A stretch of 60,663 nt of DNA, the filler included. It is 3 parts of 3 records of this genome, joined end to end, with 100 filler letters (N's around TTAATTAATTAA, not from the genome) between each part and the next. Parts side by side here need not be neighbours in the genome. Positions count along the whole stretch, not along the records: positions 30,154 to 60,663 come from SRR2962707_2447; 2 more parts are not named here. One strand, given 5' to 3'. Position 1 is the first letter of the stretch; the number at the start of each line of letters is the position of its first letter. The translations under genes and the position numbers were made by a program. Positions 1 through 60,663 of this stretch are shown here, piece after piece. The notes under the pieces are model-generated. The model worked only from the letters and a program-made list of their open reading frames with translations. It ran no database searches and was not told the DNA's origin.

Positions 1-595
1 CACCGGCGGCATGGGCGCCTATTCGCCCGCCCCTGTGCTGACCGATGCGCTGGCGGAACGGGCCATGGCCGAAATCGTGCGGCCCACCATCGCCGAAATG
101 TCTCGGCGCGGCACACCCTATCAGGGGGTGCTTTATGTCGGGCTGATGATCTCGGACGAAGGGCCCCGGCTTGTTGAATATAACGTTCGCTTTGGCGACC
201 CCGAATGCCAGGTGTTGATGATGCGCCTCGGCGCTCAGGCCTTTGACCTGATCCACGCCTGCGCCGAAGAGCGCCTGGCCGAGATGCAGGTGAACTGGGC
301 CGATGATCACGCAATGACAGTGGTTATGGCCGCAAACGGGTATCCGGGCGACTACGCCAAAGGCGATGTGATCGGCGGGCTGACCGACTTGCCCGAGGAC
401 AGCTTTACCATGATGTTCCATGCCGGCACGGCGCAGTCCCAGGGCCAAACCACTGCGGCCGGTGGCCGAGTGCTGAATGCAACCGCGCGCGGCGCGACCT
501 TGCAAGAGGCTCGCGACCGCGCCTATGCCCTGCTGGATAACGTCAACTGGCCCGGCGGTTTCTGTCGTGACGATATTGGCTGGCGTGCGCTTTAA
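1..595 (+). CDS. purD: Phosphoribosylamine-glycine ligase, C-terminal part (5' truncated)
   Basis: TGGMGAYSPAP, EYNVRFGDPECQ, GYPG, FHAGT and GGRVL motifs; frame is open from the window edge. Confidence 0.97.
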   Translation, partial: TGGMGAYSPAPVLTDALAERAMAEIVRPTIAEMSRRGTPYQGVLYVGLMISDEGPRLVEYNVRFGDPECQVLMMRLGAQAFDLIHACAEERLAEMQVNWADDHAMTVVMAANGYPGDYAKGDVIGGLTDLPEDSFTMMFHAGTAQSQGQTTAAGGRVLNATARGATLQEARDRAYALLDNVNWPGGFCRDDIGWRAL

Positions 596-603
596 TCCGC
601 CAG

Positions 604-633
604 CCCCGGGGGTATTTATGAATAGATGAAAAG
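604..633 (-). repeat. Possible remnant of a Rhodobacteraceae intergenic REP-like element
   Basis: Minus strand reads CTTTTCATCTATTCATAAATACCCCCGGGG; a related TAATAGTCCGGGGAG...TGAG/CTCA hairpin is at 8991-9026. Family resemblance is from memory only. Confidence 0.35.
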
Positions 634-683
634 AGCTTTGGCACGCGCACAGCCCGGATAAAGGCACGTTCGATAGTTTTGGC

Positions 684-1352
684 TTATCGGCAGGCCAGTG
701 CGGCTTTGATGCTGGCCGGACCACCGTAGGTATCAACGGCGCGGGCCTGCAAGCGACCAGAATCCAAGCGGGCGGCCATCACCCGGGTCCAACCCGCATT
801 GGCGGCGATGATTTCTGCGCCGTCCCCGCAATCGCGGATGCCACCCAGAATATAATCCCATCCGATACGGTGGTTGGTAAGCCCCTCCAACGCGGCCACC
901 GGAGCCAGCGCGCCCTCCTCCAGCCGGAACAACCGCAGCACCCGTGCCAGATGCGGTCGGTCGATATAGGCAATCTCGATCCGCCCATCCCCGTCCAGAT
1001 CTGCGGCCCCCACAGGGGCGAGCCAGCGATGGCTCTGGCCGATGTGCGGCGTTGCCGCGATGCGGCCCTCTGCGCCCCATACGACAAGCCGCGCGCCCTG
1101 GGTCAAGCTGCTTTCGACTGTAACCACCTCGGGCGCGCCGTCACCGTCCAAATCCCAAAGGCGCGGGGCGATGTCTTCGAACACCAGAGATTGCGGCAAA
1201 ACGGCGCGCACGACCTGCCCATCGTCCAAGGTCAGCTCCAGCGCGCCCCATTCCACCGCATCGCCCAAAATGCCGTGATCGTATCGTCCGGTCGGCTCCG
1301 TATAGCGCGCCGCAACAATCTCAGCCCGGAGCCCGCCAGCAACGCCCAGCAA
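684..1352 (-). CDS. FG-GAP/VCBS repeat exported protein (true start probably upstream of 1352)
   Basis: DLDGDGAPE and DLDGDGRIE Ca-binding repeats, RYDHGILGDAVEW; the frame continues upstream through signal-peptide-like RRALRAIPLWLALL. Confidence 0.85.
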   Translation of the reverse strand: MLGVAGGLRAEIVAARYTEPTGRYDHGILGDAVEWGALELTLDDGQVVRAVLPQSLVFEDIAPRLWDLDGDGAPEVVTVESSLTQGARLVVWGAEGRIAATPHIGQSHRWLAPVGAADLDGDGRIEIAYIDRPHLARVLRLFRLEEGALAPVAALEGLTNHRIGWDYILGGIRDCGDGAEIIAANAGWTRVMAARLDSGRLQARAVDTYGGPASIKAALACR

Positions 1353-1447
1353 CGCCAGCCACAGCGGAATAGCTCTCAGCGCGCGGCGGGCCTGCAGTGT
1401 CCACGTGCGCAGCGCCTGCCGCCGCGCCGGATCTGATCCGATCGGGA

Positions 1448-1807
<360 letters not shown>

Positions 1808-1990
1808 CTAGTGAAGCGCGAAGCATCCTTCCAGTCCTTTTGCGCCAACAACCCATGCGAAGTTGCGCCGCCCGCAGCCCCCTAGGTGTGGCGCGCGCCA
1901 CCCAACCCGGTCGCAGGCAAGATTGGCTCCGGGTGGTCACAGGCAACACTGGCGGCCCATGTCAATCGCCGCGCTGTGTTCACTGAGGTG

Positions 1991-3055
1991 TCAGACCAGG
2001 CGCGCCGAGCGTCCCTGTTTGGCAAAGTGGATCGCCTCTGGCCGTGCGCGACGTTTTTTTGCGGTATACATCCGGGTGTCGGAAATTTGCATCAACGCCT
2101 TCACATCCGCCCCGTCATCGGGGCAGAGGGCGTAGCCCAAGGCCACGGAAACAGTGTCAATCACCTCGGGGGCCGATGAAAGGCACAGCGGGATCGGTTC
2201 TGACAGCGCCCGGTCAAGGTGTGCTATTATGCCCTCACATTCGTCTTGCGATACCCCCCCCGGAAGCCAGATCCCGAACTCGTCGCCCCCAAGACGTGCG
2301 ATAAGGTCGCGCTGACCCAATTCGGCACGCAGACGTTCGGCGATGCAACACAACACGGCATCCCCCACCGCATGTCCAAAGCGGTCGTTGACAGACTTGA
2401 AACCGTTCAGATCCAGAAAAACCAGCGCGCCGCCATCGGCTCCGTTCAGCCGGAGCGAATCTCCTGCCATCCGTACAAAGGCCGCCGAATTCAGCAGCCC
2501 AGTCAACTGGTCGGTCGAGGCAAGGCGGCGCAGCTGCTGGGCCTCGCGGCGCAGGTCCGCCTGCTCGGCCAGACTTTGGCGCAACCGATGCTGCGTCGTT
2601 TCCGCGACTGTCTGAACTGCAATGAACTTGCTGACCATCGCACGGGAGCGGTCGGCCTGTACGAGGGCAAGTATCCGCCCGCTCTGAAATTCAAAATCCA
2701 GCCGCCGGATAAAGCAGACAACGGACTTCCCGCAAGCCAACGTTAAACGCATTTGGCTGGGGCCTGACCGACGTATCGCGCGCTGCAAAAGGCTGTCGTG
2801 CCTAGATTGATCCGTAAGTCCCAGCGCACACAGCGTTTGCGGAACCTGCGGATGTGTCAGCTGCGCTGCCGCGTCATTGGCCAGAAGGATGACACCACTG
2901 TCATCGACCACAAAGCTCGGTTCGCTGGCATGCTGAATAGCCAAGCGAATCCCTGTCAGAACAGCCTTTTCAGTTTCATTACTCGAAAAATTTTTAACGG
3001 CCGTCATCTGCCCTGCGCTCCAACGACACGGTAACACGGCACTTTGGGCCGCCAC
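1991..3055 (-). CDS. Diguanylate cyclase (PAS-like region, coiled coil, GGDEF); start may be ATG at 3007
   Basis: STDQLTGLLN, DLNGFKSVNDRFGHAVGD and an intact RLGGDEF. Confidence 0.9.
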   Translation of the reverse strand: MAAQSAVLPCRWSAGQMTAVKNFSSNETEKAVLTGIRLAIQHASEPSFVVDDSGVILLANDAAAQLTHPQVPQTLCALGLTDQSRHDSLLQRAIRRSGPSQMRLTLACGKSVVCFIRRLDFEFQSGRILALVQADRSRAMVSKFIAVQTVAETTQHRLRQSLAEQADLRREAQQLRRLASTDQLTGLLNSAAFVRMAGDSLRLNGADGGALVFLDLNGFKSVNDRFGHAVGDAVLCCIAERLRAELGQRDLIARLGGDEFGIWLPGGVSQDECEGIIAHLDRALSEPIPLCLSSAPEVIDTVSVALGYALCPDDGADVKALMQISDTRMYTAKKRRARPEAIHFAKQGRSARLV

Positions 3056-3337
3056 GTGTGATCACCTGCTCTTATTGCACGCAAACATACCCATTTATCG
3101 GGACCGCGATACGTCCAAAGGTGTTTTTGGTTATCGTGCAGAGTCGTGCGCGCCGGGGTGCTGAAAATGTCTCTAAAACAAGCTCTTGTGAACAAATTGC
3201 CAAAGAAGATCTGCAGATCAGGCGCGCCCAACGGCTGCATCTGTTATCCTCCTAATGAACATGCGCATACTCGAAGGATAGGCAAAAGGTGTTTAAAGAA
3301 CTGCGAACGCCCGACCCCAAAGCCCCGCCACAACGCC

Positions 3338-3367
3338 AAAGGGCGCCCCGCTGCCGGAACGCCCTTC
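3338..3367 (-). terminator. Probable intrinsic terminator after the degP-like gene
   Basis: AAGGGCG...CGCCCTT inverted repeat just past the stop codon. Confidence 0.55.
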
Positions 3368-3390
3368 GTCGCATTGAAAGTTAATGACGG

Positions 3391-4866
3391 CTATTCGCTT
3401 TGCACGTTCAACGCCACGAACCGTGGATCGCCCCCGCGCCGCACCAGTAAAAGCAGGGACTTGCGGCCCGCCTCCTCGGCCTCTTCGATACGATCACGCA
3501 GATCGGATACGCTCAGCACGGCACTTTGTCCGGCCTCGGTGATCACGTCATCGACCCGCAGTCCCTTTTCAAAGGCCTCGGATGTTTCATCGACGGCCGT
3601 CACGGCAAGGCCCTTGATCGACTCGGGCAGTTGCATTTGTTCACGCATACCCGCACTCAGCGGCAGCAACGTCATCCCAAGCAGGGTCACCTCGGCGGGT
3701 TGCTGTTCGTCTTCGGGGATCACCTGAGATGCTGGAACAGCGCTTTCAACCTCTTCGCGACGCCCCAGAGTAATGCGTAGCGTTTCGGATGCGCCTTCGC
3801 GGATAACGATCACACGCACCGTCTTGCCGACCTCGGTATTGCCGACCTGCCGGACCAGCCCCCGGGTGTCAGCCACATCGTTGCCGTCAAAGCTAAGGAT
3901 CACGTCGCCGGATTTCATACCCGCTTCCATGGCGGGCCCTTCGGGGACGTCGGTCACCAGTGCGCCTGCGGTGCTGTCCAGTCCCATCGCCTCGGCCACG
4001 TCGTCGGTCACGTCCTGAATGCGCACACCCAGCCAGCCACGGCGCGTCTCACCGTAATCCTTTAGCTGGGTGACCACCCGTGTGACGACGTTGGATGCCA
4101 TTGAAAAACCGATACCGATCGAACCGCCATTGGGCGACAGGATTGCTGTGTTCACACCGATCACCTCGCCGTTCATGTTGAACAGCGGACCGCCAGAGTT
4201 GCCCCGGTTGATCGCTGCATCGGTCTGAATGTAATCGTCATAGGACCCTGACAGCGCACGATTGCGGGCCGAAACGATCCCGGCAGATACGGAAAATCCC
4301 TGCCCCAGCGGGTTACCCATCGCCACCACCCAGTCACCAACACGAGCGAGGTTGCTGTCACCGAAACTGACGAACTTGAGGGGTACATCTGCATCGACCT
4401 TGAGCAAAGCAATGTCAGTGTTGGGATCGGTCCCGACCAGCGTGGCCGGCAGTTCGAAACCTTCAAAGAATTCGATCTGAATTTCGTCCGCACCTTCGAT
4501 GACGTGGTTGTTGGTGACCACGTAACCGTCTTCGGAAATCACAAAGCCCGAGCCGAGCGCCGATGACTTGCGCGGGCGGGCACCTTCGCCATTACGGTCC
4601 TGGAAGTCCCGAAAGAAATCTTCGAACGGCGATCCTTCGGGCACTATGCCCTGTGGTCCCGTCCGCCCCGCCACCGTGGTAGAAGTGGTGATATTAACCA
4701 CCGAGGGGCTGATCCGTTCGGCAAGTTCAGCAAAGCTTTTGGGCATACCTTGGGCTGCCGCCATGAGCGAGGTCGACAGGATCAGGAACATCGACAGTGT
4801 CGACATCCAGAAAAGGCGCAGCGGCATAGAGGTGTCGTGTGTCCGGGCAATTGCTTGCGGTTTCAA
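3391..4866 (-). CDS. degP: Periplasmic Do/DegP/DegQ serine protease with two PDZ domains
   Basis: GSGFVIS, TNNHV, DIALLK, IQTDAAINRGNSGGP; TTG start at 4866 preceded by GGAAGGAG. Confidence 0.95.
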   Translation of the reverse strand: MKPQAIARTHDTSMPLRLFWMSTLSMFLILSTSLMAAAQGMPKSFAELAERISPSVVNITTSTTVAGRTGPQGIVPEGSPFEDFFRDFQDRNGEGARPRKSSALGSGFVISEDGYVVTNNHVIEGADEIQIEFFEGFELPATLVGTDPNTDIALLKVDADVPLKFVSFGDSNLARVGDWVVAMGNPLGQGFSVSAGIVSARNRALSGSYDDYIQTDAAINRGNSGGPLFNMNGEVIGVNTAILSPNGGSIGIGFSMASNVVTRVVTQLKDYGETRRGWLGVRIQDVTDDVAEAMGLDSTAGALVTDVPEGPAMEAGMKSGDVILSFDGNDVADTRGLVRQVGNTEVGKTVRVIVIREGASETLRITLGRREEVESAVPASQVIPEDEQQPAEVTLLGMTLLPLSAGMREQMQLPESIKGLAVTAVDETSEAFEKGLRVDDVITEAGQSAVLSVSDLRDRIEEAEEAGRKSLLLLVRRGGDPRFVALNVQSE

Positions 4867-5124
4867 ATGGAACTCCTTCCTTATGAGGGTCGGTCGCACA
4901 GCGGCCATTATTGCTCTTATAAACTAGAACATAGGTGTGTTCGCACAACACTCAAAGACAGACTTGCCTGATCCAACACATGTGACGGAAACGTGAGATG
5001 TTGCGCGGCCCCGACGCGGTCCTCCTATCCGGCGTACTGTCCGCATAGGAACGTTAAGACGGTATGAATTTTCGAACTGTATCTGGCGTCGCAACTGGCC
5101 GCCCCTGCGCAATGCCGAGGCCCT

Positions 5125-5292
5125 TCAACCATCCGCCGTGACAACAATAGAAAGATCCGGCCAAATGGAATTCCGCCCGATCCAGCGGGGTGCCACGTTT
5201 CCGGCAGACATTTGAAAAAGCAAAGGGGCCAGTGCATGCACCAGCCCCTTGATCACAAAAACCATACCGATCCCCAGCGGGATCACCGCCAT
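5125..5292 (-). pseudogene. Degenerate DUF2065 (YjeT-like) gene, not in the ORF track
   Basis: ATG 2 nt after the hflC stop gives MAVIPLGIGMVFVIKGLVHALAPLL, resembling the DUF2065 N-terminus (LGLVLVIEGLVYALAP); second helix lost; sits in the usual hflK-hflC-DUF2065-degP position. Confidence 0.65.
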
Positions 5293-5294
5293 TA

Positions 5295-6209
5295 TTACTG
5301 CAACGCGGGCACCTGATTGGTGTCGGATGCAGGCGGGGCAAGGCGTTCAGATTTGAAGTAATTAAAGAACTCCGAATCCGGCGTCATCACCATCGTCGAA
5401 TTGTCACCGGTCAATGCCGTCTCATAGGCCTGAAGCGACCGATAGAAGGCAAAGAATTCCTGATCTTGACCATAAGCTTCGGCAAAGACCTGGTTTCGCC
5501 GCGCGTCCGCTTCACCGCGAATGATGTTTGCATCACGGTCCGCCTCTGACAGGGTTTCGGTCACGGTACGGTCAGCCAAGGCGCGCACACGCTGCGCCGC
5601 CTCGTTACCGCGGGCGATCTCGTCCGCCGCTTCGCGTTCCCGTTCGGCCCGCATACGGGCAAAGGTCGCCTCGAGGTTCTGCGCCGGCAGGTTGGTCTGC
5701 TTAAGCCGCACATCGACGACATCCAAACCCAGACCGATGGCAGAGACCCGTGCCTGATCCCGGATCCGCGTCATGAGAAGACGACGATCCTCGGAAAGGA
5801 TGGTATCGGATGTAACCTGATCCGCACCCAGAACTTCGCGGATCTGCGCGTTAAGGACCGAGGAAAGCCGATCTTCGGCGGCACGGATGCCACCCACACC
5901 GACGGCCTGCCGGAACTGCACCACATCGGCAATGCGATAGCGGGCAAAGGCATCGACGACCAGACGACGGTCATCCGACGGCGTGACCTCGATGGTCTCG
6001 GTGTCCAGGCTCAGGATACGGTCGTCGTATTTCACAACGTCCTGAATAAACGGAATCTTGAACGCAAGTCCCGGTTCCCCTTTTACGGCCTTGATCTGAC
6101 CGAATTGCAGCACCAGCGCCTTTTCACGCTCGTCCACAACAAAGACCGAAGACCAGATGCCGACCACGATGACCGCAAGCGCGATCAGTAAGATATTCAA
6201 CTTGTTCAT
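5295..6209 (-). CDS. hflC: FtsH protease modulator HflC
   Basis: N-terminal TM helix, SPFH domain, RMRAEREREA, FFAFYRSLQAY. Confidence 0.96.
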   Translation of the reverse strand: MNKLNILLIALAVIVVGIWSSVFVVDEREKALVLQFGQIKAVKGEPGLAFKIPFIQDVVKYDDRILSLDTETIEVTPSDDRRLVVDAFARYRIADVVQFRQAVGVGGIRAAEDRLSSVLNAQIREVLGADQVTSDTILSEDRRLLMTRIRDQARVSAIGLGLDVVDVRLKQTNLPAQNLEATFARMRAEREREAADEIARGNEAAQRVRALADRTVTETLSEADRDANIIRGEADARRNQVFAEAYGQDQEFFAFYRSLQAYETALTGDNSTMVMTPDSEFFNYFKSERLAPPASDTNQVPALQ

Positions 6210-6212
6210 GGC

Positions 6213-7373
6213 TCAGTTCCCCCCCTGCGTCGTCGTGTTCCGGCCCAGCTCGTTCAGCGGCAGATACGGCACGACGCCGCCCCCCTGCCCGTCGCTGCCG
6301 GTCACCGACTTGTCGAGGATCATCTTGTCCACGTTACCCAACACCTTTTCCATGGTCTCAAGGTACAGACGCTTGCGTGTCACATCCTCGGCCTTGGAAT
6401 ACTCCTCAAGCACCGAGGTAAAGCGGCTCGCGTCACCCAAAGCTTCGTTCACGACCTGCGCACGATAGCCTTCGGCCTCTTCCTGGATCTGCGCGGCTTC
6501 ACCACGTGCCTCGGCCAATACGCGGTTTGCATAGGCATCAGCCTGACGCTGCAGACGATCGCGCTCTTGCTCGGCGGCCTGTACTTCGCGGAAGCTGTCG
6601 ATCACCTCGCTGGGCGGATCAGCAGTTTCAAGGTTCACACGGACGATGCTGATGCCGCTTTCGTATTCATCCAGCGTGGCCTGTATGTCGGCCATGGCTG
6701 TATCGGCAATCAGCCCCCGGTCCCGGTTGAGGATTGGCGCAAGGTTGCTCGCCGCAATAATCTCACGCATGACGGATTCAGACACCGCGCCCACGGTCAG
6801 CTGAGGATCGCGGATGTTGAACAACAGCTTTGCCGGATCATTGATGTTCCAGACCACCTGGAACTCGATATCCACAATATTGGCATCTGTGGTCAGCATC
6901 AGCCCGTCGCCATTGCCGTTGCGCCCGTTGCCGATGTTTTCGGTCCGCTCGGACGTCACGTTGACGACCTCGTATGTCGCGAACGGCCATGGGGCAAAGT
7001 TCAGACCGGGATCACCTGTCGATGAATACTTGCCCAGGAACAGCTCTACCGACTGTTCTTCTGGCTTAACTGTATAGAAGCTGTTGAACGCCCACAGGCC
7101 TACCAGCACCAGCGCACCAATGACCAGCGTACCGCGGGTCAGCATCGGACCACCACCGCCGCCCGTTCCACCAGAGTTGCCGGACGGTCCACCATTACCG
7201 CGCCCGCCCATAAGTACGCGCAGACGTTCCTGGCCTTTTTTCACAAGCTCGTCGATCTCGGGGATCTGCGAAGAGCCTTCGTCGGGTCGTTTGCCACCGC
7301 CGTTATTACCGCGATTGCCGCCGCCCTGTCCGCTTCCGCCGCCGCCCCAGGGGCCGCCGTTGTTGCCTGCCAT
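6213..7373 (-). CDS. hflK: FtsH protease modulator HflK
   Basis: MAGNNGGPWG N-terminus, MLTTDANIVDI, EVQAAEQERDR, VTRKRLYLETME, VVPYLPL. Confidence 0.96.
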   Translation of the reverse strand: MAGNNGGPWGGGGSGQGGGNRGNNGGGKRPDEGSSQIPEIDELVKKGQERLRVLMGGRGNGGPSGNSGGTGGGGGPMLTRGTLVIGALVLVGLWAFNSFYTVKPEEQSVELFLGKYSSTGDPGLNFAPWPFATYEVVNVTSERTENIGNGRNGNGDGLMLTTDANIVDIEFQVVWNINDPAKLLFNIRDPQLTVGAVSESVMREIIAASNLAPILNRDRGLIADTAMADIQATLDEYESGISIVRVNLETADPPSEVIDSFREVQAAEQERDRLQRQADAYANRVLAEARGEAAQIQEEAEGYRAQVVNEALGDASRFTSVLEEYSKAEDVTRKRLYLETMEKVLGNVDKMILDKSVTGSDGQGGGVVPYLPLNELGRNTTTQGGN

Positions 7374-7445
7374 GTGGTGTCTTTCCCTCTCGGTCAAATT
7401 CGTATTTGGCTCTTACCACTTAAACTGTGCAATCTTGCACGAATT

Positions 7446-8825
7446 TCAAGCGTTGCGCACCGGATTCCGCATTGTCACGATCTCTTCGGACATGGTTGGG
7501 TGTACAGCAACGGTGCGGTCGAAATCTTCTTTTGTGGCACCCATCTTGATCGCGATGCCGGCCAGTTGGATCATCTCGCCCGCATTCGGGGCGACAATGT
7601 GACACCCTAGAACGATACGGCTCGCCTTGGAGACAATCAGCTTCATCAGCACACGGTCCTGCTTGCCGATAAAGGCGCTCTGCATCGGGCGGAACGAGGT
7701 GCAGTATACCTCAATCTCCTCCCGATCGCGGGCCACCTCTTCGGACAGGCCCACGCTGCCCATCTCCGGCTGGGTGAAGACGGCGCTCGGGATCAACGTG
7801 TGATCGACCGGTGTCGGGTTGCCCTTGAACACGGTCTCGACAAAGGCCATGCCCTCGCGGATCGCCACGGGGGTCAGGTTGACGCGGTCTGTCACATCGC
7901 CGATGGCATAGATAGACGGTACCGCCGTCTGGCTGTATTCATCCACCACAACCTGCCCGTTCCGGCCTAGTTTCACACCCAATTCGGTCAGGCCAATCCC
8001 GTCAGTGCTCGGCTTGCGCCCGGTGGCGAACAGCACATGGTCAAAGACCCGGGTTTCGCCGGTGGTCGATTTAACCCAGATCGGCCCGTTTTGCGTGTCG
8101 TCATCCTCAGCACTGCGCATCTCGGCAATGTTCGTGCCGGTGTGAATGGCGATGCCGCGCTGTTTCATCTCTTCGGCGATCAATCCGCGCGCCTCGTCGT
8201 CAAATCCGCGCAGGATCTGCGCACCGCGATAATACATCGCCACCTCAACACCCAGCCCGTGCAGGATGCAGGCGAATTCACAGGCAATATAACCGCCGCC
8301 AATAATCAGGATCGACCGGGGCAGCGCCTCCATGTGAAAAATGTCGTCAGACACGATACCCAGTTCGGCATTGGGCATATCAGGGCGCACCGGATGGCCG
8401 CCGACCGCCACCAGAATATGCTTGGCCGTCTTTTCTTCGCCATTTGCCAGCAAAACAGTATGGGCATCCTTCAACGTCGCGCGATAATCAAAGGTCTCGA
8501 CCCCGGACCCGCTCAGCAGCTTGCGGTATACCCCTTCAAGCCGGTCAAGTTCTCCGTTCAGACGTGCCGAAAAGGCGGTCCAGTCGAACGCGCCTATCGT
8601 GACATCCCAACCATACTGCCCGGCGTCATGGGCCGTTTCGGCATATTCGCTGGCAAAAACCATCAGCTTTTTCGGCACACAGCCACGGATGACGCAGGTG
8701 CCGCCATAGCGGCTTTCCTCTGCCAGCCCGACCTTTGCCCCGGCCTCGCCGGCTGCCACGCGCGCCGCGCGCACGCCGCCCGAACCGCCCCCAATGACAA
8801 AGAGATCATAGTCAAACGCGCTCAT
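7446..8825 (-). CDS. gor: Glutathione-disulfide reductase
   Basis: GGGSGG FAD motif, GGTCVIRGCVPKK redox disulfide, GGGYIA, HPTMSEE. Confidence 0.96.
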   Translation of the reverse strand: MSAFDYDLFVIGGGSGGVRAARVAAGEAGAKVGLAEESRYGGTCVIRGCVPKKLMVFASEYAETAHDAGQYGWDVTIGAFDWTAFSARLNGELDRLEGVYRKLLSGSGVETFDYRATLKDAHTVLLANGEEKTAKHILVAVGGHPVRPDMPNAELGIVSDDIFHMEALPRSILIIGGGYIACEFACILHGLGVEVAMYYRGAQILRGFDDEARGLIAEEMKQRGIAIHTGTNIAEMRSAEDDDTQNGPIWVKSTTGETRVFDHVLFATGRKPSTDGIGLTELGVKLGRNGQVVVDEYSQTAVPSIYAIGDVTDRVNLTPVAIREGMAFVETVFKGNPTPVDHTLIPSAVFTQPEMGSVGLSEEVARDREEIEVYCTSFRPMQSAFIGKQDRVLMKLIVSKASRIVLGCHIVAPNAGEMIQLAGIAIKMGATKEDFDRTVAVHPTMSEEIVTMRNPVRNA

Positions 8826-9099
8826 GGGCTGTCCCCTTCCAGTTTCGGAATGAAGGTATCCCACAGCTCCCCCTGCTTGGCCATAGCTGCATGCGCAAAA
8901 CCTACCCTCGCCGCGGGTCCGATCATGCCACAGGCCCGGGCAAAGGTATGTACGAACAGATGAAACAGGCCTTCGCTCCTCGCTCGTCCGTTAATAGTCC
9001 GGGGAGTTTGAGTGGCTGCCCCCTCACACCGGCGTCGGTCTCCCTGTGCGACCGCAGGGCCTCTCATCCGCTTTTTTCAAGAACAAATCGTCCTGGCTT

Positions 9100-9825
9100 T
9101 TACCCGGCTTTGATCTCACGCAACTCGACCTGGCCATCTTCGTAGCCAATAACCACCAGATCGCAGATATCGATGAACAGGCCGTTTTCGACTACGCCTG
9201 CGATCTGGTTCAGCACCATGGCAAGCTGCGGCGCGTTGGCGATCCGACCAAGATGCAGATCGAGAATGTGATTGCCCTCGTCCGTGATATAGGGCTGCGC
9301 GCCATCCATCCGCAGGCTCGTTTCGCGCCCAGCAACGTCCATCGTACCCAGCATCTCAGCAATCAATTTCTGCGTACTGGTCCAGCCGAAGCGAATCACC
9401 TCAACCGGTAGCGCAAACGCCCCCAGGGACGCGACGGCCTTGGCTGCATCGGCGATCACGATCATCCGATCGCTGGCGGTGGCGACGATCTTTTCCTGCA
9501 ACAACGCGCCGCCGCCGCCCTTTATCAGGTTCAGGTCGGCATCGAATTCGTCCGCGCCGTCAATGGTCAGGTCCAGCCAGCCGGCATCCTCAAGCGTGAT
9601 CACCTCGATCCCAACGTCGCGGGCCAGATCCGCAGTCCGGGTCGATGTCGGCACGGCGCGGATCTTTAGCCCGTCCTCGCGCACCCGTTCGCCCAGACGT
9701 CGCACAAGCCAGGCGGCGGTGGACCCGGTGCCCAGACCGACGCGCATACCATCTTCGACAAACTCGGCGGCACGTCTGGCAGCGGCATTCTTGGCCGTAT
9801 CGGTGGGGGACATCTGTGCGGACAT
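9100..9825 (-). CDS. rpiA: Ribose-5-phosphate isomerase A
   Basis: GLGTGSTA, DGADE, KGGGGALLQEKIVA, GVVENGLF. Confidence 0.97.
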   Translation of the reverse strand: MSAQMSPTDTAKNAAARRAAEFVEDGMRVGLGTGSTAAWLVRRLGERVREDGLKIRAVPTSTRTADLARDVGIEVITLEDAGWLDLTIDGADEFDADLNLIKGGGGALLQEKIVATASDRMIVIADAAKAVASLGAFALPVEVIRFGWTSTQKLIAEMLGTMDVAGRETSLRMDGAQPYITDEGNHILDLHLGRIANAPQLAMVLNQIAGVVENGLFIDICDLVVIGYEDGQVELREIKAG

Positions 9826-10036
9826 GGGGGACTCCTCTGTTTGGCGCCGCTTATAGAAAGGATGCCAGCCCCATGCGAGCGTGAAATGCCAATGCGGCAG
9901 AGCGAACTGGGGGAATACCTTACTTAACGCGCCTCGGTGCATACGGTACTCTTTTCATGTGGCCGCTATTATTTCAGCTCGCATTTCAAACTTTCGATAA
10001 TTTTTAATTTCAAACGTTTTTTAAAAGGAAATTACC

Positions 10037-10438
10037 ATGGCAACTGTTAGCCGCTTATCCCTGCGCATTGAAAGCGCAGGCAAAAATAGCAGCCGGATCA
10101 GCCTGTCCTATCGCATCTGTTTTTCCAGCTGCGAAGCGATGGCAGGATCGACCTTTGTCGAAAATGTGACCCTGCGTGGCGATGACCCCGTCTGGGACGA
10201 TCATTTGATCACCCTGCGCAACGGCTGCATCCGTGCCCAGAACGGATGCATTGATCGCGAAATCAGCTGCGTCGTTTCGAACCAGGTACTCGACGAAGAC
10301 CCGGACACGATCATTTTCGGCTGGGTCATCGGCAACAAGGACGAGGTTTATGCCCGCGTCAGACTGTCTCCCTTTGCACCGACCGGTAGCCGGGGCGACA
10401 GCAACATCGTTTCAGCCAATTTCGGCCCCGCCAGCTGA
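10037..10438 (+). CDS. Hypothetical Cys-rich, beta-strand-rich protein (133 aa)
   Basis: AAAAGGAA RBS, plausible codon usage, AT-rich upstream region, downstream hairpins. Confidence 0.75.
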   Translation: MATVSRLSLRIESAGKNSSRISLSYRICFSSCEAMAGSTFVENVTLRGDDPVWDDHLITLRNGCIRAQNGCIDREISCVVSNQVLDEDPDTIIFGWVIGNKDEVYARVRLSPFAPTGSRGDSNIVSANFGPAS

Positions 10439-10514
10439 ATGACTTGCCACAGCCTGCAAACACCAACCCGGCAGGCTGTGGCGACCGTAATCGCTGCGCA
10501 GCTTAGATGGTCTG

Positions 10515-10552
10515 CCCCGTGCCGCCCATGGCGGCACGGGGTCTTGTATTTT
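10515..10552 (+). terminator. Intrinsic terminator
   Basis: CCCCGTGCCGCC-CAT-GGCGGCACGGGG followed by TCTTGTATTTT; a second 12-bp hairpin is at 10446-10482. Confidence 0.7.
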
Positions 10553-10628
10553 GTGTGGCTGCGTTTTCTGCAGGGGCTGTGTCGTTTATGAAGCCCCGCC
10601 GTTGATCTGCGTCGCATAGATCAACGGC

Positions 10629-11324
10629 ATGACACACATTTACCGCCTGCATTACGCGCCCGACAACGCCTCACTGATCATCCGGTTGGCGCTGCTGGAA
10701 CTTGACCTGCCGTTTGAAACGGTTCTGGTCGACCGCGCCAGCCGGGCCCAGGACAGTGTCACCTACAAGGGTCTGAACCCGGTGGGCCGTATCCCGGCCC
10801 TTGAAACCCCGCAGGGTGCGATCTTTGAAACCGGCGCCATTCTGCTTTGGCTCGCCGATCGCCACGGGGCCCTGATGCCGACGCCTGATGCGCCCTGCAG
10901 GGGCGCGGCGCTGTCCTGGCTGTTCTTTATCTCCAACACCCTGCACGCCGAATTGCGCATGCTGTTCTATCCCGACTCCTATGCCGGGCAAACGCCCCCC
11001 ACCATGCGTCCCACCATCACGGCCAACCTGCACCAGCACCTGACCCTAATCGACATACAGGCGGCCAGGGGCACGAATTGGCTCAACGCCGCACAACTCT
11101 CGGCACTGGATCTTTATCTTGGTCCGCTGCTGCGCTGGTGCGCGCTTTACCCTGCGGGTGAAACCGGTTGGTTCGACCTGAAACGCTACCCAGCTCTCGC
11201 CACCCTTGCAGCCAGGATCGAGGCGCGCGACACTGTCTTGACCGCCGCCCGGGACGAGGGCCTTGGCCCACACCCCTTTACCGCCCCAAAGCCCCCCAAT
11301 CCTCCGATAGGAAGCGCAACCTAA
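10629..11324 (+). CDS. Glutathione S-transferase family protein
   Basis: YAPDNAS, LNPVGRIPAL, IFETGAILLWLADRH. Confidence 0.93.
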   Translation: MTHIYRLHYAPDNASLIIRLALLELDLPFETVLVDRASRAQDSVTYKGLNPVGRIPALETPQGAIFETGAILLWLADRHGALMPTPDAPCRGAALSWLFFISNTLHAELRMLFYPDSYAGQTPPTMRPTITANLHQHLTLIDIQAARGTNWLNAAQLSALDLYLGPLLRWCALYPAGETGWFDLKRYPALATLAARIEARDTVLTAARDEGLGPHPFTAPKPPNPPIGSAT

Positions 11325-11326
11325 CC

Positions 11327-12700
11327 ATGTTCCTTTCCGTATTTGACATGTTCAAGGTGGGCGTTGGCCCGTCATCCTCGCATACCATGGGGCCGATGGT
11401 CGCCGCCGCGCGGTTCCTTGATGCCCTGCGCGCAGCCCCCTTCCACTGCGCCGGGGTGCGCACCACGCTGCATGGTAGCCTGGCCTTTACCGGAGTCGGC
11501 CACGCAACCGACCGAGCCACCGTGCTGGGCCTTGCCGGGTTTCGTCCCGAAACCTATAATGCCGACGCCGCACAGACCGCGCTGGACCAGATCCGCGACA
11601 CCCACACACTGCATCCCGAAGGCCTGCCGGAATTACACTTCGACCCCGTGCATGACCTCAAATTCGACTTTGGCCCCAACCTGCCCGGCCATGCCAATGG
11701 CATGATCCTTATGGGGACTGACGCACAGGGTGACGTGATCCTGCAGGAAACCTATTATTCAGTCGGTGGCGGCTTTGTCCTGACCGAGGATGAGCTGGCC
11801 CAGGGCAAGGATACCGACACCGGTGCGCCCGTTCCCTACCCATTCAAATCCGCGACCGAAATGCTGGCCATGGCGCGGGCTTCGAACCTGTCCATTGCCC
11901 AGATGAAACGCGCCAACGAACTGGCGCGCGGTTCGGTCGCCAGCGTCGATGCCGGGCTTGCTCGCATCTGGCAGGTGATGACCGACTGCATTGACCGCGG
12001 CCTGACCAACGACGGCATTCTGCCCGGCGGGTTACGGGTGAAACGGCGCGCCCGCGCGATTCACGACGCGCTACTGGCCGAACGGGGGCTGAACCAAAGC
12101 GCGCCGCACACCATCAACGACTGGATGTCAGCCTACGCCATGGCCGTGAACGAAGAGAACGCCGCCGGCGGTCAGGTCGTCACCGCGCCCACAAATGGCG
12201 CGGCCGGCGTTGTGCCCGCAACGATTCGCTATTGGCTGGACCACGTGCCCTCGGCCAGTGCGTCACGGGTGCCCGACTTTCTGCTAACTGCCGCCGCAAT
12301 AGGCGGGCTGGTTAAATATAATGCATCCATCAGTGGGGCAGAGGCCGGCTGCCAGGCCGAGGTAGGATCGGCCGCCGCAATGGCCGCCGCAGGGTTCTGC
12401 GCCGTCATGGGCGGAACACCTGAACAGATTGAAAATGCAGCGGAAATCGCGCTGGAACACCACCTTGGAATGACCTGCGATCCGGTCAAGGGACTGGTGC
12501 AGGTGCCCTGTATCGAACGCAACGGCCTTGGCGCGATCAAGGCGATATCGGCCGCATCGCTCGCCCTGCGTGGCGATGGCGTGCATCTCGTCCCGCTGGA
12601 TGCCTGCATTGAAACCATGCGCCAAACTGGTGCTGACATGTCAGAACGTTACAAGGAAACCTCTCTTGGCGGGCTTGCTGTAAACGTTCCAAACTGCTGA
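11327..12700 (+). CDS. sdaA: L-serine ammonia-lyase (Fe-S dependent)
   Basis: MFLSVFDMFKVGVGPSSSHTMGPM, VTAPTNGAAG, GCQAEVG, LGMTCDP, QVPCIERN. Confidence 0.97.
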   Translation: MFLSVFDMFKVGVGPSSSHTMGPMVAAARFLDALRAAPFHCAGVRTTLHGSLAFTGVGHATDRATVLGLAGFRPETYNADAAQTALDQIRDTHTLHPEGLPELHFDPVHDLKFDFGPNLPGHANGMILMGTDAQGDVILQETYYSVGGGFVLTEDELAQGKDTDTGAPVPYPFKSATEMLAMARASNLSIAQMKRANELARGSVASVDAGLARIWQVMTDCIDRGLTNDGILPGGLRVKRRARAIHDALLAERGLNQSAPHTINDWMSAYAMAVNEENAAGGQVVTAPTNGAAGVVPATIRYWLDHVPSASASRVPDFLLTAAAIGGLVKYNASISGAEAGCQAEVGSAAAMAAAGFCAVMGGTPEQIENAAEIALEHHLGMTCDPVKGLVQVPCIERNGLGAIKAISAASLALRGDGVHLVPLDACIETMRQTGADMSERYKETSLGGLAVNVPNC

Positions 12701-12917
12701 CCAGGATTGTCGTCAGGCATCTGAACTGTGTGCTTGCCTTGGGGTTGGCGACGCCTGTACCAATGGATCTCGGTCGCGCAAATTGTTCGCGCGAACTAAA
12801 AGGAATCGTTGCGGACACAGGAAATCATCACCTACCGCAAAAGTAGCACGAAGATTGATGCACTCCGCCCATAGTAGAGACTTGCCACCTTAACTGACTC
12901 TGGATAGCGTCATCTGC

Positions 12918-13859
12918 ATGAACAAAGACAATCCCCTCTTGGGCATTTTTCTGATGCTCGGTTTCTGTATCGTTGCCCCGATGGGCGACGCCGTGGCAAA
13001 GCTGTTGGGCGGCAAGGTTGCCCTCGGGCAATTGCTGTTCCTGCGCTTCGGCATACAGGCCATTGTATTGATCCCGCTCATCATGATGGGCGGCCGGATC
13101 TGGCGCATGCACGGGCGGATCCTGCGGCTGACGGTGCTGCGCACGCTGCTGCATATCCTGGGAATCGGGATGATGTTCAGCGCGCTGATGTACCTGCCAC
13201 TGGCCGATGCCGTGGCCATCGCGTTTATCATGCCCTTTATGATGCTGATTCTGGGACATTTTGTTCTGGGCGAAGAGGTGGGCATGCGCCGCCTTATGGC
13301 CTGCGCTGTCGGCTTTGCGGGCACGCTGCTGGTGGTCCAACCTTCCTTTGCCGAAGTCGGCTGGCCTGCGCTGCTGCCGCTGGGTGTGGCCGTCAACTTT
13401 TCCGTCTTCATGCTGGTCACCCGCCAGATAGCTAAGGAAACAGACCCCATCGGCCTTCAGGCGGTCAGTGGCGTCATTGCCGTGGCAATCATCGGACCGG
13501 CCATATTTCTGGTGCCTGCCGACGTCATGCCGGCCCTCGTTTGGGAAAATCCGACCTCGGGCACCTGGGCGTTGCTGCTGGGCATCGGTCTGTTGGGCAC
13601 GCTTGGTCACCTGCTGATGACATGGTCGCTGCGCTATGCGCCCTCGGCCACGCTGGCACCAATGCAATATCTGGAAATTCCCGTCGCCACGATCATCGGC
13701 TTTGCGGTCTTTGGTGATTTGCCCAACCCGCTGGCCACTGTCGGCATCTGTATCACAATCGCGGCCGGCCTTTTTATCGTCGTCAAAGAGCGGGCCATAA
13801 TGCAGGCGTCGCGCTCAGAGCAGCCACCATGTGATCCAGCGTCGTCACCGGCAGAATAA
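12918..13859 (+). CDS. DMT/EamA family transporter
   Basis: About 10 TM helices; LPLADAVAIAF and LAPMQYLEI motifs. Confidence 0.9.
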   Translation: MNKDNPLLGIFLMLGFCIVAPMGDAVAKLLGGKVALGQLLFLRFGIQAIVLIPLIMMGGRIWRMHGRILRLTVLRTLLHILGIGMMFSALMYLPLADAVAIAFIMPFMMLILGHFVLGEEVGMRRLMACAVGFAGTLLVVQPSFAEVGWPALLPLGVAVNFSVFMLVTRQIAKETDPIGLQAVSGVIAVAIIGPAIFLVPADVMPALVWENPTSGTWALLLGIGLLGTLGHLLMTWSLRYAPSATLAPMQYLEIPVATIIGFAVFGDLPNPLATVGICITIAAGLFIVVKERAIMQASRSEQPPCDPASSPAE

Positions 13860-14466
13860 GCAGCATCTTCGCCGCATCAAACTGCAGCCGTACCGGCCCC
13901 GTCACCGCGTTCGACGTTCCCACACGGCCGTCTGGCTCAAATGTGATGTCCGAAATGGGCCATAGCAGGCCCTCTGATTCGCCACAAACCCGCCCAAGCG
14001 GATACAGGGAAATCCGGCTGCCCTGCGGCAGATCAAGCCTGACATCCGGCGGGCACAGCACCACGATATCGTCCTCGCCCACCAGAATGCAGCGTCGTTC
14101 GGGATACCGGCACAGCACGGTCATCGCCGCCAGCTGGTGATCGATTCGTGCGCCCAGGAACCCGTAGCCCAGCACCAGCGGTGCATCCACATGGCTCAGG
14201 CATTTTTCGAAATCGGTCGAATCCTGCTCGCTCAGATGGTGCAAAACCCCTGGGGGCAAGGCGGCAATCGTTTCCGCACTGGCCGAATCCATATCGCCAA
14301 TGACCAAATCAGGACGTATTCCGACGGACCGCAGCATATCCGCACCGCCGTCCGCTGCAACCACCCGCCCCGCCATTGCCGCAATCCTGGCAACAGTCTC
14401 GGGCCGGGTGATGGCCCCGCCAATCAAAAAAATTGTTGAAGTCGTTCGAATTATAGGTTTGTTCAT
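13783..14466 (-). CDS. thiN: Thiamine diphosphokinase
   Basis: VAADGGAD, IGDMDS, EQDSTDFEKCL, GARIDHQLA, GTSN. Confidence 0.93.
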   Translation of the reverse strand: MNKPIIRTTSTIFLIGGAITRPETVARIAAMAGRVVAADGGADMLRSVGIRPDLVIGDMDSASAETIAALPPGVLHHLSEQDSTDFEKCLSHVDAPLVLGYGFLGARIDHQLAAMTVLCRYPERRCILVGEDDIVVLCPPDVRLDLPQGSRISLYPLGRVCGESEGLLWPISDITFEPDGRVGTSNAVTGPVRLQFDAAKMLLILPVTTLDHMVAALSATPALWPAL

Positions 14467-14584
14467 GAGTATTTAATGCCTTGTCCAGAACGTGGCCATA
14501 ATCTCGACATTTAATGATCCCCTTAATGACATATAATTGATCGCCTTTAGCCTCCAGTACGATGTAGTTCCCTTGGTCAAAGTA

Positions 14585-14600
14585 GTTAAGAAACGAGTAA
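14585..14600 (-). promoter_or_regulatory. Possible CtrA box (one mismatch)
   Basis: Minus strand TTAC-N7-TTAAC versus consensus TTAA-N7-TTAAC, in the AT-rich divergent promoter region. Confidence 0.4.
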
Positions 14601-14612
14601 AGTGAGTTTCCC

Positions 14613-15950
14613 ATGATTGTTTCGAAAAAGAATCTGACAGTCGCCTACGGCTCTTTCTCCTGCACCTTTGAAGGGTTCGAAGATCCGTTCCTCGCTGTGA
14701 ATGCCATATCGGATTTTATCCATAGCCTCGATCTTCAGCCCAACAAGAATGATGGAAAGCCGTCGCAGATGGATGCCCGCACACTTGCTGACCTCGTACA
14801 ACGGGTAAGCAATCTGACCGTGGAAGTTCAGTTCGAAAACGGTATCTGCGTCCTGCGCGCGACCCAACCCGAAAACACGGCCCCCTCTGATGCGGACCGA
14901 CAGGCCGCTGCGCCATCCAGCCTTGACCTGACCGAATTTGCCGTCAACGCGACAGAAGCCGACGGTCGGCCAGAGTCCGGCGACCAAACGGCCCTCACCG
15001 TCAATCCGTCGCTGCCCGGTTCCGCCAATGATTTCACCGATCCGGACAGGTCAAACGACAGGCGGGCCACCAGCTTCACGTCCGAGCAAGAGGCCGAGCT
15101 CGCCCGCGAACTTGCCGAAGTCGTGGCAATCCTAAGAGACGATTCCATCGCCAACGTCGACGCAGCCCGGGAGGCGCAGAAAAACCGTGATGCGATTGCC
15201 GCTTCGGACGCCGAAACGACGGAAAAAACCGCCCGCCAGGCGCGATTCCTTCAGCCTGAATACGGGATCGGCGCGGACGACACCTCGGTCGACCGGATCC
15301 TGAAGGAAACCAACACCCAGTTCCGCGAACCCTCAGCAGACCGCCGCCGCAGCGCTTTTGCCCATCTGCGCGCCGCCGTGGACGCTACCCGCGCCGACCA
15401 ATCCCCGCAGCGCAAGGCTGATGGCGGAAAAGCCTCAGACCCCTATCGCGCCGACCTTGCCAGTGCCGTTCACCCGCGCGGCCCTTGCTCGGTGTCCTCC
15501 ATCCGTGGCAAGGGCGATTCTCGCAATCCGAACCCTGCGCCGCTCGCCCTCGTGGCGGCACAGCGTATCGGCGCTCAACACAGTTCTGCGGACGGCTCTG
15601 CCCAAACGCGCCCAGGCGCAGAGACACCCAATTATCCCGACGTGTCGCAATCCACAGCCGCCGGGGATGGCTTTGGCAAATATGTCGGCGACACCGGCGC
15701 ACAAACACTGTCTGAATTGTTAGAGGCGGCAGCGGCCTATCTCTCCTTTGTAGAGGGGCACGCGCAGTTCTCTCGTCCGCAACTGATGATCAAGGTAAGC
15801 GCTGCGGAAACCTCCCCCTTCAGCCGCGAGGATCGCCTGCAAACCTTTGCGCAGCTGCTGCGCGACGGAAAGATACTTAAGACCCACGATGGCCGGTTCT
15901 CAGCTTCCGAAGAGCTCCGGTTCAAACTCGGCAACCGCGCGGCCGGTTGA
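14613..15950 (+). CDS. Conserved Rhodobacteraceae hypothetical protein (conserved ends, disordered middle)
   Basis: N-terminal LTVAYGSFSCTFEGFEDPF; C-terminal LLEAAAAY...FSRPQLM...FSREDRL..F..LLR.GK. Confidence 0.85.
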   Translation: MIVSKKNLTVAYGSFSCTFEGFEDPFLAVNAISDFIHSLDLQPNKNDGKPSQMDARTLADLVQRVSNLTVEVQFENGICVLRATQPENTAPSDADRQAAAPSSLDLTEFAVNATEADGRPESGDQTALTVNPSLPGSANDFTDPDRSNDRRATSFTSEQEAELARELAEVVAILRDDSIANVDAAREAQKNRDAIAASDAETTEKTARQARFLQPEYGIGADDTSVDRILKETNTQFREPSADRRRSAFAHLRAAVDATRADQSPQRKADGGKASDPYRADLASAVHPRGPCSVSSIRGKGDSRNPNPAPLALVAAQRIGAQHSSADGSAQTRPGAETPNYPDVSQSTAAGDGFGKYVGDTGAQTLSELLEAAAAYLSFVEGHAQFSRPQLMIKVSAAETSPFSREDRLQTFAQLLRDGKILKTHDGRFSASEELRFKLGNRAAG

Positions 15951-15972
15951 TCACACAGAAAATATGGACTGC

Positions 15973-16003
15973 AAAAAAAGGCGGGCCAGTGGCCCGCCTT
16001 TTT
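15973..16003. terminator. Bidirectional intrinsic terminator
   Basis: A7-GGCGGGCC-AGT-GGCCCGCC-T5 between convergent genes. Confidence 0.85.
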
Positions 16004-16019
16004 GTATCCTGCCCGGCGT

Positions 16020-16241
16020 TCAGAGGTCCGCGTCAGGGTTCTGCTGCCCGACGCCCCTGAACACATACTTAAACGGCAACGCCCATAGTACGCCCAGCAC
16101 CGCGTAGATCAGCAGTTCGACGAAAATCGGCGGACGCCCGATCCAAGTCACAATAGACACCGCCACAACGATATAGACCGGCAACCCGACCAAAAGGATC
16201 AGCGCCGACAACCGGCGTCGCGTCTTGTACTTCAGGGCCAT
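16020..16241 (-). CDS. DUF2842 family small membrane protein
   Basis: Two TM helices, GLPVYIVVAV and LWALP; typically next to purA. Confidence 0.85.
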   Translation of the reverse strand: MALKYKTRRRLSALILLVGLPVYIVVAVSIVTWIGRPPIFVELLIYAVLGVLWALPFKYVFRGVGQQNPDADL

Positions 16242-16265
16242 GTTGCACATGCTCCGGGTTATGGA

Positions 16266-17558
16266 TCAGTCGGCAAAGGGGTCGGTCACAAGGATCGTAT
16301 CTTCGCGCTCGGGTGAAGTGGAAAGTAGCGCCACCGGGCAACCAATCAACTCTTCGACCCGGCGCACATACTTGATCGCCTCCGCAGGCAGATCCGCCCA
16401 GCTACGCGCGCCTTCGGTCGACTGCGACCAGCCCGGCATCTCTTCATAGACCGGGGTACAGCGCGCCTGCGCATCCGCCGCCGTCGGCAGATAATCCAGC
16501 GCCTGACCGTCCAACTCGTATCCCACACAGATTTTCAGCGTCTCGAAACCGTCCAGCACGTCAAGTTTGGTGAACGCGATACCGTTCACGCCGCTCGTTG
16601 CGCAGGTCTGGCGCACCAAAACCGCATCGAACCAGCCACAGCGCCGCTTGCGCCCGGTGACGGTGCCAAATTCATGGCCCCGCTCGCCCAGCCGCTGGCC
16701 ATCGGCGTCCTGCAGCTCCGCCGGGAACGGACCTTCGCCAACGCGGGTGGTATAGGCCTTGACAATACCCAGCACGAAATCAATCGCCCCCGGCCCGATG
16801 CCCGTACCTGTCGCCGCCTGCCCCGCGATCACGTTGGACGAGGTGACAAAGGGATAAGTGCCAAAATCGATGTCCAGCAGGGCACCCTGCGCACCCTCAA
16901 ACAGGATACGTTTGCCGGCGCGGCGCTTTTCGTTCAGCACCTTCCAGACGGGGGCGGCATATTCCAGCACCATCGGTGCAATCTCACGCAGATCGGCAAG
17001 CAGCTTGTCACGATCCACCTCTTCGAGGCCCAGCCCCCGGCGCAGCGCATCGTGATGCACCAGCGCACGGTCCACCCGCGCCTCTAGCGTCGCATCATCA
17101 GCCAGATCCGCAACCCGGACCGACCGCCGACCAACCTTATCCTCATAGGCCGGGCCGATACCGCGACCCGTGGTGCCGATCTTGGCCACATTGTTCGCAG
17201 ATTCGCGCGCCCGGTCCAATTCGCCGTGAATCGGCAGGATCAGCGGCGTGTTTTCGGCAATCATCAGGGTTTCGGGGGTGATGGTCACGCCCTGCCCGCG
17301 CAGCTGCGCGATCTCTTTCTTCAGGTGCCAGGGGTCCAGCACCACGCCGTTGCCGATCACCGACAACTTGCCGCCGCGCACGATACCGCTGGGCAGCAGC
17401 GACAGCTTGAACACCACACCGTCAATGACCAGCGTATGCCCTGCGTTGTGCCCCCCCTGAAAACGCGCAATGACGTCAGCGCGCTCGCTCAGCCAGTCCA
17501 CGATTTTGCCTTTGCCTTCATCGCCCCACTGGGCACCCACGACGACCACGTTTGCCAT
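16266..17558 (-). CDS. purA: Adenylosuccinate synthetase
   Basis: [41 protein letters not shown]. Confidence 0.98.
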
Positions 17559-17711
17559 GTCTCACGACCTTCTGCTGCGGTTCCAAACCCGCGTCATATA
17601 GCGATGCATGAACCGCAGCGAAACCACGAAATTGCAAACAGGCTGGACAGGACCCGGACATACCGCCATCAAAGGTCGGCACGATCGCCGCGAAACAAAA
17701 GGAATGATGCA

Positions 17712-18107
17712 ATGGAGTTCTTCATACGCTGGCTCTGCGCCTTTGCCCTTCTGGTGATCACCTATAATCCGACGCAGCTCAGCTATGTTCGCTGGGCCGC
17801 GAACAACTATCAGACGCAACTGCCTCTGACCGTGTTTCTGGGGCTGATCCTGCTGATCGGCTATCTGATCTACCTGCGCGCCACCCTGCGCAGCATCGGC
17901 GGCTTTGGCATGATCATGATACTGGCGTTGGTCACGGCCTTGCTGTGGGTGCTCTATGACCATGGCCTGCTCGACCTCTCGAACCGCGACTTCACGGTCT
18001 GGATCGGGTTACTGGCCTTGTCAATTGTCCTCGGAGTAGGGCTGAGCTGGAGCATCATCCGGCGCAAACTGACCGGGCAGGTCGATATGGACGACGTCGA
18101 CAAATAA
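17712..18107 (+). CDS. DUF6524-like four-TM membrane protein
   Basis: TYNPT, YLRATLRSIG, GLSWSIIRRKLTGQVDMDD; AAAAGGAA RBS. Confidence 0.8.
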   Translation: MEFFIRWLCAFALLVITYNPTQLSYVRWAANNYQTQLPLTVFLGLILLIGYLIYLRATLRSIGGFGMIMILALVTALLWVLYDHGLLDLSNRDFTVWIGLLALSIVLGVGLSWSIIRRKLTGQVDMDDVDK

Positions 18108-18308
18108 AGCTGCCTGTGCAGGCAAAACATAATTCGAAACCGGCGCGTACCCCCGCCTCTTCTCTTCCAAGACGCCCCCTGTTCGCCCCTCTCATTACCA
18201 CGTGACAACAGCACTGTGCGCAATGCGGCCCCGCCGGGCCACAAGCGGGGTTGCGCAGAGGCGTACGAGCTTCTAAGTACGCGACGATCCGGACCAAAGG
18301 CAGCCGCA

Positions 18309-18695
18309 ATGGAAAACGTCATCCTCATCATCCACCTGCTCCTGGCGCTTGCGCTGATTGGCGCAGTGCTCATGCAGCGTTCCGAAGGCGGTGGCCTTGG
18401 CATGGGCGGCGGTGGCGGTGGCGCCATGAGCGGCCGCTCAGCGGCCACAGCCCTGGCCAAGGCAACATGGTTCCTGGCAGGTGCGTTCATCTGCACCTCT
18501 ATCGCGCTCACCGTCTTTGCGGCCGCCAACAGCTCGGGCAGCTCGATCATGGACCGGCTGACCGGATCGGCACCCGCCTCGGAACCCGCGGGCGACATCA
18601 CAGCACCTGGCCTGAACACCGACGGCCTGCTGCCGCCTCCGTCCGCATCGGATGGCGATGCCACGTCACCGCTGGTGCCGCGCGCGACCGAATAA
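18309..18695 (+). CDS. secG: Preprotein translocase subunit SecG
   Basis: VLMQRSEGGGLG, two TM helices, upstream of pyrG. Confidence 0.95.
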   Translation: MENVILIIHLLLALALIGAVLMQRSEGGGLGMGGGGGGAMSGRSAATALAKATWFLAGAFICTSIALTVFAAANSSGSSIMDRLTGSAPASEPAGDITAPGLNTDGLLPPPSASDGDATSPLVPRATE

Positions 18696-18898
18696 CAGAC
18701 CATCGGTGGTTGCCAAGCCGCCGAACCACCACAACAAATTGAGTTTCGCACCCCAATCGCAACAGCATCTTGCGGTTGGCTGGACAATTCGATGCGAATC
18801 CTCTATGGCATTAATCCCGTGATGCTGCGGTCCGTAAAGGGCCGTGGGTGACCAGCTCTTGACCAAAATCACCAACTAAATCACGGGGTTCGCGCCAC

Positions 18899-19069
18899 AT
18901 GGCACGTTTTATTTTCATCACCGGCGGTGTCGTTTCTTCCCTTGGCAAGGGGCTCGCCTCGGCGGCTCTCGGCGCCTTGCTTCAGGCTCGCGGCTTTTCG
19001 GTGCGCCTGCGCAAGCTTGACCCCTACCTGAACGTCGACCCCGGCACGATGTCCCCCTTTGAACATGGC
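18899..19069 (+). CDS. pyrG: CTP synthase, N-terminus (3' truncated)
   Basis: [37 protein letters not shown]. Confidence 0.97.
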
Positions 19070-19169
19070 NNNNNNNNNNNNNNNNNNNNNNNNNNNNNNN
19101 NNNNNNNNNNNNNTTAATTAATTAANNNNNNNNNNNNNNNNNNNNNNNNNNNNNNNNNNNNNNNNNNNN
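19070..19169. other. Artificial contig spacer
   Basis: N44-TTAATTAATTAA-N44, stops in all six frames. Confidence 0.99.
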
Positions 19170-19170
19170 C

Positions 19171-19419
19171 CACCCGGGCGACCCGATGGACAAGGATCTG
19201 TACGAACTGCCCAAGGAAGAGCTTCGGGACATCCCGACAGTTTCCGCCTCGCTGCGCGAAGCGCTTGAAAACCTCTCGGCCGACCGCGACTTCCTCAAGG
19301 CCGGTGGCGTGATGGATGACGACTTCATCGACAGCTACATCGATCTCAAGATGGAAGAAGTCATCCGCTTTGAGCACACTCCGCACCCCGTCGAGTACGA
19401 AATGTACTACTCGGCCTAA
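19171..19419 (+). CDS. glnA: Glutamine synthetase type I, C-terminus (5' truncated)
   Basis: HPGDPMDKDLYELP...PHPVEYEMYYSA. Confidence 0.96.
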   Translation, partial: HPGDPMDKDLYELPKEELRDIPTVSASLREALENLSADRDFLKAGGVMDDDFIDSYIDLKMEEVIRFEHTPHPVEYEMYYSA

Positions 19420-19440
19420 AACTGCGGATTACGGCATACG

Positions 19441-19468
19441 AAAGGGCTCCTTCGGGGGCCCTTTTTTA
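19441..19468 (+). terminator. Intrinsic terminator after glnA
   Basis: AAAGGGCTCC-TTCG-GGGGCCCTTTTTT. Confidence 0.9.
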
Positions 19469-19590
19469 TTGGCCGCGACCCAGGCCCTGGGCCGCGTGCA
19501 GGGCATCAAATTTCCATAGGGGCCCGATCTGGAACGTGCGATACTGAGACGGCGCAGACGATCATGTTTGCGCGCTCAAAGGATAGCGTC

Positions 19591-19722
19591 ATGGCCAAAG
19601 GTCAGGTGCGGAAAAACCGCGAAGCGAAAAAGCCCAAGCAGGCAAAAGAGAAAACCATAGCCGCAGCACCCTCGACAAAGGGTGTCGTCCAGCTCGGAGA
19701 GCATAAAAAGCCCAAGAAATAA
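19591..19722 (+). CDS. Small Lys-rich protein (43 aa), not in the ORF track
   Basis: AAAGGA RBS; MAKGQVRKNREAKKPKQAKEKTIAAAPSTKGVVQLGEHKKPKK. Confidence 0.7.
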   Translation: MAKGQVRKNREAKKPKQAKEKTIAAAPSTKGVVQLGEHKKPKK

Positions 19723-19893
19723 GAACGCGGGTCTCTAGCCCCAAGGGGCAGAGGGCACTGTTTTCCAGCGTTCACCCCTGCCCCAACTCCCCGTTTGTTG
19801 ATCGCCCGCCCACAGCGCCCGCCCCACAAAAGCCCACCTTGCTTCCCAGACCGTGCCCAAGGTTTTTGCAGCGATCTTGGGGACGTTTACGAC

Positions 19894-20928
19894 ATGACAC
19901 TTTCACGCTTCATCCAGACGGCAGGAGTGCTGGCCACCATTGCAGCCATCAACCTGCCCGTTACCGCTTCGGCTCAGGAAACCACGCCCGCCGACGCGCT
20001 CACGGTAGTTCTGGATGCCGCAGAGGAACTCGAACCGCTCCGTACCGTCACTGTTTCCTCGGATGGCGAAATCATCGCCGATCGAGGTTATGGCGGCTAC
20101 ACGTCCACCGACCCCACCAACATCAAGTCGGCCTCCAAGGTCATAGTGACAACCATGGTCGGCATTGCCATAGACAAAGGCTTGCTCGACGGCCCCGAAC
20201 AATCGGTCGCCGAACTGCTCGCCGACGACCTGCCCTCCGGTCCCGATCCCCGCATGCAGGACGTAACCCTAAGCCACCTCATGTCCATGCAAGCCGGGCT
20301 CGAAGCCACTTCCGGCGCCAATTACGGACGCTGGGTCGCCAGTGCCAATTGGGTAAGCTCCGCCCTCGCCCAGCCCTTCGTTGCAGAACCGGGCGGCCCA
20401 ATGATCTATTCGACCGGCTCGACCCATTTGCTCTCGGCCATCCTCACCGATGTGGGCGGGGCTTCGAGCCGCCAGCTTGCCCGCGACTGGCTCGGGCCCA
20501 TCGATGACTTTGCCATCACCGGCTGGCACCAGGACCCCCAAGGCATCTATCTCGGCGGCAATGAGCTCGCCATGACGCCGCTCTCACTCCTGGCGTTCGG
20601 CGAGATGATCCGCAATGGCGGCGTGACCGACGATGGCGAGCGGATCGTCTCGGAAGACTGGATCGAACAATCCTGGCAGCAGCGCACCACGTCCCGCTTC
20701 GGCGGGCACGGTTATGGCTATGGATGGTTCCTGACCGAGCTTGGTGGCCATGACGTCTCCTACGCCTGGGGCTATGGCGGCCAGATGCTCTACATCGTTC
20801 CCGATCTCGACCTGACCGTCGTCATGACATCCGATCCCAACAGCCCCTCGGGCGGCAATGGCCATCGCGACCGCCTGCACGACCTGCTGGCCGACATCAT
20901 CGGCATCGCCAGCGCAGAGCAGGAATAG
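19894..20928 (+). CDS. Exported serine hydrolase, beta-lactamase class C/PBP superfamily
   Basis: Signal peptide, SxxK (KSASK), YST, GYGYGW, AWGYGGQ. Confidence 0.9.
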   Translation: MTLSRFIQTAGVLATIAAINLPVTASAQETTPADALTVVLDAAEELEPLRTVTVSSDGEIIADRGYGGYTSTDPTNIKSASKVIVTTMVGIAIDKGLLDGPEQSVAELLADDLPSGPDPRMQDVTLSHLMSMQAGLEATSGANYGRWVASANWVSSALAQPFVAEPGGPMIYSTGSTHLLSAILTDVGGASSRQLARDWLGPIDDFAITGWHQDPQGIYLGGNELAMTPLSLLAFGEMIRNGGVTDDGERIVSEDWIEQSWQQRTTSRFGGHGYGYGWFLTELGGHDVSYAWGYGGQMLYIVPDLDLTVVMTSDPNSPSGGNGHRDRLHDLLADIIGIASAEQE

Positions 20929-20976
20929 CCTCCGGACCACCTCTCTACCGTTCACAACACCGTGATCACGCGCGCG

Positions 20977-21003
20977 TGTAACGATCTTCGATGTCCCAAC
21001 GAA
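20977..21003 (+). promoter_or_regulatory. SigF (ECF16)-type promoter
   Basis: TGTAACG-N16-CGAA versus the Caulobacter SigF consensus TGTAACC-N16-CGAA, 57 nt before the precursor ATG. Confidence 0.75.
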
Positions 21004-21059
21004 TGAGTGGTCAGGTGCCGAAACCGGCGCCTTCACGCTCCAAAGGAAGGACATTGCAA

Positions 21060-21353
21060 ATGAACCGCAACATCGCCTCAGTTGCTCTCGCCGCATCGCT
21101 GGCCGCAGCCCTCGGAACTGCCGCTTCGGCCCCGGCCATCGCCCAGGACAGCATGGAAAAATGCTACGGCGTCTCGCTCGCCGGCCAGAACGATTGCGCG
21201 GCAGGCCCGGGCACCACTTGTGCCGGCACCTCCACTGTCGACTATCAGGGCAACGCATGGACCCTGGTTCCCGCCGGCACCTGCGACAGCATGGAATTGC
21301 CCGGCGACCGCATGGGCAGCCTCGACGCGCTTGAGCGCGACATTCCGGCCTGA
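21060..21353 (+). CDS. bufA: DUF2282 bufferin-type metallophore precursor (BufA1 family)
   Basis: Sec signal, then EKCYG-x-GQNDCA-x-TTCAG-x-W..VPAGTC four-Cys pattern. Confidence 0.9.
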
Positions 21354-21415
21354 TCGGATTCAGTGATCGGGGCGCGGGATAGCTCGCGCTCCGTTCTCAA
21401 AAAACGCGGGAGGCC

Positions 21416-22285
21416 ATGATGAGCCGTTACAACACCCTTCCCGGACATGCCGGTGTGGGTCTAAAGCCTGAGCATTACAGAGAAATTCTCGAAGCCCGGC
21501 CACAGCTCGGCTTCTTCGAAATCCACGCCGAGAACTATATGGGGGCCGGTGGCCCGCCGCATCGATACCTTGCCGCCATTGCCGAGACCTATCAGCTTTC
21601 CCTGCACGGCGTAGGGCTGTCGATCGGTGGAGAGGGCGATCTCGACCGCGCCCATCTGACGCGCCTCAAGCACCTCATCGAAACCTACAGGCCCGCCTCC
21701 TTTTCCGAGCATCTCGCGTGGTCGACCCATGAGAGCGCCTATCTCAACGACCTGCTGCCCCTGCCCTATACGCCCGAAACCCTCGCGCGGGTCTGCCGGC
21801 ACGTAGATGAGGTCCAGCAGACCCTCGGCGTTCCCATGCTGCTCGAAAACCCCTCGACCTACCTCCTGTTCGAAGAAAGCACTATCGACGAGGTCGACTT
21901 TCTTGCCACCATTGCCGAGCGCACCGGCTGCGGGCTGTTGCTCGACGTCAACAATGTCATGGTCTCGTCAGTCAACCATGGATGGAACCCGAAAGACTAT
22001 GTCGACCGGTTCCCCGTCGAGTTTGTTGGCGAGATTCATCTTGCCGGTTACGACGAAACCCAGGACAGCGAGGGCGCGCGCCTTCTGATCGATGCCCACG
22101 GATCGGCAGTTCGGCCCGATGTGTTCGATCTCTATGTCCATACACTCACGCGTACCGGTCCGATTGCGACATTGGTCGAGTGGGACAATGACGTGCCCGA
22201 TTTTGCAACCTTGATGAACGAAGCCCGAATGGCCCAGGGCGCGCTCGACAAGGCGCGCGCCAGCATCCCGGATGCTGCGCAATGA
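21416..22285 (+). CDS. bufB: DUF692 multinuclear non-heme iron oxidative enzyme (MNIO, BufB-type)
   Basis: [49 protein letters not shown]. Confidence 0.94.
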
Positions 22286-23037
22286 GCACGCTGCCCCAGT
22301 TTGCCCAGGCGGTTCAGGATCCCGATCTCGCGCTCCCTCTGGGCCTCACCAGTAGCGGCGGCCGCAACGATCCTCTGCGGTTTGCCGTCTACCGCAACAA
22401 CGTCCACGTCAGCCTCGTCGCCGCACTGGCAAAAGGCTTTCCAGTGGTGGGCAAGCTTGTCGGTGAAGAGTTCTTTGGCGCCATGGCCCGCATCTATGTT
22501 GGCCAGACAAAGCCGTCTTCGCCGCTGCTGTTCACATATGGCGCTGATTTCCCTGCCTTCATTGCCGGCTTCCCCCCGGCTGCATCGCTGCCCTATCTTC
22601 CCGATATCGCACGGCTGGAATATGTTTGGACCCAAGCTTACCACGCAGCGGACGATCCCGTGCTGACCATCGAAGCTCTGCGTGGCCTCGCCTCAGACGA
22701 CCTGCTCGAAAGCCATCTGGAACCGCATCCAGCCGCGGCGCTTGTCGCCTCGCACTTCCCCATCGGATCCATCTGGCAAGCGCATCAACACACCCAGCCC
22801 GCCAAAGTGACATCAAACGTCCCGGAGACCATATTGATGACCCGTCCTGCCCTGGATGTCATCGTGACCGTCGTTCCGGCCAGGGACGCCGTTTTCGCCC
22901 GTTCATTACTTGCCGGGGACAGCGTCGGCGAATCAGCCGCCGCATCGGCCACGACGCCCGGCTTTGACCTGGGAGCCGCCTTGGTCGGGTTGGTTTCGCT
23001 CGGTGCCTTTACGCAGCTCCAGGGAGCACCCCAATGA
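22282..23037 (+). CDS. bufC: DUF2063 MNIO partner protein (BufC/HvfC-type)
   Basis: [43 protein letters not shown] overlap with bufB. Confidence 0.9.
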
Positions 23038-23513
23038 CCCTACGTGCCATAGCAGCGAGAGGCGAAGCCCTCATCGCCAGCGTTCCCATAATGTTGGTCC
23101 TTCTGGTCTTGCGTATCGCGCTGGCCGTACCGTTCTTTCGATCCGGCCTGACCAAATGGGACGCGCCGTTCGTCCTCGCACCGAGCCAGTTTTTTCTGTT
23201 TGGGCAGGAGTTTCGCCTCCACATCCTGGGAAATGCCTTCCCCTATCCTTTTCCCACCATTGCCGCCTATCTTGCCGCAACGGGAGAAATCGTCCTCCCC
23301 ATTCTGCTCGTCCTCGGCCTCGGAACACGCTTTGCCGCTCTGGGCATCTTGGTGATGACAGCGGTGATCCAACTGACGGTGCCTGAAGGCTGGGCGAACT
23401 TCCATCTGCCTTGGGCCGCCATGGCCCTTGCCTTGATGGCGTACGGCGGCGGACGCTTCAGCGCCGATGGTTGGCTCGCGGGAAACCCTGATTTAGCCGG
23501 CGCCCATCGCTGA
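23034..23513 (+). CDS. DoxX family membrane protein (BufD-type)
   Basis: LRIALAVPFFRSGLTKW, GEIVLPILLVLGLGTRFAAL, GGGRFSAD; ATGA overlap with bufC. Confidence 0.9.
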   Translation: MTLRAIAARGEALIASVPIMLVLLVLRIALAVPFFRSGLTKWDAPFVLAPSQFFLFGQEFRLHILGNAFPYPFPTIAAYLAATGEIVLPILLVLGLGTRFAALGILVMTAVIQLTVPEGWANFHLPWAAMALALMAYGGGRFSADGWLAGNPDLAGAHR

Positions 23514-23610
23514 TCGCGCGCCGCAACACGAATAATGACTGCTATAACATATTTTATATGATATTTCTGATTTACCCGGATGGACTCTTGCTGACGACAT
23601 GGTAGCTTCA

Positions 23611-23636
23611 CAATGTACGTACCAGTTCGTACATTG
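23611..23636. promoter_or_regulatory. Palindromic operator upstream of the carboxylesterase
   Basis: CAATGTACG-N8-CGTACATTG perfect 9-bp inverted repeat immediately 5' of the GAGGAGGA RBS. Confidence 0.6.
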
Positions 23637-23651
23637 ATGAGGAGGATATCC

Positions 23652-25244
23652 ATGTTTCGGTTGAGCATGATCGCGGCGACCGCTTTGGCGGCGTCTTTGG
23701 CGTTTGCCGTTAGCGTCCAGGCCCAGATCGTCAAAACGCCAATCCCCGGTGACCCTGTAGAAACCAGTTCCGGTCACGTCGCGGGCAAAGTTTTGGATTC
23801 GGGCGTAAGGGCTTATTTCGGCGTACCTTTTGCAGAGCCGCCCCTGCGCGAATTGCGCTGGCAGCCACCCCAACCACGTGCCGAATGGGAGGGTATCTAC
23901 AACACTGACCGTTTCGCTCCCGAATGTATGCAGACGCTCCGCAACAGCAACATCAATCACTATTTCGGCGAAGAGTCGCTCTCCGAAGACTGCCTTTACC
24001 TCAACATTTGGGCACCCGAAGACGCTGAGCCAGGAGCTGACCTTCCGGTGGTGGTCTGGATTTACGGTGGCGGATTCAATGTCGGCTCGACCAACATGGC
24101 CAATTATTCCGGCGAACAGCTCGCCCAGCGCGGCGTCGTTTATGTCGCTCTCTCTTACCGCCTCGGTGCCATGGGCTTTATGGCCCACCCCGAACTGGCC
24201 GCCGAAAGCGATACCGGAACCTCGGGTAATTACGGCCTGATGGATCAGGCGTTCGGGCTGCAATGGGTTCAGGACAACATTGAAGCCTTCGGCGGCGATG
24301 CCGGCAACGTCACGATTGTCGGCCAGTCCGCAGGCTCGATGTCTCTCAGCGCACTTCAGGTAAGCCCACTGGCCGATGGCCTGTTTCACAAGATATTTGG
24401 CATGTCGGGCAGCCTGATCAATGCGTTCGCCTCCCCCTATGAGCAGGTCGAGTCCGCTGGCTTGCGTGCCCAGGAACAGCTCGGCGCTGCCGATATCGAA
24501 GAGATGCGCGCCGTCTCTGCCGACAGATTTCTCGACCTCGAGGGCGTCCGTTTCGGCATCGGCATCGATGGCCACGTGCTACCCGAACCGGGGTGGACCG
24601 CCTTCCAAAGCGGCAACTTCGCCGACGTACCCATGGTCATCGGCTATACTAAAGATGAAACCTTCAACGGTCTCGCGGGCGCTCAGAACGCCGATGAGCT
24701 GCGCACCAGGGCTCAGGATATGTTCGGCGAAGACACCGATGACATTCTCGCGTTCTACGATCTGCAAGCCGCAGATTTCCGCCGCACTGCGGTCGATATC
24801 TCCCGCGACATGTCCATGGCGAGCGCCGTCCGCGATTGGGCCATCGCCCAGACCACTTACGGCGACAGCCCGGTCTACGCTTATATCTACAGCCGCACCC
24901 AACCCTATACCGAGGGCGTGACCTTCGCGGATCACAATCCGGCAACGGTTGGCGCCTATCACACCGTCGAGGTACCCTATTTCCTCGACACACTCGATAG
25001 CCTCAACATGTTCCGCGAAACCCGGACATGGACCGACGCCGATCTCGAACTGCGCGACCGGTCGGCCGGCGCTCTGGTCGCCTTTGCCCAGACAGGCGAC
25101 CCCAATGTGGATGGTCTCGATTGGCCCGTCTACGAACTCGACGACGAACGCTTGGTGGAATTCGATATAGACACCGTCGACACAATCGAGTGGCCCAACC
25201 ACGAGGCCATGCAGATCGTCCACGAACAGCGCATAAACCAGTAG
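23652..25244 (+). CDS. Exported type-B carboxylesterase
   Basis: GVPFA.PP...LRW, SEDCLYLNIW, YGGGF, GNYGLMDQ, nucleophile GQSAG, AYHTVE. Confidence 0.94.
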   Translation: MFRLSMIAATALAASLAFAVSVQAQIVKTPIPGDPVETSSGHVAGKVLDSGVRAYFGVPFAEPPLRELRWQPPQPRAEWEGIYNTDRFAPECMQTLRNSNINHYFGEESLSEDCLYLNIWAPEDAEPGADLPVVVWIYGGGFNVGSTNMANYSGEQLAQRGVVYVALSYRLGAMGFMAHPELAAESDTGTSGNYGLMDQAFGLQWVQDNIEAFGGDAGNVTIVGQSAGSMSLSALQVSPLADGLFHKIFGMSGSLINAFASPYEQVESAGLRAQEQLGAADIEEMRAVSADRFLDLEGVRFGIGIDGHVLPEPGWTAFQSGNFADVPMVIGYTKDETFNGLAGAQNADELRTRAQDMFGEDTDDILAFYDLQAADFRRTAVDISRDMSMASAVRDWAIAQTTYGDSPVYAYIYSRTQPYTEGVTFADHNPATVGAYHTVEVPYFLDTLDSLNMFRETRTWTDADLELRDRSAGALVAFAQTGDPNVDGLDWPVYELDDERLVEFDIDTVDTIEWPNHEAMQIVHEQRINQ

Positions 25245-25286
25245 TAGCCTGGTCCGGCCCTGCGTTTTCGAGCGGGGCCGGCTCTC

Positions 25287-26795
25287 TCAAGCGCCCATCG
25301 CGGCAAAGAACCCTTCAGGGTCATCCGCCTCGATAAGCTTGCCCTTTTCGATCACCAGAAACCGATTGCTCACTTCGCGCACGAAGGCGCGGTCGTGCGA
25401 CACCAGCACGCAACTGGCATCGTGTTCGATGATTTCGGCAGCCAGCGCCTCCTGCCCGGCGATATCGATGTGGTTGGTCGGCTCGTCCAGAAGGTAGAAA
25501 TTGGGCTCCATCAGACGCAGCGCCAGCAGCCCGAGCCGCGCTCTTTGGCCGTGCGAGAGGCGTGAACCTGGTGTCCAGTGGGCGTCAGGATCTATTCCCG
25601 CAGCGGCCAGCAGGCTCCGCGTGCGCTGATCGCCCTGCCCCAGCGCCGATATGAAATCGAACGGGCTCTGTTTCTCCGGCACGAAATCAAGCGCTTGGTC
25701 CATATATCCAACCACGAGACTCGGCGTCGCCTTGATGCCCTCGATAGTCTCGCCTGCCATCAGAACGCGCCGCAGTATCCTCACAAGACTGGTCTTTCCC
25801 GTCCCGTTGCGGCCAAGAAGAACAATTCTATCGCCTTGAAAGATATGCAGCTTTGGGACCGAGAACAGCTTTCGCCCGTCGGGCGCCGCCACCGTCAGCC
25901 CCTCGATGGAAACCAGAACCTTTGCATGTGTGCCACGGTTGGCCAGCCGGATATCCCCGCTGCGCTCCTTGTGCAAAATCTTGGCCCTAGCCTCGATTTT
26001 CTCGGCCCGGTCGCGAAGCTGTTTTTGCTTCTTCTGCAAAAGGTCGCTGCCCGAATTGATGCCGATGTTTTTCAGTTTCGCCGACTGCTGGCGAAGCTGA
26101 CTCGCCTCTTTCAGGTCGCGCTCGCGTTTCACCGCGTCACTCGCATCCTCCTGCACCAGCGCGTCTCGTGCCCGGCTGTAGGGTAAGGGAAAATATCGGG
26201 AGGTCTCGGGCCGCAAAAACAGAGTGCGGTTGGTCACCGCATCGAGAAAACTCCGGTCATGGCTCGCCATGATGACCGGCACATCGCCGATCCCCGCAAA
26301 CCATTGTTCCAACAGCGCAATCTTCTCCAGATCGAGATGGTTCGTTGGCTCGTCGAGCACCAGAATATCCGGATCGGACACCCAGGCCCGCATCAGAAGC
26401 ATCAGCCGCTGCCAACCCCCGCTCAGCGCCCGCACCGGCAAATTGCGGATATCCTCGGGCGTGGAAAGCGTATCGAGCACCACATCGACTCGCCAGCTTT
26501 CGCTCTCCAGCGTCTCGGCATCGAGCCCGGTCGCAACCGCATCGAACAGGCTGAGATCAAACAGCTTTTCCGGCACGACCTGCGGCACCATTCCGATCCG
26601 TGCGCCACGCGAAAGCGTAATGTCGCCGCGCGTGAACTCGTTCTCACCGGTCAGGCATGTGAGCAGCGTTGTTTTGCCGGCACCATTGCCGGCCACGATC
26701 CCCACCCGGTCGCCAGAGCCGATGGTGAGGGTCAAATCATTGAAAAGATTGGTTTTCGCTGTATAGCCAGCGGATTTAAGGGCAATCGTCGTCAT
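25287..26795 (-). CDS. ABC-F family ATPase (two nucleotide-binding domains, no TM domain)
   Basis: GNGAGKTT/LSGGW/LDEPTNHLD and GRNGTGKTS/LSHGQ/LDEPTNHID joined by a helical linker. Confidence 0.93.
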   Translation of the reverse strand: MTTIALKSAGYTAKTNLFNDLTLTIGSGDRVGIVAGNGAGKTTLLTCLTGENEFTRGDITLSRGARIGMVPQVVPEKLFDLSLFDAVATGLDAETLESESWRVDVVLDTLSTPEDIRNLPVRALSGGWQRLMLLMRAWVSDPDILVLDEPTNHLDLEKIALLEQWFAGIGDVPVIMASHDRSFLDAVTNRTLFLRPETSRYFPLPYSRARDALVQEDASDAVKRERDLKEASQLRQQSAKLKNIGINSGSDLLQKKQKQLRDRAEKIEARAKILHKERSGDIRLANRGTHAKVLVSIEGLTVAAPDGRKLFSVPKLHIFQGDRIVLLGRNGTGKTSLVRILRRVLMAGETIEGIKATPSLVVGYMDQALDFVPEKQSPFDFISALGQGDQRTRSLLAAAGIDPDAHWTPGSRLSHGQRARLGLLALRLMEPNFYLLDEPTNHIDIAGQEALAAEIIEHDASCVLVSHDRAFVREVSNRFLVIEKGKLIEADDPEGFFAAMGA

Positions 26796-26915
26796 TTCAG
26801 TCTCGAATATCCGGGACAGCCTGAAGCCACCCATTTCTGCCAGACCGCATGATGTTATGCGGTCACGATCAGGGCAGAGCCGTGCGGAATTCGATTACGA
26901 AATGTCCGGTGACGG

Positions 26916-26987
26916 TCAGCCCTGCAACATCTGCTGCAGGGCGTAGACAGGGCCACGCTGACGATGGTGACGCCATTGTTCTATCAC
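26916..26987 (-). CDS. Putative leader peptide of the ABC-F gene (23 aa)
   Basis: AAAGGAGG-N5-GTG; MIEQWRHHRQRGPVYALQQMLQG; hairpins overlap its 3' end and follow it. Confidence 0.6.
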   Translation of the reverse strand: MIEQWRHHRQRGPVYALQQMLQG

Positions 26988-27052
26988 GCAGCCCTCCTTT
27001 AGATTCCAGATACACCTAAACTATGCACCAGCCCAACGGGCATACGCAAGGT

Positions 27053-27973
27053 TCAGTTCGCCGTGCGCGGCGCGTATTTTTCCGCCAGCATCATCGCCGC
27101 TTTCCGGTCGATATCGGCGTATTGCAACACGCTGTCGGTCAGATACCCCTGGGCTTCCATCTGCACGCCATGCGCCTCGATGATTGCCCGTGCGTGGATC
27201 GGCTTGAGCGTTTCCCGATAGTCCCGCTTGTCGGCGTTTTTTCCGCTCGCCTTGTGCGTCTCGGCCAATAGGCCCGCAGCCGTCTTCAGGCTCTTCTCGG
27301 TCACTGGAATCTTCATATGCGCCGCGAGCGCCTTGAGTTCCTTGATCGGATCGGATCGCAGATCCTCGAACCGTATGGCATGCACTTCGGGTTGCCGCTT
27401 GCCAATCCAGCTCGCCACGTTCTGGCTCCACGATCCCTGCGGTTCCGATACGCGGGTTACGCCGCCCCGCACCCGCCGGTCGACGGTCATCATCGCCTCG
27501 ATGACCGGCATGGGCTGCATGCCGGTCGCATCGACAAGCGCAGCGGCAACATCGAGCGGAGAGCGCACGATATAGGTCCCGCCAATCGAAACCTTTGTGT
27601 TGAAGGTCGGATGCCCGAAGAACGTGCCACGCACAGCATGCGTCCGCACCACCGGCAAGCCCCGCGTATCGCGTGACAGCAGCTCGTGGACCTGCGGCCG
27701 CGCCGCCGCAACTTCCTCTTCCGCAAGGCTGCTGGCGTCCTTACCGGTCACTTCCTTGTAAAAGCGGCCGTGGGAATCGAGCGGTATGATATTGTCGATA
27801 TTGCGCATATCGATCCGCTTTGGTGGATTGGTCTGGCCCAGCGCGATCATCAGGAAAATGGCCGACCGCACCCAATTACCGCCCGAACGCGGATAGGACG
27901 CTACGAAATAGAGCGGACGGATGGGTTTTGCCTGTTGGTCGGACACGCGCGGACTCCTCGGAACTGTCCGCAT
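27053..27973 (-). CDS. Sulfotransferase-domain protein (divergent)
   Basis: 5'-PSB loop VASYPRSGGNW, YIVRSPLDVA, GSWSQNVASW, IRFEDL. Confidence 0.8.
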   Translation of the reverse strand: MRTVPRSPRVSDQQAKPIRPLYFVASYPRSGGNWVRSAIFLMIALGQTNPPKRIDMRNIDNIIPLDSHGRFYKEVTGKDASSLAEEEVAAARPQVHELLSRDTRGLPVVRTHAVRGTFFGHPTFNTKVSIGGTYIVRSPLDVAAALVDATGMQPMPVIEAMMTVDRRVRGGVTRVSEPQGSWSQNVASWIGKRQPEVHAIRFEDLRSDPIKELKALAAHMKIPVTEKSLKTAAGLLAETHKASGKNADKRDYRETLKPIHARAIIEAHGVQMEAQGYLTDSVLQYADIDRKAAMMLAEKYAPRTAN

Positions 27974-28460
27974 TAGTTATCTGTCGCGCAGGTCACGCGC
28001 AACCGCGCGGCGGCATCAGGCGAGAAAAAACACGGCCGCCAGTCCCGGCAACAGGACGATTCTGGGAAGGGAAAGGTGGGCAAGCCGGTACGCAGAACTC
28101 TTCAATCCGGCCTGCAGCCACCTGAACACTTCGTGCCCTGACCCAGACACCTGATACGCAGCGTTCCGGGTAATTTGTGCACGCATACGGCAACTCCAAA
28201 CACATGAACCGTATGAACAATTTTTATCGCAAGGGGCTTAAAAAAGTGCTGATGAGAGGCAAACCGAACGTAAACCGGGCCATGATTTTGCGTCCCGGAA
28301 GTGTCCCAGGATGAGAATGCAGCGCCGGAGGAAAGTTGCGAAGGCGCAAGCTCAATCCTGTTGAAACACCTTGGAATCTGTGGTGTTTCCGCTCATATAA
28401 GCCGCCATATGATAGACCGGAATATCACTTGATTCGCCCGGCAAGAATTTTTTGAGGCCC

Positions 28461-30053
28461 ATGACCGACGACAACGATCTTTTTGGCGTCACGCCCCCCC
28501 AACCTGCCGCCGAGCCGCCCCGCCCCGCCCCGGCGCGCGCGCCAGCTCCATCAGGCTCTTATACGGCTGCAGATATCGAGGTGCTCGAAGGTCTCGAACC
28601 GGTGCGCCGCCGGCCGGGCATGTATGTGGGCGGGACCGACACCAACGCGCTGCATCATCTGTTCGCCGAAGTCATCGACAACTCGATGGACGAGGCGATC
28701 GGAGGGCACGCCACACGGATCGAAGTCCATCTCGGCGAAGACGGCTACATAACGGTGGTCGACAACGGTCGCGGCATCCCGGTCGACAACCACCCCAAAC
28801 AGCCCCATCTTTCCGCCCTCGAAGTGATCATGACGACGCTCCACGCTGGCGGAAAATTCGATTCCAAGGCCTATGAAACCTCGGGCGGCCTGCATGGCGT
28901 GGGCGTTTCAGTCGTCAACGCACTGACCGACGACCTTGTTGTCGAAGTCGCGCTCGAACAGACGCTCTACCGGCAGACCTATTCGCGCGGCAAGCCGACC
29001 TCGAAGCTCGAAAACATGGGTCGCGTCAACAACCGTCGCGGGACGACGATCCGCTTCCATCCCGACGCCGAAATTTTCGGTAACAGCGCGCGCTTCGTGC
29101 CGGATCGGGTTTTCCGCATGACTCGCGCCAAGGCCTATCTGTTTGGCGGTGTCGAAATCCGCTGGTCGTGCGACGAGTCTCTGGCCACTGACGAAGTCCC
29201 TGCCAAGGCCGTTTTCCACTTCCCCGGCGGGTTGCGCGATTTCATCGAGCGCCGCATTGAGGGCAGAACGCGCATTCTCGACGATATCTTCTCCGGCAGG
29301 ACGGGCAAGCCCGGCAGCCACGGGTCGGTCGAATGGGCGATCTCGTGGTATATCGGCGATAGCTTCACGTCCTCCTATTGTAACACTGTACCGACCCCCG
29401 ACGGCGGCACCCACGAAGCGGGCCTTCGCACCGCCCTGCTCCGCGGCCTGAAAAACTACGCCGACATGGTTGGCAACAAGCGCGCCTCGGCCATCACTTC
29501 CGAGGACGTTCTGGGCCATTGCGGATCCATGCTCTCCGTCTTTGTTCGCGAGCCCGAATTCGTCGGCCAGACCAAGGACAAGCTCGCCTCGGGCGAGGCC
29601 ACCCGTATTGTCGACAACGCCATTCGCGACGCCTTCGATCACTGGCTGACCGCCTCGCCCAATCAGGCCAACAAGCTGCTTGAATGGACCATCGAGCGCG
29701 CCGAGGACCGTCTGCGCCGCCGCAAGGAAAAGGAAATCGACAGGAAATCGGCCACCCGCAAGCTACGCCTTCCCGGCAAGCTGGCCGATTGTAGTCAGAC
29801 AGCAGCCCAGGGCGCCGAACTGTTCATCGTCGAAGGCGACAGCGCCGGCGGCAGCGCCAAGCAGGCGCGCGACCGCGCCAGCCAGGCGGTGCTGCCCCTG
29901 CGCGGCAAGGTGCTCAACGTTGCCGGCGCCAGCCGCGACAAGCTCGCGGCCAACCAGCAGATTGCCGATCTGCTGCAGGCGCTTGGCGTGGGCACACGTG
30001 ACAAATACCGGGAAGACGACCTTCGCTACGACAAGATCATCATCATGACCGAC
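28461..30053 (+). CDS. parE: DNA topoisomerase IV subunit B (3' truncated)
   Basis: YTAADIEVLEGLEPVRRRPGMY, EVIDNSMDEA, SGGLHGVG, VEGDSAGGSAKQAR, PLRGK; alphaproteobacterial ParE-type N-terminus. Confidence 0.88.
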
Positions 30054-30153
30054 NNNNNNNNNNNNNNNNNNNNNNNNNNNNNNNNNNNNNNNNNNNNTTA
30101 ATTAATTAANNNNNNNNNNNNNNNNNNNNNNNNNNNNNNNNNNNNNNNNNNNN
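30054..30153. other. Artificial contig spacer
   Basis: N44-TTAATTAATTAA-N44. Confidence 0.99.
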
Positions 30154-30154
30154 G

Positions 30155-33100
30155 TTCAACAACGAAGACGGCGGTGAACAGGGGAATTGGCAGGCATTTG
30201 ACGCCGACGGCAACCTTGTCGGAGAGGGCGTGCTGAACGCCTCGACAGTTGATTACAGCGGCTCGAGCAACGTCGGGACGGCGGAAATCTCCCTGCCCGA
30301 TGGTGAGTCGTTCCAATACCTGGTATTCACCTCGTCGGATACCGGGAACGATAATAATCAGAACGACTCGAGCGACTTCTTCATCCGCGCTCTGCAGTAT
30401 GAAACCAATGCAGAAGTGGCAGGTGAGGACGTCTTCACCTATACGATGCAGGATGCCGATGGCGATACCGCTTCGGCAACCCTCAGCATCGATGTTTCGG
30501 AAGAACAGGATACGACGGCTTCCGATCCGACACTGAATGTGACGGATGCCGCTGGCTTTGAAGATAATGCCATTCCGCTTGATATCGCCGCAGGCCTTGG
30601 TGATCTGGACGGTTCGGAAAGTCTCTCGATCAGCATTTCCGGCGTGCCGGCAGGTGCTGTTCTTTCCGCAGGGACTTACGATGCTGACAGCGATTCCTGG
30701 TCGATTGCACCAGAAGACATCGCTGGGCTGACGATCACGCCGCCTGCCGACAGCAACGAGGACTTCCCGCTGACGGTGACGGCGACGTCCACCGAAGCCA
30801 ATGGTGGCGATACGGCAACGACGACAGCGACAATCAATGTCGGCGTGACCGGTATTGCCGACATGCCGACCCTGTCACTGACCATCGGTGAACCCGAACT
30901 GACCACAACGGGTGGTGAGCCGGTTGAAACCACGATCAATGTAGACAACGTAACCGATGGAAACCTTGGTTTCTCGGTCACGGGGCGCTCCATCAATCAG
31001 GACGGATCGCTGACGGACGCATCGACGGACAACATCAGCTTCAATGCGAACCCGGTTGGTTTCGGCGTCTCGGGCGCTGCCTCGGGTGATCAGTCCGAAG
31101 TCGGTTTTGACAACCAGGAAGGTGTTTCGGAAGAACTGATCGTCAGCTTTGACAGCCCGGCATCCTCTGCTGACGTTTCTTTTGCCTGGATGCATCCGGG
31201 TGAGCAGGCGTCGTATGATCTGTATCTTGATGGCGTCAAAGTCGGTGAAGGTGTGATCACCGGTATTACCGACCAGATTGACCCGCCGGTGACTTTCACC
31301 GCAGAAGACGGCAGCCTGTTTGACCAGATCGTCTTCAAGGCACCCGACAGCGGTGATGATTATCTGATCAACTCGATCAGCTTTGAAACACCCACTGCAG
31401 GTGAAACGCTTGCCGAATACCCGCTGGATATCCAGTCTTCGCTGACCGATACCGATGGGTCTGAAACACTCTCGATCACGGTTGGCGGATTGCCGGAAGG
31501 TGCAGAACTTTCCGCAGGTACGCAGAACAATGATGGGACATGGACCCTGACCCCGGCTCAGTTGACGGGGCTGACCATGACCGTCGAGGCCGGGAATGAC
31601 GACTTTGAAATCCAGGTCACGGCAACGTCGACTGAAAACGACGGTGATACGGCATCGGTGACGGTGACCGCGGATGTCGGCGTGCCGAGTGGGGATCAGA
31701 CGGCTTCTGACCCGAACCTCACCGCAGGCGACGTAGGTGGGAATGAAGATACCGCAATCGCCCTGGATATCGCTTCCTCGCTCAGTGATACGGACGGCTC
31801 GGAAACGCTGTCGATCACGATTTCCGGTATGCCGGACGGCGCCGAGTTGTCGGCTGGCACCAACAATAATGACGGCACCTGGACATTGGCACCGGGTGAT
31901 CTTGACGGTCTGACGGTGACGCCGCCGGCCAATTCCAACGAAGATTTCTCGCTGACGGTAACGGCGACTTCGACGGAAAGCGCCAGTGGCGATACGGCGA
32001 CGCAAACCACCAGCTTTAATGTTGACGTCACCGGTGTGGCAGACACCCCGGGCGCTAGTGCGCAGAATGAAACCGGTGTCGAGGATCAGTGGATTCAACT
32101 GCATCTGGATAGCGCTATTTCCGAAGATACGGACGGCTCGGAAACCTTGTCGATCACTATCAGCGGCGTTCCGGAAGGTGCGCGCCTGAACCCGGGTACC
32201 GAAGTCGGTGACGGGGTATGGACTGCGACGGCAGCTGAATTGCCGAGTGTCTGCATCCTTCCGCCGGACGATTTCTCCGGTGAAATGTCGATGACGCTGA
32301 GCGTTACGTCCACGGAAGACGACGGCGACACTGCCACGACGGAAGTACCGTTCACTGTAAATGTGACGGGCGATGCCGATGCGCCGACAGTCAGCATCGG
32401 CAATGCTGCCGGGTATGAAGATCAGCCGATCGCACTCGATATCTCAGCGGCGCTGAGTGATACGGACGGCTCCGAAACCCTGTCGGTTACGATCGGCGGC
32501 GTTCCGGCGGGCGCCCAGCTTTCTGCAGGCATTAACAACAACGACGGCACCTGGACGTTGACGGGTCCGGAACTCGAGGGTCTCTCCATCACGCCGCCAG
32601 CAGACAGCAACGAAGATATGTCGCTGACGATTACGGCCACGGCTACCGAAGAAAACGGTGATACGGCCACAACGACGGGGACGATGAACGTCGCCGTGAC
32701 CGGTGTCGCCGATGCGCCAACCCTGTCGGCAACGATCGGCGAAGGCGTGGAAACGTCAACCGCCAGCGATATCACGATCACCAATATGGGTCAGGTCAGC
32801 GCCGGGTATAACAACAGCTACGGCTATTACGTCAAAGACGAAGACGGTAATCCCGGCGAAGGCATGGTGATCTGGACCAACGCCAAGGAAGATGTCGGAG
32901 ATACCTTCACGATTGAAGGCGTCGATCCGGACAGCATTGGCTTCTTCATTATACCGGACGGCGGTTCGCAGAACGGCAACCTTGATGCACAGACCCCGGT
33001 CACGTTCACTCAGGATCAGAACGGCAACTGGCAGGCTGTCGATGGCAACGGCCATGCGCTGAGTGCAGCAGGTGGCAGCGTGCTGTTCAATGATCCGGCC

Positions 33101-36100
33101 CTGAACAATGGTGACTTCGACTACACCACGGACAATTCAGTATCCGGTAATCAGAACTGGGAAGATCTGAATGGTGGCGGCGATAATGACTTTAACGACG
33201 TCAATGTGAACGTTGAAGTCACGAATAGCTCAGCCGGAAGCATGGTCGAGTACCCGCTGAACATCACATCGTCGCTGACGGATACGGATGGTTCGGAAAC
33301 CTTGTCGATCACCGTGTCCGGCCTGCCCGAGGGGGCCGAACTTTCCGCCGGCACGCAGAATAACGATGGTTCGTGGAGCCTGTCCGCCGGTCAGCTTGCC
33401 GGTCTTGTCATGACGGTTGCAGCCGGGGCCGAGAACTTCGAGCTTTCGATCACGGCAACTTCAACCGAAAACGACGGTGATGTTGCGACGGTCGGGGTGA
33501 CGCTGGATGTTGATGATGTGCCGGGTGGCGATAATGCTGCCGATGGCGTGAATCTCTCCGCAAGCAATGCCAGCGGCAATGAAGATACCGCGATTGCACT
33601 GGATATTGCCTCTTCACTGAACGATACCGACGGTTCGGAAAGCCTGTCGATCTCGATTGCCGGTGTGCCGGACGGGGCGACGCTGAGCGCAGGGACCAAG
33701 AACAACGATGGCACCTGGACGCTTGAACAGAGCGATCTGGCCAATTTGACCGTGACACCGGCTGATGACTCCGACGACAACATGTCGCTGACGATTACGG
33801 CGACATCAACGGAAACCTCCACCGGCGATACTTCTTCGCAGACGGCGACGATGAATGTGGCCGTGAATGCTGTTGCCGATGCGCCCACTCTGACCGCCAC
33901 GCTTGGCCAGGGTACTGTAAATCAGGGTGATCCGGTCGCAGGTGAAACCTCGACGGTCTTCTCTTCGAACTTCGGCAATTCCGATATCGGCTTCGTGCAG
34001 ACTGTAGACGGTTGGAGCACGAATTCAGATGCCATCGAGACGTGGGATTCTTCGAGCGGGGAAACCGGCGACGGTGCTTATGTCGAACTGAACGATGATG
34101 CTGTGGATCATTATGACGATGCAACCAGCATCAATCGTGATTTCCCGACTGAGGAAGGCGCGACATATACCCTGACATTCCGATATTCTCCGCGGCCGGG
34201 ATACGATGAAGACGTGAACCGGATGGATGTTCGTGTTGACGGCCAGTCTATCCAGACGGTGTCGGCAGACGGTTCAGGTAACTCTGATAACGTCTGGCAG
34301 ACCCAGACCATAACTTTCGTCGGCAACGGCGAAACCATGAACCTTGAGTTCCTGTCGACCGGCGAGGCACAGAATTATGGCCGTGGCATGCGCCTTGATG
34401 ATGTTGTGTTGACGGAAACCACTGCGGAAGAGCCCGGTGACGTAACCGTAGAATACCCGTTGGATATCTCGGCTGCCCTAACGGATACAGATGGTTCGGA
34501 AGAGCTGACAATCAGCATTTCAGATCTGCCGGAGGGGGCGCAGCTTTCTGCAGGAACCCAGAACAATGATGGTTCCTGGACGCTGAATGCCGGTCAGTTG
34601 ACCGGTCTGACCCTGACGGTTGCCGCTGGTACTGAAGATTTCAATCTGTCCGTTACGGCGGTCTCGACTGAAACATCAAACGATGATGCCGCGTCAACGT
34701 CGCTCTCGCTGTTCGTAGATGTGCCGGAGGTCAATACAGACAATGCCGCTGATGGCGTGAACCTGTCCGCAGGTGATGTCAGCGGCAATGAAGATGCTGC
34801 GATTGCGCTGGATATCGCGTCGTCACTGAACGATACGGATGGATCTGAAAGCCTGTCGATTACGATCAGCGGTGTGCCGAACGGGGCGGTGCTCTCTGCC
34901 GGCACGAAAAACAACGATGGTACGTGGTCACTGGAAAGCGGGGACCTGGACGGCCTGACGATCACGCCGTCTGATGACTCCGACGAAGACATGACGCTCA
35001 CGGTATCCGCAACGTCGACCGAAAGCGCAAGCGGGGATACGTCGACACAGACGGTTACCATGAACGTCGGCGTCAACGCCGTAGCCGATGCACCGACCCT
35101 CAGTGCTGTTATTGGCGACCCGGTCATCGGTGGCGGTGCCGAAACCGTGAATGTACCGCAGTCGATCATTGACGCCGCAAGTGCCGAAGACGACCGTACG
35201 GTTACGGTATCCGGAGTTGGCGAAGGTGTAATGCTCTCCGCCGGAACGGATAATAGTGACGGCACCTGGACGTTGACGGCTGCTCAGCTTGAAGGACTTT
35301 CAGTCAGCACGGAAGATGGCAGTGCTGCCGATCTTTCGCTTGGCTTCTCGGTCATTGATGCCGGTGGCGGTTCGGAAACCCTGGTGTCCGCAGACTTCTC
35401 GTCGGGTGCACAGGGATTTGTCTATAACGACGGTGTGTTCAGCGCCGATAATGCATCGTCCTATAACCAGTATTATGAAAGCGGGACGGCCAGTAACGGC
35501 AACCTCAGTGTCACGCTGGGTGGCGTTGACGGCCATGACAAAACGGACCTGTCCGGTGGTCACTCCATCAACTTCGATGTGGATGATGCAGGCAGCGGTA
35601 CGCTGACCTTCAACTTCCGGATGGAACGTGGTGCCAACTTCGAAAGCGACGAAGACGGCATGGTTGTCGTGTCCATTGATGGTGTCGAGTACGAAGTTGC
35701 CACACACCAGGGTGATGGTGATGGCGGCAGCAGTTATGACAGTGGTTGGCAGACGGTGACGATCGATGTCGGTGATCTTGGCAGCGGCACCCACACCCTG
35801 ACCCTTGGCGCTCAACTTGAAAAGAAAACCGCTTCTGACGAAGTCATGAAGGTGTCGTTCGACAATGTGAGCCTGTCCGTAACATCTGAAAATTCAGAAG
35901 TTGCTAGCGCAACTGTGGATGTGGATGTCGATGCTCAGAATGTGACGTTCGATCTTGATATCGACGCAGCACTAACTGACACAGACGGTTCCGAAACCCT
36001 TTCCGTCACTGTCTCTGATTTGCCGGAAGGTGCGACCCTTTCCGCAGGAACTCAGAACAATGACGGTACGTGGACACTGTCGCCGGCGCAATTGACCGGT

Positions 36101-38467
36101 CTGACCATGACGGTCGCCGCGGGTGCCGGTGACTTCAACCTTTCGGTTGCTGCGGTCTCGACGGAGCAGAATGGCGGAGATACCGCAACCACGACGACCA
36201 CGATTGCGGTCGACGTGCCGGCGGTTGTAGCCGACCAGACAGCCGATGGTGTGAACCTCTCCGCAGGTGATGTCAGCGGTAATGAAGATACGGCAATTGC
36301 CCTGGATATCGCATCCTCACTGAACGATACGGATGGCTCGGAAAGCCTGTCGATCACGATCGGTGGTGTGCCGAACGGGGCTGTACTTTCCGCCGGCACC
36401 AACAACAATGACGGCACCTGGACATTAAACTCAGGTGACTTGACCGGCTTGACGATTACACCGCCGGCCGACAGCAATGAAGACTTTACGCTGAGTGTGA
36501 CGGCGGTTGGCGCCGAAACCGAAGGTGGCGGATCCGCAACTCAGACGGCAAGCTTCAATGTTGATGTGACCGGTGTGGCAGACGGTGCCAGCGTCTCCGC
36601 CTCGGCGACACTTGTTGAAGGTCACCTTGGTGGAGGCGGTTCTCAGACAGGATCCCACCATGGTACAGGCAGTGGTTCGGGCCATGGCTACGACAGCGAC
36701 CTCATCGCCTTTTTCGAGGTGACAGAAGATGACGACGGTAATCAGATCGATAACCAGGTTGGCGGAAATGACGGCGATAATCACTACGTCGGCATCAACA
36801 ATAACAGCGATGGGCCGAGTGGGACTTCCGCCGTATTCGACGGCAACAACGACTACATCGAAGTCGATCACAGTTCCAATATGGAAGCCGAATCCGGCAC
36901 GTTCGTGCTGTGGTTCAATACAGAAGATGCAGACTGCAAACAGGGCTTGTTCTCAAAGGACTCCAGCGGATACGACAGCGGTGGTCACTTAACGGCTTTC
37001 GTTGATGATGGCCAACTTCAGGTTCGTATGCAGAGCACCAATTCAAGTTATATGGTGCAGGGCGGAGATGTGACCAGCGGTGCCTGGCATCAGATGGCCT
37101 TCTCGTACGGTCCGGACGGTATGCGCCTGTATCTGGACGGGAACCTTGTTGACAGCGACAGTTTCACAGGTGGCATGCAGGGCAATCAGGAACCTCTGAT
37201 CTTCGGTGCCAATCAGTGGACGAGCGGCGACGGGGTAGCAAATAACCTGCAGGACTTCTTCACCGGAGAAATGGACAAGATCGCTGTTTACGATCGTGCC
37301 CTGACGCCGACGGAAATCGCCAATATGCATGAGGCCGGTGTGTCGCAGGTCGTAACTGAAGAAGGCGAAACCCTGGTCTACGACCTGGATATCGAAGGCA
37401 CGCTTGTGGATGTTGACGGTTCCGAAACCCTCTCGTTCGAGGTGCGCGGTCTGCCGGACGGGGTCACGCTGTCGGCCGGTCAAAGTGACGGCAACGGTAC
37501 GTGGTCCCTGTCTACTGCTGATCTGAGCGGGCTGACGATGACCGTCGATCCGAGTGTCAGTGAGGACTTCTCGATCGAAGTCGTGGCCATTGATACAGAA
37601 AATGACGGCGACTCCGCAGAATCACCGGTCGTATCTCTGGATATCGATGTAACGATTGAAGAGCCGGTTGAAATCAACGGGACTTGGCAGAGCGAAACTC
37701 TTGAAGGTGCCGGCGGAAATGACTCGATCTCCGGGAATGATGGCCACGACAAGCTCTATGGCTTCGGTGGCGATGATATTCTCAACGGCGGGTCGGGGAA
37801 CGACTCCCTATTCGGTGACGCCGGTGACGACGTCATGGACGGCGGGACCGGACACGATTATCTGTCGGGTGGTGCCGGAAACGATACCCTCACTGCCGGT
37901 GATGGCGACGATACCCTTGATGGCGGCAGCGGCAACGACGATATGTTCGGTGGTACCGGGCATGATGTCATGCTGGGCGGCGAGGGGAATGACGACCTTG
38001 AAGGTGGTCATGGAGATGATCGTCTGTACGGCGGTGACAATGACGACGCGCTCGACGGCGGTACAGGTCATGATCGTCTTTATGGTGGTGACGGGAACGA
38101 TGTCCTCAGCGGTGGTGACGGCAACGACACCCTGCAGGGCGGAGCAGGCGACGATATCTTGACTGGTGGCTCTGGCCAGGACCGCTTCGAATTCGATACG
38201 CAGAGCGGCCACGACATCATCCAGGACATCATGGAGCAGGACACCGTTGTCTTCGAAGGTCAGGAGTTCCATGCCGACGACATGATCTTCAACGAAAACG
38301 AAGACGGGGACGTGGTTGTTTCCTTCGCCGGGGTCGAAGGTCAGTCGGTGACACTGAACGGTGTCAGCATGGACGATCTGGACCGGAACGGCGACGGCGA
38401 TATCAGCGACGGTTACTCCGTAACCGAATCGAACGGCTCGGTATCACTGACCATCGACTCGCAGTAA
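30155..38467 (+). CDS. Giant T1SS-secreted RTX adhesin (LapA-like), 5' truncated, more than 2770 aa
   Basis: Frame is open from the contig edge; many DTDGSETLSITISG.P.GA.LSAGT.NNDGTWTL Ig/cadherin-like repeats; inserted lectin-like domains; C-terminal GGxGxD RTX nonapeptides. Confidence 0.95.
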   Translation, partial: FNNEDGGEQGNWQAFDADGNLVGEGVLNASTVDYSGSSNVGTAEISLPDGESFQYLVFTSSDTGNDNNQNDSSDFFIRALQYETNAEVAGEDVFTYTMQDADGDTASATLSIDVSEEQDTTASDPTLNVTDAAGFEDNAIPLDIAAGLGDLDGSESLSISISGVPAGAVLSAGTYDADSDSWSIAPEDIAGLTITPPADSNEDFPLTVTATSTEANGGDTATTTATINVGVTGIADMPTLSLTIGEPELTTTGGEPVETTINVDNVTDGNLGFSVTGRSINQDGSLTDASTDNISFNANPVGFGVSGAASGDQSEVGFDNQEGVSEELIVSFDSPASSADVSFAWMHPGEQASYDLYLDGVKVGEGVITGITDQIDPPVTFTAEDGSLFDQIVFKAPDSGDDYLINSISFETPTAGETLAEYPLDIQSSLTDTDGSETLSITVGGLPEGAELSAGTQNNDGTWTLTPAQLTGLTMTVEAGNDDFEIQVTATSTENDGDTASVTVTADVGVPSGDQTASDPNLTAGDVGGNEDTAIALDIASSLSDTDGSETLSITISGMPDGAELSAGTNNNDGTWTLAPGDLDGLTVTPPANSNEDFSLTVTATSTESASGDTATQTTSFNVDVTGVADTPGASAQNETGVEDQWIQLHLDSAISEDTDGSETLSITISGVPEGARLNPGTEVGDGVWTATAAELPSVCILPPDDFSGEMSMTLSVTSTEDDGDTATTEVPFTVNVTGDADAPTVSIGNAAGYEDQPIALDISAALSDTDGSETLSVTIGGVPAGAQLSAGINNNDGTWTLTGPELEGLSITPPADSNEDMSLTITATATEENGDTATTTGTMNVAVTGVADAPTLSATIGEGVETSTASDITITNMGQVSAGYNNSYGYYVKDEDGNPGEGMVIWTNAKEDVGDTFTIEGVDPDSIGFFIIPDGGSQNGNLDAQTPVTFTQDQNGNWQAVDGNGHALSAAGGSVLFNDPALNNGDFDYTTDNSVSGNQNWEDLNGGGDNDFNDVNVNVEVTNSSAGSMVEYPLNITSSLTDTDGSETLSITVSGLPEGAELSAGTQNNDGSWSLSAGQLAGLVMTVAAGAENFELSITATSTENDGDVATVGVTLDVDDVPGGDNAADGVNLSASNASGNEDTAIALDIASSLNDTDGSESLSISIAGVPDGATLSAGTKNNDGTWTLEQSDLANLTVTPADDSDDNMSLTITATSTETSTGDTSSQTATMNVAVNAVADAPTLTATLGQGTVNQGDPVAGETSTVFSSNFGNSDIGFVQTVDGWSTNSDAIETWDSSSGETGDGAYVELNDDAVDHYDDATSINRDFPTEEGATYTLTFRYSPRPGYDEDVNRMDVRVDGQSIQTVSADGSGNSDNVWQTQTITFVGNGETMNLEFLSTGEAQNYGRGMRLDDVVLTETTAEEPGDVTVEYPLDISAALTDTDGSEELTISISDLPEGAQLSAGTQNNDGSWTLNAGQLTGLTLTVAAGTEDFNLSVTAVSTETSNDDAASTSLSLFVDVPEVNTDNAADGVNLSAGDVSGNEDAAIALDIASSLNDTDGSESLSITISGVPNGAVLSAGTKNNDGTWSLESGDLDGLTITPSDDSDEDMTLTVSATSTESASGDTSTQTVTMNVGVNAVADAPTLSAVIGDPVIGGGAETVNVPQSIIDAASAEDDRTVTVSGVGEGVMLSAGTDNSDGTWTLTAAQLEGLSVSTEDGSAADLSLGFSVIDAGGGSETLVSADFSSGAQGFVYNDGVFSADNASSYNQYYESGTASNGNLSVTLGGVDGHDKTDLSGGHSINFDVDDAGSGTLTFNFRMERGANFESDEDGMVVVSIDGVEYEVATHQGDGDGGSSYDSGWQTVTIDVGDLGSGTHTLTLGAQLEKKTASDEVMKVSFDNVSLSVTSENSEVASATVDVDVDAQNVTFDLDIDAALTDTDGSETLSVTVSDLPEGATLSAGTQNNDGTWTLSPAQLTGLTMTVAAGAGDFNLSVAAVSTEQNGGDTATTTTTIAVDVPAVVADQTADGVNLSAGDVSGNEDTAIALDIASSLNDTDGSESLSITIGGVPNGAVLSAGTNNNDGTWTLNSGDLTGLTITPPADSNEDFTLSVTAVGAETEGGGSATQTASFNVDVTGVADGASVSASATLVEGHLGGGGSQTGSHHGTGSGSGHGYDSDLIAFFEVTEDDDGNQIDNQVGGNDGDNHYVGINNNSDGPSGTSAVFDGNNDYIEVDHSSNMEAESGTFVLWFNTEDADCKQGLFSKDSSGYDSGGHLTAFVDDGQLQVRMQSTNSSYMVQGGDVTSGAWHQMAFSYGPDGMRLYLDGNLVDSDSFTGGMQGNQEPLIFGANQWTSGDGVANNLQDFFTGEMDKIAVYDRALTPTEIANMHEAGVSQVVTEEGETLVYDLDIEGTLVDVDGSETLSFEVRGLPDGVTLSAGQSDGNGTWSLSTADLSGLTMTVDPSVSEDFSIEVVAIDTENDGDSAESPVVSLDIDVTIEEPVEINGTWQSETLEGAGGNDSISGNDGHDKLYGFGGDDILNGGSGNDSLFGDAGDDVMDGGTGHDYLSGGAGNDTLTAGDGDDTLDGGSGNDDMFGGTGHDVMLGGEGNDDLEGGHGDDRLYGGDNDDALDGGTGHDRLYGGDGNDVLSGGDGNDTLQGGAGDDILTGGSGQDRFEFDTQSGHDIIQDIMEQDTVVFEGQEFHADDMIFNENEDGDVVVSFAGVEGQSVTLNGVSMDDLDRNGDGDISDGYSVTESNGSVSLTIDSQ
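30490..37660 (+). repeat. Intragenic Ig-like repeats of about 100 aa
   Basis: Recurring GATAC(G/C)GA(C/T)GG(T/C)TC(G/C)GAAA and AACAA(T/C)GA(C/T)GGCACCTGGAC; near-identical units start at about 33535, 34742 and 36238. Confidence 0.9.
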
Positions 38468-38488
38468 CGTCCTCGCTTTCAAAAAAAC

Positions 38489-38527
38489 AAACGCCTCTCT
38501 GGTTTGAGACCGGAGAGGCGTTTTTAT
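38489..38527. terminator. Intrinsic terminator, probably bidirectional
   Basis: AAACGCCTCTCTGGT-TTGAG-ACCGGAGAGGCGTTTTT. Confidence 0.85.
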
Positions 38528-38547
38528 TTCTTTGATTTAAGTGTGCG

Positions 38548-40863
38548 CTATTCCGCAGCGTCCTCGACGGTGGGGTCGGCCCTGAAGTGTGCCCAGCGCC
38601 GCATGCCGCCCCGGTTTTCCAGGTAATTGACCAGTGCAGTTACGGGTTTCCTGTCGAACTTGCTTTCCGACATTTCCATCAGGATATCCGATACCTTTCT
38701 GAACGGCATAGCGCCACGGTAGGCACGGGGACTGACCATACCGACAAAGGCATTGGCGACGGCCAGAATGCGTGACGTGTTGATGATTTCCTCTTCCTTG
38801 AGGCCGAGCGGCCCCTTGCCGTCCCATGTTTCGCCGAACTGACGGATGGTTTCAACAACAGGCCCTTCAAAGGTGACCTGCTCGATCAGGTCCACCGTCG
38901 TCAGGTAGGCATTGGAAACGAGCATGCGCTCTTCTTCCGTCAGATCATCGGTTTTCATCAGAAGCTCTTCGGGGACGAAAATTTTCCCGAGGTTCATCAG
39001 GCTGCCGGAAATATCGACTGTTTTGATATCGATATCTTCAAGGCCCATTTCATTGGCGATGGCACGTGAAACTTCCGCCACGCGCGATGAATGGTTGGCA
39101 GAGAACGGATCGCGGCGGTCCACGACACTGACCAGGGTATCGATCAGTTCTTTCATCATCTTTTCCGATTTCAGGCGGGCAACCTGCAACTCGGTAATAT
39201 CATCGATGACAAGAAGGCATCCCGGCGGATAGTCACGGTCACCTCTAAGCGGCAGCCCATCCACCTTGACCACCTGAAAGGCGTTTTCATCTTCAGGGTC
39301 CAGGACGTCGGGGTTACCGAACGTGAATATCTTTTGCTGGCGCTCAAAATCATCAATGACACGCTTGATCAGCGACGAATATTCCTGCGCTTTGACCGGT
39401 CCGATGACGGCAGCCATGGTCTTGCCCTTGATATCTGTAATCGGGATGCCGTTGGCTTCCGCAACGGGCATGTTGGCAAAGGTATAGACCGTGTTGCGAT
39501 CGACGGCACAGATCTGCGTCGGTTGATTGTCCGTCACCATGCGCATGAATTTGGTCAGGTTCTCAAAACGCTCCACCAGGACCTGAGCCCTGTGCAGGGC
39601 TTCCGATGCCCGCGCGGATGCGGCGTTCTTCCAGACAAACAGGATCGTCAGGGCCACGATGACGATAATCGCAATGAACACCCCAAGAATGAAGTTGAGG
39701 CGATTTTCAATTGGTCCCAGGGCTTCATCTCTTGAAACCTTACGCACCAGTATCCACGGCACCTGGGCAACTTCGCGCGATACCATCAGAACACGGTCAC
39801 CGCTGTAATCCAGGTTATTGATAAAGCTGCCGGGGATATTGATGGCTTCGGAAATCGCCAGATTGGGCGATGCCAGGGCCATGGTGCGTTTCAGGGCGCC
39901 GGTGCCGTCACGCTGCGGTGAGAGATACTCGACCTTTCCGCCGTCTTTGCGCACCAGCAGGGTTTCCGCTGTTTTGGTCAGGGTGCCGGGCTGCACCAGC
40001 TTTTCCCACAACGCGTCGTCGACAAGGCGTATGCCGACAACTGCGCCGATGCCCTTGGCGCCGCCGCCGCCTTCCTGCATGGCATAGACCGGCATGGCAA
40101 AGCCGATGGTCGGCTCACCACTGGCACCCAGATACATGTCGATAATGGCCGGGTCTCCGTCCAGCGCTTTGCGGACGGCTTCCTTGATGCGTCCGGTAAT
40201 CGGCGGCATGTCGGGTGTGGATATGATGGGTTCGGCATTCCTGTCGACGAGGCCAAGGCCGGCAACGCCGACACGTTCCACATTGGCGGCGATTTCACCG
40301 ACCGGTGGCGGGGCTTTGAACGGTGACCGTTCCGCCGTGGCAATCAAAAGGTTCCTGAGGAACCCTTGTGATGCGCTGGCGCCGATACCGGCGCCGCCGG
40401 ACCCGCTGCCGTCCAGTCCCTGAAGCAGGGAATCAGCCGCTGAAAGGCCCTGATCGGCAGGTGCCGCAGCCGTATCTCCTGCCGGTGCGGCAGACGCCAG
40501 TTCCGACATGTAAAGTTGCAGAGAGGCGTTCTGCGTCAGCTCGCGCAATACCTTGAAGTTGTCGTCGATCCAGTCGTTCACGGCGCCGACGCGGGAGTCG
40601 GCGACGATGCCGAGCCTGACCTGCCAGGCCTGGGTTTCACGCTTCATCTCCTCATCGACGTAGAGCTTGGCGAGGATCAGAGAGCCGACGAGTAGCAGGC
40701 CGATGAAAACGGCACCCGCCAGGAAGTACTTGTTCACCTTGCGGGGCGGCAGTTCCTGCTCCTTGCGGACAGTGTCATCAATTGCGCTCGACGAAACGCC
40801 ATCCTGCTTTTCAGGCTCTTTCGTTTCGTCACTACTTTGCTTGCGGCGAAGCCTTAGCGCCAT
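38548..40863 (-). CDS. Membrane sensor: TM, periplasmic Cache-like domain, TM, PAS, degenerate HD-GYP
   Basis: Two TM segments; RDPFSANHSSRVA, ETWDGKGP.GL, SRILAVA.AF..M.SPRAYR HD-GYP scaffold with most metal ligands substituted. Confidence 0.88.
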   Translation of the reverse strand: MALRLRRKQSSDETKEPEKQDGVSSSAIDDTVRKEQELPPRKVNKYFLAGAVFIGLLLVGSLILAKLYVDEEMKRETQAWQVRLGIVADSRVGAVNDWIDDNFKVLRELTQNASLQLYMSELASAAPAGDTAAAPADQGLSAADSLLQGLDGSGSGGAGIGASASQGFLRNLLIATAERSPFKAPPPVGEIAANVERVGVAGLGLVDRNAEPIISTPDMPPITGRIKEAVRKALDGDPAIIDMYLGASGEPTIGFAMPVYAMQEGGGGAKGIGAVVGIRLVDDALWEKLVQPGTLTKTAETLLVRKDGGKVEYLSPQRDGTGALKRTMALASPNLAISEAINIPGSFINNLDYSGDRVLMVSREVAQVPWILVRKVSRDEALGPIENRLNFILGVFIAIIVIVALTILFVWKNAASARASEALHRAQVLVERFENLTKFMRMVTDNQPTQICAVDRNTVYTFANMPVAEANGIPITDIKGKTMAAVIGPVKAQEYSSLIKRVIDDFERQQKIFTFGNPDVLDPEDENAFQVVKVDGLPLRGDRDYPPGCLLVIDDITELQVARLKSEKMMKELIDTLVSVVDRRDPFSANHSSRVAEVSRAIANEMGLEDIDIKTVDISGSLMNLGKIFVPEELLMKTDDLTEEERMLVSNAYLTTVDLIEQVTFEGPVVETIRQFGETWDGKGPLGLKEEEIINTSRILAVANAFVGMVSPRAYRGAMPFRKVSDILMEMSESKFDRKPVTALVNYLENRGGMRRWAHFRADPTVEDAAE

Positions 40864-41082
40864 GCCGTCCCCCCTAGATTGCGTCTATATCGAAGAATCA
40901 TGATAACCGGTTATAAAGACAAGCGGAATCCCTTCGTTTGCAGGAAACTACGGTGTGTTCCAGCGCACTTTCATGGGGATCGCTTTAGGTATATATTCTG
41001 TTTCATGGAAACTATTTTTTCCTTTGCTATCAATAGGCTGCAGTCAGGCAGATGCCTTTGTAAAGATGCTGTCCGCAAGGCA

Positions 41083-41763
41083 TTGTGGCGCAAGGCATTA
41101 GTGATTGCTGCCGCTTGGCTGGCTCTTGGCGGGGGCATGAACATGGCCGTCGCCGGCGAATCGCCGACCCCGAGCTTTTTCAACACTGTCGAAGTCCGCT
41201 CTAAAAACCTGTCCCCGTTCAAGAAATGGCTTTCCGCGCTGGATCGTTACTCAAAGGAAGCCAAGGCCCCCAAAAGGGTGGCATGCCCGCCCAGTGATGA
41301 CCTGCACATCTGTGGTTATGACGATTGGGTAGCCTTTCTGAAAACGCTGGAAGGCAAGGAACCGCTGGTTCAGTTGAATGAGGTCAACAATCGTATCAAC
41401 CAGGCCAAATATGTGACCGATAAAGCCAACTGGGGTCAGAATGATTACTGGGCAACGCCGGCCGAGTTCATGTCCCGTTTCGGCGACTGTGAAGATTACG
41501 CCATTCTGAAATACCTGTCGCTCCGCCGGCTGGGGTGGAAGGAAAACGATCTTCGCGTCGTTGCCGTCAAGGATCTGAACCTGAAAGTCGGTCACGCGGT
41601 GCTGATCGTGTTCTTTAAGCACCCCAAGACGGGGCAGGTTCTGTCGTTGCTGCTGGACAATCAGATCAAGTCGATCGCCAACGCGGCGTCGATCCGCCAT
41701 TACCAGCCCGTGTTCTCGATCAACAAGTATTTCTGGTGGCGGCACACGCCCGTAACGGGCTGA
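41083..41763 (+). CDS. lapG: Transglutaminase-like cysteine protease (BTLCP, LapG family)
   Basis: Signal peptide after TTG 41083; VNNRIN, Y.TD..NWG..DYWATP.EF, GDCEDYA (Cys), GHAVL (His), LLDN (Asp), YQPVFSIN. Confidence 0.9.
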   Translation: MWRKALVIAAAWLALGGGMNMAVAGESPTPSFFNTVEVRSKNLSPFKKWLSALDRYSKEAKAPKRVACPPSDDLHICGYDDWVAFLKTLEGKEPLVQLNEVNNRINQAKYVTDKANWGQNDYWATPAEFMSRFGDCEDYAILKYLSLRRLGWKENDLRVVAVKDLNLKVGHAVLIVFFKHPKTGQVLSLLLDNQIKSIANAASIRHYQPVFSINKYFWWRHTPVTG

Positions 41764-41853
41764 CATCACGCTCTTGCAGACCTTCCGGTCATCGAATCTG
41801 CTGGAAATTTCCGGGTTAATGCTTACATTCCGGTAGGTTAACCCGGAGACCAC

Positions 41854-43440
41854 ATGACCGATCTTTCGAGCGAAATCGCTTCTAGGCGCACCTTCGCCAT
41901 TATTTCTCACCCTGACGCCGGTAAGACGACGCTGACGGAAAAGCTTTTGCTGTTCGGAGGCGCAATCCAAATGGCGGGCGCCGTCAAGGCGCGTGGGGAA
42001 CAGCGCCGTGCACGTTCGGACTGGATGAAGGTCGAGCGTGAGCGCGGAATCTCGGTCGCATCCTCAGTGATGACCTATGACTACGCCGGGTGCACCTTCA
42101 ATCTTTTGGACACGCCGGGCCACGAGGATTTCTCGGAAGATACCTATCGTACCCTGACGGCCGTCGACAGTGCCGTGATGGTGATTGATGCAGCCCGCGG
42201 GATCGAGACCCAGACCCGTAAACTGTTCGAGGTCTGCCGTCTCAGGAATGTGCCGATCACGACATTCATCAACAAGATGGACCGGGAAGCCCGTGATCCG
42301 TTCGAACTGCTGGACGAGATCGAACAGACCCTTGCCCTTGATGTCACCCCGGCCAGCTGGCCGATCGGCATGGGGCGGGACTTTCTCGGATGTTATGACC
42401 TGATCAATGACAGGCTGGTGCTGGTATCGCGTTCCAAGGGCGAACGTCCGGACGAAGGCGAGCCGTGCAACGGTCTTGATGATCCGAAGCTGGATGAACT
42501 GCTCCCGGATTATGCCGTCGCCAAACTGCGTGAAGAAGTCGAGATGGTCCGCGGTCTGTGCCCGGAACTGGATATCGAAGCCTATGCAGCCGGTCATATG
42601 ACCCCGGTCTATTTCGGAAGTGCCATCAATAATTTCGGTGTCCGTGAGTTGCTGGACGGGTTGGTGACCCGTGCGCCGAAGCCGCGGGCGCAGGAAGCCA
42701 GGGAACGTGTCGTAGAGCCCGACGAACAGAAATTCACCGGTTTCGTTTTCAAGATACAGGCGAACATGGACCCTAAACATCGTGACCGGATTGCCTTTGT
42801 CCGTGTCTGTTCAGGACGCTTCAAGCGGGGCATGAAGCTGAAGCATTCCAGGTCCGGCAAAATCCTCAACGTGCATAATGCCGTGCTGTTTCTGGCACAG
42901 GACCGGGAACTGGCCGAGGATGCCGTGGCAGGGGATATCATCGGTATTCCGAACCACGGCAATCTGCGTATCGGCGATGTGTTGAGCGAGGGGGAAGACC
43001 TGCACTTCACGGGTATTCCCAGCTTTGCGCCGGAAATGCTGCAAAAGGTGCGGCCTGATGATCCGATGAAAGCCAAGCATCTGGGGCGTGCCCTGCAGCA
43101 GCTGGCTGAGGAGGGGGCCGCCCGCGTCATCAAGCCGTCCGTCGGTGCCGACTGGATCGTCGGTGTGGTTGGGACCCTCCAGTTTGAGGTCATGGCGGAC
43201 CGCATCCGGACCGAATACGACATTCCTGTCCGTTTTGAGCCGACGGAACTGATGACGGCACGCTGGGTCGGCGGTGAACAGCAGATGATGAAGAAGTTTC
43301 TGGACGGCAACCGGGCGGCTGTCGGTGTCGATCATGACGGCGAGCCCGTATTTCTGGCCCGTAATGCCTGGCATCTGAACAAGGCCACGGATGACTGGCC
43401 GGACCTGCAGTTCATGAAAACCCGGGAACAGATCGTATGA
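41854..43440 (+). CDS. prfC: Peptide chain release factor 3
   Basis: RRTFAIISHPDAGKTT, DTPGHEDFSEDTYRTL, FKIQANMDPKHRDRIAF. Confidence 0.98.
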   Translation: MTDLSSEIASRRTFAIISHPDAGKTTLTEKLLLFGGAIQMAGAVKARGEQRRARSDWMKVERERGISVASSVMTYDYAGCTFNLLDTPGHEDFSEDTYRTLTAVDSAVMVIDAARGIETQTRKLFEVCRLRNVPITTFINKMDREARDPFELLDEIEQTLALDVTPASWPIGMGRDFLGCYDLINDRLVLVSRSKGERPDEGEPCNGLDDPKLDELLPDYAVAKLREEVEMVRGLCPELDIEAYAAGHMTPVYFGSAINNFGVRELLDGLVTRAPKPRAQEARERVVEPDEQKFTGFVFKIQANMDPKHRDRIAFVRVCSGRFKRGMKLKHSRSGKILNVHNAVLFLAQDRELAEDAVAGDIIGIPNHGNLRIGDVLSEGEDLHFTGIPSFAPEMLQKVRPDDPMKAKHLGRALQQLAEEGAARVIKPSVGADWIVGVVGTLQFEVMADRIRTEYDIPVRFEPTELMTARWVGGEQQMMKKFLDGNRAAVGVDHDGEPVFLARNAWHLNKATDDWPDLQFMKTREQIV

Positions 43441-43457
43441 TGGGTATGTAACCGACC

Positions 43458-44081
43458 ATGAAGCCGAATATCGATTACGTCAGACTTTCTAAGGAAGAAG
43501 CACACAAACGATTGCTGGAAACACGGGCTGCACGGCCAAAAGATGAGGCCATGTGGGTATTCGGTTTTGGTTCCCTGATGTGGAACCCGTGCTTTGCCTA
43601 CGACGTCAAGGCACCGGCATTATTGCGCGGCTATGACCGTAAATTTCATATCTGGACCACGCGGGCCCGCGGCACGCCGGATAATCCCGGGCTGGGGCTG
43701 TGCCTGGAAGATTGCTCGGGCATGTGCCGGGGCATTGCCTATCGTCTTGTCGAGGATGACATCGAAGAGGCTTGGGAACGCCTATGGGAGCGTGAGATGG
43801 GCAGCGGGATCTACAAGGCCTGCTGGGTTTCCGTGGAAACCGAAGACCATGGGCGCGTGCCGGCGCTCACCTTCGTTGTGAACCGGGATCATCCGCATTA
43901 TGCCGGTCCGATGCCGAGCGACCAAATGGCCGCCATCATGGCAGGGGCGAGGGGGTCGTATGGTCTGTGCAGGGATTACCTGGCGGGAACGATCGAGGAA
44001 ATGCGGAAATTGAACGTCATCGACCCGGAACTGGACGCACTGCTGGCCGAAGTAGATGCTATCGAAACCGGATCGGACTGA
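43458..44081 (+). CDS. chaC: Gamma-glutamylcyclotransferase (ChaC-like)
   Basis: WVFGFGSLMWNP, RGTPDNPGLGL, LWEREM, GARGSYG.C.DYL. Confidence 0.88.
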   Translation: MKPNIDYVRLSKEEAHKRLLETRAARPKDEAMWVFGFGSLMWNPCFAYDVKAPALLRGYDRKFHIWTTRARGTPDNPGLGLCLEDCSGMCRGIAYRLVEDDIEEAWERLWEREMGSGIYKACWVSVETEDHGRVPALTFVVNRDHPHYAGPMPSDQMAAIMAGARGSYGLCRDYLAGTIEEMRKLNVIDPELDALLAEVDAIETGSD

Positions 44082-44100
44082 ATTTGAGAGTTTAACCGGC

Positions 44101-44916
44101 TTAACGGCAGCTGGCGTCAGCATCCATTTGGAAGTCACGCTTGTACCACGACGGCTCAATCGCAAGGCCGACCTGACCCGTGAGGTTCTGCTTTTTGCTG
44201 ACGCGGAAGGTTTTGGCTTCACCCGCCTGCAACTGCATGCGGCGTGCGCTGATCAGTTGACGGTTCGGTCCATCCATACGGAACATGGAAAACATCCCGG
44301 TTTCGGGCCAGTCACTACCAGTGTTGGATACCCGGAAGATGGTCACGCCGTTTTCGCAAAGTGACGTGATTTTCACCGCAATCGGTTTGATGTTCATGCT
44401 GGCGACTTCATTTTCAAGAGTCACGATGGACGTGTGCTTGCCTGAAGCGCTGGCAGCGGAGGCGATTTCAGTCTCAATTGACGGGCTATCCAGCGGTGCC
44501 AGTTCCTGTGTCGTACCGTCATTGTTGCCGGCAGCCGTCGAAAAATCATTCAAGGATGCCATGTTCTGCTCTTCGGCAAGGCACTGTGCAACTTGCAGCC
44601 ATTGCCGGGATACATAGACATATTTGTTAATGGCTGAGGGCGCGACCTGTTTGCTGACGCCGCTGACCATCAGTACTGCACCCTTGCCGTCCCGCTGCAG
44701 ATTTTCCAGCTGAGACAGGTTCTGGTTCAACGTCACCAGATACGGGGCCCAGTCGCCACCATGCGCTTTGTTCACATAGCTCTGAACCTGAGCATGTGTG
44801 AAGTTCCCGAGGTAGTCGCTCTTCGGGAAGGGATCACACGCCGCCTGCGCCTGCGACGCAGCAGCGATCATAACAAATGCAGCAAGAATGGAGCGGCCAA
44901 AAGCCATTGTAGTCAC
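44101..44916 (-). CDS. Secreted two-domain hypothetical protein with four Cys
   Basis: AQA-type signal peptide; helical domain bracketed by two Cys; acidic linker containing LNDFSTAAG; beta-rich domain bracketed by two Cys. Confidence 0.8.
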   Translation of the reverse strand: MTTMAFGRSILAAFVMIAAASQAQAACDPFPKSDYLGNFTHAQVQSYVNKAHGGDWAPYLVTLNQNLSQLENLQRDGKGAVLMVSGVSKQVAPSAINKYVYVSRQWLQVAQCLAEEQNMASLNDFSTAAGNNDGTTQELAPLDSPSIETEIASAASASGKHTSIVTLENEVASMNIKPIAVKITSLCENGVTIFRVSNTGSDWPETGMFSMFRMDGPNRQLISARRMQLQAGEAKTFRVSKKQNLTGQVGLAIEPSWYKRDFQMDADASCR

Positions 44917-45024
44917 CTCATATATTCAACGAGGCTGAAACTACATCTTGTTCCTGAAGTTATCCTGACAAGTTTTGTAATAATTGTAACAGATTGTATC
45001 GGTGAAAGTTTGGTAAGTAATTGA

Positions 45025-45903
45025 TTAATTATTGGTTTTTCGTTCCCGGTGAATGATGTAAAGGCCTGATCCGATGATGATTCCGGCACCGGTGTATGTC
45101 CATATATCGGGCAGGGTGCCAAACATCATAAACCCGATGATTGAAGCCCATATCAGGTTGGTATAGGCATATGGGGCGATCTTCGAAGCTTCCGCATTCG
45201 TGAACGCCTTGATCATGCAGAAATGGCCCAGTGTCCCGAAAAGTCCTGTGAGGGCCATGACGCCCCAGTCCTGGGGGGCAAACATGACAAAATCAAAGGG
45301 GGCGATAAAACTCATGATGATCGCGCCCAGCAATGCGCTGTAGTAGAGGGTCGTCAGGACTGAATCCTGTCCACTCAGGGCTCGTGTGCTGAGTTGATAG
45401 CAGGCATAGCATGCGGCCGCCCCCAGAACCCAGAACGCGCCTTCGTCCAGGGCGCCCTGACCCGGGCGGATGATGATCATCGCGCCGATGAAACCGACCA
45501 AAACCGACAGCCAGCGGCGAATGCCGACTTTCTCCTTGAGCACGAAAGGGGCTGCAGCGGTCAGCATCAGCGGTGATGTGTACATGATGGCACCGGCCTC
45601 GGCGACCTGGATGGTATTGAGGCCGGTAAAAAAGAAGAGCGTTGTGCCGAGCAAAAACAGTGAGCGTACCAGCTGAAAACTGATGCTCTGGGTTTTCAGA
45701 AGCTGCGGCACTTTTGGTGCCAGGATCACGCTTAATAACACCACCTGGAAAACATAGCGTCCCCATACGACCTGCATGGTCGGATAGCTGGAGACAAGAT
45801 ATTTGGCGCAGGTGTCCATTGAGACGAAAAAAAGCATCGTCAAAATGATCCAGAAAATACCTGAACGGGTGTCGTCTGCGGGTTTGGCGCCGGGAGAGTC
45901 CAT
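45025..45903 (-). CDS. DMT/EamA family transporter
   Basis: About 10 TM helices; LKEKVGIRRW and AEASKIAPYAY. Confidence 0.9.
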   Translation of the reverse strand: MDSPGAKPADDTRSGIFWIILTMLFFVSMDTCAKYLVSSYPTMQVVWGRYVFQVVLLSVILAPKVPQLLKTQSISFQLVRSLFLLGTTLFFFTGLNTIQVAEAGAIMYTSPLMLTAAAPFVLKEKVGIRRWLSVLVGFIGAMIIIRPGQGALDEGAFWVLGAAACYACYQLSTRALSGQDSVLTTLYYSALLGAIIMSFIAPFDFVMFAPQDWGVMALTGLFGTLGHFCMIKAFTNAEASKIAPYAYTNLIWASIIGFMMFGTLPDIWTYTGAGIIIGSGLYIIHRERKTNN

Positions 45904-45984
45904 ATTTCGCACTCTACCGGTCATCTCCGATAAGTCATCAAAAAGGTAATGCGATGTCGCGGCATTTGCTGTCTAAGAAGCGGT

Positions 45985-47391
45985 ATGGATAGCCCCGGAA
46001 CCACGCCCCGCACCCGCATTGAAGTCGAAGGTCTGTCTGGCCGGTTACGTCGGCATTCGACGGCGCTTGTCCAGCTTGCAGCGCCGATCGTCGTATCGCG
46101 CTCCGGGTTTCTGTTTCTGGTCATGGCGGACACGGTCATGACCGGGCATTTCAGTGCCGAGGAATTGGCGTATCTGGCGATTGGGCTGGGTCTGATCATG
46201 CCGATGATGATCACGTCGCTTGGCATGATCATGGGAACGCTGATTCTGACGGCGAATTCTTTCGGCGCAGGCAAATTGCATGAATGCGGCCCGATCTGGC
46301 GACGTTCGATCAGCTATGCCCTGCTGCTGGGCTGCTTCAGCGTGGCGGTCGGCTTTTTTGGAGAAGAACTGCTGACGCTGACCGGGCAAACCCCTGATAT
46401 TGCCGTTAACGGCGGTCATATCATGTGGGTTGTGTCCCTGGGTCTGCCGGGGCATTTGCTGTTCCTGAGTTCAGTCTATTTTCTGGAAGGCATAGGACGC
46501 CCTTCACTGGGCATGTTGATCATGGTCGCGGCTAATTTGCTGAATCTGTTGCTGAACTGGCTTCTGATCGACGGTCCGTTATTCGCAGAACCGCTGGGCG
46601 CGGCCGGTGCCGCGTGGGCGACGACGGCTACCCGCTGGTTCATGGCGATTAGCCTCGCAATCATCGTCTGGAATTTGAAGGACCATCATGCCCTTGCCAT
46701 TCGCGAGAAGCTGGCAGGGGGATTTCGGGCCTGGAAGGAATTGCGCCGGATCGGATATGCCATCGGTTTAAGTGTGGGTGTCGAAAGCATTGCGTTCGCC
46801 TGTCTTAACACCTACGCAGGCTGGCTCGGTAAAATCCCGCTTGCGGCATATGGTCTGACACTCAATCTCATGGCTCTGGCATTCATGCTGGCGATCGGTA
46901 TCGGGTCGGCAACGGCGGTGCGGGTCGGAATTGCCTTTGGGCGCGGCGATATCCCCGATGCCGCTTTGGCAGGATGGACCGGGCTAGGCGCAAACATGCT
47001 GGTCATGATGTCAGCGGGCGCCATTTCATATTATTTCAGTGGTCCGCTTGCAGGCTTTTACACCGACGACCCGGTGCTGTTGGCCGAGTCAGTGATCACC
47101 ATCGGATTTATAACCTGGGTGTTTGTCCCGGATGGCGGACAGGCGGTCATGGCGAACGCGTTGCGTGGCCGTAAGGACGTGTGGATGCCGAGCGTCATTC
47201 AGACCGTCAGCTTTTTTGGCGTGATGGTGCCCTATGGATATGTTTCGGCGTTTGTATGGGGGCACGGCACCGTCGGCCTGTTCGAGGGCATACTGGTCGG
47301 ATGTATCGTTTCCCTGGCGTGGCTGAGCTTGCGGTTCCACAAGCTGGCCATGCGTGATCTGTCGCTCAGCGAGCCGCAATCCTCTCAATGA
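45985..47391 (+). CDS. MATE family efflux transporter (NorM-like)
   Basis: LAAPIV, DTVMTG, FLEGIGRP, AVRVGIAFG, DGGQAVMANALRG. Confidence 0.92.
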   Translation: MDSPGTTPRTRIEVEGLSGRLRRHSTALVQLAAPIVVSRSGFLFLVMADTVMTGHFSAEELAYLAIGLGLIMPMMITSLGMIMGTLILTANSFGAGKLHECGPIWRRSISYALLLGCFSVAVGFFGEELLTLTGQTPDIAVNGGHIMWVVSLGLPGHLLFLSSVYFLEGIGRPSLGMLIMVAANLLNLLLNWLLIDGPLFAEPLGAAGAAWATTATRWFMAISLAIIVWNLKDHHALAIREKLAGGFRAWKELRRIGYAIGLSVGVESIAFACLNTYAGWLGKIPLAAYGLTLNLMALAFMLAIGIGSATAVRVGIAFGRGDIPDAALAGWTGLGANMLVMMSAGAISYYFSGPLAGFYTDDPVLLAESVITIGFITWVFVPDGGQAVMANALRGRKDVWMPSVIQTVSFFGVMVPYGYVSAFVWGHGTVGLFEGILVGCIVSLAWLSLRFHKLAMRDLSLSEPQSSQ

Positions 47392-47394
47392 CTT

Positions 47395-47748
47395 TCAGGT
47401 GTGGCGCTGACAGTCGATGCAGTTCGGCGCACTGGGATCGTTTTCAAGTCTTTTAAGGGCGATATCTTCGTCACAGATGGTGCAAAAGCCATAATCACCG
47501 GTTTCGATACGCTCCAGCGCCGCATTGATGCGGTGGCGCTCGATGTCACGCCGGCGTTCCGTTTCCAGTTGCATGGCCTGTCCCTGAAGGGCATCCATGC
47601 GGGACAGTCTGCCGACGGAAGTCTGGTCAAGTTCCACAGGCTTTCTGGACTCCGCCGAGATATCCGACAGCGCATCCAGTTCGTCACGCATTTTGACCAA
47701 TCGTTTCTTAAAGCCGGAAATCTGTTGCTTGGTCAGGGGCACGGTCAT
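47395..47748 (-). CDS. TraR/DksA C4 zinc-finger protein
   Basis: ELDQTSVGRLSRMDALQ, YGFCTIC...CIDCQ; ATGA overlap with the adaptor gene. Confidence 0.9.
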   Translation of the reverse strand: MTVPLTKQQISGFKKRLVKMRDELDALSDISAESRKPVELDQTSVGRLSRMDALQGQAMQLETERRRDIERHRINAALERIETGDYGFCTICDEDIALKRLENDPSAPNCIDCQRHT

Positions 47749-49043
47749 CGCTCCCGCAAGGCGTCCTGCATGCGTCCGACAAGTGGATCAAGAATGTATT
47801 CCATGACGGTACGCGATCCGGTCTGGATAGAGGCAATGACCTGCATGCCGGGGAACAGATCGTAACGCAGTTTCCCATCCTCGAAATAGCTCCGTTCCGT
47901 GGAAATCCGGACCTTGTAAAACGGACGGCCTTCTTCGGTGACCAGCGTGTCGGGCGAAACGCGATCCACGACGCCTTTCAGATCACCGAATTTGGCGGCA
48001 TCGGCGGATGCCAGCGTGACTTTTGCAGCCTGACCGGCACGCACGTAGCCGATATCCTGCGGCGGCAACTGGGCGTCGATGATCAGTCGATCATCCGCGG
48101 GGACGATATCAACAACCGTCGTCCCGGCACGGACGACACCACCGACGCTGACGACGTATAAAGATTTGATAATACCGTCTACGGGCGCGCGCAGCGTGGT
48201 CCGGTTGAGGTTGTCCTCGACCTTGCGGATGCGTTGCGAAAGCTCGTCCATTTCGCGCGTGACCTTATCCAGTTCGGTCTGTGCTTCCTCTCTGAACGAA
48301 GCGCGGATGGTTTCCATATTGGCCTGGGCTTCGCCAAGCGCCGCGCGAAGACGCGGTAAAGCAGCTTCAGCTTCATCGATGCGGCCGCGAAGGTCGGCTG
48401 CTTCCTTGAGCAGATTAAGGTGCAGCATCCGGTTGGTCAGTTCTTGAGCCAGAAGCTTTTCCGAAATGTCGATCTGTTCCGTGATCAGTTTCAGACTTTT
48501 CTGTGCGCTGGCGCGACGCTGCTGGACTTCCTTGATCTCCAGTTCGCGCTGACGGATGGCATCTTCCTGAGCACGAACCTGCCCCAGCATGCGTTTTTTT
48601 CGGGTTTCAAAAAGCGCGATGGACTGGCGGATCAGTTCCGGTTCCGCCTTGACGAGAGCAGGGGGGAATTTCGGCTGGTCCAGTCCGGCAAGTTGGGCAT
48701 TGTAGCGCGAAATGTCGGCGAGCAATGACCTCAGCCGGATCTTAAGCTCCTGAACATCGGCGCCGCTCTGTGTCTGTTCCAGTTCGACGAGTGATTGGCC
48801 GGCAGTGACGCGATCTCCTTCCTTGACCAGAATGGCGCGGACGATCCCGCCTTCCAGGTGATCGACCGATTGCACATTGGTGGAAGGGGATACTTCGCCG
48901 GTGGCAACGGAAACAATGTCGAGTTCCGCATTGTTCGCCCAGATCGAAAAGGCCAGGAGCGCAGCGATGCACAAGCCGAGGAACATGTGTGTCCCGCGTT
49001 TGACCTCGTCGTCTTCGGGGTTCGGCTCTATTTCTTCACTCAT
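47745..49043 (-). CDS. T1SS periplasmic adaptor (HlyD/LapC family)
   Basis: HLEGGIVRAILVKEGD, long coiled coil, LRAPVDG, LFPGM, ALRER end. Confidence 0.95.
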   Translation of the reverse strand: MSEEIEPNPEDDEVKRGTHMFLGLCIAALLAFSIWANNAELDIVSVATGEVSPSTNVQSVDHLEGGIVRAILVKEGDRVTAGQSLVELEQTQSGADVQELKIRLRSLLADISRYNAQLAGLDQPKFPPALVKAEPELIRQSIALFETRKKRMLGQVRAQEDAIRQRELEIKEVQQRRASAQKSLKLITEQIDISEKLLAQELTNRMLHLNLLKEAADLRGRIDEAEAALPRLRAALGEAQANMETIRASFREEAQTELDKVTREMDELSQRIRKVEDNLNRTTLRAPVDGIIKSLYVVSVGGVVRAGTTVVDIVPADDRLIIDAQLPPQDIGYVRAGQAAKVTLASADAAKFGDLKGVVDRVSPDTLVTEEGRPFYKVRISTERSYFEDGKLRYDLFPGMQVIASIQTGSRTVMEYILDPLVGRMQDALRER

Positions 49044-50743
49044 GACGCCGTCTCCGTTCGCACGACACGGGGTTTGTTTTGCCGTAATACGGGCGTCGGT
49101 TTGCTGTCCAGATCAAGGATCAAGGTTGCGGCACTGACGATTTTTGGATTTCGTGAAAAGGCGATAATGGTTTTCCCACGCCGGGCCATATCGATCAGGG
49201 CGGAATACACGAAGGCCGTGCCTTCCTCATCAAGGCTTTCCGTCGGTTCGTCCAGTACTGCAAGTTTACCGCCCACGAACATAGCGCGGGCAAAGGCAAG
49301 CCTGCGGCGCTGGCCCAATGCCATATTGCCGCCGCCGTTGGTGATGATCCGGTCCATCCCGTCGGGGCTTTCGTCGACAAACGGCCCCAGTCCGACTTCG
49401 CGGACAATCCGCATCAGGGTTTCTTCCGTCTGATCGGGGTTGGCGGCTTCCATGTTGGCGCGCAGGGATGCATTGATGAAGGTCGGCTCCTGGGGGAGAT
49501 ACATCAACTGGGCGCGCCACCAAGCAGGATCAAGCTGCTTCAAGTCGACACCATCTGCGAGAATTTGACCACGTGCCGGATGCAGAAGGCCTGCCGTCAT
49601 CTTTGCCAGTGTCGACTTTCCGGCGCCGTTCGATCCGGTCACGACCATCACCCCACCGGGCGGAAGTTTGAAATTCAGCCCCTCAAAAAGCGGCGTGTTG
49701 GCTCCCGGGTAGGAGAACGAGACATCACGGAATTCAATCTGGCCATTGAACTGGCTGAGTTTGGCGCCTTTCCCCTGTTCGACGGGGAGTGTGGCGAATT
49801 CGCGGACCTTGGCGAGGGCATTCTCGGCCTTGGCAAAGGTTTCCCCAAGCTGGGCGAATTTGATCATCGGACCAAGCGTGCGGGCGGAAAGAATATTGGC
49901 GCCGATCAGCAAGCCGACATCAAGCTCTCCGTGCACCACAAGCCACGCACCGGTGGAATAGATGAAAACGCTCATCAATGCCTGGGCGCTTTGGGTAACG
50001 GATTGCACGAGTGCCTGCCGGCGCGCGATCAGCGCTCTGAGCAACCGGGACCGTTCACTCGCTTTGGTCCATGCTTCCGTGATGATGGAACGGCCACCGA
50101 AAGCACGTATCGTATCGGTTGCGCCGTTGGCATTGTTCAGCAGCCCTGAAACTTCATTCTGTGCACCGCTCAGGGTCGTCATCGGTCCGCGCAGGCTGCG
50201 TTGGGACTGGACTGCGAACAGGAAGATCACGATCAGGAACCCAACGGCGATAGCCGCAAGATGCGGGCTGAGCATGAACAGGGCAATGGCGAACAGAATT
50301 GCAAACGGAACATCGATGACCGAGGTGATGTTACCGGGGGTATAGGCGTTTTCGACTAGATCAAGGCCGCGCACGACTTCACGTCTTTCGCCGGGCGGAA
50401 TGCTCATCAGCGCCATGCTTTCTGCGGTGTTGAGAATACCGAAGGCGCCGGTCGACAGTTCGTCGTCCTTTTTGGCGCTTAGACCCCGTGCGAGTTTCAG
50501 GCGGGCCTGTCGAAAGCCGAGTTCAAGGGCAATGGCAATCAGGACGCCCGAAGCAAGGGCAGCAAGTGTGGCATCGACGCCCTGTCCGACATAGCGGTTC
50601 AGCACCTGAATCACGAACAGGGGAGAGGCGAGCGCAAGTATATTGGCAAACAGTGAGGCCGCCACAATCTCTGCGGTCAAACCCGGTTTGGCTTTCAGGC
50701 GTCTTAGTAATTCACCCATTCGCTCGCCTGTCGATTGCTCCAC
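49040..50743 (-). CDS. T1SS ABC transporter, no C39 domain, degenerate nucleotide-binding domain
   Basis: NILALASPLFVIQVLNR TM domain, GSNGAGKST Walker A, VLDEPT Walker B; signature MALGQ; H-loop FSRN. Confidence 0.9.
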   Translation of the reverse strand: MEQSTGERMGELLRRLKAKPGLTAEIVAASLFANILALASPLFVIQVLNRYVGQGVDATLAALASGVLIAIALELGFRQARLKLARGLSAKKDDELSTGAFGILNTAESMALMSIPPGERREVVRGLDLVENAYTPGNITSVIDVPFAILFAIALFMLSPHLAAIAVGFLIVIFLFAVQSQRSLRGPMTTLSGAQNEVSGLLNNANGATDTIRAFGGRSIITEAWTKASERSRLLRALIARRQALVQSVTQSAQALMSVFIYSTGAWLVVHGELDVGLLIGANILSARTLGPMIKFAQLGETFAKAENALAKVREFATLPVEQGKGAKLSQFNGQIEFRDVSFSYPGANTPLFEGLNFKLPPGGVMVVTGSNGAGKSTLAKMTAGLLHPARGQILADGVDLKQLDPAWWRAQLMYLPQEPTFINASLRANMEAANPDQTEETLMRIVREVGLGPFVDESPDGMDRIITNGGGNMALGQRRRLAFARAMFVGGKLAVLDEPTESLDEEGTAFVYSALIDMARRGKTIIAFSRNPKIVSAATLILDLDSKPTPVLRQNKPRVVRTETAS

Positions 50744-50833
50744 TATGTGGCGTCATCATTCTTGGTCAGTCTATTATTTCAGAAATTCCGGAAAATATAT
50801 ATGCAGCAGTGCTTTAAAGGTGCCGCAATGATT

Positions 50834-53569
50834 TTATCGATCCGAAAGTTCCGGACCTTGCGGTGTCCCGGGCTCAAATTCGATTTTTTTGATCATCTTG
50901 CCGCCGGAGCCCAGAAGGTCTTCGAAGAAGGCAAGCAGTGACGGTTTTTTCTGCGCTGCCTTTTGCGATGCACTCTCCGTTTCGGGCTTCATATCCGCTT
51001 CAGGTGCGGTTTTGGGGCCAAGAACGGCAAGGTCTTCTGTTTTTGTCGCCTTTTGGGCTTTGCCGGATTTCTCGTCGAGGGCCCGCTGGTGTGCGGCTTC
51101 GAGGAAATTAAAGATATCCATCAATGAGCCGAAGCCCTTGCTTTCGCTTTTCTCAGCCATCTGAGAAGGCTTGACTTCGGGGTCGGACGCCAAGGGGACA
51201 GAAGCCACTTCCACGGGTTTGTTTGCTTCCGTGTTTTGGGTTTCTTCTTTGACTTCAGGGATATCTTTCTTCTCAGCAGGAACGGGTTCGACTTCCGAGA
51301 CGTTCCGGAGATCAGCCATTTCATGAAAATCAGTCTGCGGTGTATCAACCGTCAATTTGGCGTTCTCAAAGAACGTCACGACGTTCCCGAAAAAGTTGGA
51401 TATCGGATCATTGCCGGTGGCTGACGCATCGCCAGCAGCCGGTTCCGGCGCCTTGCTGACTTCAATCACCGTGTCCGGCTCCGGTATGGGCATCGCCGGC
51501 ATATCCATTGATACGCTTTTATAGCTCTTCGTTGGTTGAGCCGGGGGAGCGTCCGAAAGAGCTGCCTGGTGGGTATTATCCATGAAGGAAAACAGATCCT
51601 TGAAAAAAGTACCGGCAGTTTTGAAAGGATCGGCTACAGGCTGGTCCGCAGGTGGTGTTTCTGCAATTTCGGTTTCAGCCGTTAGATCCGGGACAACTTC
51701 GGGACTGGACAGATTTTCAGCCACAGCAGCATCAGCTTGAACCTGATTATCTGCCGGAACTGTAAAGTCTTCATACATCAGGGGCGCAGGTGTCGATGCG
51801 ATCCCGGTATCGCTATTTGCCGGTAGGGTCTGCTTGCCTTCAAGCGCGAGCAGAGCCGCAACGTCACCGCTGGCAAATTCGACGTCGTCAGGTGTGACCG
51901 GATCAGCGAAGGCGCCGGCCTCGGTTTTGAAATCGGCAAAGCTGTCATAGCGTGACAGGGGCTCAGGCGGTTGTTTTGGTTTAGCCAGCATGGTCCCGGA
52001 TTGAGACCGGCCGAATGTGTAGATGGTATCGGGCAATTGGCTGACATCCGGGGTAGCGATTTCCAGAAACAGCGCATGCAGGTCATTCACGGAGCGGCCG
52101 TCCGCAACGGTCACATCCGGTTCGATCTCGCCATTGATTTGCCCGGTGGCAGGCGTCACGGGAAGTACAGGTGCTGGGGCAGGTGTTTCTGCTGCTGGTG
52201 CAGAGGGTGGCAATTGCTTCTTCGGCGCCTCGGTGCCTTTTGATAATTTGATGACGTCGTATTCCAACTGACCGGTGGCTGCCAACAGGCCATAGGCGGC
52301 AATCAGAACATCGGTTTCAGCGGAAAAGGCGTCCGATTTAGAGTTGATCAGATTGGTTTCACCGGACAGCACATCAATCAGTGAGCGGCGGCCCAACTGG
52401 CGTTCGTTGCGGGCAAGTTCCAGGAACGCCGCAGCAATATTGGCCTGATTGTTGAGGTGCGAGGCTGTCTGCTTAGCCGTTTCAAGCTGTTGCCAGGAAT
52501 TCTGGACCTGTTCTTCGATATTCCGGCGCGTATCGGCAGCGGTAAAGGTCGTAGCGCTGAGGTCGCTTTCAGATGCTCTCAGCGTGTTGATCGCGGTAAA
52601 TCCGAGATTGAAGTCGAAGGTCATTTCGACCTTGGCTAATGTTTCCTGTTCGGAACCGATCGTGCCGCCGACATTCTTTTTGAACTTGCGTTCAGCCTTG
52701 GCATCGATTTTCGGTGTGAAATTCTCGGCACGGGCCTTACGGACATCTTCAACCGCTATATCTGCTGCGAGAATGGCGTTTTTTAGCGTTGGGTTTGATT
52801 CCAGGGCGATATCCGTTGACTGCACCAGTGTTTGCGGCAGAAAGGACGCCGGAAACGGCACGGATTCAAGATCGTCCAGATTATCCGGCTTGCGTCCGAA
52901 AACGGCCTGGAACCTGTTCAGGGCATTAATCAGGCCGCCTTCACTTTGTGCACGGCGTGCCTGAGCGCCGGCCAGTTGGGTTTTTGCCTGAAGAACATCC
53001 GTGGAAAAGCCGGACCCTAATTCGACAAGAGCCTCTTCAAGGCCCGTCTGGCGGCGAATGTTCTCTTCTGAATCCTTTGCAAAACCAAGGGCTGCATGCG
53101 AGCGGATGACGTTCAGATAAGCGGTAATCGCCTCCAAAATCAGTGATTGCCTTGTTTCGATCAGGTTGTAGCGGGCTTCTTCCACCTGTAGGCGGGCCTT
53201 GTCGACGGTGGCATTTGTGGCGCCGAAGTCCCACAAAAGCTGGGTTAACGAGATATCCCATTCATTGAAGCCGGTGCTGCTATCGCTGCCGTTATCATTC
53301 TGCTGGCGTTCATGTCCGGCGTTCGCCGTCTGGCCGAGTGTTGGATACCACGCTCCGAGAGCCTCACGTGCCCGGTTCCGGGCTGCGGTCAGCCGGGATT
53401 TGGAAGCTCGGACACGGTCATGGTTTTCGATAACGTATGGGAGGAGCGTTTCCAGGTTTTCTGCCTGAGCAGGGGATGTAGCAATGGCACACTGAAGCGT
53501 GACCGCCAACACAAAGGCAGCCGCAACGCGTGCGGTCATGCGAACTGAAAGGCTCCAGTCCTTCATCAA
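50834..53569 (-). CDS. T1SS outer-membrane TolC/LapE protein with a long C-terminal extension
   Basis: Signal peptide, SLTQLLWDFG, LGRRSLIDVL..E, LLAATGQL; about 470 extra acidic/Pro-rich residues. Confidence 0.9.
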   Translation of the reverse strand: MMKDWSLSVRMTARVAAAFVLAVTLQCAIATSPAQAENLETLLPYVIENHDRVRASKSRLTAARNRAREALGAWYPTLGQTANAGHERQQNDNGSDSSTGFNEWDISLTQLLWDFGATNATVDKARLQVEEARYNLIETRQSLILEAITAYLNVIRSHAALGFAKDSEENIRRQTGLEEALVELGSGFSTDVLQAKTQLAGAQARRAQSEGGLINALNRFQAVFGRKPDNLDDLESVPFPASFLPQTLVQSTDIALESNPTLKNAILAADIAVEDVRKARAENFTPKIDAKAERKFKKNVGGTIGSEQETLAKVEMTFDFNLGFTAINTLRASESDLSATTFTAADTRRNIEEQVQNSWQQLETAKQTASHLNNQANIAAAFLELARNERQLGRRSLIDVLSGETNLINSKSDAFSAETDVLIAAYGLLAATGQLEYDVIKLSKGTEAPKKQLPPSAPAAETPAPAPVLPVTPATGQINGEIEPDVTVADGRSVNDLHALFLEIATPDVSQLPDTIYTFGRSQSGTMLAKPKQPPEPLSRYDSFADFKTEAGAFADPVTPDDVEFASGDVAALLALEGKQTLPANSDTGIASTPAPLMYEDFTVPADNQVQADAAVAENLSSPEVVPDLTAETEIAETPPADQPVADPFKTAGTFFKDLFSFMDNTHQAALSDAPPAQPTKSYKSVSMDMPAMPIPEPDTVIEVSKAPEPAAGDASATGNDPISNFFGNVVTFFENAKLTVDTPQTDFHEMADLRNVSEVEPVPAEKKDIPEVKEETQNTEANKPVEVASVPLASDPEVKPSQMAEKSESKGFGSLMDIFNFLEAAHQRALDEKSGKAQKATKTEDLAVLGPKTAPEADMKPETESASQKAAQKKPSLLAFFEDLLGSGGKMIKKIEFEPGTPQGPELSDR

Positions 53570-53714
53570 CTTATCCTACCCCGGTCCATCGATGCATCTT
53601 GGCGGCTGAACCGCTCCGGCCGATGGGTTAGTCTTTTGTTTTTAGTTTGAAATTTTTATCCAATTTCAAACTCACGGTATTAAACCACACATATCCGGCA
53701 GGTAAACAGCAGGC

Positions 53715-53729
53715 TTAAAAAATCCTTAA
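53715..53729. promoter_or_regulatory. CtrA-type box
   Basis: TTAA-AAAATCC-TTAA (TTAA-N7-TTAA) in the divergent tolC / channel-gene promoter region. Confidence 0.5.
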
Positions 53730-53939
53730 TGCCGGACTACGCTGGTATCAAAGCGTGAGAGGGGAATCCATTGCAAGCCTTGATTGAAAGGCTTTACCAA
53801 TAATCACAATCGCATAACAATCTGACAACAAAGCATTGCAATTAGGTGGGTCGAAGTTGTTTTGCATATCTGGTAATCTTTTTCATCATCGATTGATGGG
53901 CTGCGCCGTCAGGCGTTTGTGGCAGGAACGGGGGAAATC

Positions 53940-56873
53940 GTGGAGTTTCTGAAACGGCTGAGCAAAAAACAGCTCTTTGGGCTGATTTTGGCACTGTTGG
54001 TGATCATGACGATCATCGGCTCGATCATTGCCAACTTCACCTATCTGTCGGATGACGAGGATAAAACGGTACGGATCGCCGTCGTTGCCCCGCTGAGCGG
54101 GCCATTGGCGATTAACGGGCAGTCCCTGATCCAGGGGGCCGAACTGTACGCCGAAGGCATTAACGAGGCAGGGGGCATTCGCGGCGGCCGAGTTATCGTC
54201 GATGTTTACGACGATAAGAATGATCCAGACGAAGCGCGCCGCATCGCAGAGGAACTCGGCAACTCATCGACCCTGGCCGTCATCGGTCACTGGAGCGTTA
54301 AAACAACCAGTGCCGCCGCACCTGTTTATCAGAAATACAATCTGCCGATGATCGCACCAGCCCCGGTTGACCGCGACGTGGTAGAGGAGAAGCCCTCCGT
54401 CTTCTCCGGGGTTTTCGACACCAACCATGAAACCGCGTTCGTCGCAAACTACACACGTAACGTGCTTGGACAGAAAACCGCATCAATCATTCACGATCTG
54501 TCGCCACGTGGCCTGAAAATGGCCGATACATTCGAAGAGACCTACAAACGCTTCGGGACGCGTATTCGGTATAAATGGGGTTTCGACAGTGAAAGCCCCG
54601 ATCTTGACGATCGCATTCAGGAAATCGCCGAAGATCTTAAACCGAAACTGGATGTCGGCACCGTCTTCATTGCCGCCGAAGAGGATATTGCAGCCAAGGT
54701 TCTGATCGCCCTGAGGGACATCAAAGCGCGCAATCCGGTCGTCGGCACCTCGATCCTGGCGACACGGGCATTTCAGCAGTCATTGGGCGAGGATAGTGAA
54801 ACGATATCGGGATACACCAATGGTATTGTGACATCGACGCCGCTGCTCTTTGACACCGCAAACGAAGAGGCGCAGGACTTCAACTCCCGTTACCAGAACA
54901 AGTTCGGTTCTTCATCGGACTGGGTCGCAGCCTATGCGTTCGATACGACGCATCTTATTGTCGAGAGTTTCAAGGGCGGGGTAAGAAGCGAAGAGGAGGG
55001 CATTGTCGACGGTGGCCGCCGGATGATCAGGGAAAGGCTGGCCGCGGCTATCGATGTGGAAAACGGCATTCGCGGGATTACCGGCGTTAAGACTTTCACG
55101 ACGCAGGGTGAAGCGAAATCACCGGTCTTCATGGGCCGTTATGATGGCCGCAACATGGTGTCGGCGCTGACGCAGCTGCAGCCGATCAAGGCCGGGGTTG
55201 CCGCCAATTTCATTGAAGAACTGAAAAAAGGCAAAGTTCTCTATGTGAACGACCGGTTCATGTACAAGACAAACGTCGTCTATACCGGTCTGCAGGTAAA
55301 GGAAGTGACGGACCTTGATGTTGAAAAGGGCCAGGTCACGCTCCACTTCCTTTTATGGTTCCGCTACAGCGGCGATTTCAAACCAGAAGACCTGGTCTTC
55401 TCGAACGCGGTCGAGCCGATCGTTCTCGATACGCCGGCGGCTGAACAGATTTCCCGGGGTCTCAATTACAAACTTTATGAGGTTAAGGGGAAATTCAATT
55501 ACAACTTCTCGAAGGTCAAACGGCCTTATGGAACCGTGCTGATCGGTTTCGACTTTGCGCACCGCGTCTTGAACCGCAACAACCTGCAATACGTGACCGA
55601 CGTGCTGGGGATTGGGCTGGCAGGTCAAACGACCTTCCAGAACATTCTTGAGCGTAATCAGGTCATCAGCGAGAAACTCGACTGGGATATTGACCGGGCC
55701 TGGGTCTCGCAGGAAATCGTGCCCGTGGGGACGCGTGGTGATCCGACGTATGTCGGCCATGGGTCCGTCGACCCGCTGTTCTCGCGTATTACCATGGGGA
55801 TATTGACCAGTCCGGCCCGGATCAATGTGCGTGATTTCGTGCCGGAGGAGTACTTCGTCTATCTGACGATCTTCGGTCTTCTGGGGACAATCTTTGCCGT
55901 CATGATGGATCGAAAGAAACATGGCCGTTTCTGGTCGGCGCAGTCCTGGATACTTCGTCTGATGGCATGGCCGGTACTGCTGCTGGCTGGGGGCAGTCTG
56001 CTGCTTGATTTCGCGGTGCAGGAACTGCAGGCCGGTTATGTGGACATGATCGTGCTGGTGTATGACTGCCTGTGGTGGATCGTCCCGGCACGAATTTGCG
56101 GGATCGCCCTCGAGCGGTTCCTGTGGGTGCCGCTGGAACAGCATACCCGGCGTATGGTGCCCAACGTGATCCGCATGTTCGGCTCGTTGAACATCTATAT
56201 TCTGGCCGCTTTCGGCATCATAGCATTCGTGTTCGATCAGAAGATTACCAGCTTGCTGGCAACCTCCGGTCTGTTGGCAATGATCATCGGTCTGGCCATC
56301 CAGGCCAATATCTCGAACGTCTTCTCGGGGATCGCGATCAATATCGAACGTCCGTTCGTGGTCGGCGACTGGGTCAAGATCGGTGAGCTTGAGGAAGGCG
56401 AAGTCGTCGACATCACCTGGCGGACCGTTCGGGTGAAGACGCGAAACGGCTTCACGATATCGGTGCCGAACGGTCAGGCCTCGGAATGGCCAGTGCACAA
56501 CTATACGGCCGGCAAGGTGACACGATTGTCATATAACCTGAATGTCGACCCGGATGTGGATCCGCGCGGTATTGAAGAAGTGCTCATGCGGGCTCTTCTT
56601 AAATCCGAAAACATCGTCAAGGAGCCGAAACCTTCCGTACGCTATAACGGCACGGTCGATGGTTATAACGATTGGGGCGGGCAGTTCTCGATCCAGTACT
56701 GGATTGCCAACTATTCCATGCGAGAGCAGATCGCATCCGATGTCTGGGACAATGTCTGGGATGAGCTTGAAAAAGCCGGTCTTTGCGGCAAGGTCAATAA
56801 GGCAGAATCCGAGAGCGGATCACCTGATACCGGTGCCGAAAATGCCGAACCCCAGGCCCAACCCGCCCAATAG
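53940..56873 (+). CDS. Fusion protein: type-1 periplasmic binding protein + pLGIC-like extracellular domain + MscS channel
   Basis: RIAVVAPLSG...INEAGGIRG...DDKND...VIGHWS (PBP1); VYTGLQVKEVTDLD...F.LWFRY (pLGIC-like); IGLAIQANISNVFSGI..ERPFVVGDWV (MscS). Start is GTG 53940 or 53919. Confidence 0.88.
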   Translation: MEFLKRLSKKQLFGLILALLVIMTIIGSIIANFTYLSDDEDKTVRIAVVAPLSGPLAINGQSLIQGAELYAEGINEAGGIRGGRVIVDVYDDKNDPDEARRIAEELGNSSTLAVIGHWSVKTTSAAAPVYQKYNLPMIAPAPVDRDVVEEKPSVFSGVFDTNHETAFVANYTRNVLGQKTASIIHDLSPRGLKMADTFEETYKRFGTRIRYKWGFDSESPDLDDRIQEIAEDLKPKLDVGTVFIAAEEDIAAKVLIALRDIKARNPVVGTSILATRAFQQSLGEDSETISGYTNGIVTSTPLLFDTANEEAQDFNSRYQNKFGSSSDWVAAYAFDTTHLIVESFKGGVRSEEEGIVDGGRRMIRERLAAAIDVENGIRGITGVKTFTTQGEAKSPVFMGRYDGRNMVSALTQLQPIKAGVAANFIEELKKGKVLYVNDRFMYKTNVVYTGLQVKEVTDLDVEKGQVTLHFLLWFRYSGDFKPEDLVFSNAVEPIVLDTPAAEQISRGLNYKLYEVKGKFNYNFSKVKRPYGTVLIGFDFAHRVLNRNNLQYVTDVLGIGLAGQTTFQNILERNQVISEKLDWDIDRAWVSQEIVPVGTRGDPTYVGHGSVDPLFSRITMGILTSPARINVRDFVPEEYFVYLTIFGLLGTIFAVMMDRKKHGRFWSAQSWILRLMAWPVLLLAGGSLLLDFAVQELQAGYVDMIVLVYDCLWWIVPARICGIALERFLWVPLEQHTRRMVPNVIRMFGSLNIYILAAFGIIAFVFDQKITSLLATSGLLAMIIGLAIQANISNVFSGIAINIERPFVVGDWVKIGELEEGEVVDITWRTVRVKTRNGFTISVPNGQASEWPVHNYTAGKVTRLSYNLNVDPDVDPRGIEEVLMRALLKSENIVKEPKPSVRYNGTVDGYNDWGGQFSIQYWIANYSMREQIASDVWDNVWDELEKAGLCGKVNKAESESGSPDTGAENAEPQAQPAQ

Positions 56874-56903
56874 AAGTCATCCAGAGTAAATCCAGGAAAG
56901 CCG

Positions 56904-57347
56904 ATGTTTCTTGAAATGTTGAATAATGAGCAGCGTGTGTCGTTTCTGACCTTGGCCAGCCGTGTTGCCTTATCTGATGGGGAAGACTCAGCCGAAGAGT
57001 TGCATGCGATTGAAAAGCTGCGCGATGAGATGGGCGTTCAGGCCGAAGTGGATATCAGCAAGGCGCTGGACGAAATTGATGTATCTGCCTTTGACACGCA
57101 CCAGTCCAGGGTGATCGCTGCGTTGGAACTGTTGCGGTTGGCTTATGCAGATGAATATGTCCACGAGGCCGAAATCGCTGAGGTGCGAGATATCTGCGAG
57201 GCCATGGGGTTCCCGGAAGAATGGCTGTCAACCATGGGGCAGTGGGCGACCCGCTTTACCGAGGTTGAAGGCGAGGAAATTGAAGGGGAAATGGCCGAAT
57301 ATCGTGATGCGCTGATCGAGCATGCGCACCAGATGATGGCGGTCTAG
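56904..57347 (+). CDS. TerB-like acidic protein
   Basis: MFL..LN.EQ..FL.LA..VA.SDG..S.EE and LAYAD..VH..E; AGGAAAG RBS; 30 nt after the channel gene. Confidence 0.75.
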   Translation: MFLEMLNNEQRVSFLTLASRVALSDGEDSAEELHAIEKLRDEMGVQAEVDISKALDEIDVSAFDTHQSRVIAALELLRLAYADEYVHEAEIAEVRDICEAMGFPEEWLSTMGQWATRFTEVEGEEIEGEMAEYRDALIEHAHQMMAV

Positions 57348-57375
57348 CGACCACAGGCGCACGATGCATGCGATT

Positions 57376-58227
57376 TCAGTCGATAATTTCCGATACGTAA
57401 ACCGGAAGCGCAAATGCCCCTTTGTGAACCTCGGGCGTGTAATAGCGCGTTTTAAAACCGGCCCTGGCAAAGCGGTCCGATAGCACCGATACATCGACGG
57501 TGCGGAGCGCGGCGTTATCGCTGGCCCACCCGAGGGCCATCGGTCCCCCGACATAGGTTGGAATGGACGCCAGATAACATGATGCATCGGCAAACAGATG
57601 ACGCAGATGCGCAACGGTATTTTTCAACTCATCCGGCTGCATGAAGGGGACACCATTTTGCGTCACCAATATGCCGCCCGGCGACAGGCACTTTTTGGCA
57701 TTGGCATAGAAGGTGTCCTGAAACAGGACTTCACCCGGACCGATCGGGTCCGTGCTGTCGACGATAATGACGTCAAAAGTATCCTGCGTATCCTTCACGA
57801 AGGCGGCACCATCGGCAAAAACCAGATTGGCGCGCGGGTCATCAAAGGCGCCTGCTGAATGGTTCGGCAGATGATCCTTGGATAGTTCAACCACACTTGG
57901 GTCGATCTCGACCATCGTGCAGTGTTCGACATCAGGGTGGCGCAGAACTTCGCGCAGCATGCCGCCGTCACCACCGCCGATAATCATGACCCGTTTGGCT
58001 GCGCCGTGCGCGAAGATCGGCACATGGGAAAGCATTTCGTGGTAGATGAATTCATCGGCTTCGGTCGTCTGGGTGACGCCGTCCAGCATCATCATGCGGC
58101 CAAACACGGGATTCCGGAAGATCACCAGGCGCTGATGATCCGTCATGCTGTCGAAGTTGACTTCGGAACTTAGATAATTTGTTTGCCAGCCGGTGTAGAG
58201 CGTTTCTTTGAAAGAATTATCTGCCAT
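57376..58227 (-). CDS. speE: Spermidine synthase (polyamine aminopropyltransferase)
   Basis: LDGVTQTTEADEFIYHEM, IIGGGDGG, VEID, DVIIVDSTDPIGPG. Confidence 0.96.
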   Translation of the reverse strand: MADNSFKETLYTGWQTNYLSSEVNFDSMTDHQRLVIFRNPVFGRMMMLDGVTQTTEADEFIYHEMLSHVPIFAHGAAKRVMIIGGGDGGMLREVLRHPDVEHCTMVEIDPSVVELSKDHLPNHSAGAFDDPRANLVFADGAAFVKDTQDTFDVIIVDSTDPIGPGEVLFQDTFYANAKKCLSPGGILVTQNGVPFMQPDELKNTVAHLRHLFADASCYLASIPTYVGGPMALGWASDNAALRTVDVSVLSDRFARAGFKTRYYTPEVHKGAFALPVYVSEIID

Positions 58228-58235
58228 CTTTCCGG

Positions 58236-58697
58236 TTACGCGCCACGGCCCCGCATGTGCTCTTCAACGGCAATTCGCTCGGGTGAAAATGCTTCACGCA
58301 GAATTTCAATTGTGGCATGTGGGTTGGCTTCGCCGCACATGAAAACGTCAAGTGCCGCATAACCGCATTCCGGCCATGTATGGATGGAAATGTGGGACTC
58401 TGCCAGCACCGCAACGCCTGAAATACCGCCATTCGGGGTAAAGTGATGCAGATGGATATGCAGCAGTGTCGCGTTGGCAGCATCAACGGCTTTACGAAGT
58501 GCTGTTTCAACGTGTTCCAGTTCATCCAGACGTTCGGCGCCATAGACGTCAATGATCAGATGCGTACCGGCATAGCGGACGCCATCACGAATGATGAAGT
58601 AATCCTTGTCTTCGTCCCCTTCGGAAACGGAAGCCGGTGTTACTTCGTCCAGGACATGAAGTTGAGTCTTAGACAATTCTGTGACCTTTCCCACCAC
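58236..58697 (-). CDS. speD: S-adenosylmethionine decarboxylase proenzyme (class 1b)
   Basis: GTHLIID, HHFTPNGGISGVAVLAE/SHISIHTWPE, DVFMCG. Confidence 0.95.
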   Translation of the reverse strand: MVGKVTELSKTQLHVLDEVTPASVSEGDEDKDYFIIRDGVRYAGTHLIIDVYGAERLDELEHVETALRKAVDAANATLLHIHLHHFTPNGGISGVAVLAESHISIHTWPECGYAALDVFMCGEANPHATIEILREAFSPERIAVEEHMRGRGA

Positions 58698-58957
58698 AAC
58701 GCTGAGGTACCTTGCCTGCAGGCTGTAACAAAATCGAAACCAAGACGCGCGTTGTAATACCTACTAAACCTTGGATGCAAGTGGAATTTTATGACATTCA
58801 TTCGTCAGGCACGGTTTTAACTGTCTTCGGCAAATATTGCACAAATTGCGCCTTTTTTATTATTGATCCAAAGCACAAAAAGCGATAGAAGACCCGAAAT
58901 CATTCGTGGGACCTGTTCCCGCGTTTTTTTGTAACTCGAATTTGCGGAGTTAAGCCA

Positions 58958-59338
58958 ATGTGGGGTATGCATCTCACCGTTGACGTCGCCAACTGCAATG
59001 AGAACCGTTCCGATGCAGCGGCCATTGCACGTTTCGCCAGTGACATGGTTGAGCGGATCAACATGAAAGCCCATGGCGAACCCTGGATCGTCCATTTTGC
59101 CAAGGAAAACCCGCAGGCTGCAGGCTATACGCTGACCCAGCTGATCGAGACCTCGAACATTACCGCACATTTCTGCGATCATACCGGTGAGTGCTATTTC
59201 GACGTCTTTTCGTGCATGGAATTTGATGTCGATGAAGCGCTGAACGTGATTGCCGAGCATTTTGGTTCACGCGATTGGGTTTATAACTGCATCGTTCGTC
59301 AGGCCCCTGAAGCGAAGCAGTTCGCGGCCGCCGAATAA
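58958..59338 (+). CDS. Second, divergent AdoMetDC-fold pyruvoyl-dependent decarboxylase
   Basis: WGMHLTVD..NC, GYTLTQLIETSNITAHF, YFDVFSC; GGAG RBS. Confidence 0.85.
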   Translation: MWGMHLTVDVANCNENRSDAAAIARFASDMVERINMKAHGEPWIVHFAKENPQAAGYTLTQLIETSNITAHFCDHTGECYFDVFSCMEFDVDEALNVIAEHFGSRDWVYNCIVRQAPEAKQFAAAE

Positions 59339-59413
59339 GTCCAAGTATTCCCGTCAAACCGGTGCCTGCAGTCGCGTTGACAGCAGGCGCAGGGCGGATT
59401 ACCAACCACAACC

Positions 59414-60262
59414 ATGAATGACAGTGCACCCGCTCAGAACGGCATGCGCGACAAGCTGCTTTTGCTTGTCGACGGCAAGGTGTTCAACAATGTCATCATC
59501 GGGATAATTGTCCTGAATTCCCTTGTTATCGGGCTTCAGACGTCCGATCGGATTGTTGCGTCGTTTGGGTCGGTTCTTGACGTTCTCGACACGCTCTTTC
59601 TTACGATTTTCGTGATCGAACTGATAATGCGCATGATGGCGTACGGAGCCGGTTTCGTGAAACGCCCCTGGAGCGTCTTTGACTTCATCGTCGTCGGGGT
59701 GGCGTTAACCCCGGGCGCGGAGGCTTTTTCGGTAGTCCGGGCACTACGAATTCTCCGTGCGCTTCGGCTGATATCCCAGGTGCCGACCATGCGGGTTGTT
59801 GTGGAAGCGCTCCTGCGCTCACTCCCAGGGCTCGGATCGACGGCCATTCTGTTGTTGCTGATTTTTTATGTCGGCGGGGTGATGACCACGGTGCTGTTCA
59901 AATCGGCATTTCCGGAATTTTTCGGTGATCTTGGCGCCTCAATCTACAGCCTGTTCCAGATCATGACGCTTGAGAGCTGGTCCATGGGCATCGTTAGACC
60001 GGTTATGGAGACATATCCTTATTCCTGGATGTTCTTTGTGCCGTTCGTCATTATCACGTCCATACTGGTACTGAATCTTGTCGTTGCCATCGTTGTCGAC
60101 AGTATGCAATCGGCTAAGGAAATGATGGCGGAAGAGGGACGGGCCGAACGCGAAGCAGCAGGTGAACCTGCTGAAGCGTCACTTGAAACTCTGCAGATGG
60201 AATTGCGTGCGCTCCGTGATGAAGTCCGCGCTCTAAGGGCTGAACGGGACGAACAATCATGA
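59414..60262 (+). CDS. Bacterial voltage-gated sodium channel (BacNav/NaChBac family)
   Basis: WSVFDF, S4 [12 protein letters not shown], selectivity filter [21 protein letters not shown]-terminal coiled coil. Confidence 0.93.
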
Positions 60263-60663
60263 ACTTATTCAGGCAATTTCAGTCCGATATCTCCGATATC
60301 ATAGAGAAGCTGTCCAAGGACGGTGCGCTGCCGGATGAACTGGACACCTCGAAAATCACGGTGGAACCGCCGCGCGACCCGTCTCATGGGGATATTTCAA
60401 CCAACGCGGCGATGGTGCTGGCTAAACCTGCAGGCATGAAGCCCAGGGATATTGCTTCTTTGATCGCGCCCGGGATCGAGGCGCTGGATGCTGTGGAGAA
60501 GGTGGAAATCGCCGGGCCGGGGTTCATAAATGCAACGCTGGCTGACAGCTTCTGGCATGGCCGTCTTGCTGATGTCCTGAAAGCTGGAACGGATTACGGC
60601 AATTCTGACATTGGTGACGGGGTAAAAATCAACGTCGAATACGTTTCCGCCAATCCGACGGGG
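60259..60663 (+). CDS. argS: Arginine-tRNA ligase, N-terminus (3' truncated), not in the ORF track
   Basis: MNLF...[22 protein letters not shown]...IAGPGFIN...[14 protein letters not shown] overlaps the BacNav stop codon. Confidence 0.95.

Follow-up and report, generated by a model that had tools for sequence, protein, structure and literature searches.

A DvhD-type receptor with a degenerate HD-GYP domain beside genes for a LapG-like protease and a giant RTX adhesin in a marine Rhodospirillales bacterium

The locus described here belongs to a marine Rhodospirillales bacterium (Alphaproteobacteria), and in our estimation, with a probability of roughly 0.7, it is an alphaproteobacterial member of the DvhD/DvhG/DvhA adhesin-release system. 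Its receptor, an inner-membrane protein, is homologous to DvhD in both the periplasmic and the cytoplasmic halves, has lost most of its metal ligands while retaining most of the nucleotide contacts, and is encoded between a giant RTX adhesin gene and a gene for a LapG-like protease with an intact catalytic triad. DvhD (DVU1020), DvhG (DVU1019), and DvhA of Desulfovibrio (Nitratidesulfovibrio) vulgaris Hildenborough were described by Karbelkar et al. (PNAS 2024, PMC10990149). A further paper on the DvhD system is that of Font et al. (Nat Commun 2026, PMC13090378); these two papers provide the statements on DvhD given below, and the DvhD structures are entries 9rc0, 9rbz, and 9rc2. The first-pass annotation of this DNA had proposed a LapD-less, inside-out switch employing a pseudo-phosphodiesterase as the receptor. 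The homology to DvhD, the synteny, and the failure to find canonical LapD in close relatives all favor that proposal, but the switch is not a new kind, because its logic is just that set out in the papers on DvhD (PMC10990149; PMC13090378).

Layout of the locus and its conservation

The window, namely the whole stretch of DNA analyzed, is 60,663 nucleotides in length. An artificial spacer (N, TTAATTAATTAA, N) at 30055-30153 joins two contigs, and thus the contig of interest is confined to 30154-60663, where all of the relevant genes are located (Table 1). Because the 5' end of the adhesin reading frame is cut by the contig start, the N-terminus of the adhesin, with its retention module and cleavage site, is absent from the window. 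Both reading frames of the first-pass annotation were recovered, that of the receptor at 38548-40863 on the minus strand (771 residues) and that of the protease at 40879-41763 on the plus strand (294 residues). The protease gene had been placed directly after the adhesin gene, which proved to be incorrect. It is the receptor gene that adjoins the adhesin gene, in a convergent orientation across an 80-nucleotide gap, with lapG on its far side. The hairpin within the gap is probably a bidirectional terminator, and the conserved blocks of the divergent intergenic region are likely promoter or operator elements.

Table 1 Features of the adhesin-receptor-protease locus and of the type I secretion genes
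Feature	Position	Strand	Remarks
Giant RTX adhesin, 3' part	30154..38467	+	ORF from 30230, 2745 aa; repeated beta-rich modules, Laminin_G_3, DUF4114, C-terminal RTX nonapeptide repeats
Hairpin (probable bidirectional terminator)	38489..38523	.	16-bp stem, T-rich tail on either strand; separates the adhesin and receptor genes, which converge
DvhD-type receptor gene	38548..40863	-	771 aa; TM1 (45-71), periplasmic dCache, TM2 (384-417), PAS, degenerate HD-GYP
Degenerate HD-GYP domain	38650..39135	-	Residues 577-738, Pfam HD_5
Cytoplasmic PAS domain	39187..39531	-	Residues 445-559, Pfam PAS_4; aligns to DvhD PAS in 9rc0
Periplasmic dCache domain	39715..40650	-	Residues ~72-383; AF2 model and Foldseek
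Divergent intergenic region	40864..41004	.	Blocks CATGATAACCGGTT, GGAATCCC, TATATATT conserved among 13 relatives
LapG/DvhG-like BTLCP (C93) cysteine protease gene	41005..41763	+	From conserved Met 43; ORF opens at 40879
HlyD-family type I secretion adaptor	47745..49043	-	TIGR01843, 409.7 bits (cut-off 208.65)
Type I secretion ABC permease/ATPase, LssB-like	49040..50743	-	Profile positions 143-666 matched only
TolC-family outer-membrane protein	50834..53569	-	911 aa, residues 39-437 being the TolC part

The translational start of lapG is most likely Met 43, in view of the stop codons in the upstream frame of several relatives. A 294-residue version initiated at TTG was considered and rejected; the conserved "MITG..KRNPFV" stretch preceding Met 43 is broken by stops in several relatives, and thus the conservation there reflects DNA rather than protein. 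The type I secretion genes are found 6 kb downstream of the module, with the prfC, chaC, EamA, and MatE genes in between. Given that the ABC protein matches only part of the LssB-like profile, it is without an N-terminal C39-like domain.

Adhesin, receptor, and lapG follow one another in the same order in all 13 of the close loci. Among the related loci from a wider search, started from a 12-row alignment, 69 had an upstream flank of 1150 nucleotides or more, and in 63 of these a divergent lapG-like gene precedes the receptor gene; the remaining six lack lapG and display housekeeping neighbors instead. Of the 80 wider loci, many encode RTX C-termini downstream. Co-occurrence within the order was surveyed in 151 sampled Rhodospirillales genomes, with the receptor present in 70, a C93 protease in 86, and both in 69, such that C93 occurs without this receptor in 17. 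There is a single C93 gene in each of five relatives, and it is positioned at this locus. Among species-representative genomes, 422 matching receptor stretches were found.

The absence of a GGDEF-EAL LapD from the contig, as claimed earlier, holds: the window contains no EAL match, and its one GGDEF match, at 2054-2539 on the minus strand, lies on the other contig. Searches at the genome level employed relatives, including a complete genome (G001) that is 98% identical. Canonical LapD (PF16448) was found in none of five close relatives, where the search controls were silent as well, and the same search was positive in 2 of the 151 genomes of the order. None of the seven EAL proteins of G001 displays the LapD architecture. 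That genome encodes five strong EAL domains and eight GGDEF matches, the latter indicating that c-di-GMP can be made.

The receptor and its relationship to DvhD

The TM-Cache-TM-PAS-HD-GYP architecture assigned previously is upheld by Pfam matches to PAS_4 and HD_5, by hydrophobic segments at residues 45-71 and 384-417, and by the dCache fold modeled between them. LapD_MoxY_N, HAMP, GGDEF, and EAL are not among the Pfam domains of the receptor, and dCache_1 is precomputed on many of its homologues. Residues 68-400 were modeled by AF2 at a pLDDT of 91.5, with low confidence in an Ala/Gly/Ser-rich insertion at about residues 125-168. Helix α1 of the modeled dCache domain is broken in two (model helices 2-43 and 46-58), a feature also reported for the periplasmic domain of DvhD in the DvhD papers (PMC10990149; PMC13090378).

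The analogy to DvhD/DvhG/DvhA drawn in the first-pass annotation turned out to be one of homology over both halves of the receptor, by sequence and by fold. For the PAS/HD-GYP region (residues 451-755), the best match of solved structure is DvhD 9rc0, with an E-value of 1.7e-38, and 9rbz follows at 3.1e-32; the best active enzymes are V-cGAP3 (5z7c) at 2.7e-13 and PmGH at 1.2e-12. With a profile built from 57 family sequences the values are 4.2e-80 for DvhD versus 1.6e-43 for the best enzyme. A search with the family profile by sequence alone gave no match between the periplasmic domain and DvhD. The top Foldseek match of the modeled domain is 9rc2 ("DvhD, periplasmic domain"), with an E-value of 1.1e-12, TM-scores of 0.60/0.77, and 16% identity, and the next dCache domain is at 1.5e-8.

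The two receptors share the domain layout. Both have lost the metal ligands HD, HH, and D, and both retain the R-x-Y-R motif, the nucleotide contacts made by Met and Leu, and the proline of the bridging site. Common to both systems are also a neighboring LapG-like BTLCP protease with its triad and GDCED calcium motif, a giant type I-secreted adhesin, and no LapD. There are differences, however. DvhD is less degenerate, with SQ in place of HD where the present receptor has MN, and the latter is without the GYP tyrosine and does not clearly keep Glu 668. The N-terminus of the protease here is signal peptide-like, whereas DvhG has a transmembrane helix and a linker of ~180 residues, the latter being called peculiar to Hildenborough in the DvhD papers (PMC10990149; PMC13090378). 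Finally, the present lineage is alphaproteobacterial, lapG is divergent from the receptor gene, and the secretion genes lie apart from the module.

The metal site and the nucleotide pocket

The active HD-GYP phosphodiesterases, including PmGH (4mcw), V-cGAP3 (5z7c), and PA4781 (4r8z), have in common with the receptor the HD_5 fold and the R-x-Y-R/K substrate-contact region. The receptor, in contrast, lacks the signature of an active enzyme (HD dyad, HHE, GYP, and Asp ligand). The motifs quoted in the first-pass annotation are present, with LMNLGK at 622, QFGE at 675, G-P at 684-685 in place of GYP, AVAN at 701-704, and PRAYR at 712-716. The change described as HP to AY is loosely put; the histidine aligns to Asn 651 (PmGH) or Ser 650 (V-cGAP3). 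In the alignment to PmGH, seven of the eight positions that we take, on our reading of it, to be metal ligands are replaced: the glutamate by Phe 587, the HD dyad by Met 623 and Asn 624, a histidine by Asn 651, the HH pair by Phe 676 and Gly 677, and the aspartate by Asn 704. His 591 is kept, as is Glu 678. An HD dyad occurs in none of 151 aligned family sequences, 139 of which display x-N at that site, and Asn 704 is found in 132; this recurrence indicates that the substitution pattern is not due to chance. The HD-GYP domain has lost its catalytic metal site and most likely does no more than bind a cyclic dinucleotide.

Contacts to c-di-GMP at the canonical and bridging sites of DvhD, taken from the DvhD papers (PMC10990149; PMC13090378), were mapped onto the receptor by way of its alignment to 9rc0. 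Residues Leu 577, Met 646, Arg 650, Tyr 652, and Pro 567 of DvhD correspond to Leu 641, Met 709, Arg 713, Tyr 715, and Pro 631. Conservative changes are observed for Lys 582 (Arg 646), Lys 520 (Arg 584), and Tyr 523 (Phe 587), and the Lys 582 column is variable within the receptor family. At the canonical site, four of eight contacts are identical (L, M, R, and Y) and two are conservative (K to R and Y to F); Tyr 621, the GYP tyrosine that contacts phosphate in DvhD, is deleted, and the specificity residue, Glu 668, aligns to Met 731. Note that Glu 730 and Glu 733 flank this position across a one-residue gap. At the bridging site, the proline is kept, a lysine is changed to arginine, and Arg 569 becomes Glu 633. 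The R-x-Y-R motif is retained as had been claimed, in the form of Arg 713, Tyr 715, and Arg 716, and across the family Arg 713, Arg 716, and Leu 641 are found in 141, 142, and 139 of the 151 sequences, respectively.

As the receptor is without the GYP tyrosine, a contact to c-di-GMP in DvhD, we infer the identity of the ligand, which by homology is most probably c-di-GMP. A receptor of the same architecture and output tuned instead to 3'3'-cGAMP, pGpG, or another nucleotide is unlikely. The missing tyrosine and the uncertain conservation of the guanine-specifying glutamate would be in keeping with such tuning, as would the fact that the second-best relative in the PDB, 5z7c, is a cGAMP phosphodiesterase, and DvhD also accommodates 3'3'-cGAMP in its HD-GYP domain according to the DvhD papers (PMC10990149; PMC13090378). 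The stacking and phosphate contacts provided by Leu 641, Met 709, Arg 713, and Tyr 715, however, are all preserved, and the near-identical relative encodes the eight GGDEF and five strong EAL domains noted above.

The protease, the adhesin, and the proposed switch

The protease belongs to Peptidase_C93 (PF06035, 64.6 bits, cut-off 27), and its elements follow in the order of a hydrophobic signal-like segment, AVA-GE, the GDCED calcium/catalytic motif, histidine, and aspartate. The triad, reported as intact in the first-pass annotation, is formed by Cys 204 (GDCED), His 239, and Asp 260, and shows no variation among the 60 relatives aligned, four rows having been left out (three running past the natural stop and one, L043, interrupted by four stops). 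The protein aligns to the LapG structures 4fgo (E-value of 7.5e-19) and 4u65 (7.3e-18), and its score against the LapG equivalog NF045674 is 98.2 bits, below the cut-off of 320. On the basis of its sequence, it is a distant relative of LapG. The Lap system of Pseudomonas fluorescens (LapD/LapG/LapA) follows the same logic, in which a cytoplasmic receptor for c-di-GMP governs, through a periplasmic C93 protease, the release of a type I secretion-anchored RTX adhesin. The protease here is homologous to LapG, whereas the receptor is unrelated to LapD.

The C-terminal RTX repeats of the adhesin match HemolysinCabind with 120 bits, and the full-length homologue in the 98%-identical relative is ~5823 residues long. 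In relatives, the adhesin N-terminus displays a FecR domain at 175-267 and a match to retention_LapA of 30.6 bits, which is under the cut-off of 50. LapA and DvhA carry [T/A/P]AAG after the retention module. Relative to DvhA, the adhesins of the relatives have ~140 extra N-terminal residues and mostly lack this motif at the expected place. Indeed, among the full-length adhesins of four relatives, the site after the retention-like domain reads N-A-A-G in one and N-S-D-G, N-S-E-G, or N-S-A-G in the others, and di-alanine is invariant only in IQAAE, around residue 117 and thus upstream of the retention-like domain. The lack of a canonical di-alanine site raises the question of whether the protease and the receptor operate as proposed but on another substrate, or not on the adjoining adhesin alone. 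We consider this quite unlikely, the sub-threshold retention match and the three deviating sites of four notwithstanding. The FecR/retention-like domain and a motif, PTRNxxGERTSANTY, are conserved in the adhesins of relatives; the gene order is unbroken in the close loci, RTX C-termini recur in the wider set, and the lone C93 gene of each of the five relatives is at this locus.

In the DvhD-type switch favored here, ligand binding would alter the dimeric PAS/HD-GYP stalk, as judged by homology to DvhD. Relayed through the membrane, this change would reach the periplasm, where the dCache domain would then restrain the neighboring protease. When the nucleotide level drops, the freed protease would cleave the adhesin at its N-terminal anchor in the periplasm, and the adhesin would leave the TolC-like pore and allow the cell to detach. 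A prediction of the complex between the dCache and LapG-like domains, made without alignments, scored 0.03 (mark of 0.34) and has no bearing either way.

The signal could conceivably run from the outside in, with the dCache domain binding a periplasmic small molecule, the dead HD-GYP domain serving as a mere scaffold or protein-interaction output with no sensing of nucleotides, and the link to lapG being regulatory or incidental. Domains of the dCache type are typically ligand sensors, the next-best fold matches are amino-acid chemoreceptors, six of the 69 loci lack lapG, and a periplasmic ligand could not be excluded for DvhD in the DvhD papers (PMC10990149; PMC13090378). We nonetheless regard such a sensor as very unlikely, considering that the nucleotide contacts are conserved despite the lost catalysis, that C93 is also present in 69 of the 70 receptor-bearing genomes, and that the homologous DvhD binds c-di-GMP (PMC10990149; PMC13090378). 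A phosphodiesterase activity surviving in the HD-GYP domain through a non-canonical site, as the retained His 591 and Glu 678 might allow, is highly improbable in light of the seven replaced metal ligands, the family-wide conservation of their replacements, and the failure of the less degenerate DvhD to show hydrolysis (PMC10990149; PMC13090378).

The DvhD-type reading carries the DvhD/DvhG logic of adhesin release beyond the Desulfovibrionales and into a large group of marine Alphaproteobacteria, most of them uncultured, although the class-level distribution in the Nat Commun paper (PMC13090378) may already list that class. A bolder version, which we hold to be doubtful, is that the main home of such switches is the Alphaproteobacteria (marine Rhodospirillales, Magnetovibrio, and Thalassospiraceae) rather than the sulfate reducers, that the pocket without the GYP tyrosine possibly has another ligand preference, and that the adhesin is released at a non-di-alanine N-S-D/E-G site; if true, such cleavage would widen the known specificity of the LapG family. 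The unusual protease site of the adhesins poses a small but testable question on that specificity. For annotation, the family signature (x-N for HD, Q-x-x-E for HHE, G-P for GYP, N for Asp, and a retained R-x-[YHW]-R) marks these proteins as receptors and not as "c-di-GMP phosphodiesterases." With the receptor present in 70 of 151 genomes of the order and in 422 stretches among species representatives, receptors with a dead HD-GYP domain may be widespread as an alternative to LapD and not a peculiarity of the sulfate reducers.

Organization of the locus

The two ORFs encoding the receptor, P0001, and the LapG-like protease, P0002, match exactly the coordinates given for the pair in the first-pass annotation, and its underlying observation, namely a LapG-like protease accompanied by a degenerate HD-GYP receptor, is confirmed by the ORFs, the domains, and the alignments. 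The gene order, which was said to place lapG directly after the adhesin gene, must be corrected: the receptor gene follows the adhesin gene, and lapG lies beyond it, divergent from the receptor gene on the side away from the adhesin. The adhesin and receptor genes are convergent, and the 80-nt gap between them carries a hairpin with a 16-bp stem and T tails on both strands.

The adhesin ORF displays C-terminal RTX repeats together with Laminin_G_3, DUF4114, and cadherin/Ig-like domains. Because it is cut at the contig start, its N-terminal anchor and protease site lie outside of the window. Across the joint between the two contigs the GC content falls from 0.615 to 0.541, and the GC skew changes from negative to positive.

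The module is separated from the secretion genes by prfC, chaC, an unknown gene, and EamA and MatE genes. The HlyD-family adaptor matches TIGR01843 with 409.7 bits, and the ABC exporter is LssB-like, lacking the N-terminal C39-like region. The TolC models match only residues 39-437 of the TolC-family protein, with the ∼470 C-terminal residues showing no family match. A nearby ORF fuses a Peripla_BP_6 periplasmic-binding-protein domain to an MscS-type mechanosensitive channel.

Coordinates of the features discussed, as positions along the window
Feature	Position	Strand	Length	Remarks
GGDEF-domain protein	1991-3055	-		First contig; tblastn match 2054-2539
parE/gyrB-like ORF	28452-30054			Left of spacer; cut inside Toprim domain at joint
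Artificial spacer	30055-30153			N-run/TTAATTAATTAA/N-run; joins two contigs
Adhesin ORF	ends 38467	+	2745 aa	Right of spacer; cut at 5' end
Receptor ORF (P0001)	38548-40863	-	771 aa	ORF listing
Receptor-lapG intergenic region	40864-41004
LapG-like ORF (P0002)	40879-41763	+	294 aa	ORF listing
Likely lapG start (Met43)	41005
HlyD-family adaptor, ABC exporter, and TolC-family protein genes	47745-53569			Together
TolC-family protein	50834-53569	-	911 aa
Peripla_BP_6/MscS-type fusion	53919-56873	+	984 aa

The receptor and its relationship to DvhD

P0001 contains hydrophobic segments at residues 45-71 and 384-417, followed by PAS_4 (445-559) and HD_5 (577-738) domains as defined by Pfam. The periplasmic region, residues 68-400, was modeled with AlphaFold2 from a 66-row alignment (mean pLDDT 91.5, pTM 0.86). 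The modeled domain is a two-lobed α/β structure positioned behind a long N-terminal helix that is split into helices 2-43 and 46-58; confidence is low for an insertion rich in Ala, Gly, and Ser. A Foldseek search of the PDB with this model returned as its first match the periplasmic domain of DvhD (9rc2; E 1.1e-12, TM 0.60/0.77, 16% identity); the next matches, starting at 1.5e-8, were ordinary dCache sensor domains. The DvhD dCache entry was not reached in a sequence search with the 57-sequence family profile.

The PAS/HD-GYP portion is likewise closer in sequence to the DvhD chains (9rc0, E 1.7e-38; 9rbz, E 3.1e-32) than to the active enzymes V-cGAP3 (5z7c, 2.7e-13), PmGH (4mcw, 1.2e-12), and PA4781 (4r8z, 3.2e-6). 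With the 57-sequence family profile, the gap between DvhD and the active enzymes widens to 4.2e-80 versus 1.6e-43.

In the alignment with PmGH, H591 is the only one retained of the eight positions that we take to be the HD-GYP metal ligands, as named from a reading of the alignment. The others are replaced as follows: the glutamate by Phe 587, the HD pair by Met 623 and Asn 624, a histidine by Asn 651, the HH pair by Phe 676 and Gly 677, and an aspartate by Asn 704. Glu 678 of the HHE motif is retained, and GYP has shrunk to G-P. The list of degenerate motifs drawn up earlier was correct except for "HP to AY," which was loosely stated.

The degenerate catalytic site is a family trait. At E ≤ 1e-30, 530 proteins were obtained from 1.84 billion cluster representatives, and the matches listed were mostly full-length (∼700 aa) with 31-55% identity. 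In an alignment of the query with the best 150 of these 530 representatives (n = 151), the canonical HD occurs in 0/151 sequences, being replaced by x-N in 139. The equivalents of Gln 675, Glu 678, Asn 704, Arg 713, and Arg 716 are found in 126, 120, 132, 141, and 142 sequences, respectively, and position 715 is aromatic or histidine (Tyr 71, His 39, Trp 23, Phe 8). G-P without an intervening residue is seen in 46 of the 151, and G-Y-P in 17.

The residues contacting c-di-GMP in DvhD, as listed in PMC13090378 (Nat Commun 2026), were mapped onto P0001 by sequence alignment, with the offset checked on all eleven named residues. Kept are Leu 577, Met 646, Arg 650, Tyr 652, and Pro 567 (Leu 641, Met 709, Arg 713, Tyr 715, and Pro 631 in P0001). 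Lys 582, Lys 520, and Tyr 523 are conservatively replaced by Arg 646, Arg 584, and Phe 587. Tyr 621, the tyrosine of GYP, is deleted, Arg 569 is changed to Glu 633, and Glu 668 to Met 731, with Glu 730 and Glu 733 alongside across a one-residue gap. On the basis of this alignment, a nucleotide pocket, though not identical to that of DvhD, is plausibly retained in P0001, for which we infer the identity of the ligand.

The protease and its putative target

P0002 belongs to Peptidase_C93 (64.6 bits, cut-off 27) and aligns to the LapG structures 4fgo (E 7.5e-19) and 4u65 (E 7.3e-18). Its motif and triad, GDC204ED, His 239, and Asp 260, are invariant across a 60-row alignment of relatives. The score against the LapG equivalog is 98 bits, far below the cut-off of 320, and P0002 is thus a distant LapG relative.

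Judged from sequence, translation likely begins at Met 43. In several relatives, stop codons interrupt the frame upstream, and what appears there to be protein conservation is that of DNA, in the blocks CATGATAACCGGTT and GGAATCCC. From Met 43 onward, a hydrophobic segment is followed by AVA-GE, an arrangement that looks like a signal peptide; signal peptides are reported for most DvhG orthologues (PMC13090378). Within the intergenic region, CATGATAACCGGTT, GGAATCCC, and TATATATT are conserved in 13 relatives. In the window CATGATAACCGGTT forms part of the palindrome ATAACCGGTTAT, and TATATATT immediately precedes the lapG start. These blocks are candidates for operator or promoter elements that serve the two divergent genes.

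The adhesin N-terminus can be viewed in relatives. In G001, a relative with a complete 4.26-Mb chromosome and a receptor of 98% identity, the homologous adhesin (∼5823 aa) begins with a conserved small β-rich region (∼30-80) and a Gly/Ala-rich stretch, and has a FecR-type domain at 175-267. Its match to NCBIfam retention_LapA is sub-threshold (30.6 bits, cut-off 50; residues 142-206). In the relatives' adhesins (L014 6372-7871 in G001; L107-L109), ∼140 residues precede this retention-like domain. Within the first 400 residues, a single di-alanine is invariant among the four relatives; it belongs to IQAAE, upstream of that domain. Following the FecR-type domain and a helix-like segment is a conserved PTRN-x-x-GERTSANTY, at the position where LapA and DvhA instead have [T/A/P]AAG. 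Here x-x is SD, SE, SA, or AA, and since AAG occurs in only one of the four, the protease site is putative and possibly non-canonical.

Distribution and comparison with the published system

The receptor is found at 75-98% identity in 13 species-representative genomes, all labeled Rhodospirillales MAGs, and the adhesin/receptor/lapG order is kept in each of the 13. At the G001 locus an extra 426-aa ORF, absent from the window, lies between prfC and lapG (L012 7678-8958). A search with a 12-row alignment gave 422 related stretches, the best 80 of which are all from Alphaproteobacteria, with labels including Rhodospirillales, Magnetovibrio, Thalassospiraceae, Magnetospira, Paramagnetospirillum kuznetsovii, and Caenispirillum bisanense, and some of Hyphomicrobiales or Rhizobiaceae. 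A lapG-like gene, always upstream and on the opposite strand, accompanies the receptor in 63 of these 80. Eleven have upstream flanks of <500 nt, none showing lapG, and in six lapG is absent despite ample flank (L075, L076, L078, L102, L104, L105), the neighbors being housekeeping genes (TPP enzyme, γ-glutamyltranspeptidase, DNA polymerase III α, PrmA). One of the 63, in a Rhodospirillales MAG, has an intact receptor gene and a lapG-like gene broken by four stops (L043 4940-5503), which makes it a pseudogene unless the assembly is in error.

Co-occurrence in Rhodospirillales, proposed earlier as a check, is borne out: among 151 genomes of the order, with the receptor counted at E ≤ 1e-30 and the lists compared by hand, the receptor is present in 70, C93 in 86, and both in 69. 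The receptor alone is present in one (G018, a partial match), C93 alone in 17, and neither in 64. Some of these genomes carry a second receptor-like gene, which is far more distant from P0001 (25-27% identity) and adjoins a C93 gene with a fuller Pfam match (profile positions 15-157), as in G153:C298, G143:C33, G067:C71, and G044:C19. Together the two genes constitute a second receptor/protease pair, a divergent one.

The statement that no LapD is present in the contig covered 30.5 kb only. PF16448 (LapD_MoxY_N) was not found in five close relatives, where the built-in controls gave no signal either. Applied to the 151 order genomes, this search gave matches above the cut-off in 2, and is thus able to detect the domain. 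Each of the five relatives has one C93 gene, situated at the receptor locus. G001 has eight GGDEF matches, and none of its seven EAL-bearing ORFs displays the TM/HAMP/GGDEF-EAL layout of LapD. EAL has no match in the window, where the GGDEF-domain protein contains the only c-di-GMP-turnover domain seen besides the dead HD-GYP.

D. vulgaris is reported to be without LapD, and its DvhD (DVU1020), a predicted-inactive HD-GYP protein, binds c-di-GMP and regulates the cleavage of DvhA by DvhG (PMC10990149, PNAS 2024). A full-text literature search on DvhD/LapG, DVU1020/BfsD, and degenerate HD-GYP/LapG-like proteins found only Desulfovibrio work on the system. PMC13090378 contains a class-level distribution figure; the word "Alphaproteobacteria" is absent from its main text, and its supplements may list alphaproteobacterial members. 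The earlier interpretation of an adhesin-release switch with an HD-GYP receptor in the place of LapD is supported, and the system is an alphaproteobacterial addition to the already published DvhD/DvhG/DvhA kind.

Follow-up and report, generated by a model that had tools for sequence, protein, structure and literature searches.

A candidate ligand-controlled MscS-family channel with a binding-protein and pLGIC-type sensor, encoded beside type I secretion genes

In ligand-gated ion channels built as pentamers (pLGICs), a Y/F-P-F-D Pro-loop and a pre-M1 arginine, both located at the interface of extracellular domain (ECD) and pore, serve the coupling of the two. To our knowledge, this ECD has been studied almost solely within pentamers, where fixed loops couple it to its own four-helix pore, and few non-mechanical inputs to MscS-like channels are known to us. 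The only analogy we know of for a channel linked to giant-adhesin secretion is SiiAB. According to passages of PMC6272769, SiiA/SiiB, which belong to the type I secretion system of Salmonella SPI4, represent an ion-conducting inner-membrane accessory that controls the retention of the giant adhesin. Within the MscS family, excerpts of PMC13591265 describe that dilation or disassembly of the periplasmic ring accompanies the gating of MscK/MscM and that MscK also requires external potassium; the bCNG channels, as described in the same excerpts, are not reported to carry a sensor composed of a periplasmic binding protein (PBP) and an ECD. In the main text of Tasneem et al. (PMC549065), the terms MscS or mechanosensitive do not occur. 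Literature searches yielded no published description of an architecture that combines PBP, pLGIC-type ECD and MscS, and the first-pass annotation of this locus had likewise known of no functional description.

Here, we describe a gene with exactly this combination, suggestive of a so far undescribed type of channel under chemical control. It is located in the window (the whole stretch of DNA that was analysed, 60,663 nucleotides, filler included) within a single open frame of 984 amino acids, 53919..56873 on the plus strand. The start codon is likely the GTG at 53940, which is favoured by the sequence GGGGGAA just upstream and by the homologue P0012, starting at the matching M-E-F-L-K; an alternative in-frame GTG at 53919 is also possible, and all residue numbers are counted from there. 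The features of the gene are as follows.

53940..56873, plus strand: gene of the PBP / pLGIC-type ECD / MscS channel (ORF scan and homologue starts)
53973..54029, plus strand: N-terminal membrane anchor, residues 19-37, with a K/R-rich stretch before it, N-in (hydropathy scan, sequence)
54066..55145, plus strand: type I periplasmic binding protein (Peripla_BP_6 / ANF_receptor), residues 50-409 (E 7e-34, LivJ-like PDB matches)
55239..55289, plus strand: linker and start of strand beta-1, residues 441-457 (invariant columns)
55251..55814, plus strand: pLGIC-type extracellular beta-sandwich, residues 445-632, with a short N-terminal helix and strands beta-1 to beta-10 (AlphaFold model, Foldseek, VIA-align)
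55521..55532, plus strand: degenerate Pro-loop position, residues 535-538, R-P-Y-G (ECD alignment)
55845..56006, plus strand: two extra N-terminal TM helices, YnaI-like, residues 643-696 (hydropathy, model, YnaI alignment)
56040..56333, plus strand: MscS TM1-TM2-TM3 core, residues 708-805 (hydropathy, homologue columns, PDB alignment)
56310..56783, plus strand: cytoplasmic MscS beta (798-863) and alpha-beta (874-955) domains (Pfam)

The one-frame order of anchor, binding protein, beta domain, TM helices and MscS core, which had been read from the sequence alone, is borne out by the ORF, Pfam, PDB and hydropathy data, and the earlier domain coordinates agree with the Pfam, hydropathy and strand boundaries; the start at 53940 is the one given at first reading. 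Binding protein and pLGIC-type ECD together make up a periplasmic part of approximately 600 residues. In the AlphaFold model, the beta-strands of the middle domain extend from residue 452 to 632 (55272-55814 of the window), and strand beta-10 leads directly into the first of the two YnaI-like extra TM helices. The hydropathy scan shows five hydrophobic segments between residues 645 and 800.

A complete MscS core below the middle domain was confirmed by Pfam, by PDB matches and by the alignment of the gate. MS_channel_2nd covers residues 798-863 with 58.7 bits (cut-off 20.2), MS_channel_3rd residues 874-955 with 21.8 bits (cut-off 21), and MscS chains in the PDB match at E 1e-17. Neur_chan_memb (PF02932), the M1-M4 pore of pLGICs, has no match in the window protein, the C-terminal half of which is MscS. 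In the alignment to E. coli MscS, M788 and L792 of the TM3 pore helix face the two gate leucines, G804 stands at the second glycine and R811-P812-F813 is conserved; at the position which we take to be G113 of E. coli MscS an alanine is found, the E. coli numbering of gate leucines and glycines being our assumption. TM3 retains the Gly/Ala packing pattern and the hydrophobic gate, and the pore-helix and gate columns T777, S778, G784, G791, A793, N800 and G804 are invariant in 28 homologues. Cytoplasmic loops between the TM helices, e.g., R733-F734-W736 and P748, are highly conserved as well. By analogy, the window protein would be expected to form a heptamer, since every solved MscS-family member is heptameric; the MscS-family PDB entries among the matches listed have 7 chains each.

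The fold of the middle domain (approximately 190 aa) is that of a pLGIC extracellular domain, as judged from its AlphaFold model (pLDDT 78.9). With this model as query, Foldseek gave no fewer than 500 matches at E<=0.001, the best at 4.9e-10, and those listed are all AChBP or nicotinic receptors. In a VIA-align comparison against 48,161 chains, ranks 1-32 are exclusively pLGIC or AChBP with Z 9.2-14.1, followed by Z 5.3 at rank 33; the individual scores are 14.1 for sTeLIC, 13.8 for DeCLIC (6v4a), 13.2 for GLIC and 13.0 for ELIC. Both methods thus uphold the pLGIC-type fold proposed at first reading, with sTeLIC, DeCLIC, GLIC and ELIC among the top matches of VIA-align. The matches to pLGIC chains expected along with it came from structure comparison and not from Pfam or PDB profiles. 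Pfam reports no family for residues 419-684 even at E<=10 and no Neur_chan_LBD in the whole protein, the PDB profile search of the middle domain finds no pLGIC (best: an Ig-type chain, E 1.4), and the PDB/sequence search with the middle domain alone gives a lipoprotein as best match (E 0.47). Canonical Neur_chan_LBD proteins above the Pfam cut-off occur in 2 out of 151 sampled genomes. An hhalign comparison of the ECD alignment with three canonical Neur_chan_LBD proteins of alphaproteobacterial genomes, poorly aligned as a set of 3 sequences, gave 38% probability over 33 columns, and one Pfam-positive Azospirillum protein was matched from the ECD side at 28.5 bits. By sequence alone, the link of the middle domain to canonical Neur_chan_LBD is weak.

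The window protein has 202 matching clusters at E<=0.001; among the 120 listed, 113 contain both PF13458 and PF00924. Relatives are encoded in 215 species genomes, complete chromosomes included, with Azospirillum, Magnetospirillum, Marinibaculum and Desulfamplus as cultured hosts; in all 80 loci kept for the survey (80/80) the middle domain is present at E<=3e-62. The fusion is thus real and not an assembly artefact, as the survey across genomes suggested at first reading had been meant to decide. The clusters are named ABC transporter substrate-binding protein or potassium efflux protein, and under these names public annotation obscures the family. A cNMP_binding domain follows the MscS core in 6 of 10 relatives scanned (P0160, P0161, P0170, P0173, P0179, P0185) and is also carried by L086, a paralogue from a genome of 96% identity; Pfam finds no such domain in the window protein. 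Across 28 diverse homologues, no part of the protein has more invariant columns than linker and ECD.

The most conserved block, residues 441-457, is common to the MscS-pore family and to a sister clade with a pLGIC pore. This clade comprises 143 clusters of PBP+ECD+TMD proteins of approximately 750 aa, and PF00924 occurs in 0 of the 120 listed. For the model of one member, full-length pLGICs occupy ranks 1-19 over ECD and TMD (Z 15.4-18.8, with 254-274 aligned residues). Sister-clade members are hit by the window family's ECD profile at approximately E 1e-42, and clusters that bear the ECD number roughly 1000. The ECDs nearest to this one belong to proteins with true pLGIC pores, in which they follow the same binding protein and the same linker motif. 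A search of 301 sampled Desulfobacterota-type genomes, swamped by ordinary binding proteins, yielded a single full-length sister gene (G365); at this one locus, a 15-kb stretch, there is no match to the secretion genes of the window. A pore exchange between the MscS and pLGIC families appears as the best reading, since the ECD tree (153 sequences, unrooted) needs a single change of pore type, with an SH-aLRT of 69 on that branch. The earlier proposal that a pLGIC domain was grafted onto an unrelated pore gains, as far as an exchange as such is concerned, from the sister relation to true pLGICs and from the single pore change on this unrooted tree.

Across 29 ECDs of the pLGIC type, Y, P, F and D of the Pro-loop and the pre-M1 Arg each have a frequency of 1.00. 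Among 124 ECDs of the MscS type, the most frequent residues attain no more than 0.20-0.74 at the Pro-loop positions and 0.32 at the position of the pre-M1 Arg. The window protein itself has R-P-Y-G at 535-538 instead of Y-P-F-D, and P at 632 instead of the arginine. The K-R-P-Y-G-T motif, paired with the GLIC Pro-loop in the first-pass annotation, indeed aligns with the Y-P-F-D Pro-loop of the sister clade, which upholds the pairing indirectly. Many other positions are conserved in the ECDs of both clades, e.g., W480-F481-R482 in strand beta-2, Y517, Y520, H548, D561, G564, W589, G607, then P609 in the beta-9/beta-10 hairpin, and S622. Judged by these alignments, the MscS clade has lost the Pro-loop motif and the pre-M1 Arg, and its coupling appears to be rewired; with the signal-transfer elements of pLGICs gone, any coupling between sensor and pore would have to take a new path.

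The binding protein matches Peripla_BP_6 across both lobes (E 7.3e-34, profile positions 1-339 of 343). In the comparison with 2liv, the LivJ motifs G-H-L-C-S-S and P-A-A-T face G-H-W-S-V-K and P-A-P-V in the window protein. The residues at the two LivJ positions that presumably anchor the alpha-amino acid are absent, whereas the sister-clade consensus retains the LivJ-like motifs G-H-Y-x-S-S-T-S and S-G-S-A-T. The amino-acid ligand considered earlier is thus not supported at these assumed positions. The polyamine ligand was dropped as well, because the neighbouring genes speE/speD are confined to 14 of 80 loci, all from the closest relatives.

The neighbourhood of the channel gene contains a small downstream gene, a divergent secretion block and a giant gene.

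56904..57347, plus strand: TerB-like ORF of 147 aa, 31 nt downstream of the channel gene (gene calls, loci survey)
47745..53569, minus strand: type I secretion gene block, divergent from the channel gene (gene calls)
47745-49043, minus strand: HlyD adaptor
49040-50743, minus strand: ABC permease/ATPase
50834-53569, minus strand: TolC-like outer-membrane protein
30230..38467, plus strand: giant RTX / Laminin_G_3 / cadherin-type protein, 2745 aa (domain search)

The TerB-like ORF recurs in 22 of the 80 loci, and in 20 of these it lies downstream of the channel gene on the same strand. At least two components of a secretion system are found in 44/80 loci and a giant protein (>=900 aa) in 20/80, such that a type I secretion system and/or a giant LamG/cadherin protein adjoins the channel gene in 60/80. 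This adjacency is newly reported here. Of the 20 loci with neither partner, 19 have a cut flank and one (L033) has full flanks. The order of channel, secretion and giant genes varies among lineages; in L112, ABC, HlyD, a 3251-aa giant and the channel gene follow each other in a row on one strand, with a gap of approximately 6 nt between giant and channel. A genome-wide comparison was carried out with the genomes behind L002, L068, L079, L020 and L029, and in three genomes (G002, G003, G005) the sole ABC homologue at >=40% identity is the one adjoining the channel gene. In the window, the giant RTX gene lies 15 kb from the channel gene and resembles the giants beside the channel in other genomes in the LamG domain only; it is a candidate substrate of the secretion system. 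By neighbourhood, the channel gene is linked to type I secretion and giant adhesin-like proteins across distant lineages. The first-pass annotation did not mention the secretion-system and giant-protein linkage.

Implementing all facts, we favour, at a probability of roughly 55%, an inner-membrane MscS-family channel with a PBP and pLGIC-type sensor, the ligand-driven gating of which is tied to giant-protein secretion. The two-part periplasmic sensor, i.e., a type I Venus-flytrap binding protein, an invariant linker and a pLGIC-type beta-sandwich, would have been acquired as one unit from binding-protein-fused pentameric ligand-gated channels. A periplasmic ligand would close the binding protein, which in turn might shift or re-pack the layer of beta-sandwiches. 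Through the direct join of beta-10 to the outermost of the five helices, this layer could pull the peripheral TM helices and thereby open the MscS pore or change its tension threshold, so that a chemical signal would be turned into a flux of ions or osmolytes. This flux, we propose, would act as an input that controls whether the giant protein is secreted, retained or released, since the gene is kept beside type I secretion and giant LamG/cadherin genes in distant lineages. Ligand gating, the heptameric state and with it the 5-versus-7 symmetry conflict suggested at first reading, the coupling path and the secretion role are all proposals drawn from sequence, models and gene order. A more specific version, which we put forward tentatively and consider doubtful, assumes a heptameric MscS pore below a non-pentameric ring of seven PBP-capped pLGIC-type ECDs. 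This chemo-mechanical channel would serve as a dedicated inner-membrane control unit of type I secretion, responsive to a ligand of the periplasm or the environment, and set secretion, retention or release of the giant LamG/cadherin adhesin. If this ring exists, the sensor layer of pLGICs would be able to move between pores that differ in symmetry. Hexamers of the GLIC ECD are mentioned in the literature through an indirect citation.

The strongest competitor, unlikely in our judgement, is an ordinary MscS-like valve for osmotic downshock that answers to tension only, with a periplasmic ring tuning threshold or hysteresis and no small-molecule ligand. It would account for the complete core with its hydrophobic gate residues, the YnaI-like five-TM layout, and the absence of both the pLGIC coupling motifs and the presumed LivJ anchoring residues, and large periplasmic rings do shape gating in MscK/MscM (PMC13591265, in the excerpts cited above). 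However, the binding protein is still a full two-lobe Peripla_BP_6, and linker and ECD, being the most conserved parts, are hard to square with a passive spacer. In the sister clade, the same sensor module drives pores that are genuinely ligand-gated, the cNMP-binding domain of many relatives suits signalling more than emergency release, and there is no obvious reason for an emergency valve to be linked with a secretion system.

It is less probable still that the beta-sandwich itself senses the ligand at an agonist site between neighbouring ECDs, while the binding protein concentrates or hands over the ligand, a role proposed for the PBP of PBP-fused pLGICs in the consulted parts of Tasneem et al. 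(PMC549065). Many ECD positions are conserved in both clades and, inferred from their order along the fold, placed where the binding loops of pLGICs lie; they are, however, equally explicable as fold core or as docking surface for the binding protein, and such a site requires contact between ECDs within the putative 7-fold assembly. Very improbable is a non-conducting scaffold, in which the MscS part would act as an oligomerisation or membrane platform and regulate the secretion system or adhesin by contacts, without ion flux: the conserved neighbourhood of secretion genes and giant proteins fits, and the loops R733-F734-W736 and P748 could serve as contact sites, but the invariant pore helix and gate pattern is needless for a scaffold. 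An assembly chimera or a recent, accidental and functionless fusion is ruled out by the 113/120 clusters, 215 genomes and 80/80 loci.

Under the favoured reading of a ligand-gated MscS channel tied to secretion, a pLGIC ECD together with its binding protein would have been moved onto an unrelated pore and the classical coupling motifs discarded. The family thus offers a natural test of how a sensor couples to a pore, where the ECDs would either form a 7-fold ring or work without lateral contacts, and where a sensor layer would drive an unrelated gate. It also provides a candidate ligand-controlled MscS channel present in cultured, non-pathogenic Azospirillum and Magnetospirillum, and given its linkage with type I secretion, it may be a new regulatory component of giant-adhesin secretion.

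In comparison with known systems, YnaI resembles the window protein in the five-TM layout (residues 666-896 aligned to chain residues 36-264), and YnaI and MscS share with it the pore helix TM3 and both cytoplasmic domains, beta and alpha-beta; in difference to both, the window protein adds approximately 600 periplasmic residues and an N-terminal anchor helix. MscK/MscM also place a large periplasmic domain above an MscS-type pore, but this domain is a helical bundle, the number of TM helices is eleven, and they contain neither a binding protein nor a pLGIC fold. The bCNG channels carry cNMP_binding after the MscS core, as do many relatives, whereas the window protein lacks a cNMP domain. DeCLIC has a pLGIC-type ECD after extra periplasmic domains that modulate gating, but keeps the pentameric pLGIC pore; nothing was found in abstracts that names its N-terminal domains as type I binding proteins. 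SiiAB would resemble the channel in role only, as a channel accessory beside giant-adhesin secretion, and is MotAB-like with no kinship in sequence or fold to the window protein. Closest are the PBP-I-fused pLGICs (ART-LGIC; Tasneem, Iyer, Jakobsson & Aravind, Genome Biol 2004/2005, PMC549065), which have the same two-part sensor. Both families share the linker motif (D/N)-x-(R)-(F/Y)-M-x-K-(T/V)-N-V-V-Y-T-G between Peripla_BP_6 and a beta-sandwich with W-F-R-Y. The PBP-I-fused sister clade combines this sensor with LivJ-like binding motifs, which the window protein does not retain, and with Y-P-F-D, the pre-M1 Arg and the helical pLGIC pore, whereas the window protein, without both coupling motifs, carries it on a five-TM MscS channel.

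A single open frame of 984 aa (53919..56873, + strand) encodes the channel protein, and its residues are numbered here from 53919. The start codon is likely the GTG at 53940, because GGGGGAA is located just upstream and a homologous protein, P0012, starts at the matching M-E-F-L-K; this start gives 53940..56873, identical to the coordinates in the first-pass annotation. Three Pfam domains were found in the product:

Residues 50-409, + strand: Peripla_BP_6, the periplasmic binding protein (PBP) domain, E 7.3e-34
Residues 798-863, + strand: MS_channel_2nd, 58.7 bits, cut-off 20.2
Residues 874-955, + strand: MS_channel_3rd, 21.8 bits, cut-off 21

In a sequence search of the PDB, the N-terminal part resembles Leu/Ile/Val-type binding proteins and the C-terminal part MscS and YnaI, the latter aligned over residues 666-896. 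Hydropathy analysis places a single N-terminal anchor at 19-37 and five further segments within 645-800, giving an N-in topology with approximately 600 periplasmic residues, five transmembrane (TM) helices and a cytoplasmic MscS vestibule. The five TM helices are a feature common to YnaI and the channel protein.

An alignment to E. coli MscS pairs R811-P812-F813 with R-P-F, M788 and L792 with the two gate leucines, and A796 and G804 with the first and second hinge glycine, respectively. Gate, hinge and R-P-F columns are invariant or nearly so across the family. Each MscS-family PDB entry among the matches listed contains seven chains, and thus, by analogy, a heptamer is expected. A passage of PMC6719409 (citing Nury et al. 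2010) describes hexamers of the GLIC extracellular domain alone; this one cited case shows that such a domain of a pentameric ligand-gated ion channel (pLGIC) need not be pentameric without its own pore.

For the middle domain, residues 419-684, neither a Pfam family even at E<=10 nor a solved chain was matched by sequence search. An AlphaFold2 model was built on A2, an alignment of residues 430-672 with 48 sequences (the window and 47 genome loci); it reaches a mean pLDDT of 78.9 and a pTM of 0.68 and consists of a short helix, beta strands (model residues 23-203) and a long helix, the first TM segment. When the PDB was searched with Foldseek, at least 500 matches passed E<=0.001, the best one at E 4.9e-10 with a probability of 1.00; those among the matches listed are all acetylcholine-binding proteins (AChBP) or nicotinic receptors. 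With VIA-align, a method independent of Foldseek, 48,161 representative chains were compared: pLGIC or AChBP chains take every rank from 1 to 32 (Z 9.2-14.1, 146-164 residues aligned; sTeLIC 14.1, DeCLIC 13.8, GLIC 13.2, ELIC 13.0), and rank 33 has Z 5.3. Since both methods agree, the pLGIC-type extracellular domain (ECD) fold claimed at first reading is confirmed. In five homologues (P0077, P0083, P0095, P0109 and P0112), columns 661-700 of alignment A1 hold an insertion of about 40 residues between beta-8 and beta-9, the region known as loop F in pLGICs.

A search with residues 430-690 gave 202 protein clusters at E<=0.001. PF13458 and PF00924 are both present in 113 of the 120 clusters listed; the other seven are shorter and carry PF00924 only. 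Scanning one genome per species revealed 215 stretches that encode relatives of the channel, the best 80 of which form our locus set, and the middle domain is present in all 80 at E<=3e-62. By record title, these best 80 of 215 fall into Alphaproteobacteria (55), Desulfobacteria (9), Magnetococcia (6), Gammaproteobacteria (4), Betaproteobacteria (2) and others (4). Some of the 80 loci come from cultured bacteria (Azospirillum, Magnetospirillum, Marinibaculum, Desulfamplus magnetovallimortis) and some from complete chromosomes, and the A2 profile retrieves 1034 proteins at E<=0.001 (302 at E<=1e-30) from 1.84 billion cluster representatives. An assembly chimera, which the first-pass annotation had named as a possible refutation, is rejected by the two-domain clusters, the genome stretches and the complete retention of the middle domain in the kept loci.

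Judged by record title, many hosts are magnetotactic: Magnetospirillum, Magnetospira, Magnetovibrio, Magnetococcales and Desulfamplus magnetovallimortis (loci L016, L018, L020-L023, L028, L030, L038, L043-L048, L053, L054, L059-L061, L064-L066 and L079). Domain variants were sampled by a Pfam scan of ten A2-profile matches. Five (P0160, P0161, P0170, P0173, P0179) combine PBP, MscS and cNMP_binding, P0185 has MscS and cNMP_binding without a PBP match, P0163 and P0178 have PBP and MscS, P0258 shows a weak Neur_chan_memb match, and P0248 has no Pfam match. In the complete genome G001, a copy 96% identical to the window's channel gene (L002) is accompanied by a second paralogue (L086, contig C1, 507622-511260), a protein of 1150 aa in which PBP, ECD and MscS follow one another as in the channel protein and a cNMP_binding domain is added at the C-terminus.

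P0258 (336 aa) is matched by the ECD profile with E 2.7e-42. It shares the linker motif and W-F-R-Y with the channel protein, and its Pro-loop position reads Y-P-F-D-R-Q. Among longer proteins, a search with P0258 gave 143 clusters at E<=0.001; the 120 listed are mostly of 750-770 aa with Peripla_BP_6, or of about 1200 aa with SBP_bac in addition, and many are cyanobacterial. Precomputed PF02932 occurs in 7 of these 120, PF00924 in none. The structure predicted for P0258 from 44 such proteins (pLDDT 81.7) aligns with full-length pLGICs over extracellular and membrane parts (ranks 1-19, Z 15.4-18.8, 254-274 residues; GluCl 18.8, GLIC 17.6, sTeLIC 17.4, DeCLIC 16.9, ELIC 16.6), and thus the same PBP-plus-sandwich module is found on two unrelated pores. 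ECDs were filtered below 62% identity, and the 153 kept (75 MscS, 49 MscS with a C-terminal tail >120 aa, 29 pLGIC-pore) were placed in an unrooted maximum-likelihood tree. A single branch separates all pLGIC-pore ECDs from the others (one change, with an SH-aLRT support of only 69), so this unrooted tree is compatible with one pore exchange between the channel families. The tail state changes 19 times on this tree, which means repeated gain or loss of C-terminal tails. In Azospirillum brasilense G002, a canonical pLGIC-type protein co-exists with the MscS-fused form (L087:1180-2364, 394 aa, Neur_chan_LBD 30.8 bits, above the Pfam cut-off); it is the only such protein picked up by the ECD profile among five genomes.

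The two clades differ in the following columns.

Column comparison of 124 MscS-type and 29 pLGIC-type ECDs (window numbering; commonest residue, fraction in brackets)
Position 535: pLGIC-type Y (1.00); MscS-type R (0.35)
Position 536: pLGIC-type P (1.00); MscS-type P (0.20)
Position 537: pLGIC-type F (1.00); MscS-type Y (0.45)
Position 538: pLGIC-type D (1.00); MscS-type G (0.74)
Position 540: pLGIC-type Q (0.97); MscS-type H (0.65)
Position 632, end of strand beta-10: pLGIC-type R (1.00); MscS-type K (0.32)

In pLGICs, the signal classically travels from the extracellular domain to the pore through the Pro-loop and the pre-M1 arginine. That the MscS-type proteins have lost both fits a sandwich that would no longer face such a pore. 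Conserved in both clades are G457, W480, F481, R482, N496, Y517, Y520, H548, D561, G564, W589, G607, P609 and S622, and the densest invariant run of the whole protein, judged from 28 close and distant full-length homologues, comprises L441-G457 and W480-Y483. Selection on the sensor layer is thus strong on the MscS pore as well.

The best solved relatives of the PBP part are Leu/Ile/Val-type proteins. In an alignment with LivJ, the channel protein has G-H-W-S-V-K and P-A-P-V opposite the two stretches whose Ser and Thr anchor the amino acid; the PBP of the sister clade keeps G-H-Y-x-S-S-T-S and S-G-S-A-T. With these replacements, an alpha-amino acid is not favoured as the ligand, and the ligand guess of the first-pass annotation (amino acids or polyamines) is not supported.

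Upstream of the channel gene, three divergently transcribed secretion genes (47745-53569) are located, and a giant gene lies further away:

47745-49043, - strand: HlyD adaptor (TIGR01843, 409.7 bits, cut-off 208.65)
49040-50743, - strand: ABC permease/ATPase (best model LssB type, below all cut-offs)
50834-53569, - strand: TolC-type protein (TIGR01844, 211.8 bits, cut-off 225)
30230-38467, + strand: RTX/Laminin_G_3/cadherin giant of 2745 aa, 15 kb upstream of the channel gene

The TolC-like protein has 911 aa, with an OEP/TolC match only at about 39-437; Pro, Ala, Glu and Asp abound in its roughly 460 C-terminal residues, which matched no family. The giant resembles those of other loci by LamG similarity only, and its gene is followed by one for a PAS + HD_5 protein (38548-40863, - strand), which could be an adhesin regulator of the cyclic-di-GMP type.

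Linkage was counted in the best 80 loci, with 6 kb on each side where available and components accepted at >=35% identity over >=300 residues. At least two of the TolC, ABC and HlyD components adjoin the channel in 44 of 80 loci. In 20 loci, a giant ORF in the same orientation as the channel ends just 5' of it; these ORFs are at least 900 aa long, belong to one similarity cluster and abound in Laminin_G_3, Big_9 and cadherin-like domains. Either or both occur in 60. Neither was seen in 20 loci, 19 of which extend less than 6 kb on one side or both; the remaining one, L033, has both flanks in full. The order is TolC-ABC-HlyD-channel in Azospirillum, channel-TolC-ABC-HlyD in Desulfamplus and several Magnetococcales, and channel-ABC-HlyD-TolC in other lineages. 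In Marinibaculum (L112), ABC, HlyD, a 3251-aa giant and the channel share one strand, and a gap of about 6 nt separates the giant from the channel. The sole ABC homologue of at least 40% identity adjoins the channel in three of five whole genomes (G002, G003, G005); in G001 the adjacent ABC is the best of three such homologues, and in G004 the homologue is on a different contig. The association is one of gene neighbourhood only; it persists across three bacterial classes despite rearrangement, which usually points to a functional link.

A TerB-like ORF of 147 aa (56904-57347, + strand) starts 31 nt 3' of the channel, in the same orientation, and recurs in 22 of 80 loci, 20 times downstream on the same strand and in L020 and L030 on the opposite one; its product may be a cytoplasmic channel partner. 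TerB-like ORFs of distant loci are about 30% identical. Further 3' follow a spermidine synthase (57376-58227, - strand), two AdoMet decarboxylase-family ORFs (58236-58697, - strand; 58958-59338, + strand) and a 282-aa Ion_trans-type channel (59414-60262, + strand), a cluster (57376-60262) conserved only in the closest 12-14 of the 80 loci.

The observation made in the first-pass annotation is confirmed, and its structural interpretation is supported. Architecture, topology and fold are established, as are the intact pore motifs, the relation to the sister clade, the loss of the coupling motifs and the linkage of the genes; chemical gating is put forward as a hypothesis. We propose, with a probability of roughly 0.55 for the mechanism as a whole, a sensor-gated MscS channel that would feed into secretion control. 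A heptameric MscS-type channel would carry the periplasmic sensor layer; upon closure of the PBP on its ligand, this layer would pull the peripheral helices and thus open the pore or shift its tension threshold, and the flux of ions or osmolytes or a change in membrane potential would control the neighbouring secretion system or the giant substrate. According to a section of PMC13591265, periplasmic rings of the MscS-type channels MscK and MscM can take part in gating. A tension-only valve with a structural periplasmic ring is an unlikely, if leading, alternative. We consider it rather improbable that the ligand site is the sandwich rather than the PBP. A non-conducting scaffold is the least credible of these three.

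No description of an MscS pore joined to a pLGIC-type domain was found in the openly searchable full-text literature; the terms MscS and mechanosensitive are absent from the text of Tasneem et al. (PMC549065), and binding protein, pentameric and ligand-gated from that of a 2026 review of MscS-like gating (PMC13591265). Both parent families are already known, and the secretion-system context of the channel gene is new. These results concern channel structural biologists as well as researchers on type I secretion of giant adhesins.

The sister clade has the architecture of the PBP-I-fused channels in the text of Tasneem et al. (PMC549065), who predicted PBP-I, ligand-binding domain and four TM segments in Magnetospirillum and Bradyrhizobium. 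For the proposed sensor-gated MscS channel beside a giant-adhesin secretion system, an analogy of role is offered by SiiAB, described in a passage of PMC6272769 as a MotAB-like proton channel that controls the retention of the giant adhesin SiiE.
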